Source: Picochlorum sp. SENEW3 (taxonomy: Eukaryota). From it: a stretch of 62,118 nt of DNA. Shown here in pieces: positions 1 to 62,118 of this stretch. The stretch covers positions 930,001 to 992,118 of the forward strand of contig CP120461.1 in assembly GCA_034226945.1 (NCBI GenBank), read 5' to 3'. The notes below the pieces were generated by a model. It saw only the letters and a list, made by a program, of their open reading frames with translations. It was not told the DNA's origin and made no database searches. Positions within the stretch are counted from its first letter, which is position 1. Every line of letters begins with the position of its first letter. Made by a program: the position numbers and the translations under genes.

Positions 1-57
1 GTGAGTCTCTGTTCTACTTGGGAGATGTGGGCATAATTTTTTGTATATGAGGTGCAG

Positions 58-920
58 TGACTCCCGCAGGTTTAATTTTGGATGAAAAGGAAACGTTCGG
101 CATAGAATATCCGGCGACGCAGGTGGGATTTATTCCTGACAGGTTTTGCAACAAGCCAGATTTGTTGGCAACCTCTGGGGATGCTGTTAGGTTGTGGAAA
201 ATTTCAGACGCAGGGACGACGCTTGAACTTGTGTTGAATGATCCAAAGAATACCTCTAAAAATTTCAGTGCGGTGACCTGCTTTGATTGGAGTGAAATCA
301 ATGTGAAAGTGTTGGCGGCAGGGTCGAGTGCAGGGCGATTATTGCTGTGGGACACCGAGTCAGGGAGGCTGCAGGGCACAATGGTGGGACATGAGGATGA
401 GATTCTTGATTGCCAGTGGGCAGCAAATGATGTGATTGTTTCTTCTTCGGGCGATGGATCGATTCGGATGTATGACCTGCGGGATAAAGACCATTGCACG
501 GTATTGTACGAGACCCCCAGGAGGACCCCTGTGCCGAGCTTTTGTTGGAACAAGCTGGATCCGAAGTATCTTGCATTTTCTATAGAAAAGAGTCGGCTTG
601 TTAGTGTTCTCGATGTTCGCTTTCCGACAGAGCCGGTGATCTTGCTGGACGGTCATATGGGGAACTGTACAGCACTTGGTTGGTCCCCTCACAGAGAGGG
701 ATACCTCTGCTCGGTTGGAGATGATTGCCATGCATTGATATGGGACATGGGGAAGGTGAATAGTGAGGAGGATAGTAAGCCAAATCGAGAGGCGGTGGAC
801 GCATCTCCTATCCTAGCGTACAATGCTCAGGCAGAGATCAATGCGATGGCTTGGAATCCAATAGACCCAGATTGGATTGCCATTTGCGCTAGAAACAGAA
901 CACGAGTATTGAGAATATGA
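58..920 (+). CDS. WD40-repeat protein, DCAF7/AN11/TTG1/LWD family (5' partial; window opens in an intron, 1-57)
   Basis: Family-typical segments YPATQVGFIPD..PDLLATSGDAVRLW, DGSIRMYDLR, DDCHALIWD, PILAYNA.AEIN; bases 1-57 read GTGAGT...TGCAG. Confidence 0.9.
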
Positions 921-974
921 GATTAAATGCATTTGTATTAACTAATCCTTTGTAAGAAGGAGACTTTTCGGTAT

Positions 975-2099
975 TCATACAGCTTCATCAATCTCCATGC
1001 TGATCACCACTTGGGGTCCCTCCTTTGTTTTAGAGCGGGCCAGTGGCTCATTCGGACCATCGTAATACATTCTATAGTTCTTGATGTATATATATTGGTC
1101 TCTATTTGGACTCCATGTAGCATCGCTTCCACCATACCAGGATGCTATATTTATCCCTTCAATTTTGACGGTATCATTGGTTCTCCAAACAAAGTTAAAT
1201 TTCTCATAGGCAGTCTGGTCATTCACGACAAGCCTAATCATCCCGTCCGGGTATCCAGGATTGTTTAGTTTCATTTGTACCTTCACTTTATTCCACTGTC
1301 CTGGCTGGAACCTGAATGATGCCCTACCAAGTGACCATCCTGCTGTCCCATCACAATTGTTGCATAGGACAGATGGTGTCTTGGTATTGCAGTCTGGAAG
1401 TTCGGGGCACAAAGTTGGGTCTTGGGAAGGGAAAGGAGCGTATACGTATGCTTCCCCATAGCCTTCCCTTCTCCACATGACCCTATAAGAGAAACAGTCG
1501 TAATCTCTGTTTCCTCCTCCACACCCTATACCATTGGATGCCCCTCCCATGAAGCCAGGTAGCTTGCCTCCTTTCACCCATTCAAAATCAAGTGGGAAAT
1601 ACACGTCGTACTCTAATGTCGCTCCAGAAGCTGACACAGGATATGTTTTTTCAGAAGGCTCCGTTTTTGTAGGGTAGGTGTAGAAAAGGACTCCCCCTGG
1701 CTTCTCCGACCCAGGAGACCAAGAACCAGCTGGGTACGAAATCTTCATCACTGGCTGACTGCTGTCAGGGTCCGTTGGATCTATTGGATACTGTTCATAA
1801 GGATACGACTGTCCTGCAATCAAGCTACATTGCTGCCTCCTCTGTGCGCACGAATTTTTGACGTAAGATGGGGTGAAATATGACATGCCATAGACAGAGT
1901 CCAGTCTGCCCAACCACGATGGAACGTTCTGGCCATTCTCAGTCATAACGCGCTCCTTCCCTTTCGCAGTGAGGGCCCTGCCAGTCATACTGTCTATTAA
2001 ATTCTCCTGTGCTACACTGAATGGAATCAAAGCTAATACAGTCAGAATGGCTCTGCGAGCGCTGTATCTGTTTTTGGGTGCCTGCACTCCCCAATCCAT
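975..2099 (-). CDS. Polysaccharide lyase family 14 (vAL-1/alginate lyase-like), copy 1, intronless
   Basis: YPAGSWSP, LEYDVYFP.DFEWVKGGKLPG, GCGGG, CFSYRVMWRREGYGEAYVY, SWYGGS; hydrophobic N-terminal signal-like segment after ATG 2099. Confidence 0.8.
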   Translation of the reverse strand: MDWGVQAPKNRYSARRAILTVLALIPFSVAQENLIDSMTGRALTAKGKERVMTENGQNVPSWLGRLDSVYGMSYFTPSYVKNSCAQRRQQCSLIAGQSYPYEQYPIDPTDPDSSQPVMKISYPAGSWSPGSEKPGGVLFYTYPTKTEPSEKTYPVSASGATLEYDVYFPLDFEWVKGGKLPGFMGGASNGIGCGGGNRDYDCFSYRVMWRREGYGEAYVYAPFPSQDPTLCPELPDCNTKTPSVLCNNCDGTAGWSLGRASFRFQPGQWNKVKVQMKLNNPGYPDGMIRLVVNDQTAYEKFNFVWRTNDTVKIEGINIASWYGGSDATWSPNRDQYIYIKNYRMYYDGPNEPLARSKTKEGPQVVISMEIDEAV

Positions 2100-2588
2100 T
2101 CTTGGTAAAGAGCACTGCCGCACGCAATCAATACTGTAAAGTAATAATTCGATTAAAGCCTGAATCTTTCTGCGTTCGATTGAAGAACGACCTTCTCTCT
2201 CCGACCGCGTGGTGCCCAAGTGCAGCTTCCTCCTCACCAATACCCTACGCGATGTGCATGTACATTAATAATATATATTTCTGACGCTGTATTCGCTTAC
2301 CATTCAGGAAAGAGGGGGCGAAGATGGCTTCCCAGCCTGCATTGCATCAACTTCCATGTCAGCTCCGAATCAAGCTGAACAGCAAGGCAATTGCTAGCAG
2401 GCCTGCTGCCTAGGACCTAGGTCTTCATGAAGACATGATCATGTTCCATTCAAACCAACGTTCCCGTCCCTTTTGATGCGATATTGTTACAAAACATGTT
2501 CCTTCGTCATGATTCAATGCATCACGATGAACAAATAATGAAGAAAAACAATGCAAACTTGATATATAAGACAGTACTCGGTTTGATT

Positions 2589-3847
2589 TTAGTATTCCTC
2601 TTCATACTCTTCTTCTGGTTCTTGAATCTCTTCATACGATACTGTGGACTCCATGACTCCCATATCCTCAGACAATGGTGTTACTCGACTGCTCTCACGC
2701 GAGTATGTAGCCGGTCCAGTCCGGTATGCCTTCATATTACGGATGAGTGTGTAGGTATCTCTTGGTGGACTCCACGATGCATCGCTGCCTCCGAAGAAGG
2801 ACGCGAAATTGATAGCTTCAACCTTGACCTCTGCAAAACAATAATAGAGTTGTAGTATAAGAATAAAGGGCACAAAAAGCAGCAGCAAAGAGGTAAAAGC
2901 ATTGCATGTCAGAGTAACGTACTGTCATAGGTTCTCCAGCGCATCTTATCATACGAGATTGCTGTCTTCCCATCGACCTTGAGCTCCACATAACCATTTG
3001 CACGATTTTTATCATTAAGTACTATCGAAAGCGTGAGCTTTTGCCACACTCCCTTCTTAAACTGGAAGGTTCCTCTACCAAAGGAGACTCCCTTTTTATA
3101 GTTGCATACAGTGCACGGGAAGTTCTTTCCATCGCATCTATTGTACTTGGAGCAAAAGTTCTTTCCTTGTTTTCCCTCTGGCGCATAGATATAGACCTCC
3201 CCATTTCCTTGTCTTCTCCACATAATTCTGATCGAGAAGCAGACATCAGGATCGTTTCCTCCACCGCATCCTCTGCCATTACTTCTGCCTCCTGCAAGTC
3301 CAGGAAGCTTTCCTCCCTTGACAAAATCGAAATTGGGATCAAAGTAAACATCATACTCCAACGTTGCACCCTGGACGGAGAAGGGATTGTCCTTCGTCAG
3401 TGTGTTCTTCTTGTAAGGGTAGGCAAAGAAAAGCAAGCCCCCAGGCTTTGGAGAACCTGGAGACCAAGACCCTTTAGGGTAACCAATCTTGAGGACGGGC
3501 TCTTGAGATCTTCCTGTTGGATCCTTCAAATATCTGTCATAAGGATATCTTCCCAGCGATGTCTCACACGTTTTTCCCTTTCTGCAGATATTTGCCGTCA
3601 AAGCAGGCGCTAAGTAGCTCTTTCCGAACTTTGGATTCATGCGGGCTCTCCAGGCTGGCAGCTCCTCAACACGCCTTCCATTTGCTAGAAGAAGATTTCT
3701 CCTCTTCATATAGTCCACTAATTCCTCTGTCGTCGTTCCATTGAACTGGGGAAAGACTTCGTCGCCAGATCGTAGATCCCCGAAAGCCTTTCTGCTCAGC
3801 ATCGCAAATGCGATTGCCAGAATGCAAAAAAGGAACGAACTTTGCAT
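2589..3847 (-). CDS. Polysaccharide lyase family 14, copy 2 (intron 2831-2922)
   Basis: Signal peptide; GGKLPGLAGG, CFSIRIMWRRQGNGEVYIY; the GT-AG intron joins TYD-K-VKVEAINFASFFGGS in frame. Confidence 0.8.
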
Positions 3848-4345
3848 TTTAAAGCTTTATTCTGCGCACCGATGTAGCCAACGACGTGTCTTTACTGAAA
3901 GCTTTCAAAAGCCTCCTTCGGCAGCTGCTGTAACCGCTCACTCGAACGCCGTAGATAAGAATCTCTCCAATCTACTCACAGATCGCAGGGTTAAATATAT
4001 ATTTCAATTAATTCTTGACAAGATTTGAAGGGCATCGCATGTCTATCTAATGCTCGGATGATCATCGCCAGCTTCTATTGTGGGGCTCACCTTCTCTTCC
4101 CCCCGTCCAAGCCACTGTGCCAAGAGATCTCCTGATAAGGAGATCCAGGTTGGAGATGAGGTGGCCACCAAAGAAAAAGACTGATTGGATGAACAAGGGA
4201 AAGGGTCGCTATTGGTCACGATAGCAAAAGAAATTACTAAATAGCAGTCGCGATCGACGCTAGGTGGATTGATACAGTGCATCTATGCATTCGACGTTAC
4301 ATTTTGTGCAACCCACAGATGTATATATATGCTAGCCTCGCCTGT

Positions 4346-5559
4346 CTACCACGGCGTCTCATGCAATTCTTCTTCTATCAATACAGGTGGCCTAGGACTT
4401 GATGGAACTACATACGGCGTTCCAGGTGGATCATCTCTCCATATCTTGATGTTGCGAAGCAAAACATGGGTGTCCTTTGGAGGTCCCCACCCTGAGTTAC
4501 TGCCTCCAAACCACGTGGAGAACTCGACTGCTTCTATTTTGGCCTCTGCAAGCACAAGAAAAGCTATTAGAAAAATATTGAGAGAGCAGAACAACTCCAA
4601 CAAAAACGCGTACCATCTGTTTGTCGCCAATTAAGCTTGTCAAAGTAAATAGCTCTTCTACCATTGTGCCGGATCTCGAGTATGCCATTGGTCACGTTTG
4701 GTGTATTCAACGTCATATTCATGTAGATCTTATTCCACTCTCCCTTTTGAAATACAAAGCCTCCCCGAGCGAAAGACACCCCCTTGTCCAAATTGCAGAA
4801 ATTACAGGGTTTAATACCTGTACCACTGCATCTCTGATACTTGTTGCAGAATTCAGGATGCTGCATGCCCTCGGGCACATACAAGTATGCCTCGCCCCAT
4901 CCATCACGACGCCACATAATTCTGGAATTGAAGCACCAAGCAGGATCCGCCCCGCCTCCGCATCCACGCCCGCCTCCTCTTCCGCCAGACATTCCCATGA
5001 GTTTACCCCCCTTGACAAAGTCAAAGTCGCTCGGAATGTACACTTCATACTCCAAAGCAGCACTTGTAGCTGAAACAGGATTATTCTGATCATTGGGGCT
5101 GCTCTTATAAGGGTACACGAACATCAGAGTACCTCCTGGCCTCTCACTGCCTGGAGACCAAGACCCTTTCGGATACCAAATGCGAATCACTGGCTGTTTA
5201 TCTCCATCCGTGGTAGGATCGAGAATGTACTCGTCATATGGATACATTTTACCTCGAATAGCGGTGCAATTTTTCTTCGAGGTGTTACATTTGTTCTTTA
5301 TCCTCGCAGGAGCAAGGTATGCATCCTCATACCTTGGGTCAAAGCGAGCCTTCCAAGCTGGTGGCCTGCCATTTCCCGAGGGCAAAACAGGATCTTGCAG
5401 AAGCTGTCGATGCCTATGCTCATACTCTAACATCTGACTGTCCCCGTGAGAGTCTAGAATCATTGAATTGCCCAGCGCTGCGGTCACATCCTCGCCGAAG
5501 CCGCTGCCCGCAACCAGCCCAGAACACGCTAGAAGGATCCCGCAAACAAGGCACTGCAT
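4346..5559 (-). CDS. Polysaccharide lyase family 14, copy 3 (intron 4546-4613)
   Basis: Signal peptide; GGKLMGMSGG, CFNSRIMWRRDGWGEAYLY; intron joins QTD-E-AKIEAVEFSTWFGGS. Confidence 0.8.
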
Positions 5560-5982
5560 TTTTCTCGCCTACAATCCCGAAGAGTATAATATATTTTTTC
5601 AGATTTTTTCCTGATGATATACGACCACAATGGTGTAGATACCCTTCCTTCCTCCTTAGATCTACGTTCACAATTTGGTACGCTGGATTCGCTTTCTGAT
5701 GGTATTGCACCTTATCTGAAATGAAAAATGAAATCTTTCACGATATTTAAAGACATTTAGAGAGAATTCTTCGCTTCTTGGCCCTGTCGGATACTCGGCA
5801 AGCAGCTGCATAAGCAGGTGCATGTTCTTCATTCCAAGAGTTCCGTAATAAATACCATTTGCTTGTTCTTTTTCGCCCGATTGCTTTCAAATTCCCGATG
5901 AAGACTCAAAATTGAAAACAAAAGAATATTTTTATTATGTGGGATCATATGTTACACGCGTGGAAGAAGCATCGGCACTGCC

Positions 5983-7462
5983 ATGAACAACGTTGACTTG
6001 AGCCTTGCAAAGTCCGTTCTGGACAGCTGGGTGGTCCTGATACTGCAATGTCACTCAATTGTGCCTATGATATTGATTGGAACTCTTTGGTACCTCGCAG
6101 CTGCGGCAAGGCGTCGGGAGATTCGCGCCTTGACGACGAAGGCGAGGCGCAACAGGAGGCCACCTGATAAAGGGTTCCCAAAGGTCACCATCTTGTTACC
6201 TACGAGAGGTTTTAGACGATACAGTGCCGAAAACTGGAAGTCAATTCTGAACTTTCAATACGGTGAGTACGATTGTGTGTTCAGAAATGAATGCTGTACG
6301 ACATAATGTGGGACACTTCAATTATACAGATGGGCCACTTTGTTATGTGTTTGTTGTTGAGGATATGAACGATCCGAGCGTTTCAATAATCAACGAATTG
6401 TCTGAAACATTCGATGGCTCAAGATCTAAAAATGCAGAAATAGTATGTGCCGGCAGAGCACGGCATTCATCTCAGAAAATTCACAACCTCATGTGTGGTA
6501 TCAAACACTGCATCAAATCCTCTCGGGATGCACAAAATGAGTACATCATGTGCATGGATGACGATGTCCAGCCACACAGTACATTCCTTGAGGATCTTAT
6601 CTATGATCTGGATTCTATGCCAGATATGCGTGTGGCCACTGCGTATCCTTTCGATATCCCCCCAACAAGGGATGCTTCCATATTTTCATATGCAACCTTG
6701 GCTTATCACCTGCCTCTGAGCGTCGGCCTTGCCATTCATACCAAGACTCGTTTCGTCTGGGGAGGCTGTATGGCTTTTAGACTAGAAGACATGATTGATG
6801 ATCGTTTGGGAATTCTGTCCTCGTGGTCCAAAGGAGGATACTCTGACGATTTAACAGTTGCTGCACAAATGGGAAAACTAGGGCTGCAGATCTATTGCCC
6901 TGCAAGTGCTGTCTTTCCCCAATGGCTTCCAGCGACAATGACATTCAGACAATACTGGAACTATTTGAGGAGACAATTGTTTGTGCTGGACACGTACTCT
7001 GATGCGCATAACAAGCACACAAACTATGCTCTTGTGTGCCTGCTCATCTATGGATCTGTTGGGTTTGTTGCCCCTGCGGTCACGATTCCATTGCGCTTCG
7101 GATTGTATGCCTTTGAGGTGTTCGCATACTCGAGTAGGCTATTCATACCGCGAGCATGGGCTCTATCTGCCGGCCTCTTTTGCATCGGAGTTGTTTACAT
7201 GGGGGTCGCATTGGCACAGATGATAGCAGAGACTGCAACCCTCATATCAATCCTACATGGATCTGATCGTGCAGCGATCACATCCAAATTATCTTTCTTC
7301 AGAATTGCCGTTGGTTTCTGGTTTGCTCAACTAGTATCTCCAGTGTGCTTGGCATACACTCTCCTCACGCCACACATTGTATGGACTGGAGTGTCATATG
7401 TTCGCAAACAGGGCAAGGTGTCTGTAGTGTCTCACAGTGCAGCCCCGTGTGACAGATACTAG
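5983..7462 (+). CDS. Glycosyltransferase, ceramide glucosyltransferase (GT21)-like (intron 6263-6329)
   Basis: N-terminal TM, PKVTILLP, SQKIHNL, MDDDV (DxD), WGGCM, YSDDL, YLRRQ, C-terminal TM helices. Confidence 0.8.
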
Positions 7463-7547
7463 CCGGAAAAAATGGACTTACAAAATGTGGTTCTGAAAAT
7501 TTATAAACGAATGAATAATGAATGAAGTAGAAATACCTGCGTATTTT

Positions 7548-8867
7548 TTATTTTTCAACAGTTGCAAATAACTCCCCAATTGTATCATCTCCATCTCTTG
7601 ATTTGCCCCTCTTTGCCCAATTGTCAAAGTCTTTCGTCAGCAATTCAGCAAAATTTGGTACAGCCCCATTTAAGACGGCCTTGGATATGAGACTTCCCGC
7701 GTACCCCAGCAGAGGATTTGGAATCACCTTGAGAGCAGTTGGGACCCGTACAGCCATTGTCACATTCACCCTACAGTGGAGATGAACGGTGCCATTAGCA
7801 CTAGCAGAGGATTGTCCCACCTCTTCTCTCGATTCTCCCGCGCCTTTCTCTTCCTCTTCTTCGCTGACACTATCACCTTGACTGAGATAAATCTTCTCAG
7901 AAGGAAAAGGGGCACTGTCAGCAAGATTTTGAACATCCACATCTGCCAATTCCTGTCCCTCGATATCAACGAGCACATTGATATCTTCTTCAACATGCAC
8001 TACTGCCTCGCTGTCCTTGTCCCCCAATGGGGCTTTCTGTCTAGCATTTGCCGCCCATTTCTGAAGCCTACTGACAGGTCTACCAGGTATGTGATCCGGG
8101 GTAGGAATCCTAGGGATACGCCTCCTCCTCCCCTGACTTTGCAGGACAGCTACGACATTCAACCTAAAAGACTCGTCCAGCCCAGGAGACCCGAGTGACG
8201 CTCTAGATCCCACAAAGGTCACCTTTCCCTGCCCAGAATGAGGTTTCGCAACAATGGAAAGTGTTGGAGTCAAATCCACTCCAACAAGCTCACTCAATGG
8301 TACCTTGACAGTAAAAACATCCGAGCAAGGATCCAGCTGCTGCTCTCCCCCCGGAAAATCCCCAGAGGATGCATGCTCAACCCTCTCAACCCACTTTGGA
8401 TCCAACAGTGAATACTCTGACGTAGGCAAAGACAAATACTCCCCTAACAAGGACCCCACATCTTCCTCGACACCTTCAGACAATAAAACTGGAACCTTTG
8501 CGCTCGTCATGGCGCCAAACTGAACCCACCTCTCTCGAGTTTCCCTCCCTTGTTCACCAGCTCCATCACTAGACTTCCATTTGGCCTTTTCGCCGATGCT
8601 TATCACTCTATTCACAATCTGCGAGGATGAATAATTCTTATAACACACAAATTCTCTAGTATACGTACGACAACAAGATACCAGTACCTGTATAGCTCGC
8701 TCCAAAGGCTCGTAAGGACTAGCCCCAAAAGCCCAGACTGTGACACCCCGCCTCCTCCTAGGATTCCGCGTCAGATAGACCCCCCTCCTCCTTCCAGCAC
8801 CACTATAATATCCGTGGGTAGTTATCATGCTACGACGCTGCCCTTGGAGCTGACTCGGCTGATTCAT
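7548..8867 (-). CDS. DUF1997-like protein, probably plastid-targeted
   Basis: EYLSLP.SEYSLLDPKWVER and C-terminal VPTALKVIPNPLLG...DFDNWA resemble DUF1997; Arg-rich N-terminus. Confidence 0.55.
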   Translation of the reverse strand: MNQPSQLQGQRRSMITTHGYYSGAGRRRGVYLTRNPRRRRGVTVWAFGASPYEPLERAIQVLVSCCRTYTREFVCYKNYSSSQIVNRVISIGEKAKWKSSDGAGEQGRETRERWVQFGAMTSAKVPVLLSEGVEEDVGSLLGEYLSLPTSEYSLLDPKWVERVEHASSGDFPGGEQQLDPCSDVFTVKVPLSELVGVDLTPTLSIVAKPHSGQGKVTFVGSRASLGSPGLDESFRLNVVAVLQSQGRRRRIPRIPTPDHIPGRPVSRLQKWAANARQKAPLGDKDSEAVVHVEEDINVLVDIEGQELADVDVQNLADSAPFPSEKIYLSQGDSVSEEEEEKGAGESREEVGQSSASANGTVHLHCRVNVTMAVRVPTALKVIPNPLLGYAGSLISKAVLNGAVPNFAELLTKDFDNWAKRGKSRDGDDTIGELFATVEK

Positions 8868-9115
8868 TCCTGGCAGAGCAGTTCTTTCTCTCCTACGTGA
8901 GTTATCTTCCTACTATGCGTGTATACCTCATACCATAATTAAATATACATGAAATTTTCAATGTGCTGTACCGGAGCGCCAATGGATCACAAGTGGCCGG
9001 AGGTCCTCTGATCGTCAGTTTCCTGGTTTCAGCAACAAATTCCACTGGATGCCATCCAGGTTTGTGACCTCCATTGGGCAGACATGGTATTAAATTAAAT
9101 CATCATATCGTAATC

Positions 9116-12100
9116 ATGAGTGTCTGTGATCATATAGTGAAGGCAAAGGGCATACTCGGGAAAGACACTCTAGTCAAGAGACTGTTGAGAGAGGTGCTCG
9201 GTTTCCCAGGAGCAGAGCAAATACTGGGGAAGAATACGCTGACGCTATCCACCTTTATTGTGCTGAGAAGGTTTAGATCCAGGGAAGACGATGCTTGTAT
9301 CGATTGCGAACGATTTGTACAGTCCTATGAGAAAATTCAAAGCACTGCAGAAGAGTTTGAATCGATTGTGGAACAGTATTTGTGTGGCTCTGATATCGCG
9401 GATATTTTTGCCCCAATGTGCACGAGGCAGATTTATCTCAAGTGTGGCGCGCATGGTCAAATATTTATGGTGCATTGTCCCAGCTCATTTGGGTTGGATG
9501 ATGCTTTGATGATGCACATGGTTCATGCTATGACAAACCAGGGCATGAGGAGATTGCGTTCGATAGAAAAGGATAGCAGTGGTGCTTTGAGCAGGCCAAA
9601 ACCCGAAATAAGGCAGGTCAGAGGAAATCAGAAGGATTTGAATGTTCCAGATAGTGTGGATTCGACAAGGGGAGCATTGAAAGAAGCCATGCAGCAGGGA
9701 GAAGCGATGCAGCTAGTGAAAGATGCTTTGCTCAATCCTTACACGTTTAATAGTATTGGAAAAGTCCTTCATGTGGATCCCGGTTTAGACTTTGGCGTGC
9801 ATTGTATTCGGAAGAGTGAGCCACTGGGTGATCTGAGCACCCTGCTGGAATATCAGGAGTGGTTGCACCTTCGAGGCAACGACTTTATGCATCGCGATCG
9901 TGTTCGTATCTGTTTTCAAAATCAGGGAGAATTGTGGTTATGTGGTGCTGTGGCGGTGCCCAGGTGCGCTTGCGTATTGTAATTGTAAGAAAGAAGTCAT
10001 GTGACAATCAACATGGCTGGTGCAGGCTCCCATCGACATTCTTGCATATTGATGAATCGAACTTGTTTCTGCTTGAAGAATCAAAGCCAGTTAGGCTGCA
10101 GAAATCCATCCCATATTATATCGACGTCACCATGTCTACAGAGGACACTCCAGGTAGGGTAGAAGAAAAGGGATACCTGGAGCAGAGCTTGCTTTACATC
10201 TTTGCATACCCGACAAAAACCCGATATGGAACTACCAGCAAAGAAGATGCTCTTTTTCGTAACAAATTGCGTACTAGAAAGATAGGCTGGGTTGAATGCC
10301 AAGTGCAAGGGAGGGAATATCTATTTTTCTGCTTGAGGTCTCGTCTTGCCACAATCTTACTGAAGCAGAAAGAGTACATGATGTTTCAAAAGCCTTTGAA
10401 TTTCAAGGCCAAACCCTTTTATTCTAAAAGGTTAGAGCAAATATTCGATGTCACTCCTGACTACATTTGCTGCGAATTTCCTGAAGAAGAACAGGCATCC
10501 TTGATGGTTGACAGGCAATTGCTTGTGCACCCTGCAAGAGATGCCATGACAGTCGACGCCCTTCGATACGATGGATTGAATTTTCATTCAATGTCATATT
10601 ATCAGAAGAAATACACTCGATTAGTTCAGATAGAGGCCAGACAGCAGATACTTGATATTCAATGCCATGACATGCATTATGTAAGGCCCATTCCAGTTGT
10701 CTTTGACAAATCCAATGGCAATCAGCGCAAGTGCTGGGTAGGGGATGATGACCATCTGAAAATATATAGAGGTTTCATGTCCAAACGCATGAATAATAGG
10801 CGAGGAAAACCAAGTTTGATAGCGATCAGGGTGCCAAGCATACTGGAAGGTCAGCCCAGTGTCCACCTGGGCACAATAGTCCGCGTCAAAAGTTCCGAGC
10901 AGAAGGGCCACGAGTATGAGTTTAACATGATATGCTGTGGTATCGATGGTACATTGGTGTTTTTGTTGCCACCTGTGGGGTTTTGGGAGGAAACACCTCT
11001 TGGCAGAGCCATTGAAAGCTGCAAAGGGCAGGAAAAGGACCTGTTCATCAGCATTCGATTTGGATACTCCAGTCGAGCAATGCGCCGCATGCTGGATGTT
11101 CCGATCTCCAAATTTATGTTTGAGGATTCTCGTACATCTTTTATAGGCAACACATCTCTGCTCCCCCAGAGAAAAGATGTTGAGAAACTATCTCTGGAGC
11201 TGCAGTCCAGATCCTTTCTGAATGAGCAGCAAGCAACAGCGATTTCGTCGGTTGTGTCAGGATCCGGGCGGATCGCTCCATTTTCGATCATCGGCCCACC
11301 TGGTACGGGAAAGACGTTCACATTGACGCATTGCGTGTGTGAGATTTTGAACCAGTACTCTTGCGCAAAAATACTCTGTTGTGCCCCACAAAACTTCAGT
11401 GCGGATATCATCTGCTCGGAATTGCGCAAGAAAGGGATCAATTCCAAGAAAATGCTGAGGCTCAATGATCCCCGTCGGCCAATATACTCTACCAAGGAAG
11501 ATGTGCTAGATTACTGCTGCATGGACGATACAGGCACCTTCAGAGTCCCTGGGTTCCGTGAATTGGATGAATTTTCCGTCATTGTTTGCACCTGCCTCTC
11601 CAGTGAATATCTTCGTCCAGAATCTAGAACACATGTGTTGATCGATGAGGCAGGCCAAGCATTACTTCCAGAGAGCCTGCTTCCCTTGCAGGCTTTATGC
11701 TGCGACAGAGACCCATTGAACACAGGTTGGGGGTCTATCCTGTGTGGCGACCCCAAACAACTCGGCCCAATCGTTCGAAATAAGCTTGCATCTCAGTGTG
11801 GACTCCAGAAAAGTCTTCTTCAAGTGCTAAGCGAAGGCAATAACTGGAATGGCTTGATGCTTTGTCAGAATTATCGGAGCAGCAACGCTCTCTTGAACTT
11901 GCCATCAAAGCTGTTCTACTCTGAATCTCTCTATTACGCAGGAGAAGATAGCGATAGTGTCCTGCCTCCATCGTTCAAGTGGAATATTCAAAAAGAGGAG
12001 GAAGCTCTGCCGTGCGTGTTTTATGGAGTCAACGGTAAGCAAATCAGAGAAGGGGATTCGTCATCATTCATGAACAAAATTGAGGCAATGGCAGTTGTTG

Positions 12101-12648
12101 ACCTAGTGGTCAAGCTGCTTGAGAATGACAGTATTTCAGAGGATGATATTGGTGTTCTTGCCATGTATCGTAAACAAGTATATCTTATCCGTAAGCTCTT
12201 CAGAGAGGAGGATTTACGCAAGATTCGTGTGGGCACAATTGAAGATTACCAAGGTCAAGAGGAGCGCATAATCATCATCAGTACTGTTCTTTCGGATTTG
12301 AATGACTTACCTCTGGGCTCGTTTGCACGCTCGTTCTTCCAGAATCCGAATCGCTTCAACGTCGCAATCACACGAGCAAAAGCCCTTCTTGTGGCCATTG
12401 GAAATCCCACGGCACTTGCCCAAGATTCCAACTGGAAGACATTCATTCGGCATTGCTATGCAAGATCTTCCGTCTTCGGTGCTCGCAGTGCAGAGATTGA
12501 TAGTGCTTGCAATGAAGTGGACGAGGGAGGAGAAGAGGCGATCCTGTCTGCCATTTCACAGATCGCAGCACTAGGGCCTGGAACAGCAAATATGGTTGAT
12601 GATTTTGATCCATTTGATGAGGACTGCCCGTGGAGGATCATGATTTAG
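9116..12648 (+). CDS. SF1 UPF1-like RNA helicase, MOV10/SDE3-like (intron 9964-10025)
   Basis: GPPGTGKT, APQNFSAD, DEAGQ, GDPKQLGP, NYRS, GTIEDYQGQE, NRFNVAITRAK. Confidence 0.85.
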
Positions 12649-12681
12649 TATTTGTACTATGTGATTGACGTATAGAATAAA

Positions 12682-14340
12682 TTAATCAGATTGACTCATT
12701 GCTTTCAGAACTTCGTCCACTGCCCAGGCAGCATGGTCTCCATTGATTCCATCAGGATGATGCCTTTGGCACAGATTTCTGACTGCGTGATACCGTACAT
12801 GTTTTTGCTTCTCAGGAGGCAATTCAGAACCAAAGAGAAGTTCAATTTGTTCATCAATTAACTCCAATGCTTTGTTTTGGCAAATCCCGTGCCTTGCATG
12901 CAACGCACTTGGTGGAGATTTTCTATTGGTCCGGCACTCCGGCGCCTGACGCGAGTTCAGGTACTCTACAGATCGTATTGACGCGCAATTAAATCGCTCG
13001 TTGTTGCTATATCGCATTTCCATTCTCTCCCTCAAAGGTTTTGGACTGCTGCTTCCACCGGCATTAGCGTGGCACCCGGCGCTGGCAGCCATTGCATGAA
13101 CCATTGCCTGTGTTTTATGAGCAAAAAGCTTACCAACCCCTGAAGATGTTGATTCTTTCTTTCCAGAAGACTTTGGAGTCGTCCTGCCAGCTGCAACTGA
13201 TGCCCCGAAAGTCAAATCTCCCAGGGTTGTGACTCTCCCTTCCTGCTGCCTCCACACCCCTCTCTGATGGTTGGGCGTCGTGAATGAATCCGGCGATAAG
13301 CCTACATACTCCTTCTCGTGATCCAATAGGTCTTTTTGGATCCTTGACCTTAGATCTAGAAGTGGGGGCGAGAACTGACCGGCTCGAAGTAGGCTACCAG
13401 AGATCCCTGCATTGGGACTTCTCTCAGGAGACTTGACACCAGTCAGGTCTATTGTGGGACTATCGTTTCTCGCCCTCTTGGAATCACTGTTCGTCATTCT
13501 CATTTCGTCACCTTCATCACCCGAAGTGTCCAAAATTTCTTCAAACGACATCGATCCCTCCCGCAAAGATTCCCAATTCTCTTGCAGAGATGCAATCCTC
13601 TCACGATCTCCTCGGTGTCTGTGGACAGGTGTACCCTCCACTCTTCTAGATCTCCTCCAATGTTCCCCACTTCGAGCTGTCTGAATTCTCCTGGATCTTC
13701 TTGTGGGCTGAATCGAAACAGCATCGGTAAAAACTGACGCCTGTGCCTGTCTGTGCTGATCCTCCTCTTCTTCCTCACTATCCTCGACAATTGTATGAGA
13801 TCTTGAACGTGACCGTCTGCGAGGTCTCGTTGTTTGCATCTCTTCTGCTATGGCATGATGATTTTCGTGATTCACAGCTTCTTGTGTCCTATCCCTAGCT
13901 TCTTGGCACATAGAGCAGAACCAGGCCTCCTCTGGCACACTGCTCAGCCCCAAACAGTATGTATGACAGGCCTGGTCACACCCATCACAGAGGAGTAACT
14001 GGTCTTCATTCTCTGATCCATTGCAAATGATACAAGCAAGACCCTCTAACCACTCTAAGAAGGTGGGATCTTCGAAAACCACTCTTTGGTCCCTCTCTGG
14101 GACTTCCGTCCGAGCAACAACGGTTCCTCCAACCAAAGGTCCACTCGGGGAGACGTTTCCCTTGAGAGGGGAAGTCAAGAGCCTCCGTGTGATGCAAGAA
14201 AATCTGACTTTACAGAATGGGCACTTGCTCTCGATTTGAGACCATTTTGAGATGCATTCGTGGCAAAACCTGTGCTCGCAACTGTCGATTTCTCCAATGT
14301 CAAGCAAATCGTCCTCGTGGCAAATACCACACACTAGCAT
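12682..14340 (-). CDS. RING and PHD finger protein (PHRF1-like)
   Basis: N-terminal C3HC4 RING (CGIC..CEHRFCHEC..CPFC) followed by PHD (CIIC..LLLCDGC..HTYC..WFCSMC). Confidence 0.85.
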   Translation of the reverse strand: MLVCGICHEDDLLDIGEIDSCEHRFCHECISKWSQIESKCPFCKVRFSCITRRLLTSPLKGNVSPSGPLVGGTVVARTEVPERDQRVVFEDPTFLEWLEGLACIICNGSENEDQLLLCDGCDQACHTYCLGLSSVPEEAWFCSMCQEARDRTQEAVNHENHHAIAEEMQTTRPRRRSRSRSHTIVEDSEEEEEDQHRQAQASVFTDAVSIQPTRRSRRIQTARSGEHWRRSRRVEGTPVHRHRGDRERIASLQENWESLREGSMSFEEILDTSGDEGDEMRMTNSDSKRARNDSPTIDLTGVKSPERSPNAGISGSLLRAGQFSPPLLDLRSRIQKDLLDHEKEYVGLSPDSFTTPNHQRGVWRQQEGRVTTLGDLTFGASVAAGRTTPKSSGKKESTSSGVGKLFAHKTQAMVHAMAASAGCHANAGGSSSPKPLRERMEMRYSNNERFNCASIRSVEYLNSRQAPECRTNRKSPPSALHARHGICQNKALELIDEQIELLFGSELPPEKQKHVRYHAVRNLCQRHHPDGINGDHAAWAVDEVLKAMSQSD

Positions 14341-14580
14341 ATTTTACCATTTCCTAATCTAACTATCTACTATTGCTTACATATATTTAATGACCAGGGG
14401 GTAGTCGTCGCTCGTCAACAAATTCACCCTGCACTGTGACGAAGAAGAGTGTGCTGGCATCTTTTCTGTTGTGCAACAGACAAGACGTTCACAGATGAGA
14501 GGATGATGATAGCATCGATCCAGATAGATTACATATACTATTGTCCTATCAAGTTGAACTAATACTGTACATTCGCACGA

Positions 14581-16173
14581 TTATTGCAAATTCAGTTTCG
14601 GTATTCCCATTCTACCTTTGGGCAGTGTCTTCTCCTCTGGAGATGATTTGTATTCGCTGTTGTCGTCTTCTGATGAGGAATACTCTTCAAATAAATCCCC
14701 AGAATCGCTGGAAAATGCATCATCGTTGTCATCACAGCTATCATCACCCTGCTTTGACTGTGGTGACGAAAGGTTGAGTGGAGGGGGGCCAAGACGAGAA
14801 AGACCTGACGATTTCCGTGCTGACAGCAGAACGGATGGGCTATGAGACCGAACGATACGGCCACCATTAGAATTTCCAGCCGAAAATTTTTCTGCGTTGT
14901 TGTCTGGCATGTTGGACCTCGCTTGCTTACGATGCCTATCATTTGGAGATGCACACTTGGCCTCTACCCGTGGTGTCTTTCTGCCACTCCTAGCACTATC
15001 GCAAGTATCAGTGCCCAGCATATCCGAGGCTTTTGAAGAAAACGATGCTCTGTTCCAAATATCAAAGTCCATGTCGAAAGATGAGCAATAGGATGTATCA
15101 TTTGCTGAGAGCCTCCTGTCGCCCTCCATGCAGCTATTCAGGGAATCCCAAAACTCCTCGGGCTCTCGTCCCTGATCAATTTTCAAAACTTCTAGATGCG
15201 TTGATGAGTCCTCGCTTTCGTATTTTCGGAGCTGATTTGCAAACCTATATGCCGCCACCATGAACTCATCTGCAACAATCTCTGACCCACGCCACAAGTA
15301 TATCATCCTTTTGCTCTGCAAAACAAAAGCTCCGCGAGGGTCCAGTGAAAATCCTCGCAACTCGTGTCCATTCATCCATTTGGGTACCAAATACGTCGGT
15401 GCCGATACCGACTGGGGGGCAATCCTGTACAAATTTGAACTACTTGCATGTCCACCTCTCCGCTTATGCCACTGAATCAGCTGACAAATAAACCCAATAT
15501 TCGGATTCGCTACACCTCTCATCTGCTTCACCTCTGCAAACACATCTTCGTACTGTCTCTTCTCTCTCCACATTCTGTACGCAATGGCGAGCGAAGTTGA
15601 CCTTGACACACCCTGGGAGCAGTGCACAAAGACATTACCCACATTCCTGGCATCTTCGATGAAATCAAACACATCATATAGAACCGCCAGTAGATCTTCT
15701 TTGGGGCTGTCTTGCAGGTACAATGTCTGATACTTCAACTCATCCTCAAAGTACGCGGGATACAAGACACCCACGCAGTTGACAACGTGTGATATGTGGC
15801 ACCTCTGCAGGATATCCCTACTCTTTGCAACAACCTCTCCACCGACAAATAGATTCTCTCCCACCCGCGTGCAATCTCTCTCATATTTGGAAAGCTTTTC
15901 CTTCCGGTTCCTCACCTCGGACGGGGGTCCTTCACCCCTGCCAAGAACGTCAAGATCAAGTTGCTTCAGAGACGCACCAGAGCACGACGCTCCGCCTCCC
16001 ACGGAACGTGCTTCGTTCCCAATATCCTCCAAGATCCTTAATCCCACCCCAGTATGCCTCTTCTCCGTCTCTGAACCGTCCCGCTCCCGACCTGCACCCT
16101 CCTCCTCTCTGGGTTTGCTGATGGGCACGTCCTCATCCTTTTTGATAAACGCAGAGGTAAAATGCGGAAACAT
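14581..16173 (-). CDS. Dual-specificity MAP kinase phosphatase, plant MKP1-like
   Basis: Catalytic VHCSQGVSRS, ANPNIGF, followed by a gelsolin-like segment (LDPRGAFVL..IYLWRG..QGREPEEFW). Confidence 0.85.
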   Translation of the reverse strand: MFPHFTSAFIKKDEDVPISKPREEEGAGRERDGSETEKRHTGVGLRILEDIGNEARSVGGGASCSGASLKQLDLDVLGRGEGPPSEVRNRKEKLSKYERDCTRVGENLFVGGEVVAKSRDILQRCHISHVVNCVGVLYPAYFEDELKYQTLYLQDSPKEDLLAVLYDVFDFIEDARNVGNVFVHCSQGVSRSTSLAIAYRMWREKRQYEDVFAEVKQMRGVANPNIGFICQLIQWHKRRGGHASSSNLYRIAPQSVSAPTYLVPKWMNGHELRGFSLDPRGAFVLQSKRMIYLWRGSEIVADEFMVAAYRFANQLRKYESEDSSTHLEVLKIDQGREPEEFWDSLNSCMEGDRRLSANDTSYCSSFDMDFDIWNRASFSSKASDMLGTDTCDSARSGRKTPRVEAKCASPNDRHRKQARSNMPDNNAEKFSAGNSNGGRIVRSHSPSVLLSARKSSGLSRLGPPPLNLSSPQSKQGDDSCDDNDDAFSSDSGDLFEEYSSSEDDNSEYKSSPEEKTLPKGRMGIPKLNLQ

Positions 16174-16532
16174 GAATGTTTGAATATCGCTTAATCGCGT
16201 GTATGTCCACCCCTGGGGACTGTTAACTCTGCACGTGAGGCAACGTTACCTCAGATCCACGAGAAGGTTGTTTTCCCTGATCATCACAGTCTCAATTCCA
16301 AGAAATCATTCCAATCTGTAGCAATGTATACATCCACACGAGTCTTGTGATGTCAAACGCGCGATGAATGCGGGTTAGCAGCACAATTTTTAATGTCTTT
16401 ATTAATAGGACGCATGTGGGTCGTATCTATGTAAAATGATGCGACCTATACCCTCGTTGTCAGTAAAATTCACTCAATACTCCAGAAGTACACGATTTCT
16501 TGGCAGAGATTCGTCTCACGGGGGTGTTCGTG

Positions 16533-17417
16533 ATGGCGTCCTCTTCTGTCAACAGCATGAGACCAATTGCTACCGTCGTACGCGGTAAGAAGCTGATGGA
16601 AGGCGCAGGGGTGCAGATATGCAGAACCATAGGGTATGGAGACGTTCGAGTTGATCCATACCTCATGCTGGATGAACTACGACTTCCTGCTGAAAAAGCT
16701 TCTGCTGGGTTTCCAGACCACCCTCACAGAGGGTTTGAAACCTGTACCATTATGAAGCGTGGGAAGATGGAACATCGTGACAGCGTGGGAAATAAGGGAG
16801 TAATTTGTGACGGAGGTGTTCAGTGGATGACAGCGGGTCGCGGGATTGTGCATTCGGAGATGCCAGTAGTCTCCGAGGGAGACCTGCATGGCTTCCAGTT
16901 GTGGATCAATCTCCCAGCGAAAGACAAGATGGTCAAGCCACGGTACCAGGATATACAAGCACCTGAAATCCCGGTAGTGGAGTTTGAAGATGGTGGACAC
17001 GCTCGAGTCATGGCAGGTGTATGCGAGGGTGTTGAAGGGCCGCTCAAGTTGCGTAATCCTGGGTTGCTCCTCGATGTGACTGTGCCAGCAAGTTCTCAAA
17101 CGTGGAAGCAAGCGATTCCTCGAGAATGGAATGGGTTTGCATATGTGTACGATGGAGCTGGAACGATTTCTGACATGAGAGTTGAGGAGCAGCATGCCTA
17201 TATATTTGCCCAAGAGGGCGGCGACTTTGTTGCAGCCAAGGCAGATGCGGCTTCGAAAGAGATGAGCTTCTTGTTGATCGCTGGGAAGCCGATTGGTGAA
17301 CCGATTGTCCAATACGGGCCCTTTGTGATGAACCATGAGCTTGAAATTGCTCAAGCCTTTCAGGATTATAGGACTGGAAGGCTGCAGAATCCAACAGACG
17401 ATCCATGGACAGCATAA
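16533..17417 (+). CDS. Pirin (cupin)
   Basis: EGAGV, DPYLMLDE, GFPDHPHRGFET, QWMTAGRGIVHSE, GFQLWINLP, YGPFVMN. Confidence 0.95.
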   Translation: MASSSVNSMRPIATVVRGKKLMEGAGVQICRTIGYGDVRVDPYLMLDELRLPAEKASAGFPDHPHRGFETCTIMKRGKMEHRDSVGNKGVICDGGVQWMTAGRGIVHSEMPVVSEGDLHGFQLWINLPAKDKMVKPRYQDIQAPEIPVVEFEDGGHARVMAGVCEGVEGPLKLRNPGLLLDVTVPASSQTWKQAIPREWNGFAYVYDGAGTISDMRVEEQHAYIFAQEGGDFVAAKADAASKEMSFLLIAGKPIGEPIVQYGPFVMNHELEIAQAFQDYRTGRLQNPTDDPWTA

Positions 17418-17462
17418 GACTGAATAAATATCTATAAACGGACATGCGTAAGATATATATTC

Positions 17463-18440
17463 ATGTGTGGGACCGTCAATGTTAAATCGGCCCCTCGCTC
17501 TGGTGGAACCGTGAACTGCCGATCGTTCAGCGAGCGGCACGTTCCTCTGACCATGCCCATGCGCAAGTTCGGCATTGATAGTATTAAATTACTATGTAAT
17601 GTGAAAAGGAACGTGCTATCAGCTTCAACGATGGAGAGTATGGTGTCGACTACCGACGGAGTGAGTTACATTTCACGACAGTGCAGTTCAGGCGTTGACA
17701 TTGTCCTCTCGTCGGGGTTTTTAGCATTTGCATCGCATTGTGGCTTTTTACAGGCGGTAAAAGATGTAGGATTGAATGTGAAAGGAGTCATGGGGACGAG
17801 TTCCGGAGCATTGACGGGGTCCCTGTTTGCTGCTGGGTATTCCCCCATGGAAATAGCTCAAGAATTCTCCAGGCTTCCTCCAATAGAGCGTATCAAGCTA
17901 TCAAAAGAGCCATGGAAAGGTGTTTTTAGTTTGGATCCGGCGACCAAGAGATTGCGCGAGCTGCTCCCCGATACATTTGATGAAATGGAGATTGATTTTG
18001 GGGTTGGAGTTGTCTCCCGGTATGGCTACGATATTGTTGACTCTGGCAGTTTGGCGGAGGCGGTCGTCGCGTCTGCTGCTGTTCCAGTGCTTTTTAATCC
18101 AGTGAGGATACCTAGTCGAAATAATACTCCGCACATTGATGGAGGCATAAAAACGCGAGTAGGCTTGGAGGCATGGCGGGCGCATCAGAAGGCTAAACGG
18201 GGGATTCTCCAACCCCGCCCTGCTGCTGTCCATGTGGTGGGTCGCAGCTCTCCATTCAGTGGGAGTGACAAGGTCGACACTGAAAGGACAGAGGACATTG
18301 CACTAGTCCTGAGCCCAAAGAGCAAATCGTCCCTGTGGGACATGAGCCAATTCGCTTCTCAAATGGAGCACACATATGCTGCTGCTGTCCCAGTTCTACA
18401 AGTTTTTGCTGATCAAATCCATCCTGAAAGTACCTTCTGA
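17463..18440 (+). CDS. Patatin-like phospholipase
   Basis: GTSSG nucleophile elbow, ASAAVPVLF.P, DGG motif. Confidence 0.85.
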   Translation: MCGTVNVKSAPRSGGTVNCRSFSERHVPLTMPMRKFGIDSIKLLCNVKRNVLSASTMESMVSTTDGVSYISRQCSSGVDIVLSSGFLAFASHCGFLQAVKDVGLNVKGVMGTSSGALTGSLFAAGYSPMEIAQEFSRLPPIERIKLSKEPWKGVFSLDPATKRLRELLPDTFDEMEIDFGVGVVSRYGYDIVDSGSLAEAVVASAAVPVLFNPVRIPSRNNTPHIDGGIKTRVGLEAWRAHQKAKRGILQPRPAAVHVVGRSSPFSGSDKVDTERTEDIALVLSPKSKSSLWDMSQFASQMEHTYAAAVPVLQVFADQIHPESTF

Positions 18441-18749
18441 ACCTGATGTTGAAGAACCATGCTTACCTGTTTATATGCCGCTTGTAACACACTGTACCCA
18501 CAATCATCCAGACTGGATGTTTTGTTCCAAGTCCAAGTTGGATCGATGGCTCTTGCGAGATCAGTTTGAATGCGCCAAGTCGCTTAAGCGAAATTCACAC
18601 AAGCTTGTCTTACACAAATAGAAAAAATTTGCGAGTGAATTTTCCATGGCAGTGAAATCAACGGTCCTCTGCAGACAGTGACTGCTCTGCATCGGAAGGA
18701 GTTTCTCTGTGACGCTGTGCCATAGATAGCCTGTGCGGCATACCAAAGG

Positions 18750-20174
18750 ATGACGGATGGCAAAAGAAAAGTGGAGGGGCAGGTTCCTTCCGATGGAACC
18801 AAAAGGGCCAAGGTGGAGGGAGAAGAGCGCCCCAATAATGTCTCATCTGTCCTGGAAAAGGCCAAAAAGGCCTTGGAGATGCAGAGCAAATTGAAGCAGA
18901 GACTAGAGAGCATTAAGAAAGCCAAGTCAGAAGATAAACAGGGTGCGGAAACGTCTTCCAAACGAGAGGGTCCGAAGCAGTTGAAGTTGATACAGCCTGA
19001 GGAGTTGTATGAGGAGGAGGGAGACTCTTTTTATGACCCTATGTTGGGGTACACAAGGAGATCGCAACGCAAAATACGGCCAACCCTCCAATTTATTGAG
19101 GAGGGTTCATTGAAAAGGCAGGCGGAGATCGCACGATTAAAAGCCGAGTTTGGAGATGAGTACGTGAAGAAGCTTGAGGAGAAAGGCGGCCATCTTGCTG
19201 AGGCAAGGGAGGACGATGACCTCTTGAAACGAGAGGCGAGTGGGGCAGTAGACATGGAAGTAGAAGAAACAACGCCTTCGGTAGAATGGTGGGATGAGAG
19301 AATCCTGGTGGACAAGGGGCAGTACCCATCTGCATCTTCATGGGCTCAGATTGACGAGAAAGATGTTCGATTAGACAGAATCACACATTACGTTGAGCAC
19401 CCTGTTGAACTAGAACCGCCGCTCCAGCAGCCTGAACCAGAACCTGCACCTCTAAAATTGACAAGGAAAGAGATGAAGAAGCTGAGAACACAGCGGAGGC
19501 AGGCTCGGGAGGCTGAGAAACAAGAACTTGTACGCCAGGGCCTGCTGGAACCTCCAAAACCAAAGGTGAAGATCTCGAATTTGATGAGAGTCCTGGGCTC
19601 GGAATCCACTGCAGATCCAACAGCAATAGAGTTAGAAGTTTCCAAACAGATGGCAGAAAGGCGCGCGGCACACGAGGATCGAAACTTGGCGCGAATGCTC
19701 ACCCCAGCAGAGCGACGCGAAAAGAAAATGAAGAAGCTGCTTGATTTTGTGCCTGGCTCTGACGTGGAGCAGAGGGAGATTAAAGTTGCAGTGTACAAAA
19801 TTAAAGATCTATCGAGACCTCAGCATAGATTCAAAGTGCAAGCCAATGCACGAGAGAACCATATGTCTGGAATTGCCATAATTGTGCCTGGGTCCTTCTC
19901 TGTGGTTGTCGTCGAGGGTGGGCCGAAAACGCTTCGACGATACGAAAAATTGATGCTACATAGAATAAAATGGAACTTGGAAGAAGATGACGAAGAATCT
20001 GTGGACCAGGGTGCGAATTCTTGTCATTTGGTATGGAATGGAATAGTAGCCTCGAGTGCCTTCAAAGGAAAATTTAAGACTCGTGAAGCTGCAAGCAGTC
20101 TTGCTGGCAGGAAAATTCTAGATGACCACGGGGTCGCTCATTATTGGGACATGGCTGCTTCAAGTGAGGCATAA
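18750..20174 (+). CDS. PRP3: U4/U6 snRNP protein Prp3
   Basis: VEWWD, ITHYVEHP, GLLEPPKPKVKISNLMRVLG, HRFKV..NA, VVVEGG.K..RRYEKLMLHRIKW. Confidence 0.95.
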   Translation: MTDGKRKVEGQVPSDGTKRAKVEGEERPNNVSSVLEKAKKALEMQSKLKQRLESIKKAKSEDKQGAETSSKREGPKQLKLIQPEELYEEEGDSFYDPMLGYTRRSQRKIRPTLQFIEEGSLKRQAEIARLKAEFGDEYVKKLEEKGGHLAEAREDDDLLKREASGAVDMEVEETTPSVEWWDERILVDKGQYPSASSWAQIDEKDVRLDRITHYVEHPVELEPPLQQPEPEPAPLKLTRKEMKKLRTQRRQAREAEKQELVRQGLLEPPKPKVKISNLMRVLGSESTADPTAIELEVSKQMAERRAAHEDRNLARMLTPAERREKKMKKLLDFVPGSDVEQREIKVAVYKIKDLSRPQHRFKVQANARENHMSGIAIIVPGSFSVVVVEGGPKTLRRYEKLMLHRIKWNLEEDDEESVDQGANSCHLVWNGIVASSAFKGKFKTREAASSLAGRKILDDHGVAHYWDMAASSEA

Positions 20175-20196
20175 AAATAATAAAATGTAATGTAAA

Positions 20197-21321
20197 TTAT
20201 GTGTTGGTGCCGCCAAACTTCGCTGCAAGTGTGTCGCACGAGGCAAGGGATACCTTGGCAGCTTTTTCAGACTGGCCGTAGTATTCATACCTGTGCCTGA
20301 CAAGCTTTTCTTGATAACACTTTTTCTGCATCATATCCTTCCAACTAGTCTCTATTTGATACTCAAGCCGTGTTCTCTCTTGCGATCCGGGCCTAAAATC
20401 TCTAGCAAATTTTGCTTTGCTTGCTACATAATATGGGACTCTATGGGCAGATGTCGTTGAGCGAAATGGGTACTCCCTCGTCTGCGAGAGAGAATATACC
20501 GGAGCGCTACCCTGAGAAATAAGATTGAAAAAAATCAAAAGCAACATCGGGGCCAGGGACAAAAGGACCCGGAAAATTGGCATGGGACTGTCCTGCCCCC
20601 TCTGCCCTTGGCGTGGTGGATGTTGACTGCGGAACTGTGCTCCCCGCCTATGACCTGTGCTGAATGTTGCCCCCATGAACGGATTGCCACCAAAAAACAT
20701 TCTAAATATCTCATCTGGATCAATTTCTTGGCCATTAAATGTCGCGGTCGAGTATCTGTGACCCCTAAAATTGGTTCTCGGGATGCTATCAACATCCCCG
20801 TATCTGTCATACTGGGCACGCTCGTCTGGATTGGATAAAACAGAGAAAGCTTTTGATACCATTTTAAAAGCCTCATCAGCTCCTGGAGATTTATTTTTAT
20901 CGGGATGCAACTTCAACGCGAGTTTCCTATACGCCTTTTTAATGTCATCATCACTTGCCGTCTTGGAGACACTCAGCACCTCATAGTGGCATTTCTTGGA
21001 CCTAATCGTTCTCACCAGGTGCTGCTGATCTGCTGTCCCCCGACTAGATCCTTGGTCAGACGTATTACTATTGCTGCGATGCTTCAGTCCATCTGAGGAA
21101 GGCGCTGTCCTGGCGGATCCCTCGCTCGCCGATGTCTGCCCCCCAGCACTCTCCCTAGCCCTCTCCGCTCGTGCCACCATGCCCTTTGATTCCTCGGTTG
21201 GATACAAGCGATAGGCCTTCTCTGCAAATCTCTTCGCTTTATCATAATCACCATTTTCCATTGCTCTATGAGCGATGGAAAGGCATTTCAAACCTTCGTC
21301 TCTATTTGCTTCTACGACCAT
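20197..21321 (-). CDS. DnaJ protein, DNAJB12/B14 type (J-domain, TM, DUF1977)
   Basis: EANRDEG N-terminus, [17 protein letters not shown] helix, C-terminal YSLSQT..Y...C. Confidence 0.9.
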
Positions 21322-21643
21322 GGCCTCATCAATCACAGCCTAGCAGTCTCTACTGTATCCTATTCAATGATACACTTTGTCTCCCCCATTTTTATCTATT
21401 TTTATTCGGATTATTAGCCATCGTATTGAAGCTGTGACATCATATCATCTTCACCAAGGAACAGATCTCCACAGAGATCTCCACAGAAAATGGATCTTTG
21501 GTTTGTCGATTTTTTCGGCGGTTGGATTGCTTTGATGTCTCGTACTCCACTTTGTTTGTCGTAGGTAATAATCCCCTATAAGAAAAAAGGTATGGCAAAT
21601 ATGCCTGAATTGACTGGATGGGCATGGGTTTCAGAAGCAAACC

Positions 21644-22006
21644 ATGTTCAAGAAACTTGGTGAGAAGTTGACCTGGGCCGTTTTCCGGCGGAAATTCGTC
21701 GGGAGAGATGGGCAAGGAAATTCTTATTACATCCGTATGGAGAAAAATTTCAATGGGGAGCTAGTAGAGAAGAGATTCGTCAAGTTTCAGGGTGGAGAGT
21801 ACAGGCCAGAAAGAATGAGCCCAGAGTGGGTCCAGTGGCTCCAGACCACCCGGCGCGAGACGCCATATGGCGATGCATCGGCAACGCCCATGGGCGACAG
21901 TACGAAGAGTGGCGATGAGGGGTTGGACGAATGGCTGAGAAGGCAGGAGCAGAGGTCGTCAGGACGAAAATCCAAGAAAACTCCCGTCATTCCAATACAA
22001 AGATAG
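21644..22006 (+). CDS. NDUFA12/NDUFAF2 family protein (complex I)
   Basis: VGRDGQGNSYY...KRFV...PEWVQWL..TRRETP. Confidence 0.8.
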   Translation: MFKKLGEKLTWAVFRRKFVGRDGQGNSYYIRMEKNFNGELVEKRFVKFQGGEYRPERMSPEWVQWLQTTRRETPYGDASATPMGDSTKSGDEGLDEWLRRQEQRSSGRKSKKTPVIPIQR

Positions 22007-22040
22007 AGATACAAATTGTTACAAACTTGGAGAGATATTC

Positions 22041-23707
22041 CTAAGCCTCGCGTTGTCGTGGTGCTGCTTTGATAATGTCATCCACCCTCAAAATCATCTC
22101 TGCTGCTTCTGTGGCGCTCATCAGAGCTGCAGACTTAACCTTGAATGATTCATACACACCTCTCTCCTTCATGTCTCCCGCTCCTCCAGTGGTGACATCC
22201 ACACCAATGGTTGAGGATGGATTCGAGGCGACCGCCGCTCGCATTTGGGATACAATTTCTGCAAAATCCAGTCCGGCATTATCAGCAATAATTGATGGGA
22301 TCTGGCGAAGAGCCCTTGCATATGCAGCCATGGCCAACGACTTCTTCCCTGGTGTACGTGCAGCAACCTCGTCGACTGCGGCAGCCATCTGCACTTCAGC
22401 CCATCCACCACCATAGATAACTCGAGTGTCAGCTGCGGTCTGACTGAGGACGCAGAGAGCATCATGCAAGGAGCGCTCAGCCTCGTCCAAAATGTGCTTA
22501 GAGGCACCTCTAAGAACAATGGTACATGCCTCGCCGAGAGCACATCCGCTAAAATGTATCATAACATCTTCCCCAATCATCATTTCTTCGATAACATCAC
22601 AATGTCCCAATGTAACGCCGCTTGGCTCATCAAATGTTGATGTAATCTCGCCACCAGTGACAAGAGCCAGCCGTTCAATGCCATCAAAATCTGCATGCTC
22701 GATTGCCATCACGCCCGCGTCAGCAAACAATTCCTCGGGGAAGTTATAAATTAGCTGCCGGTTGATGAAGACGTTGGCGCCGTGGCTTATGATCTTTTCA
22801 CATTTTGACCTCATCTTCTCCTTCTCTGCCAACTCAATATCAGCAACCTTGGCGAGAGAATCTGCCCTCACTCTTGCTCCATATATCTTAATTTTGTCCG
22901 AGTCCATTGAGGTATTTGCTACGAGTACTTTTGCGTTTTCGATTCTCTTGGGCTGCCCTACACCAATCCTCTTGTCTAAGATGAACCCCTCATCCAGAAA
23001 TGAGTCTTTGATTGTGCCTCCAGGCTTTTTCAATATCTGAATCGCTTCCAGATTGGTGGAGCCCTTCAGACGAAGCACTGCATCTACAGCCAACAGGGCA
23101 AAGTGCTCTTTGTCAGATGTCAATATCTTGCTACTCAATGTTGTCTTGGCAATATTCATCAAATCCATTCTGAACGCTTCCTTATTCTCCCCGTTATCAA
23201 AGGCAATCTCCTGCAATTTAGCCCTGGCAATATCCGCAGCCTCTCGAAATCCAGCTATGATGAGCATTGGATGAATCTTTTGCTGCACGAGTTGTTCAGC
23301 TTCCCTCAGCAACTCTCCTGCAAGCACCACGACGGATGTGGTCCCATCACCAACCTCATCGTCCTGAACTTTACTAATATCAACCAGTACTTTCGCAGCA
23401 GGATTTTCGACGTAGATAGACTTCAATATAGTCGCCCCGTCATTCGTCACAGTCACGCTCTGTCCTTGGCTGACACTCTGCAAAATCTTGTCCATTCCCT
23501 TCGGACCGAGCGTAGTTTTCACCAAATCAGCTATTGCCATGGCACCAACAAACGAAGACTACATAACAGGGTGTACCAAAGTCAGCATGATCACACATCA
23601 CACCCCATCGTGACGGCACTTCGTACCAAACGAGCATTCTCGCCCTTCTCCTCCACAGCCCCTTCCTGGAGCACACTTTGGGTAAAATTCGACGGCACCT
23701 GTGTCAT
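22041..23707 (-). CDS. CCT2: T-complex protein 1 subunit beta (intron 23559-23626)
   Basis: [56 protein letters not shown]. Confidence 0.97.
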
Positions 23708-24207
23708 TCAACCATATATTGGTTAGTCCAAAGCATGCATGCGCCACAGCTACGTGCTGCGCAGTCGTTCAAAACGCCAATTGATCACGCACCCCAACTT
23801 GACCCATGGTTCAATACCAACACTTTCGATCAGCCCTCCCACGCTGAGGTATTCAACTCTCTCTATTATCCTTGTGCCTTGACGTTTCTTCGGAAGAAAC
23901 AATCTCAATATGAAATACTCGTTGTGGGAAGGACTGTGTAACTTTGAAAATAAAAAAGTAGCCTGCTGTCATCCAGGTGGAGAGGGGCATTCGCTCGCAT
24001 ATCGGATTTGACCGGATGCCTTTTGAATTCACTATTTGTCCTTCCATTCCAATGAAGCCACAGTCTCCAGTGCGCAGCAAACTTGAATTTTGCGATTTTC
24101 GTATCATGAATTATCTTTATATGGTGCCACATGTGTGACTGTGGGACGATTCGCGCATGACGTAAGGGTGCTGTGTGTCCTGTCCCGAAACAGACCTGTG
24201 CTTCCCG

Positions 24208-26298
24208 ATGGATGATTGCAATACTTTAGTTGGATTGGCTCAGGATATAGAGAGGTTTGCTAACCGGGAACAGTTGGCTGCTATCCTGGACAGTGGAGCA
24301 AATCCAGAAGATTTTCTGAGCGACTATGAGTCAAAATTGCACGTAGCTGAAGGGAGAGCGATAGCTGATTACATAGCGGAGGCAGATAACCTTTTAGAGC
24401 TTAATGTTAACATCGAGAAATGCGACGAGGTGCTGCAGGCGCTGGAGGAAGTGCTGCGTCGGTTCGACCAGTCTCTGGGCAGTGCCAGTGATGAAATCAT
24501 GGGTCTGCAGCGGAGGAGCGAGGACATGAGGCGACGCATGGAGAACGGGAAATCGGTGCAAGAGCGCTTGTCATCCTTTATCGAGAAGATTGTGGTGTTG
24601 CCGAGCTTGATTGAAGACGTGATGAAGGCACATGTGAGTAGCAAAAGATTTGAGGATGCCCTCACGACACTGGACAGCAAGCTCCGATATGTGGACGAGC
24701 ACGAGGATGTTAGGATGTCAGCGGCTTTTAGGGACGTAGCAGTAGAGATGGAACGGTTGAGATTGGCGGCAGTGAAGAGGTGTCGTGACTTTCTGATGGA
24801 TAAGGTGTATGAGATGCGCCATCCAAATTCAAACATTCAAGTGCAGCAGAATGTGCTGATCAGGTACAAGCAGATGATTTCTTTTCTGAGGGATCATGGA
24901 CATAGTATGTACGAGGAAATTCGTACGACATATATTGCGTCGGTGACATCCAAATTCATGGAGATTTTTAGAAACTATTGGGCTAGCATGGAGGGGCTGG
25001 AGGAGATTATAGTGCCTTCTGATCTGTTGCTAGGGTCTCCTGCCAGCACAGGGATCTCACAAGGACTCTCTAATATGGTATCTTTATTCAATTCAATGAG
25101 AAAGGAACTACATGAAAGCATGGATCACCATGAAGCATTTCAATTGAATGATCGGTTGGATGTGCTTGATCATCTGCATGACAATCCCATCATTCCATCA
25201 GCTCGCCAAGCTAAACGACCGTTCGAGTATCTATTTGCTTCACTATCCAGACTTTTAGTAGATACAGCTGCGCACGAATACTTATTTTGCAAGAACTTCT
25301 GGCAGAAAGATGGGAGGAATATTTTCAAGGATGTTTTCAAGCCTGTTGTTGATTTCATCCACGGATCTTTGAATGCATCATTCCAGGAGCAAAACGACCT
25401 TATAGCCCTTCTTCTGTGCATTAAAATCAATCGAGAGAACTTTTTGACCATGTCGAAGAGAAGAAACCCAGCGTTGGACGAACATTTTGATGCCGTCAAC
25501 CTGTTGTTGTGGCCCAGAGTAAAACACATTCTTGATAGACACTTGGCATCAGTTCAGCCCTCAGAGTACACGGGTAATGAGGGAACGGATATTACATCTC
25601 ATACGATTTTACCTCTCAGTAGAAGATATGCATCTTTGATGGCTTCAATTTTGATTCTAAATGCTCATCTAGTAGAAGGATCGCTTTCTCTCAACATTGA
25701 ACAACTGAAATACGCAGTCATGAATATATTGTTGACAACGAGTAGGCAGCTGCCAAAACGGGGGCAAGGCACAATATTTCTGTTGCACAACTTTCACCAC
25801 ATCATCTCAGCACTTAAATGTAGCGTAGACCAAGCAGATGGTCGCCAAGAGGATGAGACTCAGAACCCAATCCCGCCCTTTGGAAAGCAAGTACTGGAGT
25901 CCTTTGAAGAAGCGTTTTCAAGAGCACTTGATCTTTATGTGGAAGCAAGAATACAGGCTGGGGTCCCCCACGTATCGAGTTTTGTTCGCAGGGGCGAAGC
26001 AGCAGTTGCAAAGGATGCAAACCTGTCGGAATCTTTGGATCACAACACTGCCTTGCAAGTAGCACTGGAGTTTTCTAGCCGATGGGACAAAGTTCTTTCA
26101 GTACTCAATGGGGAGATCCGAAAAGATTTTAGCCACGAAGCCTTGCTTGCACTGGTGCAGAAAACAGCACATAGCAAAATTCTACTTTTGTGGAGTCGCT
26201 TTGTCGAACTCCTGAAAAAGATGGGTGAGCAAGGGGAGGACATTGTTAGGAGATCCATTTCGATTCCGACCATCATGCAGACCATGCGAAACAACTGA
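24208..26298 (+). CDS. VPS52: GARP complex subunit Vps52
   Basis: Coiled-coil N-terminus, MERLRLAAV...RDFL, QVQQNVL, FE.LF.S...LLVDTAAHEYLF, LLWPR, SRRYA. Confidence 0.85.
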   Translation: MDDCNTLVGLAQDIERFANREQLAAILDSGANPEDFLSDYESKLHVAEGRAIADYIAEADNLLELNVNIEKCDEVLQALEEVLRRFDQSLGSASDEIMGLQRRSEDMRRRMENGKSVQERLSSFIEKIVVLPSLIEDVMKAHVSSKRFEDALTTLDSKLRYVDEHEDVRMSAAFRDVAVEMERLRLAAVKRCRDFLMDKVYEMRHPNSNIQVQQNVLIRYKQMISFLRDHGHSMYEEIRTTYIASVTSKFMEIFRNYWASMEGLEEIIVPSDLLLGSPASTGISQGLSNMVSLFNSMRKELHESMDHHEAFQLNDRLDVLDHLHDNPIIPSARQAKRPFEYLFASLSRLLVDTAAHEYLFCKNFWQKDGRNIFKDVFKPVVDFIHGSLNASFQEQNDLIALLLCIKINRENFLTMSKRRNPALDEHFDAVNLLLWPRVKHILDRHLASVQPSEYTGNEGTDITSHTILPLSRRYASLMASILILNAHLVEGSLSLNIEQLKYAVMNILLTTSRQLPKRGQGTIFLLHNFHHIISALKCSVDQADGRQEDETQNPIPPFGKQVLESFEEAFSRALDLYVEARIQAGVPHVSSFVRRGEAAVAKDANLSESLDHNTALQVALEFSSRWDKVLSVLNGEIRKDFSHEALLALVQKTAHSKILLLWSRFVELLKKMGEQGEDIVRRSISIPTIMQTMRNN

Positions 26299-26510
26299 AT
26301 GCCTTCAGCACCGAAGTACAATGTGATTTTTCTCAGGTGGATCTCAACCTTCCCTGTAAATACTGTTCGATCCTATCAAAGATTGTACCCAGCCGGGAAG
26401 TCTATCCTGTCGCGGTGGCGGTGGACCTCACCCTGGTGTGATGCATCGTCAATGTACCGGTGGCCGATCTCGAAATAGTGCATAAAATTTTTCATTTTGA
26501 ATAATCAACG

Positions 26511-27226
26511 ATGCACTTTGCTCTGTCTGCCCGCATGGGCAATCTTCGTGTGTCGTCTAAGGCGCCAGTCGCGCAGGTGCGTTTTGCTTCGTTTCTGCTG
26601 TGTGACTTTTACTTTCTCGTCAATCTGCTGTCAAATTGAGTGGAATGTGTGACATTTGTGGCATTCTATCGCCATTCTGGGAATGTATGTCGGTCGGCCC
26701 AGGGCGACTGGTGGTGGATAGTAGTACCCAAAGGGCGACCTGCTGCAAGTCTCTGCATAATGGCCGATTCCATGACGTCTGTACATGTATAACATGAATT
26801 TTTTTTAATGCAGACGTTATCCTCCAAGCAGAATGGCATCGCCGGAGTAGCGCCGCGCCTGTGCACCACTGCTTTGGCTACTCAACGCAGAGCTACAGCA
26901 GCTGTTGTTGAAGTCGAATGCGCTGATGGTCGCCGTGGAGGTAAATTGAAGACAAGAAAGGTGCGTTTGGATGCGTTTGCATGGCTCCCTTTTGTTTCAT
27001 TGACTAATTTTGAGCGAAATACCTTGTCCTGCAGGCTGCGGCAAAGAGATTCAACGTAACTGGAAGTGGTAAGGTTACCGTCCGTAGAGCCGGAAAGAAC
27101 CATTTTCAGGAGAAGAAGAGCAGCAAAAGGAGAAACAAATTGTCCATGAAGCAGCAAGCGAGTGACAGCATGCTGGACAACATCAAAGGATGCCTTCCAT
27201 ACTCCAAGGTGAAGGGAGGCAAGTAG
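26511..27226 (+). CDS. RPL35: Nucleus-encoded plastid 50S ribosomal protein L35 (introns 26577-26813, 26961-27034); last exon absent from the ORF track
   Basis: Spliced product: transit peptide, then KLKTRK|AAAKRFNVTGSGKVTVRRAGKNHFQEKKSSKRRNKLS...LPY. Confidence 0.9.
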
Positions 27227-27291
27227 ACTTACACACGTTGCTCATGTATCCATCTAAAAGCAGTATCAAAAAATGTAAAACAATTTAGTTA

Positions 27292-29706
27292 TTACAGTTC
27301 TTCATGGACGGTAATATCATCATTTTGAACGTCGCTTGTTTGGTCTTTGTGCGCTCCACTCTCATTGTCAAACAACCCCGTCTCTAATTTCGAGCCATCA
27401 TTATCCGAGGGAGAATGTAGGTCTCCTCCTCTACTCGCGTTTGGGGAGATCTTGGTCGAAGACAGAGGGGCTGGAGGCGTTTCTACCTTTGATGACTTGC
27501 CAGGGTAAGGGTACAAGAGATTTTTGTCGTACTCTACCTGCTGTATTGTTGAATTCGTTCTAGGACCCAGCACTGGAATGAAATGCGCTTCTGTGTTTAA
27601 TACAAAATCAGTCAGTGGATACTTTGCCTTCAGGAGAGGCTCATTTTTGCAAGATGTATGCAGGCACCTATCAGGTGGCTCGCTGAAAATCAGGAACAAG
27701 TACTTCAGAGTTTCCGATATCCAAAACGATTCCATTTTATCGATTCGCAGCGGCGGTACGACTTTTGTTGACTGCAGACCTGCGTACCCCGAGCTGGCCC
27801 CTATCTCTCCACAAACGGTATTTGAAATAGTGTCACCGTCCCATTTCGGATTTCCATAGCCCGGCTTTATTATTCCAGATCTAAAACTTTGTATGAGAAA
27901 ATTTATGGCACCTTTCACTTCGACAGATGCCGTGTTTATAACCTGACTGCCTTGTTTCAGATCTGCCAAACGGGTTGCCTGAAGCAACCCTGTGGTTAGC
28001 TTTTGTGTTTCGTTGGCAATAGCCTCCCACGAACGGCCCTTGGATCTCAAGTCCACAGCCTTTCTTAGAGCTAATCGTGCAAGTGTCTGCACAATGTCGT
28101 CCTTAACTCTGTGGCCTTGCCTTGCAAGGCAGAGCTCGAGCCCCTCCACTCTTGTCCATCTCTCAAAAGCCCTAAATATCTGCCATGCCCTCTCTCTGTA
28201 CATGGGGTCCCCTGTTGTTTTCCATAATACGAAAAGACTCTCAACTGTTTCTGGTCTCAAGATATTGTGTGCATCGTTATCTTTCACGTAGAACAGGCCG
28301 CCTCCAATATCACTATGATGATTTCCCGGATACGCAGGATCCTGAGGAATGAAATGCGCAATTTCGGGCGCCAAGCCAGTCGGAGACAGCCTGTATAATT
28401 CATAACATGTTGATGCTAATTCTTCTGCAATATAGAGATCGTCGCCCCAGAGGTGTTTGTGCCGTTCCACCTCCCATTCATCTTCCTCCCCGGAGATGGG
28501 TGATTTGGGAAAAGATGTGGAAACACCGTGAAGATGACCAAGAGCGAATACCCCGGGCAGAAAACACACTAAATGATCCATCTTTGGAGACATGGTCTCC
28601 CCCTCCATCTCTGAAACGAACAAGAACCCTATATCATGCTGTCGTCCTGGCAGAATGTTGGTTCTCTTGAGCATCCTCTTCCTCAACGACTGCATAGCGT
28701 GTACATACCTGTTTTTCAAGACATCGTCTGATTTTCCAGTTATAATCCAGTACTTTAAGAGGTATTCATAATACGAATCGGTTCGTGCTCCCAGCATGAT
28801 GTAACGTCCCTGTGCAGTGCCTGCCTCAGGGTTGAAGTACTGCGGTAGCAGACCATCGTATGCCCGAACCGCATTACTTAACACATCATACACATTTCTA
28901 ATGGATTCTTCAAAGAAAGAATGCCCAGTTAACCTGGACAAGGCAGAAAACTCTAGGGCCAATGTAGTCATCTCAGACAGCGACGAATGTGACACTGCAA
29001 AATCAATCTCGCCCGTCCTCAAATTCACGTCAGAGTGAGGAAGGCCACTCTTCGATGCAAAAGCCTGCGAGAGGCGAGCTCCCAAAGCGATGGCACTGTC
29101 CAGCAACATGCGCTGTGTTCTCTGCACCCGAGCAGATGTGCTCTTCTCAATTTCAAAATATGTCGACAACAGGCCCCCAAGCACTCGTATCGTCGTCTCG
29201 AACACGTTGCAATATCCCGGCGAATGCAGACTGAAGTTCCTCTCCAAGACGTGCATGGCACTCATGTACTCGTCCTCGAGACCCATGATGAGCAAGGTGT
29301 CCAAGCTGTCCACAGCAGTCAGTGTCAGATTCAGCCAGTGCTTCCCACCGCACACAAGCGGCCGCAGCTCGTCTTCTCCAGAAGCACAGGAATCATATCC
29401 TCGCCACGCCCATTGCGCAGCCTCCCGCACTTTCGCAGCCCTCTCCCCTGGGCTGCTCACACAACTTAAACGTGCATCCCTCTCCCTCGCGAGCAAATCA
29501 GAAAACACCAGACCTTCCACAGATCCATGGATCGCTTTTGAAAACTCATTGTGAGCGCAGACTCCACCTTTCTCATCGGAGCCTACGTCGCAAATACCAG
29601 ACAGCCTGCAGCGAGACCCATCGTCAAGCACTGCCGTTCCAGTAGCACAACACCATGGGCAAGCGGCGACCAGAATCAGCAGTAAAGTTTGAACGACAAC
29701 ATTCAT
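27292..29706 (-). CDS. Class I alpha-1,2-mannosidase (GH47), ER-type
   Basis: Signal peptide; DELRP, VDSLDTL, FETTIRVLGGLLS, GARTDSYYEYLLK, DHLVCF, LRPETVESL, MESFWISETLKYL, NTEAH; C-terminal HEEL. Confidence 0.93.
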   Translation of the reverse strand: MNVVVQTLLLILVAACPWCCATGTAVLDDGSRCRLSGICDVGSDEKGGVCAHNEFSKAIHGSVEGLVFSDLLARERDARLSCVSSPGERAAKVREAAQWAWRGYDSCASGEDELRPLVCGGKHWLNLTLTAVDSLDTLLIMGLEDEYMSAMHVLERNFSLHSPGYCNVFETTIRVLGGLLSTYFEIEKSTSARVQRTQRMLLDSAIALGARLSQAFASKSGLPHSDVNLRTGEIDFAVSHSSLSEMTTLALEFSALSRLTGHSFFEESIRNVYDVLSNAVRAYDGLLPQYFNPEAGTAQGRYIMLGARTDSYYEYLLKYWIITGKSDDVLKNRYVHAMQSLRKRMLKRTNILPGRQHDIGFLFVSEMEGETMSPKMDHLVCFLPGVFALGHLHGVSTSFPKSPISGEEDEWEVERHKHLWGDDLYIAEELASTCYELYRLSPTGLAPEIAHFIPQDPAYPGNHHSDIGGGLFYVKDNDAHNILRPETVESLFVLWKTTGDPMYRERAWQIFRAFERWTRVEGLELCLARQGHRVKDDIVQTLARLALRKAVDLRSKGRSWEAIANETQKLTTGLLQATRLADLKQGSQVINTASVEVKGAINFLIQSFRSGIIKPGYGNPKWDGDTISNTVCGEIGASSGYAGLQSTKVVPPLRIDKMESFWISETLKYLFLIFSEPPDRCLHTSCKNEPLLKAKYPLTDFVLNTEAHFIPVLGPRTNSTIQQVEYDKNLLYPYPGKSSKVETPPAPLSSTKISPNASRGGDLHSPSDNDGSKLETGLFDNESGAHKDQTSDVQNDDITVHEEL

Positions 29707-29921
29707 GCTACATTCCAATGACCCATCTGGAGGCAAGTTGGCCACCTTCACAAAAATACGGTGTTTTGAATGAAAAAATGGATTATTATGAGCCGAATGG
29801 CTCCATGTGTCTCGGATCCGGCTCACCAATTGGTGGACCGGAACAAAGCTCTGGAGCATGCTGCCCTAACCTCCGCCAATGTCGACCGAATATTGTTGCC
29901 AGATTCCATCGAGCAAGCTCC

Positions 29922-29948
29922 ACTACTACTACTACTACTACTACTACT
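29922..29948. repeat. (ACT)n microsatellite, 9 units
   Basis: actactactactactactactactact read directly. Confidence 0.9.
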
Positions 29949-30196
29949 TTTACAGTACACAAATCTCAATCCATACTAGGATAGCATCTCATATTTATAC
30001 CCTGACAACGTATTGTTGTTGGGATTACAAGCCTTTGAACCCATACGGACCCGTTCTAGGGTATCAAAATTACAGAACCATTCGGTGGACGACGGCGTTT
30101 TGGTGATATTTCTTGGGCTATTTTACTGTTTTTGTAGATAACAGTCATTTTTGCTTCTGTGATGCACAGTCTTCCTGCTCGGAACTACTGAAAGAT

Positions 30197-32182
30197 ATGG
30201 CAGGTGGAAATCACTGGCGCTCTCAGGAATACGCTTGGTCGCCTGAGACGCTCGTAGCCAAGAGAGTTTCTGAGCGCAAACAAGCTGAATCTAGTAAGCG
30301 AGGGGACGATGCCCGCCATGTATTTCCGGAAGGTGGGGTGTGTCACAAGAAGGCTTCCAGGAGGCGTGCAAAGGGTGCTCCGATATCGTGCCAGGTGGTT
30401 GGATGCACCAATGTATGCGAGAGTAGTTATTATAAGAAGTATAGGATATGTGAGGAGCACGCCAAGTCTCCAGCGGTGTGCATTGATGGAGAAGCAATGA
30501 GGTTCTGCCAAAAGGTATGCATGTTGTTGGCCACCCTGGATGATGGGGGCAAAGTCTAACATCTGCTCGTCATGTATATGCAGTGTGCACGATTCCAGAG
30601 TCTGTTCAGTTTCGATGCCGAGCACAGGAGCTGCCGCGTATCATTGGAGCATCACAACAGACGGAGAAGACAGGCAAAGGGTAGGAGCCGGGGGAAATCA
30701 AAGGCTGTCGCAAAGAGTGCGGTGGCGGCCGTTTTCTCGGAGCACGAGCTGATGCATCTGAACTGTGTGTCTAATGGGCCTTCGCAGACAGAACGCAGCA
30801 CCCCAAGCCATGAGGATACGCAGTCTGCAGATGATGCATATCTGTCCCTCATGAAGGCTGATGGAAGCATGGATGTTGATGAATACAGTCCAGAATACAA
30901 AGAGATGCATCTATCGATAAAGTTTCAAGAAGGAACGCCATCAGACCTGCCGGAAAGTCTCTATGATGACCTTTTGTTGGAGGTGCCTGCCGTTGCAGAT
31001 GTGGTGGGCGCCATTCGCCCGGGCTGTACCCACTTGACAACATCTATAAGAATACCTGCGGAAGTGCATGCGGAATTCATGAGCTCTACCAAGCCATATG
31101 ATATGGCAAGGCGACTTCACAAGAAATGGTTTCAGTCAAAGAGTCTGAGCAAAGGCTTTGAAGTTCAAATTGAGCAGCATGCAACACAGGTCACAAGTGA
31201 TGGCTCCCATGTTATGGATCGACACGCGCTGCCATCACCCTTATCTTTGTTTCCTTGTTGTGTATCCAGCACCAAAGATGCGTGCTTGGTCGATGTCCTT
31301 GGCCACGATATCAAAGATTCAAAGTTTGTAGCCATGTGTCGCCAGAATGGCAGATATCTGACAACAACCATGCTAATGGATGAAAGTTGGAATGATTCAG
31401 TGTTCAAACATGTACCACGAAGTCACACGAGTGATGATGAGACATCTCATGGGGGTGATTCATTGGGATCCTCACTGGAAAGCAGGGGTAGCTCGAGCAT
31501 TTGTGTGACGGATGGGTTTGACAAATATGATCAGAGCGATCTGGGATCAGACACTTCTGACGTGAACGAAGAGAGGAATCACACAGAGAAGAGGTCCATC
31601 AAAATCATTGGCCTTCAAGATGGTGTTTGCGAGATTGAACTTGTGCATGAGAATAGCTCTACTCCGCCTTTGGCTTTGCTGATTCTTCCTGATCCTGATG
31701 CAGTAGAGGAGCTTCAGAACAAGATCACAAGCCATCAGCACAAGCCATGGGCTCAGGCCTTTCTGAGAGATGTGGGTTTTGTGACCCATCACTTGCATGG
31801 TGAGGTGCCGTGTAGTATGGAGAAGATGTCTCTGGTCAGGAGAGCTGCGGATAATCTGATATCGTACAGTTGGGAAAACGGTTTTTGTGCGCTCGCCAAC
31901 TTCCTTGAGACTTCCATTGCAAAACATGGATTCCCAGAGGACACAGATCTACTAACAACCAAGAGCCACAAGAATGCCATCTCTGTCCGGGAAGTATCCT
32001 ACAGTAGAGGATTGGAGTATGTGAAGCTGGCAGATGCCAAAGTTTTGCTGGAGAAGATTATTAAATTGACAGGAATAACCAGACAACCTATTGATTCTGG
32101 ATGGAAAGGCCTCGAGCACCAGTTAATATATGGGTCAGGAATGCTCATGATTGCCATCCTTGTGTATGCCGCAAGCAGTTGA
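30197..32182 (+). CDS. SBP-domain (SPL) transcription factor with IRPGC motif (intron 30515-30583)
   Basis: CQVVGC..YYKKYRICEEH..RFCQK|CARFQ..FD..RSC...HNRRRR; downstream AIRPGCTHLT; C-terminal hydrophobic tail as in the SPL1/SPL7-like class. Confidence 0.9.
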
Positions 32183-32349
32183 TGATTTGTTGTTGCAGAT
32201 AGTGTTGTTGATATTTTACCCAAAGCACTCGCGTGTCTTCTTTTGCGTTACTTTTCTTGTTGTATGTCATGTGGTCAACATTTTTGTCCACTGAAGGTTG
32301 AATGATATAGCTGAATGCCAAATTTTTCATGAAAAAATAATAGATTTTT

Positions 32350-33036
32350 CTAGGTAATGATTCGAATCAATACTACTTCAAATATAAGTGGCTCGCTCTT
32401 ATGATTCTCGAGCTGCCTTTTGGTTCCAAAAGTTGGCATCTGTGGCTCCACATCGCTTGCCTGCCCTGACAAGTAGCCAGCGCTGGGTGGAACAAGAATT
32501 CTACGTTTGCCGCCTGGCCTCATCCCTGAGAGGCCTTCCACGAGCCCTGGCAGCAGACTGCCACTGTTTAGTTTCCATCGGATCGGACCAGTCGGAATGT
32601 CTCGAGGCTGAAAGCTGACACCTTCCACAGTGGAGTAAATAAAGTACCCATTAGCTCGCCTTAAAACATAGTCGACCAGGACGTCGTCCCCATTGCGGGC
32701 TTCCGCGTGATTGGCCTGACCATCAATTAGATCTTGTACCAATGCTCCAGATGCTGTCTTGCGGAATTTTGGAGCCGAAGGATCGATTGGGGCGGATAGT
32801 CCTGGACTCGACCAGTCGCCTGAATCCCTGGCTCCCAAAGCCTCTCCACAGCCAAGCAGAGAGCCGGAAATCAGAGTCATACACATTAAATCCCTCCTTT
32901 TAATACATAAATTTCTATCAATCGTAGCATCGCCCACTCCCGGTCGCACTTGAGCACATCTGTGCTCAGACCGTCTCGTGGCGCAGCGTTCGGAAACTTT
33001 ACGGGGCTGTTGCCCCCTAGAAAAGCAGCCTTTCAT
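32350..33036 (-). CDS. Thylakoid FKBP-type peptidyl-prolyl isomerase, FKBP16-1-like
   Basis: Twin-Arg lumen signal (KRRDL), DYVLRRANGYFIYST, GL.EGL.GMRPGGKRRILVPP..GY, EPLIFEV. Confidence 0.85.
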   Translation of the reverse strand: MKGCFSRGQQPRKVSERCATRRSEHRCAQVRPGVGDATIDRNLCIKRRDLMCMTLISGSLLGCGEALGARDSGDWSSPGLSAPIDPSAPKFRKTASGALVQDLIDGQANHAEARNGDDVLVDYVLRRANGYFIYSTVEGVSFQPRDIPTGPIRWKLNSGSLLPGLVEGLSGMRPGGKRRILVPPSAGYLSGQASDVEPQMPTFGTKRQLENHKSEPLIFEVVLIRIIT

Positions 33037-33438
33037 TCCTCAACCCGAAAGATAATCCATTCAGACTGTAATGGTAGTAACGGATGACGAAACGCTTATC
33101 GGACAGTGTGGGCCACACCTCTGGGCATGTACTGCGCCATTTCCATGACAGGTCAACCCCTTGTAAGGGTTGACTTTTTCTCAGGGATGGTCATCATCTC
33201 CCGATCATCGGGATTATCGAGACATCTATATCATGATACGCTTGTATATTGTAGAAAGAGTTAAAGATATAGAGAGAGGGAGTGTGTGAATAGGTGGGAC
33301 GTCTCCAGGTCCTTTGCCTGTACAGTTGACCACTGAAGGGCCCTTTCACGGAAGGGTATCCCTCAACATATGTGCGGATAGATATATATGAGAAAGATAT
33401 TATACATATTTGGTTTGGTTTGAGAATCGCATTGCGTC

Positions 33439-36400
33439 ATGGAAACCTCGGAAGGTAGCATGAGTAGGACTTTCCTGTGTCGTGTGTGTTCCAAGCCATT
33501 GCAAGAGGAGGTCGATCTACTAGTGAAAACGGTACAGTCCAGGTACGTTCTATGATTTTTCATGGTATATGTTGCCAAAAATATGGATATGGAATATTCA
33601 AAGCACGATACGCAGGGCCATGACGGAGGAGCTTGTCGTTTTGCATCACAGTGAGAGCCAGATGCTTTTACTGATCGACATGCTCAGGGGCGTTTTGAAG
33701 GAGACTAAAGTCTCTGGAATATTGATTGATTCTCATGGCGTAGAAGAAGACCTCATGACTGCTCTTCGTGATGAAGAAAGAGGGGGAGGGAGGATCCTCA
33801 AAGACCTGTTGGATACAAAGCCCCTGATGGTTGATGACCATGTACGTGTACAACTGAAGGTTCCCTGATCACTGCGATTGATATTTCTATAATATTCACT
33901 CAAACTCGCATATGCAGGCATGTACTTGTGAATTCGACCCAAGCATTGTCCAGGGAAGTGGGTATTGTAGCATGACCAAGTCTGAAATTGAAGATATTGT
34001 TGTTGGAAGTACTCGAGAATATTTGGTAGAGAATGGGTATCAATTACCTCAACACAAATTGAGAGATGTCAGCTTTTTTAAAATTGGCCTAGACAGTCTT
34101 GATCTAATGATGCTCGCAGAAAGGATCTCAGAAAGGATCAAGGTGGAGATGGAGCTCACAGCTCTGATAGATTACCCTACAGTTGACGCATTGTGCACAT
34201 ATATCAACAATCTTTGTGACCCTGATGCCTCGAATGCTACTCGTGAAAGTATGTGTTATACCTGATCGCATTTGGTCCGATTCATCCAATTTATATGTAT
34301 ACATGCTTTGCAGGATCACTGCTTCCTCACATTCCCAGTCATGTTGTCCTTGGGGTCACAGGCATCAATTCAAACCTCCCGACGCGTTGTGAAGGACACA
34401 TAAGCAGCTTTTCCGAGGATGGTATCACTCAAATTCCCATGAAGAGATGGGATTTGGACCGCCATGGCTATACTGAAAGCCCCACTGCGAATGCACAGGT
34501 TTTGACAGTTCGCTTTGGAGCCTTTTTGGAGAATATAGAATACTTTGATCCTACCATATGGGATATTCCTGTGATTGAGTGTGAATATATGGACCCACAA
34601 CAGCGCCTTTTGCTTGAAGCAGTCTCAGGATTGACATTCGCTCTGGGAGCGGCTGTGGTCAAGTGTGGTATTTTCGTGGGAGCTTCGACCTGTGATTATC
34701 AATCCCTAATCTCGAAGCGGATTGAAGCATATAAGACAACTACTTCTTTTTGTGTGACTGCTACGGGGCTAGGGGTCATCCCTGGCAGGATAGCGTTCCA
34801 TCTGGGCATGCAAGGACCTGCTATCGCCACAGACACTGCATGCAGTTCCAGCTTGGTTTCACTGAGTATTGCTCACCAAATGACCCAGCAAGAGGTCATT
34901 AAGTCTTCTTTCGCATGCGGATCTAGCCTTCTGATTGATCAGGGGCAATTTCAAGCGTTTGAGTCGGCAAACATGTTGGCAAAAGATGGTAGGAGCAAGG
35001 CCCTTGATGCCTCTGCTGACGGTTTTGCGCGAGGGGAAGCCATCGTGGCTCTGCGGTTGGATGAAATTTCTGAAGACAGTCGTGATGTTTTATGCGTGCT
35101 GCAAAGTATATATGTGAACCAGGATGGAAAGAGTAGCCGTTTGACAGCGCCGAATGGGCCTGCACAGACAGCGCTCATAACGGAGACATTGAGGCGTTCC
35201 GCCTGCGAGCCCTCTGATGTGGCCAAGCTCATGCTGCATGGGACAGGTACCCCATTAGGAGATCCTATAGAACTTGGAGCTTTACTTAAATCATATCAGA
35301 GCTCAAACCAGGATACATGTGACAGCCAACGGAATTTGTGCGCCGTCAAAACATCGGTTGGGCACAGTGAAGCAGCAGCTGGCATCGTTTCCTTGTCTGG
35401 GGCCATTGCCATGAAGTCAATGCAAATTGTTCCTGTTCTTCACTTGCGTCATTTGAATGAGCATTTGGAGCGGCTCGTGGAATCCTGTAGAGACAAAGGG
35501 TCCTGTCTGGGCATTAAGAGATGTTCTGCACCCAGCAATGGAGACAGGACTGACAGAGATTTCATTGGAGTCTCGAGTTTTGCTTCCCAAGGTACAAACT
35601 GCCATGCTATTTTGACCCTCTGCCATCACCAATCGGTGCAAACACAGTCGGAATCAGTAACGAGAGACTTGTGGAGGAAGAAATGTATGTGGATTTTTGC
35701 TCTGCCAGAGACTCGAATAAAACTCGTTTGTTCCAGGGTCACCTGCATTTTGTTTGAACTGCCTGTTCATTTTCCCTCGCCTGACAGCTTGCAAGAGTGC
35801 TTCTTAGAGGTATGTGATGTGCTGTCTCTCGCTTTCCAGAGATTCTGAGGAAAAAAATTAAATGTCTAGTCGACGCATGTGTGTTGTTCAGGTGGCTTTG
35901 GACGCCGTGTCAGTCCTCCGAAGTGATAAGCAACTAAAGGAAGGCGGCGACGGACTTCAGGGCATAGTTTACAGGAAATTCGTCAAAGAGAAATTGATCT
36001 TTTATATTATGAAGGTCCAAGTAGAAGTTGACGTAGTGGCAGCGTCTGTGGACGGCCTACGGTGCTTCTTTGCAGAGGCTCATGTCTGCTCTCTACTTGA
36101 TCTTTCGCAATGTACGCCTGGCACCATGTGCCCACTGATGCCCACTGATGCTGTGAAGCCTGTTGCATCTCCTCCCATCTTTGCCAACAAAAAGCCGCCA
36201 ACTGATTTTTGTCACACCCACGCGTTGGCACTACTAAATTGGATCCAGCTTGCTGGTGATGGCACATTTGGTCGAAGCCCTCCGAGGCTACAATCACTTG
36301 CACTTTGCACCTCTTGCGAGAGTTCTGGCAGGGATGCTTATCAAATCATAAATGACGAGATTTGTTTGTCTGCAAAAAGATCATTAAATGGATATTGTAT

Positions 36401-39400
36401 GGGTTTCAAAAGAGCTGTGCCCACCAATGCTGAAATTTATTATACCAGCAATGTCCTTGTGGATGAATGTGAAGGCGGGAGACACGAGACAGTTCCCGAG
36501 AAATACTACCCTCTAAGCCTCCATAATGCGAATTATTTCGTGCCGCTGTCTATTTATGAGTGCCGAGACAGTTTCTTGGTCAGTCTTGGCTTTCTGCAGC
36601 AGTCCATGTCATATGAAAAGTCCACCGGGAGAATAGGAAATCCACTGATATGCGCGAATGACTTCCCACTGGTTTGGAAACGGCAAGATACTACACTTGC
36701 CAAATTCTGCTATGCTGTCAGTCGTTCTTTTGAAAGAGAGACTTTCAATGGAAAGTTTGCTTTTGCGGGGAGCAAGGGGAGGACAAGAGGTGTTGATAAT
36801 GCAATCTCTCTCAGGAGCACTCAGCCTGAAGAGGACAATAATGCTAGGCATTCACGCTCCAACAGAAAACTAGTACATTGCATCTCACAGATGGATCATC
36901 ATTATGGATATTTGATGCATCAAAGAAAGACGATGCCCTCTCCTTGGATGCTTTCTGGCGGCACCGGTGGGTTGGGCTGGCTTCTAACAACATTATGTGC
37001 TGTGGACCACTCCCATGTCGTCTGCATGAGTAAAAGTGGTGTTCTAAAACAAGCAAGAATATCGGATATTGATTCGATCAAAAGTGATTCGGCAATTTCC
37101 ATCGAGAGGTTCGTGCATGTGAAGAGCTGAGTGAAATCGATTTTTTGCTGTCGTTTCCTGAAGATGCATCGTGCTGTGAATGCAGGGGGGAAGTGAGTTC
37201 CCACGAGGACGTTGGTCAGATTGTCAACGATGCCACCTATAAGATGAGGACTTGTCGCTTCGTTCATGCAGGAGGAATCTTGCATGACTCGAGCCATAGA
37301 AATGTGTCCCTCGAAACATTTCGGAACATGTTTGCCCCAAAGGTGTCCGGGATCCATTGCATAACAAAGAGCTTGTTGATACATTCCAATCTCCAAAATC
37401 TGATAGCCTTCAGCTCTATCGCTGCATTGCTACACCCTTCTGGCAGTTCAATATATGGAGGTATCAATACAATAATGGATACCCTAACATCGCGGTTGCC
37501 TGCGACAGGTATGCCCGCTGTTTCTATCCAGTGGGGTCCCTGGAGCTCGGTAGGCATGGTTGCAAAATCGTCCAAAGTCAGCAGCGCAATGAAAGCATTC
37601 GGAATTTCAATGTTGTCGGCAGAACAAGGGCTATGGGCATTTTCTACTTTACTGTCAACGAAGTCGAGTCCTTCACTGATCGTAGTTGTGCCCTTCGATG
37701 AAAGGCAGTCAAGTTGTGGTGCTACGCTGCAAGAGGTGATTCTCAGCAGAGCCTCCTCCAGGAGGCACCGTCAGATGAGTGGACCCCAGATCAGCAATGC
37801 TGATGCCAACTCCCTTGCGCCCAGAGTCCAATCGCTATTGTCCGCAATAATTGGTAACAGAATTGACAGCCAAATGGAATCTCTCATTAAGTACGGCGCA
37901 GATTCTCTCTGTGCCATCGAGATTCAGCAACAGCTGTCTGACGAATTCCGAATAGACCTGCCCCCCTCATTTCTATACGACTTTCCCACAGTTCACTCTA
38001 TGAGTACGGCAATCCAGGCAATGTTATCAGACAAAGAAGCTTATTGCTTGACAGCAGAGTTGAAAAGTGACTTAGACGGGCAGAAACATCAAGGTCCTCT
38101 TGGCATCAAAGAACTTGCCTCTCGTGAGCCTGATGGACTTTCGGGAGACCGCTTTGATGTTGAATGCACAAAAAGTGCAAACTTCTTTCGATGGGATGTA
38201 GATGAACTTGCAGACAATGTTCCAGAAGCGAGGTTTGGAAAATTCCTCTCACATATTGACATATTTGATTCGGGGGTTTTTGGAATATCGACTTTGGAAG
38301 CAAACCTTATGGACCCACAGCAGAGAATTCTTCTCGAGGTGCGTTGATCATAGTATCCAGCAATGTACATACATTTTGTTAAACTAAACTATACACACAC
38401 GCCTCCAGGATTCCTTAGCGCTGCGCTGTAGTTGTACCGAGGCACAAGATCAGGCCGTTGGAGTTGTCGTCGGTCTGTCGTTCTGGGACTACTCAAATCT
38501 GTCTGAAAAGCATACTCAGTCTATTGGAGATGCTCTGAAACTGACAGGAAGAAATTTCAGCGTATCCTCAGGCAGGATAAGTTTCGTTCACGGTTACTCC
38601 GGTCCTTCCATGGCAGTTGATACAGCTTGCTCATCGAGCATTGTAGCAGTCAGCATTGCCTCACATCTGTTAACGAGGGAGCCATTACGGTCCGTGATCG
38701 TTGGTTCGGCTCTTATTTCACTTTCTATTGACGTTATGAGATTTCTCGCTTCGGCGTCCATGATTTCTGCTGACGGGAGATGCCGAACCCTTGATGAGGG
38801 AGCTGCTGGATATGGCAGAGGAGAAGCCAGCGTGTGCATGCTCATTACGCGCTCCCCAGATGGTCCAACTGCCATTTGTGCAGTGACTGTAAATCAGGAT
38901 GGGCACTCTGCTTCGCTGACTGCGCCCCATGGGCCTTCCCAAATTCAAGTCATTCGGCAAGCGTGTGCAAATGCTGAAATTTCCCCGGTAGATGTGGAGG
39001 TGCATGAACTCCACGGCACAGGCACCCCATTAGGGGATCCTATAGAGCTTCTCGGTGTTTCTAAAGCTCAGGAAGAAGCATCAAATGGTATGGCATCGTT
39101 TTTGTCCATCTCTACTTCCAAGACAGCCCATGGACACTCGGAACCAGCAGCAGGGTGCATAGGGATTCATTGGATTCTGAGGCAGCTTGAAAAGAAGATT
39201 ATGGCCCCAAACATCCATTTAATAGAGGTTAGTAAGCATATAGCATCTGCGCTCCTTGCAAGTAAGAGGCCCATGTATCCTGCGAGGGAATGCCACCCTA
39301 TCGGATTACATGAACAAAGAGCCTTCGCTTCTTTGAGCTCGTTCGCATTTCAAGGGACAAATGCACACGCAATCTTACAGTATGATACTTCGAGGGATAC

Positions 39401-42400
39401 CCAGTTTCGGGTAGATGCATTGAGATGTATGGCAGCGTATCACGGGCATGTCTCTTGGTACTGTTCAACCGTACATCCTCTGATGCATCCAATCTGCCCT
39501 ACCTTCCCAGACCAAGACATCTCATGGAGCGTTGGGTACAAGCAGAACTTTATTGCTCGGATGAAAGATCATAAAGTCTTTTCAGCGAGCCTATTACCAG
39601 GAATGTGCGTTTTCGCAATCATGTCTGATGCGGCACAGTTGTGCCTTGCTGGAAGGGCTGATTACCAACACCTTCTCAGGAGTGCAAATATTGGGACGCC
39701 TGTGCATCTTGACGACGCACATAGCCTTGTGGCAAAAGTGTCGCTTTCTACAGGCAAGGCCACGTTATGTGTGGATAACGGAAACTGCAGCAGGCCCAAC
39801 GCAATGTGTGGGATATGGTGTCTTTCTAGCCAGGGGCAAGGGCCCGTCAGCATGGACCCACGCCCACTGGTGCTGAACACTCATGCGAAACCACATACCA
39901 GTGCGCCTTCGATTGGTTTTCTTGCGCATGCTGTCGATCAAAAGGTCGAGATGGCAAATGTGCCTTCTCCTGAATTGCTTGATGGCTCAACTCATCTTGC
40001 CGCCTTCTCTGAAACTATGAAAGGGAGGGCTGTCTCTGTACCCGTCTCGTCTGAATGCTTGAGCATCGCATTTACTAGCCTCCATACTTCTAAAATAGTC
40101 CGATTTCAGGGTTTTGCAGTTTGCGATGATGCACGTGCAAATGAGAGGCTGAGAGACTACTTTGTCCATCTGCCAGGGACAAAATATACGTATATCAAGT
40201 CGCTGTACTCGGCATCGATCAAACGAGAGAGATCTTTGGAGGCTAACTTTTATTTTTTAAATGTAGATCACATCAATAATACTAGAAAAGCTCGTGAACT
40301 GTCTGATATCAGGCACCGCAAACGAGCAGTGCACAAGTTGCTAACATTGCAGGGGAGCATCACTTTTTCCTCTGCTAGGAGCCATAAAAATCCTCTTTTG
40401 GAGTACTCGACGCTAATAGAGTTTGTACGTACCCAGAATGGGAGATCATTCAGTTATCTGGCGCCCAAACTGTTGGGCGTGAGTTCGAGCTCAAGAAATA
40501 GCGGACAGCTTCAAGCGGCGAACACAGAAATAGGTTGTAAAGCAGACATCATAGAGCTCGATACCAGCGCCTGTAGACTGCACACTGTCGACTCCTGGAA
40601 AGAGGTACCGATTCCCTATAGTCCGAATGAAAATACGTTCGGGCCATCGAAAAACTACAGGAGCCTGGCAGCGGGTATCGCTGCGGTTTCAGGGGGAACT
40701 GACGGCATAGGCCTCCTCCTGGGACAGTGGCTCGCATCAGGCGAGGTCGAAACGCAATCATCCATCGCACTAGTTGGACGAACCCCGTTTCTCCCCACCT
40801 CGTTTCCTCAATCCTTTTCGCGCAACATTCCGGTGACGATAACGCAGCATGACTGCGCAACTGAGACGGGGGACCGATGGCATGGAAAAACTGTGCAGGG
40901 CTTGCACTGTTGGCATTCGTGCAAACATCTTTCATGGAGCTGGCGTTATCCTGGATCAAACGATTACTTCCACGACTTTTGGATCTTCGTTAAAAGTCTT
41001 TGCACCAAAATATTGGGGCATCAAACGGACAGCAGCACGCGCAGTGTCCTGTTTGGCTGTAGGAAGCATCGTCTCTTTGTCTTCCATGTCAATCACGATA
41101 GGAAATCCAGGACAGACTAATTACATCGCTGCAAATTCAGCAATGGAAACTGTTTCACAGGATATTGCGTCCACAGGCATAGATTCTCGAATCATTCGAT
41201 ATGGCCCATGGAAAAGTGTAGGCATGCTTGCAAAAAAGGAGAGTATCCTAAAGAGCTGAGCAAACTTGGATTACTACCTCTCTCTCCTTCGCAAGGTTTG
41301 GCTGCAACAGAGACATTTATCCGATCTTCGCATTTATTTTCTACACTAGCTCATATTAACTGGGAGACAAGCAATCGTGGTGATCCATTCGACAATGAAA
41401 GGTGCAACTTGGATTCTGAGGGCTGCCAGCATTCTGAAACCATCGATCAGTTGTCAGATACTCGGGATTCGTACGATCATGTTCGATCAATCATTCTTGA
41501 CATTCTCGCGGATGTCCTGGACGAGGTACCCTCCACTGATGATGATCCTTTCTTTGAGGTACGTAACTTGCTTGTATTTCACCAGACAAATGATATGAGG
41601 AGACATGCACCTTGTCCTGCAGATTGGTATTGATTCAATATCATCGATAGAAATTCATAGAAGATTGAATAAGAAGCTACAGAAAGATTTACCACCCACC
41701 ATCCTATTCGATTATCCAACGGTGTCAAGGCTCGCAAACGCTCTCTGTGGGCATCTGGAGATCCGTGTATCACATATCCTTCATGTGGATAATGGGAAAG
41801 AGAAGGACCGCAAGGTATCCATTTGCGGCACATCTCAAATCCTTCCAAACATAGGCCTGAAGCTGATTGAGGAATTTGTTAATTTGGTGCCTTCATCCAC
41901 GGATCTCCATAGTGTGCTCCCAAAGGACAGGTGGGATTTTGAGCGACACTTTTCGCTGTCAACGGGTGGCACGACAGCGTACACGAGTATTGGTGCATTC
42001 GTCCCCAATATATGGGCATTTGACCAAGACTTTTATGGATTAAAAACTAATGAAGCCAGACAAACAGATCCTCAACTGAGATCTCTGCTGCATACTACAG
42101 CAAATGCTATTCACTATTCTGGAATAACGGATCGCCTCCGAGATACAACTTATGGAGTCTTTGTTGGGTGCATGTTCTACGACTATTTGAGGATTATCCA
42201 AGGTGCTGCCTCGGGAATCGATGCAGCATCTATCATTGGTAACGGGGCGCCCTACTTGTGTGGGAGGATTGCCTATACATTCGACATGCAAGGCCCTTGT
42301 GCAGGCATTGATACGGCCTGTTCAAGCAGCCTGGTCGCTGTCGACAGCGCGTATCACGCAATATTGAACAGGCAAGTACGCCATTCTGTGGCTTGCGGAA

Positions 42401-44605
42401 CAAATGTTATCATCTGTCCAGGCACAACAGCGATGGTCTGTCAACTCGGAGCCCTGTCCAGATATGGACGATGCCTGAGCCTCGATGCAACTGCAGATGG
42501 ATATGGGCGCGGAGAGGGGATAGTGTCTCTTAATTTATCGGCAGACCATAATGAGAACACTCTGGCTTCCATCAGAGCAACTGCAGTCAACCAAGATGGA
42601 AGGAGTATTTCAATGACTGCCCCAAACGGACCAAGCCAAGAGGCTCTTCTCCGCTCATGCTTATCCAAGGGGGGGCTCACGAGTGATGACCTTGATCAGG
42701 TCGTAATTCATGGAACCGGTACCTTGTTGGGAGATCCAATTGAGTCTCAGGCACTACATAATCTTTTACAGGGACCAAGTGTCTCCCCGACCCACATAGC
42801 AGCTGTCAAGGCGCTTCTGGGGCACTGCGAAGGTGCTGCAGGGACAGTTGGTGTTCTGCTTTCTGTGTATACTGCATGCAGAAAGTCAACCCCATCGATC
42901 CAAACGCTGCGCTCGATGAACCCGCTAGTTCAGAACACCCTTAAGAGTGGGAAACTTGTACCAAGCCGCGAGCACGCGCCAGAACGTGCGACAATAGCCG
43001 GCGAGACTGTCTCTGGAAGCAGCTCATTTGGGATGAGTGGTACGAATGCGCATGCAATACTTTCAGGCACGCAGGTCTTCACGCCGGGTCGGCAACACGA
43101 GACGCTGTTAAAGGATCGCATGTATTCTTTTAGACTTTTTGTTTCGGAGTCCCTCGAGTTCCTCGGACATGAGGTGCAACATGCGTTGGATCTGTTTGAG
43201 TATAACGCGTCAAGCTCTACTGTGCAAGTCATGATGAATCATCAGATCACAGGTAAAACACTGCTTTTGTACCACCGCTTGATGGTATTTTCCTTTCCAT
43301 TCCGCTCAATATTTAGTTGCAAAACATTTTGGTTGTGCAGGCCGTAGTATAATCCCAGCATCTTTACAGATATATATTTGCTTTCAAACTTTGCTGCAGA
43401 CAACGACCACAAAATCCGAGTGGGGTATGAATACTTTTATCTTCTATAGGCCTTGTCTGATGAGCAATAATCTTCGATTGCTCGTACGTCACGATTTTGC
43501 TGAAGGCTCTCTTGCGATTCTGGACCGTGCAACCAGTGGTTTGGAATTCTCGTCGTCCCGGGTAGAATCTTTGTGCTGCCGCACGGGATGGACATCCGGG
43601 GCATCCCGCTCGAGCCTCCAAAGCCACGTGATGCAAAACTTTCTCTCTGCAAAAATTACGGAGCAATGTGTTGCGCTGATCTCGGCGGGTGGGCGGCACG
43701 TTGCTCCCATTCTTGATGCCTCGTTCCACCTAGGTGCAATTCATCAGACTGATTGCAGAATACCAGTATCATGCGGATCAATCCATTTCGGTGCCGATCC
43801 ATCATTCAATATGACTAAAAGTAACTTTTTTTCGAGTGCTGAAAGCTCAATAGAGTACCGAGACCAGAGTATGTACCATGGCCTTGCAAGGAGGGAGCAT
43901 TTCAAATCCAGGCAAATGAAAGTAAAACGCACACAGGGTGATCTGATGCACCAAGAATCCATCTGGCAATCCACTCCTGGATTCAAAGTTTTGCAACCAG
44001 GAGCCAGAATAAAGCAGACAATCGCGCCATTCTATCAGGCGAGCGATCCCGAACCACTTCGATTGGTTTCAACAAGTTTGGAGATGCTGTATGGAGGCAT
44101 CGCGACAAAGGAGGATGATTCCGTCTTTCTCTCCTATCAATATCCCTCCAATGATAGACAGTTTATAAGTCAATATCCACTGGGAGCTTGCTTACAACGA
44201 GTTTACAATTCCGAAGCTAACCAAGGGCTGGTGCAGCCCTTGAGCGGAGAGATGACCTCAAGACAATTCGTGCCGTTCGACAATGTCCCTGTCCAGTCAT
44301 CGCTGCAATACCCCATATCAAATCAGACTGCTAAGACTCCCGGGACACAAGGCGGAACCATTTTATCCTCATTAGGAGGTATTGGCATTCTTCTAGCTCA
44401 ATATTTTGCCACAATGGGCTCTGACATTCGTTCTTGCTCCCGACATGGCGTGACTGGCTCGTTACCATTGAGCAAAGGAATAGAAATCACTAAAGCAGAT
44501 GTATCGCATGCTGAGGATGTCCAGTTTCTGCTGTGCGATGCCACGCTCGGGTATGGGATCATGCACACCTCAGGATGTCTGCGTGATGGATTGATTCGCA
44601 GTATG
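33439..44605 (+). CDS. Multi-exon modular type I polyketide synthase without a recognisable AT domain: ACP-KS-(?)-KR-ACP-KS-DH-KR-ACP-KS-DH-KR(truncated); 3' end lost, possibly a pseudogene
   Basis: Three KS with DTACSSS/HGTGT/GH triads; ACPs GLDSL, GADSL, GIDSI; KRs GGTGGLG, GGTDGIG, SSLGGIG; DH motifs HKVFSASLLPG and HQITG|RSIIP; about 8 GT-AG introns; start codon tentative. Confidence 0.9.
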
Positions 44606-44829
44606 GACTTCCGAGTGGGTCCGTCGCATCTCGCACGCGGGCCGCGGGGGCCCGGCCGAGGCGGTCGCGCTCCTCCGGTCCGACCGGGCCTCCGACCGGG
44701 CCACTCGATCCACTTCAGAGGACGCGGCGGACGATTAGGGCAATGGCCCCTCGCGAGCTCGTTAGGGTATTTTCGGCGGTCGGGGGCCCCCAACGCCGCC
44801 TGGCCGGCCGTGTTTCCGCCTCCCCGCCA

Positions 44830-47800
44830 TCCTCGCCGCATTTCGGGATATATGCGGTCCCTGTGGAGGGGCGGGACGGGGTCCAGCAGGCGATGGCGAG
44901 GCTGCAGCTCTGCACAAAGTTTTTCTCCAGTCGCACACGTCCCACAGTCGAGTGCCCTGCAGCGCCCGTGAGGTCCTGTAGGGTCCTCCTTGGCCTCCTC
45001 GCCGCATTTCGAGACATACAGGATACCTATGGAGGGGATGGATGGGGTCTATCACGCGATGGCGAGGCTGCAGCTCTGCACAAAGTTTTCAATTCGCACA
45101 TGTCCCGAGGTGGAGTGGCATCCAGGCGTTGTGAGGTCCTTCTCGACATCCTCGCCGCATTTCGAGGCATGTACGATACCTATGGAGGGGATGGATGGGA
45201 TCTATCACGCGATGGCGAGGCTGCAGCTCTGCGCAAAGTGTTCAATGTGCACATGTCCCGAGGTGGAGTGGCATCCAGGCGTTGTGAGGTCCTTCTCGAC
45301 ATCCTCGCCGCATTTTGAGGCATGTACGATACCTATGGAGGGGATGGATGGGGTCTATCACGCGATGGCGAGGCTGCAGCTCTGCACAAAGTTTTCAATG
45401 CGCACATGTCCCGAGGTGTGGTGGCATCCAGGCGTTGTGAGGTCCTTCTTGGCATCCTCGCCGCATTTCGAGGCATGTACGATACCTATGGAGGGGATGG
45501 ATGGGGTCTATCACGCGATGGCGAGGCTGCAGCTCTGCACAAAGTTTTCAATTCGCACATGTCCCGAGGTGTGGTGGCATCCAGGCGTTGTGAGGTCCTT
45601 CTTGGCATCCTCGCCGCATTTCGAGGCATGTACGATACCTATGGAGGGGATGGATGGGGTCTATCACGCGATGGCGAGGCTGCAGCTCTGCGCAAAGTGT
45701 TCAATTCGCACATGTCTCGAGGTGGAGTGGCATCCAGGCGTTGTGAGGTCCTTCTCGACATCCTCGCCGCATTTCGAGACATGTACGGTACCTATGGAGG
45801 GGATGGATGGGGTCTATCACGCGATGGCGAGGCTGCACCTCTGCGCAAAGTGTTCAATTCGCACATGTCCCGAGGTGGAGTGGCATCCAGGCGTTGTGAG
45901 GTCCTTCTCGACATCCTCGCCGCATTTCGAGACATGTACGATACCTATGGAGGGGATGGATGGGGTCTATCACGCGATGGCGAGGCTGCACCTCTGCGCA
46001 AAGTGTTCAATCTGGCACATGTCCCGAGGTGGAGTGGCATCCAGGCGTTGTGAGGTCCTTCTCGACGTCCTCGCCGCATTTTGAGACATTGCCGATACCT
46101 ATGGAGGGGATGGATGGGGTCTATCACGCGATGGCGAGCCTGCACCTCTGCACAAAGTGTTCAATCTGCACACATGTCCCGAGGTGTGGTGGCATCCAGG
46201 CGTTGTGAGGTCCTTCTCGACGTCCTCGCCGCATTTCGAGACATGTACGATACCTATGGAGGGGATGGATGGGGTCTATCACGCGATGGCGAGCCTGCAG
46301 CTCTGCACAAAGTGTTCAATTCGCACATGTCCCGAGGTGGAGTGGCATCCAGGCGTTGTGAGGTCCTTCTCGACATCCTCGCCGCATTTCGAGACATGTA
46401 CGATACCTATGGAGGGGATGGATGGGGTCTATCACGCGATGGCGAGGCTGCAGCTCTGCACAAAGTGTTCAATTCGCACATGTCCCGAGGTGGAGTGGCA
46501 TCCAGGCGTTGTGAGGTCCTTCTCGACATCCTCGCCGCATTTCGAGACATGTACGATACCTATGGAGGGGATGGATGGGGTCTATCACGCGATGGCGAGG
46601 CTGCAGCTCTGCACAAAGTGTTCAATTCGCACATGTCCCGAGGTGGAGTGGCATCCAGGCGTTGTGAGGTCCTTCTCGACGTCCTCGCCGCATTTTGAGA
46701 CATTGCCGATACCTATGGAGGGGATGGATGGGGTCTATCACGCGATGGCGAGGCTGCAGCTCTGCACAAAGTGTTCAATTCGCACATGTCCCGAGGTGTG
46801 GTGGCATCCAGGCGTTGTGAGGTCCTTCTCGACGTCCTCGCCGCATTTCGAGACATGTACGATACCTATGGAGGGGATGGATGGGGTCTATCACGCGATG
46901 GCGAGCCTGCAGCTCTGCACAAAGTGTTCAATCTGCACATGTCCCGAGGTGGAGTGGCATCCAGGCGTTGTGAGGTCCTTCTCGACGTCCTCGCCGCATT
47001 TCGAGACATGTACGATACCTATGGAGGGGATGGATGGGGTCTATCACGCGATGGCGAGCCTGCAGCTCTGCACAAAGTGTTCAATTCTGCACATGTCCCG
47101 AGGTGTGGTGGCATCCAGGCGTTGTGAGGTCCTTCTCGACGTCCTCGCCGCATTTCGAGACATGTACGATACCTATGGAGGGGATGGATGGGGTCTATCA
47201 CGCGATGGCGAGCCTGCACCTCTGCACAAAGTGTTCAATTCTGCACATGTCCCGAGGTGTGGTGGCATCCAGGCGTTGTGAGGTCCTTCTCGACGTCCTC
47301 GCCGCATTTCGAGACATGTACGATACCTATGGAGGGGATGGATGGGGTCTATCACGCGATGGCGAGGCTGCAGCTCTGCACAAAGTGTTCAATCTCGCAC
47401 ATGTCCCGAGGTGGAGTGGCATCCAGGCGTTGTGAGGTCCTTCTTGGCATCCTCGCCGCATTTCGAGACATGTACGATACCTATGGAGGGGATGGATGGG
47501 GTCTATCACGCGATGGCGAGGCTGCACCTCTGCGCAAAGTGTTCAATTCTGCACATGTCCCGAGGTGGAGTGGCATCCAGGCGTTGTGAGGTCCTTCTCG
47601 ACGTCCTCGCCGCATTTCGAGACATGTACGATACCTATGGAGGGGATGGATGGGGTCTATCACGCGATGGCGAGCCTGCAGCTCTGCACAAAGTGTTCAA
47701 TCTGCACATGTCCCGAGGTGGAGTGGCATCCAGGCGTTGTGAGGTCCTTCTCGACGTCCTCGCCGCATTTCGAGGCATGTACGGTACCTATGGAGGGGAT

Positions 47801-50800
47801 GGATGGGGTCTATCACGCGATGGCGAGGCTGCACCTCTGCGCAAAGTGTTCAATCTGGCACATGTCCCGAGGTGGAGTGGCATCCAGGCGTTGTGAGGTC
47901 CTTCTCGACATCCTCGCCGCATTTCGAGACATGTACGATACCTATGGAGGGGATGGATGGGGTCTATCACGCGATGGCGAGGCTGCAGCTCTGCACAAAG
48001 TGTTCAATTCGCACATGTCCCGAGGTGGAGTGGCATCCAGGCGTTGTGAGGTCCTTCTTGGCATCCTCGCCGCATTTCGAGACATGTACGATACCTATGG
48101 AGGGGATGGATGGGGTCTATCACGCGATGGCGAGGCTGCACCTCTGCACAAAGTGTTCAATTCGCACATGTCCCGAGGTGTGGTGGCATCCCGGCGTTGT
48201 GAGGTCCTTCTCGACGTCCTCGCCGCATTTCGAGACATGTACGATACCTATGGAGGGGATGGATGGGGTCTATCACGCGATGGCGAGGCTGCACCTCTGC
48301 ACAAAGTGTTCAATTCGCACATGTCCCGAGGTGGAGTGGCATCCAGGCGTTGTGAGGTCCTTCTCGACATCCTCGCCGCATTTCGAGACATGTACGATAC
48401 CTATGGAGGGGATGGATGGGGTCTATCACGCGATGGCGAGGCTGCACCTCTGCACAAAGTGTTCAATTCGCACATGTCCCAAGGTGGCGTGTCATCCAGG
48501 CGTTGTGAGGTCCTTCTCGACATCCTCGCCGCATTTCGAGACATGTACGATACCTATGGAGGGGATGGATGGGATCTACCACGGGATGGCGAGGCTGCAG
48601 TTCTGCACAAAGTGTTCAATTCGCACATGTCCCGAGGTGGAGTGGCATCCAGGCGTTGTGAGGTCCTTCTTGGCATCCTCGCCGCATTTCGAGACATGTA
48701 CGATACCTATGGAGGGGATGGATGGGGTCTATCACGCGATGGCGAGGCTGCACCTCTGCGCAAAGTGTTCAATTCGCACATGTCCCGAGGTGTGGTGGCA
48801 TCCAGGCGTTGTGAGGTCCTTCTCGACGTCCTCGCCGCATTTCGAGACATTGCCGATACCTATGGAGGGGATGGATGGGGTCTATCACGCGATGGCGAGG
48901 CTGCACCTCTGCACAAAGTGTTCAATTCGCACATGTCCCGAGGTGGAGTGGCATCCGGGCGTTGTGAGGTCCTTCTCGACATCCTCGCCGCATTTCGAGA
49001 CATGTACGATACCTATGGAGGGGATGGATGGGGTCTATCACGCGATGGCGAGCCTGCAGCTCTGCACAAAGTGTTCAATCTGGCACATGTCCCGAGGTGG
49101 AGTGGCATCCAGGCGTTGTGAGGTCCTTCTCGACGTCCTCGCCGCATTTCGAGACATGTACGATACCTATGGAGGGGATGGATGGGGTCTATCACGCGAT
49201 GGCGAGGCTGCACCTCTGCACAAAGTGTTCAATTCGCACATGTCCCGAGGTGTGGTGGCATCCCGGCGTTGTGAGGTCCTTCTCGACGTCCTCGCCGCAT
49301 TTCGAGACATGTACGATACCTATGGAGGGGATGGATGGGGTCTATCACGCGATGGCGAGGCTGCACCTCTGCACAAAGTGTTCAATTCGCACATGTCCCG
49401 AGGTGGAGTGGCATCCAGGCGTTGTGAGGTCCTTCTCGACATCCTCGCCGCATTTCGAGACATGTACGATACCTATGGAGGGGATGGATGGGGTCTATCA
49501 CGCGATGGCGAGGCTGCACCTCTGCACAAAGTGTTCAATTCGCACATGTCCCGAGGTGGAGTGGCATCCGGGCGTTGTGAGGTCCTTCTCGACGTCCTCG
49601 CCGCATTTCGAGACATGTACGATACCTATGGAGGGGATGGATGGGGTCTATCACGCGATGGCGAGGCTGCAGCTCTGCGCAAAGTGTTCAATTCTGCACA
49701 TGTCCCGAGGTGTGGTGGCATCCAGGCGTTGTGAGGTCCTTCTCGACGTCCTCGCCGCATTTCGAGACATGTACGATACCTATGGAGGGGATGGATGGGG
49801 TCTATCACGCGATGGCGAGCCTGCAGCTCTGCACAAAGTGTTCAATTCGCACATGTCTCGAGGTGGCGTGTCATCCAGGCGTTGTGAGGTCATTCTCGAC
49901 GTCCTCGCCGCATTTCGAGACATGTACGATACCTATGGAGGGGATGGATGGGGTCTATCACGCGATGGCGAGCCTGCAGCTCTGCACAAAGTGTTCAATC
50001 TGGCACATGTCCCGAGGTGTGGTGGCATCCAGGCGTTGTGAGGTCCTTCTCGACGTCCTCGCCGCATTTCGAGACATGTACGATACCTATGGAGGGGATG
50101 GATGGGGTCTATCACGCGATGGCGAGGCTGCAGCTCTGCACAAAGTGTTCAATCTGCACATGTCCCGAGGTGTGGTGGCATCCAGGCGTTGTGAGGTCCT
50201 TCTCGACGTCCTCGCCGCATTTCGAGACATTGCCGATACCTATGGAGGGGATGGATGGGGTCTATCACGCGATGGCGAGCCTGCACCTCTGCACAAAGTG
50301 TTCAATTCGCACATGTCCCGAGGTGTGGTGGCATCCAGGCGTTGTGAGGTCCTTCTCGACGTCCTCGCCGCATTTCGAGACATGTACGATACCTATGGAG
50401 GGGATGGATGGGGTCTATCACGCGATGGCGAGCCTGCAGCTCTGCACAAAGTGTTCAATTCGCACATGTCCCGAGGTGGAGTGGCATCCAGGCGTTGTGA
50501 GGTCCTTCTCGACGTCCTCGCCGCATTTCGAGGCATGTACGGTACCTATGGAGGGGATGGATGGGGTCTATCACGCGATGGCGAGGCTGCACCTCTGCGC
50601 AAAGTGTTCAATCTGCACATGTCCCGAGGTGGAGTGGCATCCAGGCGTTGTGAGGTCCTTCTCGACATCCTCGCCGCATTTCGAGACATTGCCGATACCT
50701 ATGGAGGGGATGGATGGGGTCTATCACGCGATGGCGAGGCTGCACCTCTGCACAAAGTGTTCAATTCGCACATGTCCCGAGGTGTGGTGGCATCCAGGCG

Positions 50801-53380
50801 TTGTGAGGTCCTTCTCGACGTCCTCGCCGCATTTCGAGACATGTACGATACCTATGGAGGGGATGGATGGGGTCTATCACGCGATGGCGAGGCTGCAGCT
50901 CTGCACAAAGTGTTCAATTCGCACATGTCCCGAGGTGTGGTGGCATCCAGGCGTTGTGAGGTCCTTCTCGACGTCCTCGCCGCATTTCGAGACATGTACG
51001 ATACCTATGGAGGGGATGGATGGGGTCTATCACGCGATGGCGAGGCTGCAGCTCTGCACAAAGTGTTCAATTCGCACATGTCCCGAGGTGGAGTGGCATC
51101 CAGGCGTTGTGAGGTCCTTCTCGACATCCTCGCCGCATTTCGAGACATTGCCGATACCTATGGAGGGGATGGATGGGGTCTATCACGCGATGGCGAGGCT
51201 GCACCTCTGCGCAAAGTGTTCAATTCGCACATGTCCCGAGGTGGAGTGGCATCCAGGCGTTGTGAGGTCCTTCTTGGCATCCTCGCCGCATTTCGAGACA
51301 TGTACGATACCTATGGAGGGGATGGATGGGGTCTATCACGCGATGGCGAGGCTGCACCTCTGCACAAAGTGTTCAATCTGCACATGTCCCGAGGTGTGGT
51401 GGCATCCAGGCGTTGTGAGGTCCTTCTCGACGTCCTCGCCGCATTTCGAGACATGTACGATACCTATGGAGGGGATGGATGGGGTCTATCACGCGATGGC
51501 GAGGCTGCAGCTCTGCACAAAGTGTTCAATTCGCACATGTCCCGAGGTGTGGTGGCATCCAGGCGTTGTGAGGTCCTTCTCGACATCCTCGCCGCATTTC
51601 GAGACATTGCCGATACCTATGGAGGGGATGGATGGGGTCTATCACGCGATGGCGAGCCTGCACCTCTGCACAAAGTGTTCAATTCGCACATGTCCCGAGG
51701 TGTGGTGGCATCCAGGCGTTGTGAGGTCCTTCTCGACGTCCTCGCCGCATTTCGAGACATGTACGATACCTATGGAGGGGATGGATGGGGTCTATCACGC
51801 GATGGCGAGCCTGCAGCTCTGCACAAAGTGTTCAATTTGCACATGTCCCGAGGTGGAGTGGCATCCAGGCGTTGTGAGGTCATTCTCGACGTCCTCGCCG
51901 CATTTCGAGACATGTACGATACCTATGGAGGGGATGGATGGGGTCTATCACGCGATGGCGAGGCTGCACCTCTGCGCAAAGTGTTCAATTCGCACATGTC
52001 CCGAGGTGGAGTGGCATCCAGGCGTTGTGAGGTCCTTCTCGACATCCTCGCCGCATTTCGAGACATGTACGATACCTATGGAGGGGATGGATGGGGTCTA
52101 TCACGCGATGGCGAGGCTGCAGCTCTGCACAAAGTGTTCAATCTGGCACATGTCCCGAGGTGGAGTGGCATCCAGGCGTTGTGAGGTCCTTCTTGGCATC
52201 CTCGCCGCATTTCGAGACATGTACGATACCTATGGAGGGGATGGATGGGGTCTATCACGCGATGGCGAGGCTGCACCTCTGCACAAAGTGTTCAATCTGC
52301 ACATGTCCCGAGGTGTGGTGGCATCCAGGCGTTGTGAGGTCCTTCTCGACGTCCTCGCCGCATTTCGAGACATTGCCGATACCTATGGAGGGGATGGATG
52401 GGGTCTATCACGCGATGGCGAGCCTGCAGCTCTGCGCAAAGTGTTCAATTCGCACATGTCTCGAGGTGGAGTGGCATCCGGGCGTTGTGAGGTCCTTCTC
52501 GACATCCTCGCCGCATTTTGAGACATGTACGATACCTATGGAGGGGATGGATGGGGTCTATCACGCGATGGCGAGCCTGCAGCTCTGCACAAAGTGTTCA
52601 ATCTGCACATGTCCCGAGGTGGAGTGGCATCCAGGCGTTGTGAGGTCCTTCTCGACGTCCTCGCCGCATTTCGAGACATGTACGATACCTATGGAGGGGA
52701 TGGATGGGGTCTATCACGCGATGGCGAGGCTGCAGCTCTGCACAAAGTGTTCAATTCGCACATGTCCCGAGGTGGAGTGGCATCCAGGCGTTGTGAGGTC
52801 CTTCTCGACGTCCTCGCCGCATTTCGAGACATTGCCGATACCTAAGGAGGGGATGGATGGGGTCTATCACGCGATGGCGAGCCTGCACCTCTGCACAAAG
52901 TGTTCAATTCGCACATGTCCCGAGGTGTGGTGGCATCCCGGCGTTGTGAGGTCCTTCTCGACGTCCTCGCCGCATTTCGAGACATGTACGATACCTATGG
53001 AGGGGATGGATGGGGTCTATCACGCGATGGCGAGGCTGCACCTCTGCACAAAGTGTTCAATTCGCACATGTCTCGAGGTGGCGTGTCATCCAGGCGTTGT
53101 GAGGTCCTTCTCGACGTCCTCGCCGCATTTCGAGACATTGCCGATACCTATGGAGGGGATGGATGGGGTCTATCACGCGATGGCGAGGCTGCAGCTCTGC
53201 ACAAAGTGTTCAATTCGCACATGTCCCAAGGTGGCGTGTCATCCAGGCGTTGTGAGGTCCTTCTTGGCATCCTCGCCGCATTTCGAGACATATACGATAC
53301 CTATGGAGGGGATGGATGGGATCTACCACGGGATGGCGAGGCTGCAGTTCTGCACAAAGTGTTCAATTCGCACATGTCCC
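44830..53380. repeat. Tandem array of a 153-bp unit, about 56 copies (first copy degenerate)
   Basis: Consensus ctcgccgcatttcgagacatgtacgatacctatggaggggatggatggggtctatcacgcgatggcgaggctgcagctctgcacaaagtgttcaattcgcacatgtcccgaggtggagtggcatccaggcgttgtgaggtccttctcgacatc repeated head-to-tail without spacers. Confidence 0.98.
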
Positions 53381-53559
53381 TGAAATGAGATTCTCTTAAT
53401 CGGCCAAGATGTATTACAATTGGGGTAATCATTAAAACAAGGAGGATGTTTGTGAGACTTTATCCTGGTTGGTGCTTTGTGCAACTATACGATGCAACAT
53501 TTTGGATCCTTTATATTGCAACAGGGTTGGGACTTATTGCTCCTCTTGCAAGAGTCCTA

Positions 53560-56500
53560 TTACTCTTCCTGATTCTCCTCCTCCTCCTCCTCCTCCTCCT
53601 CGGGGATTTGGAATTCGATTCTTCCCAGAACAGTTTTGGACAGAGCGTAAAGGTACGTGCTCACATGTGTGTCCAACAGGTCGAGAACATACTGCTCTTG
53701 GGCTCTGCTAATCCTCCTCTTCTCGTGATCGCTGATGTCGTTAGAAAACCCCAGTTGATATTGAGCATAGTTTTTCGTGAAGAGATTATCCACATTTTTC
53801 AGTTTGAGAAGTGCATCCCCAGGGCTAGGGTCCGAGGGCTTCCTATTGAATGGATGCAATGCCCATTTCATTTTCCTGTTCTCAACCTGAAGAAACTCGG
53901 GCAAATGAGAAGGCTTTGCTTTATGCAGCACCACCCTCCATAGACTTTCTAGAAAGTCCATGCCCCAACGCCTTTGAGACCCTAGCACCCCATCCGCAGT
54001 TGGGCCGAGCATGGCTTTCAGAAATGTCTGTTGGTGTGCAGTGTTGTTCACACGACCCTGACCCTGGGAGGATTGTCCACTTGTTAATGTGGGTGCAATG
54101 ACGCTCAGATAATCCAAAAGACACCTCGTAAACGCAAGTAGCAAGGTCCTGTTGTAGGTAGAAGTATGGACACGACACCTTTCGACCAATGCCTTGACCA
54201 CGCCTTGTGGGCCTGTGCTCTCCACTGTTTCGATCGTGACGAAACGCTCCTGTTGTCCACTGGCCGAATCGTCCGTTTTGAGGTAGCATTGTCGTAAGCA
54301 ACTCATGATTTTCCGGAAATTGTTGTCATCGAAGATCACCACAACCCCGAAACCACTTCCTGCACAGGAAGGCCCTATGATAGGAGGGCTCATGTCCAGC
54401 TCTGTCCCGGTCCTCTCGTGGCGGATCTCCAGGATCTCGTACTTGTTTAACTGCCAGACAAACCTCTTGTGGCGAGATTTTGCCTTGACCCTGACGCTAA
54501 ACTCGAAATTTCTCACGAGATCCTCCAGAAAGGTCAGCGACAGGTACTGTAACAGAACCAACGGCAGCGCAGACGGTAGACAGAACTGCAAGATCTCCGT
54601 AACCATGTGCCTACATTCGACAAAAAGTGACATGGCAATCAAATAAGGCGATGAGAGGACGAGCAGGAACGCTAAACTCGTCACAAGGACGAAATAGGAC
54701 ACAACATACCTGGACAGTGAAAATAGGTTTTTTACGAAATTGAGTTAACTCGCCGTCATCTGCATTCCTCAACCTCCTTGTTAGCAGGTACATGTAATCT
54801 TTCAAGATGAAGCTCGAACTCGCCCCAAGCAGGTCGTGGGTGCCGACGACACGTCCAACGCGGCTGCTGTTTTCCCACACCCCGAAGAGGAGGTGCGGGG
54901 GAAGCACCAAGTATCCGCTGGTTTTATAGCAATCGGTGATGGCCTTCCCAGCACTTGAGCGCAAATGTGCCGCGAGAGGTAGTTCTTTAGGGAGCTTCCT
55001 GTCGAGGGAATAAAATACCAGGGTGCCCGTGCCCGTACAAAGTGCTATGGAATCCACCACCTGGTACGAACAGTGCCCATGATGGCTGATCTCCGAGTAC
55101 GCCCTCAATGACAGGACCTCCATCCAACCTTTCAGGCTCCTGACGAGAGACGGGTACTCATCATGATGACTATACGACAAGAGTTCGCTAAACTTGACCG
55201 ATGCAAGTTTGGATAGTCTCCCAAGAATGTGCTCTCTCACAGCCTCCCCACAAAGCTCCTGTCCCGCCCATCCTCGTCCTCTGTCCTCCCCGTTTCATGT
55301 TCGCCCCACATTTGTAGTGCAGGACACTCACATCCTCAAACCTCAACGGAGTAGGTTTTGGCTGTCTGACGAGGAAGTCCTCGATAGTTTTATCCTGCAG
55401 CAAGACATGGAAAAAGCAGCTGAGAGGGGTCGTCACAAGACAACAGATATATAGTATATATATCCAATCAAGCAGTTGCATACGTACAAATGCCCCGACG
55501 TAGTCAGCAAGAGAAGATTCGATATAACACATTTTTGTCTCATCCAATGGGGGAACGGCCAGCCTGGCTAAGGATTTCTTGCACTCCACCTGTTTATGTT
55601 TGAACATGGATCTGTCGTCGAACGAACGATTGTAAGTTTCATACACTGACAGGATGGGGGCGTACTTCCCCCGCGGTTGGGTGTTCTCTTCTTTTCCTGC
55701 CCCATCCTCTCCTTCACTTTCTGTTTCATCATCATGATCACCTTGACTGGCCTCCCCTCTTCCTCCCTGAGGCCTCGCAGGGAGGACTCCTTCCTCTGGG
55801 ACTTGCTGCTCGACCCCTCTGGTTTGTATGGCCTGGGGCCGCAGGACCTCCACGATGCCATAGCGATCGTATCCCAATTGGTTCAAATCTGCATGTTCGT
55901 GCAAGGAAAATTTCGCTCCCGAAGGGCCGGGGCCGCTGGAGTTTCCCCAGGTAGAGTTCAAGATAAAATGACCATCTGGCTGCCGTTCTGCATCCTCTCC
56001 ACGGGGTCGTCGCAAGGCATCCCTCACCTCTTCCAACTTCTCGCGGGTCACGTGGAGCCTGATGTTCTGCTGTCCGTCGGACCCTTGCTCCTCGGGGAAG
56101 TACCCTGATGGCTCGGTGTGTGGCACCCATTCAGTCCTGTGAGGGTCCCAACATTCCATGACGAGCCCATCCCGACACTGGGGACGACGTACATGTCTGC
56201 CCCTGCCGTTTTTGGAGGCCTCACATACGCTTTCAGGGTTTCTGCAATACAGCCTGCAGCTGAAACAAGCCTGTCCCTTCTATCCTCGTCCGGATGCGGC
56301 ATGTCCAGTTCTCCTGTGTGCAGCGCACAGTCCATTGCGGAGTAGGACATCCTACTGAGCTGGATGGTGGCCGAAAACCACAAATTCTTGAGCATCTCTC
56401 TGAACCGCGCGCAAGTCGCCTCCGCAAGCACACTGTTGTCGTCGGTCTCGTCGGTCCCAGGGGCCCCTCGTGTTGCAAGCCTGCGCCTGCTTTGGGAGGG

Positions 56501-57647
56501 ACCCATCAAATCAGAGATCACCTGTTGGATTGTGAGGGTGGCGCGCCGGCCACGAGCAGCCTCGCGAACCTTCTCCCCTAAACCTGGTTGCCTGATGGCC
56601 AAGAACTCATCGATGCCGTCACTGGATGACAAAGCCTTCATCACATCTCCCGACAGGTCTGCACTGTAGGCAGCCTCCTCGCCGCTGCGGTTCGTCCCAC
56701 CCCTCGTAGAAGAACGGCGCGTGGCTCCTGCACTAGATTGCCCGATTTGGCCCGAGACCTCCCCATTCCTGATGGCGATGATGTAGTCCAAGATCAGGTC
56801 GAAGGCCACCACATCCACAGGAGACTTCAAGTCTGTCAACATCTGGGACACGAAAAGCGACGAGTGCTGCTGACTCCCAACGGTTCCCAGGTAGTGCTTT
56901 TCCCTAAATGCAGAGACAGCGGTGTCTCCCTGCCCGTGATGGTGGGTTTTCAGGGGTCCAGCAAGGAGCTGAATGCTTGGGACAACCTCAGGAGACCCTG
57001 ACGGGAATATCACAGCCCTACCCCTCTCCAGCGCATTCCGACGAATGCATATTTTGCTGCACATGGGACAAGGGAAGAATTAGTATTTTAATTTTAATCG
57101 CAACGAGCGCAGTGAAAACATATCAACGGAGAGCAGCAACAGGTGAAAAAACAAGGAGTCACGTACTCGAAGGTCTCGCTCGGCGAGATACAAACCACAT
57201 TAAACACGTCCAGCCGGTTTGAAATAATCTCCACTGTATCAATATCAGGATTCGCCCTCAACCAGGGCCCCTCCACGCCGTCGTATATCCGCATCAGGGG
57301 TGCCAGGGCCAGGGGCTCGGGGACGTCTCCGCCTATCTCCTCCACGAGATCGCCACGTCTCGCCACCGGTCGATCACCAATGCGATACAGCAGTTGGTGC
57401 CACTTGCACCTGTCGAATTCAGGCATATTCGTCCTCCCGGTTCCCCTTCAGGCAGCGATGCCCGCAACCTGTTCACCACATTCCCAGTACGCGTTCCATC
57501 CAGGGCGGTGGTCATCAGATACTCTTTAACCTGCGTCTCACGGAGTTTCCAGGCGATTTGGTGCTCCTCCATCTGTTCCGCGGCTCCCGTGCTCCTCCTG
57601 CGGCACTGCCCAAATTCCAAGATCTTGCGGAATCCTGCGGACGACAT
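53560..57647 (-). CDS. Orphan protein of about 1260 aa (reconstructed; introns 57057-57166, 55395-55487, 54611-54709; about 5 single-base shifts at homopolymers)
   Basis: Six overlapping minus-strand ORFs tile the interval; GTACGT/GTATGT donors and YAG acceptors; poly-Glu C-terminus; no domain recognised. Confidence 0.55.
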
Positions 57648-58004
57648 GCTTTGGGTTTGCCTCGTTAGACTGTCGAATCTTCCTTTTTAACTCTAGATAT
57701 TTATATTTTGGTATATCAGTAGGTGGGAAATAGTAGGGGGTACACAGTGGCGTCTCATTTTTCCGTGGGCATTCCCTCTACGCAGTTTTCGAGGCAAGGG
57801 TCCCACGGAAGGGGACCTCCGACAGGACACCGAAGTCGCGCTCGCGACAAGACATTTTCCCCCGCGAATAAACATTCCCCAATACCCGAAACCGACATGG
57901 TTTTTTGTGTTCATCAAATGGACAATTCGAAATAAAAAGAGACGTTTAGAAGGAAGGGGTCTCTAGCAAGAGACAGTGCTTTTTCTCGTGGAAGCGAACT
58001 TGGA

Positions 58005-60118
58005 ATGGCAAGGCGATGCGAGAAGTGTTCTCTGGGCCTCCGCAGAAAGAGGGACCGCCGCAGTCGGAATGGAGTCACACTCTGCAGGGCATGTTATGAC
58101 GAAGAGGAAAGGCCTAGTGGTTCCGTCCCTCGGGGTGGCTCGACCCAACTACTACAAAGAAGTAGTGGGGTTGCGAGCACGGACCAGCTGCAGGGGCGCC
58201 AAGGAGAAGAGGGGAGACCAGGTGCGCGCGTGTTTGGAAACATTTTTCTTTCCTTGTTTTATTTCGGCCCTTTTTTTAAGGGGAGAGTCTGTCTTGCTGG
58301 CATGGCTGACCGGAGGTGTGGTGTGCAGGCAGGCCTGAGGGTGATGTTGTGGAAGCTGGCCCAAGTTTCCAGCCCGCGCTTTCCGGGATCTTGCAACGTT
58401 TTCGCGCATTCTCACAGAGTGTTGCAAGCCAAGTGACCCATTCTGTCGGGGTTTCGGCGGGTGTGGAAGGGGCGTTGGCGATAGAGGGAGGCTCGGACAG
58501 CCGTCCTCCCGTTCCCATGGATGGCTGGATCCAAACAGAAAGAAGAAGCAGGGCCGCCAGCGCGGACCAGCAGCAGGGCCGCGAAGAAAGAGGGGAGGGG
58601 ATCACAAGTGCGTTTTGTTTTACTTTTTTTTTTTTTGGCGCTTTGTTCCCTTTTTCTTGCTGGCATGGCTGACCGGAGGTGTGGTGTGCAGGCAGGCCTG
58701 TTGTGGAAGCTGGCCCAAGTTTCCAGCCCCCCCTTGTGGAGTTGTCGCATCGTTATGATGGAATAGAGAGGTTCATGAGCCATCAAGAAGTGGGCAGACA
58801 GGGAGATGGAGTTCTCTTCGGGTCCACGGCTGGTGACGGATCTGACCTTGACGATGAGCCGGTCGTGGGGGGGCAGCCCGAAGTCCATCATCCACCTCTT
58901 CCCTTGGTGTTGGACGGAGGCGCTGGATTCCGATGGCTGCAGGTGTACAAGCGGGATTTGCTCGTCGGGGCAGCGGCGGCGTCGGCGGACCCCGAACGAA
59001 GGGCAACGCTGGAAGAGATTCGCACCCTCCACCGCGACGGCGAACTGTACAATTCTCGGGAGGAGTTGCTTCAACCCCTGCGGTCTTTAAACATTGAGGA
59101 TTTGCATCTGGTAAACAACGAGGTGGCTGAGGAGCAATGTGAGATTGTCACGAGGCAGGAGGAACGTCATGCCCCCCTCAACCCAACAGACGATGACGGT
59201 TTTGCAATCCGCTTAGGCCCGCCTGGGGAGCATCCTTCCTCCAATCCAGTCTCCCCGACCAGGGTTCGAATAGCACAAGGAGAAAAGCTTGTGTTCGAAG
59301 AAATCAAGATCCTGCGAGGCGTGGATAGGTGGTTCACGGCACCGGACCCACGGCCAAAATATTATCGTGTCTACTTGCCCACGTACATTATTGGCCCCCA
59401 TGAGAGAACGGGGATGTTTTTTACCGTGCCGAGCTGGGCCATGAGTTTTTCTGCCTTGTCAGATGCCCAGAGTTGCGTGATCTTCCATCGCGCCTTTTGC
59501 ACTGCCGTCGAGAATAAATCACTTTGCAACCCTCAAGGTGAGCAGCAGCCTTGGCACTTGAGCGTTCTCGAGCGGACAGAGGGCGTCGAGGCCTGGATGG
59601 TGACACGTTTCGAAAGCAGCGTGGAGTCGGTATTAAGAGACCTGGACCTGTTGTTCAATGAAGTGTATGGACGAGGCGTGGAGAACATTCCATTGCCTGA
59701 ATCTGGACCCATGGCCACTCCATGCGAGATCTACCTGATGGCGTTGTGCAGATTGCGCGGTTCCTCGTTTTTTGATGAAACAGATGCCAGCTTGATGAGG
59801 ACCACATATGTGGACTGGAAGCTGCGCCACCAGCCGGAAGAGCGTCGCGCACACATTTGCCTGGGGGACCTCTGGCGTACTTGGTGGAGTCTGTCGCCGG
59901 ATGACCATGACCATGATCGGTTCGAGTTATTGAAGATGACCCGCAGTGGCGCCATGAAACCTTGTGTGTTACGAGGTGGTGATATCCTGAGACTTCTCAC
60001 GAGAGAGTTTGTGGACCTGTATGACGCCTGCAGGTCAGGCGGGAGCAATAAACCAAACGCCACTCCGCTTGGTCCCTACATCTTTCATCAGACCGTCTTC
60101 CAGAGGCAGACGGAGTGA
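58005..60118 (+). CDS. Orphan protein of about 640 aa with an N-terminal C-x2-C-x18-C-x2-C zinc finger (introns 58222-58328, 58608-58691)
   Basis: Both GTGCG...GCTGAC...TGCAG introns splice in frame (217+279+1427 nt); MARRCEKC...NGVTLCRAC. Confidence 0.65.
58171..58729 (+). repeat. Internal duplication of an exon end, intron and next exon start (two copies)
   Basis: tcttgctggcatggctgaccggaggtgtggtgtgcaggcaggcctg and ttgtggaagctggcccaagtttccagccc each occur twice, about 360 bp apart. Confidence 0.85.
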
Positions 60119-61499
60119 GGGTCGAGAAAGGAAAAGATCTAGTGCTACTACTACAAACCATATCAGTATATGTAATTATGCAGTAAAAAAACAGAAGAAG
60201 ATGGTGCGTGGGAGACGCGCAGAGGCCTCTTTTTTTCTGCTTCGGGGCACCTCGAGTGAAGGAACAAAAGCTCTCCGGGTGTGTGTAGTGTAGGAGGGTT
60301 TAGACGCAAACTCGTTCCAATCAATTCCACTCATTATCTAGTATTATTATTAACACGAGGAGCGGCACTTGTTGAACGGGAGGTACAAAAAACAGTTCAG
60401 GTAGTAGTAGGAATCGACGAGGCCGTGGCACATCCTCCTCGGGAGGAAGTATAGGCTACTATGACCCGCCATGATCTCTTGTTTCGTTTAAGTGTCTCGT
60501 GAAAAACCAGGTATTGGATCCAAAGCGGCGTCTCCGTATTCTGCGGAAGAAAGGCGTCGTGCGATGGACGAGCTCGACTCGGGAGCGCTGGCTCCCGCAG
60601 CCCGCTCGAACGTCCCCACATCATGGCTGGGGAATTGTATTATTAGTATAAGTATTAATATTGTGTGGATGCGCAAGGTGGTCTTTCTTCTTGCTGGGGT
60701 ATAGCTGCTCCCAGCTCCCACAGAGGAGGAGGAGGAAGGGGAGTAGCGTGAGCCCTTCCTTGGCTTCTGTCCAAAGGCGGCGTTGGGAAAAAAACGTAGG
60801 ACACCCCTTGGTCTTCTCCACGCCAAGCAAGTATCCGGTCAACGGATACCTGTGATGGTTGCGTGCTCATACCGTGATTATCTCCGGTCCAGTGCACACG
60901 TTGACAGGCAAACAGGCCGAGGGACCATTCCCCTGGATGGATGGCACCTCGCCACGCCGCCTCGTCGTTGATCTGCATCCCACCCCCGACAAAACAGGTG
61001 ATTGGACCGAAGATGTGTGTCGGTCCATAACCTTCGGTCGACGGCATGATTGGATGGGTCGGGGAAGATGGATCCTTTTCGTCGTTCGTAAATGAGACAA
61101 TAAAAAAACAGGGCGACCATGTAATGCCACGCCTTTTTTTATTAATTTTTTAAGAAGACCAAACCACCCGGCCAGGCTCCGCGAGATTTTTGTGTCTTCT
61201 TTTTTTCCCGCGTTTCCCGCTCACAAGGTCGGTTTGACCGAGGGTGTGGTGGTTTCGTGTTATTCCCAGCAGATCGTTCCCATCAAAGACCTCTTCTGAT
61301 GGGAAGAAGCCTGGATGCGGACGCACAGACAGCAGCCAGGGTTGGAGAGGAGAAGACGAGCTATAAAAACAGCAGTCTTTCTTGTCTATGACACCACACG
61401 AGTGTTCCTCATTTTTTTTTAACGATATCTCGTAATTATGGGAGTATTACTACTATTGGGAACATACTGTGTAGACGTAGTACTAGAACACTGAAACTG

Positions 61500-62020
61500 C
61501 TCTCTCTCTGGTCTTGTTGTCGCCGTCGCTCAGGTCAGGTGGAGCAGCTTGTTGTGCAGTATTGTTGTTGTGAAGACGACGATTTGTTTGCATTTCATTC
61601 TTGTTTCATGATGATGTCTTTTCTTTATTTTTATTCTTTTCATACACTTGCCTTCTTCTTGTTGTACCTTTCTCTATCTCTCAGATATGAGATGTTGTCT
61701 GTGAGTCTCTCCTATCTCCAGGTTGTTCTTCTTGTCGTGTGTTTCGTTGTGTCGTGTCGTGTCGTGTTATTCTTGGTGGTGTAGATTATTGTTGTGCATG
61801 TTATTGTTGTCATTATCAATGAAGAGGAGTATTATGAGCTATTTTGTTGTTTTTTTGGTTGGTGTGTTTTTTTTGGTTAGGGTATTTTGGTCTTTTTGAG
61901 GGTGGTTTTTTGTGATTTATTTTGGCTTTTTGTGATGTTTTCATTTATTTTGGTGGTTTAATATTTGTATTATTTGAAAATTGTGTTTATTTTTTGTTTG
62001 TGTGGTGGACTGGGTGTGAA
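61500..62020. other. Low-complexity, strongly T/G-skewed tract
   Basis: Runs of ttgttg, gtcgt, ggtggtttt; A and C scarce on the + strand, especially after 61830. Confidence 0.8.
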
Positions 62021-62070
62021 TATGTGGCTATATACCCTCATTACCCTCACTGCCAAGAACGACGGTATGC

Positions 62071-62090
62071 ATAGGGTATAGGGTATAGGG
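62071..62090 (+). repeat. Three TATAGGG-like units (telomere-repeat variant)
   Basis: ataggg tataggg tataggg. Confidence 0.5.
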
Positions 62091-62118
62091 AGCAATACGT
62101 AACTGAACGAAGTACTGA

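Follow-up and report, generated by a model that had tools for sequence, protein, structure and literature searches.

The chromosome ends of green algae, as described so far, combine tandem repeats that are specific to each species with a shared spacer lying toward the centromere (PMC8287924). In Coccomyxa subellipsoidea, the subtelomeric repeat Subrel-I has a unit of 166 nt and a spacer of ~180 nt, and its array usually does not adjoin the telomere (Chaux-Jukic et al. 2021, PMC8287924). The canonical subtelomere of Chlamydomonas reinhardtii runs from the telomere through a Sultan array and the Spacer to a G-rich microsatellite (PMC8287924). Junctions of subtelomeric with other elements at microhomologies of a few bases have also been described in Chlamydomonas and attributed to MMBIR or MMEJ (PMC10620057). 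Here, we analysed a 62,118-nucleotide stretch of DNA from Picochlorum sp. SENEW3 (hereafter the window), the right end of which is occupied by a 17.5-kb block that cuts a modular type I polyketide synthase (PKS) gene. We consider it probable that the block is a Picochlorum chromosome subtelomere and that a rearrangement at the chromosome end put a subtelomere copy in place of the distal part of the PKS.

Organisation of the block at the chromosome end

From left to right, the block consists of a spacer (element E), a satellite array, a divergent gene pair, a T/G-rich tail and telomere repeats. GC content rises from 0.43-0.51 over 1-44 kb to 0.565-0.575 over 44-53 kb, confirming the abrupt switch to GC-rich DNA at the PKS break that had been reported in the original prediction. 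GC3 is 0.60-0.65 in the genes of the block versus 0.46-0.51 in ten left-flank ORFs. Pfam matches were obtained for 22 of the 26 larger ORFs scanned in the left flank, in line with the earlier statement that all 21 genes on that side resemble known families.

Element E (44609..44785, plus strand) is a non-repetitive sequence of 177 nt with 72% GC located centromere-proximal to the array, and no similarity between it and the satellite unit was found. A search for other copies of the block had been proposed originally, and E was indeed found in several genomic contexts in a comparison set consisting of the contigs, not the reads, of four public runs (X1, X3, X9 and X15). Its contig word depth was 417 in X1 against 62.8 for the flank (6.6-fold) and 1127-2110 in X9 against 60.9 (roughly 18-35-fold), summed depths that do not equal copy number. 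The other copies of E are preceded by a T/G-rich tract resembling the window's own tail: the flank in X1 matches window positions 61973-61993 with 3 mismatches, and that in X15 matches positions 61854-61872 with 1 mismatch. One copy in X1 is followed by three TATAGGG repeats. The passage from E into the first satellite unit is bridged by contigs of X3 (two pieces) and X9 (two pieces, at least 31 letters on each side). Judged from these contexts, E appears to be a shared subtelomeric element.

The satellite (44982..53380, plus strand) was detected by Tandem Repeats Finder as a single array with a period of 153 bases, 54.8 copies, 95% matches and a score of 14996, its 8,399 bases agreeing with the 8.5 kb estimated earlier. 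The ~55 units lie in direct orientation and the last is truncated; among the 55 unit spacings, 153 bases is the commonest (43 cases), followed by 154 (10 cases), with single cases of 155 and 166, and the 154-nt variants carry an insertion at either of two fixed places. A degenerate first unit precedes the array (44786..44981, plus strand), of which ~160 nt align to the unit consensus and positions ~44811-44963 are 64% identical to the reference unit in register. No codon periodicity was seen at the variable sites of the unit (7/10/10 by phase), and no stretch of the array ORFs passed on its own in the Pfam search. The satellite may act as an end buffer or as heterochromatin.

Beyond the gene pair, 1.3 kb (60119..61400) contains no recognised gene, its ORFs of at least 60 aa having no Pfam match and searches for Rfam families and tRNAs being negative. 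The T/G-rich tail follows (61401..62069, plus strand), with an AT skew of -0.53 to -0.63 and a GC skew of up to +0.77 at 61.5-62.0 kb, as the earlier mention of a skewed tail had implied. It leads into three TATAGGG telomere repeats (62070..62090, plus strand), the G-rich strand running toward the window's end. CCCTATA is the predicted telomere motif of the genus Picochlorum (PMC8287931), and Picochlorum assemblies have been described as devoid of TTTAGGG (PMC6141220). The final letters (62091..62118, plus strand) are non-genomic and represent a Nanopore ligation read-end adapter that the record retains: an exact 22-mer, for which the chance expectation is none, lies at 62092-62113, and the identical 22-mer has been printed as a Nanopore read-end adapter (bioRxiv 10.1101/2022.07.07.499093). 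As the record terminates in three telomere repeats and a read-end adapter, the window reaches the end of a chromosome.

This organisation resembles that of C. subellipsoidea, likewise a trebouxiophyte green alga, in unit length (153 nt here, 166 nt there), in the conserved non-repetitive spacer on the centromeric side (177 nt and ~180 nt, respectively), in an array usually set apart from the telomere, and in one spacer copy that adjoins the telomere, as does the X1 copy of E (PMC8287924). The two differ in that the sequences are unrelated, the repeats being species-specific, and in that the window has 55 units rather than 1-11 per end, two protein-coding genes between array and telomere, and TATAGGG rather than TTTAGGG as telomere repeat (PMC8287924). 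With C. reinhardtii, the block shares elements common to several chromosome ends and the order of array, shared spacer and inner G-rich low-complexity tract, the tract being T/G-rich before the other E copies (PMC8287924). However, the Sultan unit is ~850 bp long and its array touches the telomere, and the published description of that subtelomere includes no gene pair (PMC8287924). A further departure from the commonest Chlamydomonas layout described there is the interval of 8,689 bases between array and telomere, which holds the two genes. Heterochromatin marks have been shown in C. reinhardtii (PMC8287924). A layout of spacer plus species-specific satellite is already known from other green-algal subtelomeres.

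A divergent gene pair between the array and the telomere

The start codons of the two divergent genes are separated by 357 bp (57648..58004). The plus-strand gene (58005..60118) encodes an orphan protein of 640 aa in three exons (58005-58221, 58329-58607 and 58692-60118), with GT..AG introns of 107 and 84 nt; this model reproduces P0003 letter for letter, and NCBI lists such a protein for Picochlorum sp. SENEW3. The protein has a CxxC-x18-CxxC motif at its N-terminus as well as a basic run, and the gene contains an internal duplication of exon plus intron (58133-58381 versus 58519-58735, 71% identical). The large minus-strand orphan gene (53563..57647) was located by tblastn of P0010, which aligns in several frames (-2/-1/-3/-2/-3/-1). 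Intact copies elsewhere encode 1255-1257 aa; relative to these, the gene here has at least three frame breaks (~57444, 56166 and 55300, two of the three being homopolymer-length differences), and the annotation splits it into two proteins, P0009 and P0008.

Neither protein has a Pfam match, consistent with the original description of a spliced pair of unknown family. PHROGs and NCBIfam searches of the orphan proteins revealed no recognisable domain, the PDB sequences gave no match to them, and IMG/VR held no relative of either. Profile searches of the two proteins and 69 further ORFs detected no mobilisation or viral domain, in agreement with the absence of DDE, RT, HUH, tyrosine-recombinase and capsid motifs noted earlier.

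Judged from consecutive locus tags, the two genes recur as neighbours at at least four Picochlorum loci: SENEW3 5472-5474, SENEW3 4526-4529, BPE23 7224/7225 on a 12.9-kb contig, and a diverged locus, SENEW3n2 3979/3980, where they are 65% and 47% identical. The gene pair of the locus is found on two records, one of them a 1.76-Mb record. A distant paralogue of the large protein is 23% identical over its whole length, and this conservation argues that the large protein is a real protein under constraint. The pair probably represents a genus-restricted, fast-evolving subtelomeric family. Subtelomeric gene families such as the Y' elements of yeast and the telomere-linked helicase genes of fungi are multi-copy, telomere-adjacent protein-coding units that are copied between ends. 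The Picochlorum pair resembles them in these respects, but recognisable helicase domains occur in those units, whereas the pair has no recognisable domain.

The truncated PKS and its junction with element E

The PKS gene (34247..44610, plus strand), delimited by Pfam and by alignment to the orthologue P0016, shows KS, KR, ACP, KS, DH, ACP and KS matches on the ORFs between 34247 and 43347 and is cut at its 3' end within a KR domain. Homology is lost at 44610/44611: the last ORF reads ...HTSGCLRDGLIRSMD and is then extended by 121 codons of unrelated, GC-rich sequence before the stop codon at 44969-44971. P0016 (92% identical) aligns through its residue 1003, corresponding to window position 44611. 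Its KR spans residues 956-1080 (Pfam), the window's KR being cut ~48 residues into the 125 aligned, and past the break it has 656 further residues that complete the KR, including its tyrosine region (GQAAYAAAN), and add an ACP and another KS; all of these are missing rightward of the junction in the window. The orthologues P0016 and P0017 read ...SMDLDGLRATLAPK... and ...SIHLEGLRATLASK..., respectively, and both continue to the KR tyrosine, ACP and KS. The original prediction was thus right that the KR is cut abruptly before the catalytic Tyr region, which P0016 keeps past the break, but it placed the break at 44606, four bases to the left of the junction.

An intact allele of the PKS is present in relatives, as both contigs and orthologous proteins continue the KR past 44610. 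In three of the four runs (X3, X9 and X15), the left-flank contig matches the window as far as 44610 and differs from it beyond this point, extending for 13,796 letters in the X9 contig and 1,695 in the X3 contig; translated in frame by eye, the first 30 letters of the continuation give L-E-G-L-R-A-T-L-A-A. An empty-site allele had been among the suggested targets of searching, and these contigs carry an intact allele. On the other side, the E contigs match the window from 44609 (X1 and X15) or 44610 (X9), and the intact PKS allele and the other E copies have a 2-nt microhomology, TT, in common at the junction (44609..44610, plus strand). The left edge of E is identical whether E follows the PKS or a tail sequence. 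In other copies, the T/G-rich flank gives way to E at exactly the point where the PKS does so here, an agreement not predicted by a model of random breakage and copying.

Sequence spanning position 44,600, likewise proposed as a check, was sought in the contigs: the intact allele was seen, but no piece bridged PKS and E by at least 31 letters on either side of 44610/44611 among the 32 contig pieces listed from the four runs (159 further pieces lay outside this listing), so an assembly misjoin is possible. The record is a Nanopore-based assembly, and the retained adapter and the homopolymer indels in the minus-strand gene indicate that local assembly quality is imperfect. The join is probably present in the cell and not only in the assembly.

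Origin of the join

In the reading that we hold to be probable, the chromosome would have lost everything distal to the codon for D of '...LIRSMD' in the PKS KR domain, and the broken end would have acquired a subtelomere copy from another chromosome end, joined at the TT microhomology. Microhomology-mediated break-induced replication, or end-joining to a freed terminal fragment, may have been the pathway, as suggested by this single junction, and the outcome would be a truncated PKS with a frame extending 121 codons into the spacer. The distal segment was probably lost rather than moved. Internal, non-subtelomeric sequence is similarly joined to canonical subtelomeric elements via microhomology in Chlamydomonas telomerase mutants, although those are laboratory events, whereas an ordinary strain is concerned here (PMC10620057). 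Among the three readings offered originally, a chromosome-structural module fits the telomere repeat and read end at the block's end and the green-algal subtelomere layout (PMC8287924), whereas nothing positive speaks for a new mobile or selfish element.

It is rather unlikely that the subtelomere, though genuine, was attached to the PKS-bearing contig at 44610 by the long-read assembler or through a chimeric read. The lack of a bridge among the pieces listed, the adapter and the indel-type frame breaks would agree with such a misjoin, as would the abnormal Hi-C signals and hard-to-assemble repeat-rich regions described in the SENEW3 genome paper (PMC11092101). However, assemblers usually err via a shared repeat, and PKS and E have only 2 bases in common; nothing in the window resembles the intact PKS continuation, and E is complete at the join, with the same first base as its other natural copies. 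A possible chr04/chr06 translocation and a chr09/chr10 fusion or fission polymorphism in the same paper (PMC11092101), together with the occurrence of the gene pair on two records, raise a further scenario, in which a split or arm exchange within the PKS left its 3' half and the distal genes at another end, both ends being capped by subtelomeres. Such a balanced rearrangement seems improbable, neither the window nor the searches made here having revealed the PKS 3' half elsewhere.

Starships and Mavericks/Polintons are large cargo-carrying mobile elements. Like them, the block exceeds 10 kb, breaks up a host gene and contains genes without assigned function; unlike them, it has no mobilisation enzyme, terminal repeats or target-site duplication, and a telomere bounds one side. 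That it is a discrete mobile or selfish unit, beginning at the first base of E, spreading among ends and attaching to broken ends by means of an unrecognised enzyme family, is very unlikely, even though the block is multi-copy, its two genes travel together, the large protein is conserved over its whole length, the left edge of E is constant and GC3 is raised. No transposase, RT, integrase, helicase, nuclease or capsid match was found with Pfam, PHROGs or NCBIfam, nor any match among PDB sequences, nor a TIR or LTR; a target-site duplication is not definable because the right flank is telomere, not the remainder of the PKS; and recombination-rich chromosome ends would likewise give high GC3. 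That the block is a degenerate viral insert, or its satellite a centromeric one, is hardly credible: the orphan proteins, the atypical base composition and a satellite unit of nucleosome length could be read in this way, but neither protein has an IMG/VR relative or a PHROG match, another copy of E adjoins telomere repeats, and 8.7 kb separate the array from a telomere.

PKS truncation and the intact allele in close relatives

The block is bordered on its left by a modular type I PKS gene, in which KS, KR, ACP, KS, DH, ACP and KS matches were found within 34247-43347. The final PKS ORF reads ...HTSGCLRDGLIRSMD and then runs through 121 codons of unrelated GC-rich DNA to a stop codon at 44969-44971. 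When the last 442 PKS residues were used as the query, two longer orthologues were retrieved, P0016 (1659 aa, 92% identical) and P0017 (67%). The alignment of P0016 to the window ends at P0016 residue 1003, corresponding to window position 44611. The remaining 656 residues of P0016 comprise the rest of the KR domain including GQAAYAAAN, followed by an ACP and a KS. In an alignment search nothing to the right of the junction in the window corresponded to them, and the GQAAYAAAN stretch has no counterpart. Since the KR domain of P0016 (PF08659) spans residues 956-1080, the window copy ends after approximately 48 of the 125 aligned KR residues. The last PKS module in the window thus lacks a complete KR domain with the catalytic Tyr region, in agreement with the original prediction that the KR is cut ahead of this region.

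Logan contigs from four public sequencing runs (X1, X3, X9 and X15) were compared with the window over 42800-44980. Three of the four runs (X3, a gut metagenome, X9 and X15) contain a contig that agrees with the left flank as far as 44610, beyond which its sequence differs; this continuation extends for 13,796 letters in X9 and 1,695 letters in X3. Translated by eye in the PKS frame, the first 30 letters of this continuation give L-E-G-L-R-A-T-L-A-A, which matches the orthologue stretches LDGLRATLAP and LEGLRATLAS; the same 30 letters are absent from the window. Over 1,811 positions of the flank, the contigs differ from the window at 5 positions in X3 and 32 in X9 (0.3-1.8% divergence). The PKS gene in the window is therefore cut, and its intact allele is present in close relatives. 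At least 13.8 kb lying beyond the junction in X9 is missing from this position in the window, and may survive elsewhere. This strain-level PKS truncation at a subtelomere boundary provides a natural example of a secondary-metabolite gene that is halved by a chromosome-end rearrangement and is whole in close relatives, which is relevant when strains of an industrially used alga are chosen, and to the pace of gene loss at the ends of compact genomes.

Two further features were noted in the left part of the window. An ORF just upstream of the PKS gene (30560-32182) has a partial match to the SBP (squamosa-promoter-binding) zinc finger (E 7e-07), consistent with a green-lineage genome. On the minus strand, three tandem ORFs at 975-5568 carry polysaccharide lyase family 14 domains (E 2e-63, 8e-54 and 7e-45).

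Anatomy of the chromosome end

Picochlorum chromosome ends have so far been a small puzzle. The canonical plant repeat TTTAGGG is found in no Picochlorum assembly according to the accessible text of Krasovec et al. (PMC6141220); Fajkus et al. later used read data to predict CCCTATA as the genus telomere motif (PMC8287931). In the window, TATAGGG occurs three times in succession at 62070-62090, with the G-rich strand toward the window end, as expected of a right-hand telomere; these three are the only telomere repeats in the record. They are directly followed at 62092-62113 by an exact 22-mer of the Nanopore read-end adapter, so that 62091-62118 is non-genomic. The same 22-mer is given as the Nanopore ligation adapter at read ends (10.1101/2022.07.07.499093), and the SENEW3 genome was made with Nanopore reads (PMC11092101). 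The block is located beside the telomere repeat of the species, and the right end of the window is a chromosome end. Running inward from the telomere repeat, the window contains one whole chromosome end, with a T/G-rich tract, then the genus-restricted pair of genes, the 153-bp satellite and the shared spacer. As for the T/G tail, its origin as a decayed telomere tract was rejected, because 14-mers that match the repeat with up to 4 mismatches occur in it no more often than in shuffled sequences. Just inside the telomere repeats, at 62030-62069, two C-strand-like motifs (…TATACCCT…TTACCCT…) were seen by eye, opposite in orientation to the terminal G-strand repeats.

The GC content lies at 0.43-0.51 in the first 44 kb and at 0.565-0.575 over 44-53 kb, where a single satellite array in direct orientation occupies 44982-53380 (period 153, 54.8 copies, 95% matches; Tandem Repeats Finder). 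The block as first described, with a cut PKS, a switch to GC-rich DNA and a satellite array, is thus confirmed. The array contains 55 units in register, with 43 spacings of 153 bases, ten of 154, one of 155 and one of 166, and has no higher-order periodicity. In the 154-base units the extra base is located at only two fixed places (six and four of the ten units, respectively), so that these units are a subfamily and not random errors. A degenerate first unit at 44786-44981 precedes the array. The satellite repeat does not occur in the remaining 53 kb of the window, and a search of JGI metagenome contigs for exact copies of a conserved 24-mer of the unit core gave no match. The summed contig depth of the unit core in X1 is approximately 400 times that of the flank, a value that does not equal copy number. 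The CpG observed/expected ratio is 0.92 in the array versus 0.71 in the left flank, which says little on the heterochromatic state.

Two plus-strand frames are open through the satellite. A coding function was rejected, since the variable sites show no codon periodicity, 11 of the 55 spacings (ten of 154 and one of 155 bases) shift the frame, and no stretch of Pfam matches passes alone. A hairpin or dyad structure was also considered and dropped, with z-scores of 0.17 for the 177-nt element described below and 0.59 for the satellite unit. On the plus strand, which is also that of the telomeric G-rich sequence, every satellite unit has a single run of four short G-tracts (55 matches on plus versus one on minus).

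Between the junction and the degenerate first unit lies a 177-base element, E (44609-44785; 72% GC). The contig depth of E exceeds that of the flank in all four runs (417 versus 62.8 in X1; 1127-2110 versus 60.9 in X9), and was read only as indicating more than one copy, because summed contig depth is not copy number. To the left of the other copies of E lies T/G-rich sequence matching the tail of the window itself, namely 61973-61993 in X1 (3 mismatches) and 61854-61872 in X15 (1 mismatch). To the right of E, telomere repeats were found in X1 (21 letters, one contig), and the degenerate first unit was found in X3 and X9 (two contigs per run with at least 31 letters on each side of the boundary). 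These flanks indicate that the arrangements T/G tract-E-array and T/G tract-E-telomere both exist. E is accordingly a shared, non-repetitive subtelomeric spacer that is centromere-proximal to the array. The idea that E is a diverged satellite unit was rejected, its alignment score of 15 falling below the shuffled mean of 17.4.

In the available text of Chaux-Jukic et al., green-algal subtelomeres combine a tandem repeat particular to the species with a shared spacer located toward the centromere. Chlamydomonas has a G-rich microsatellite inside of the spacer, and the trebouxiophyte Coccomyxa has a 166-nt repeat and a spacer of approximately 180 nt, with arrays mostly off the telomere and one spacer abutting it (PMC8287924). 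A species-specific tandem array in direct orientation is likewise present in the window. Unlike in Chlamydomonas class A, the array in the window does not adjoin the telomere, from which it is separated by 8,689 bases and two genes. Adjacency of array and telomere does not define the wider kind, however, since it also fails in Chlamydomonas class C and at most Coccomyxa ends (PMC8287924). Taken together, the block is best read as a green-algal subtelomere that combines satellite and spacer. The accessible parts of that paper do not deal with Picochlorum (PMC8287924), and among the papers listed in the literature searched none was found to describe subtelomeres or satellite DNA of Picochlorum, the satellite papers being judged mainly by title and abstract. 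The window provides the first anatomy of a Picochlorum chromosome end with the predicted TATAGGG telomere.

A conserved orphan gene pair

Between the array and the T/G tail lie two divergent genes. The plus-strand gene has three exons (58005-58221, 58329-58607 and 58692-60118) separated by introns of 107 and 84 nt, and this model gives exactly P0003 (640 aa). NCBI has the identical protein for Picochlorum sp. SENEW3, and a protein of strain BPE23 shares 99% identity with it, which places the sequence in Picochlorum. The N-terminus of P0003 carries a CxxC-x18-CxxC motif and a basic run. The gene contains an internal direct duplication (58133-58381 versus 58519-58735, 71% identical) in which an exon end and an intron are copied; both introns end in the same 46-nt stretch. 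The minus-strand gene (53563-57647) has intact equivalents elsewhere, P0010 (1257 aa) and P0011 (1255 aa), and is annotated at the window locus as two proteins, P0009 and P0008. Compared with the intact copies, it has frame changes at about 57444, 56166 and 55300, two of which are homopolymer-length differences; these may be long-read consensus errors or real decay. GC3 is 0.60-0.65 in the block genes (53563-60118) versus 0.46-0.51 in ten left-flank ORFs (9832-44608).

The two genes are neighbors at a minimum of four loci, as judged from consecutive locus tags: SENEW3 5472-5474, present in two records; SENEW3 4526-4529, with a split plus gene (P0004/P0005); BPE23 7224/7225, on a 12.9-kb contig; and SENEW3n2 3979/3980, a diverged pair with 65% and 47% identity. 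This conserved orphan gene pair probably lives at such chromosome ends. The accessible text of the BPE23 paper lists three contigs as 'unassigned repeat area' (PMC9615354), of which the 12.9-kb contig may be one. In the 1.76-Mb record, the accession numbers of two gene pairs (protein records behind P0003/P0006 and P0009/P0019) are 345 apart and the diverged large gene is labeled 'partial', as might be expected, going by the numbering only, if a second pair lay at the other extremity of this record.

A full HMMER search with P0007 against 1.84 billion representatives returned 20 proteins at E <= 0.001, 15 of them at E <= 1e-10, and no Pfam family is represented among the 20. In the clusters of ten of these matches and their members, all organism-named entries are Picochlorum. 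One of these, a 1396-aa BPE23 protein, is aligned over 1,240 positions at 23% identity. The Picochlorum-only names and this identity over 1,240 positions indicate that the large protein is an old, constrained, genus-restricted family. The plus- and minus-gene proteins do not appear to be related to each other (hhalign probability 0.5%).

That neither gene is of a known family, as was first proposed, is supported by the database searches. Pfam returned nothing for P0010, P0003 or P0006 at E values up to 10, and neither PHROGs nor NCBIfam gave a match. Searches against PDB sequences yielded only two chance-level matches for P0010 (E 0.65 and 1.2), the ESM Atlas no usable match for either protein, IMG/VR no relative of either (tblastn), and JGI metagenome contigs nothing for the plus-gene family. 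The AlphaFold2 model of the 640-aa protein, built from 4 sequences, is unusable (mean pLDDT 29.9). tRNA and Rfam scans returned nothing.

Origin of the junction and alternative readings

The junction in the window shares only TT between the PKS gene and the other copies of E, and beyond it lies a complete subtelomere from E to the telomere. Together with the intact allele in close relatives, this suggests that a break or terminal loss occurred inside the PKS gene. The broken end may have been repaired by microhomology-primed copying of another chromosome end (MMBIR), or it may have been joined to a freed terminal fragment (MMEJ/NHEJ); for comparable junctions in Chlamydomonas, both routes have been put forward (PMC10620057). 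A competing explanation is an assembly misjoin, by which the PKS gene would be joined to the subtelomere only in the assembly. No contig bridging the PKS-E junction is present among the 32 pieces listed from the four runs, which are contigs and not reads; an adapter was left in the record; and indel-type differences occur in the multi-copy gene. For these reasons a misjoin, although unlikely, is given appreciable weight. A 78-kb contig of X1 shows 0 differences from the left flank and ends at 44569, falling 41 bases short of the junction; none of the repeats in the window accounts for this stop. X1 contigs also do not cover 44570-44608 or 44786-44843, stretches unique to the window locus, which counts neither way.

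The original prediction favored a new mobile or selfish element, which the data do not support. No mobilization enzyme (DDE, RT, HUH, or tyrosine or serine recombinase) is recognizable in sequence-level Pfam, PHROGs, NCBIfam and PDB searches, and 69 further ORFs of the block have no significant domain, with only sub-threshold Pfam matches, to families that have no relation to mobile elements or viruses. Neither inverted nor direct terminal repeats are present, the only repeats found being the internal duplication of the plus gene and simple CTC/GAG runs. No target-site duplication flanks an interrupted target, as the 3' part of the PKS gene is not found to the right. A degenerate viral insert, also proposed, fares no better: no capsid, packaging or replication gene was found, IMG/VR has no relative (tblastn), and no PHROG matches. 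Of the options put forward, a chromosome-structural module agrees best with the telomere repeat at the window end and the layout of array and shared spacer.

A very small probability is kept for another reading, in which the gene pair would be the coding core of an unrecognized, end-dwelling selfish unit that copies from end to end and is able to cap broken chromosomes. Such a unit would have a fixed left terminus and would extend from E over the satellite and the gene pair to the T/G tract. It would play a role similar to that of yeast Y' elements or Drosophila telomeric retrotransposons, with enzymes that would be of no known family. The main reason for keeping it is that the PKS gene meets E at exactly the base where other E copies meet the T/G tract, which random breakage does not predict. 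Were the reading true, this common first base of E in the PKS-E and tail-E junctions would be one signature of the unit, together with the full-length conservation of the large protein at 23% identity and a pair always inherited together. We prefer the green-algal subtelomere as the reading of the block. Both families of orphan proteins are candidates for functions specific to chromosome ends.
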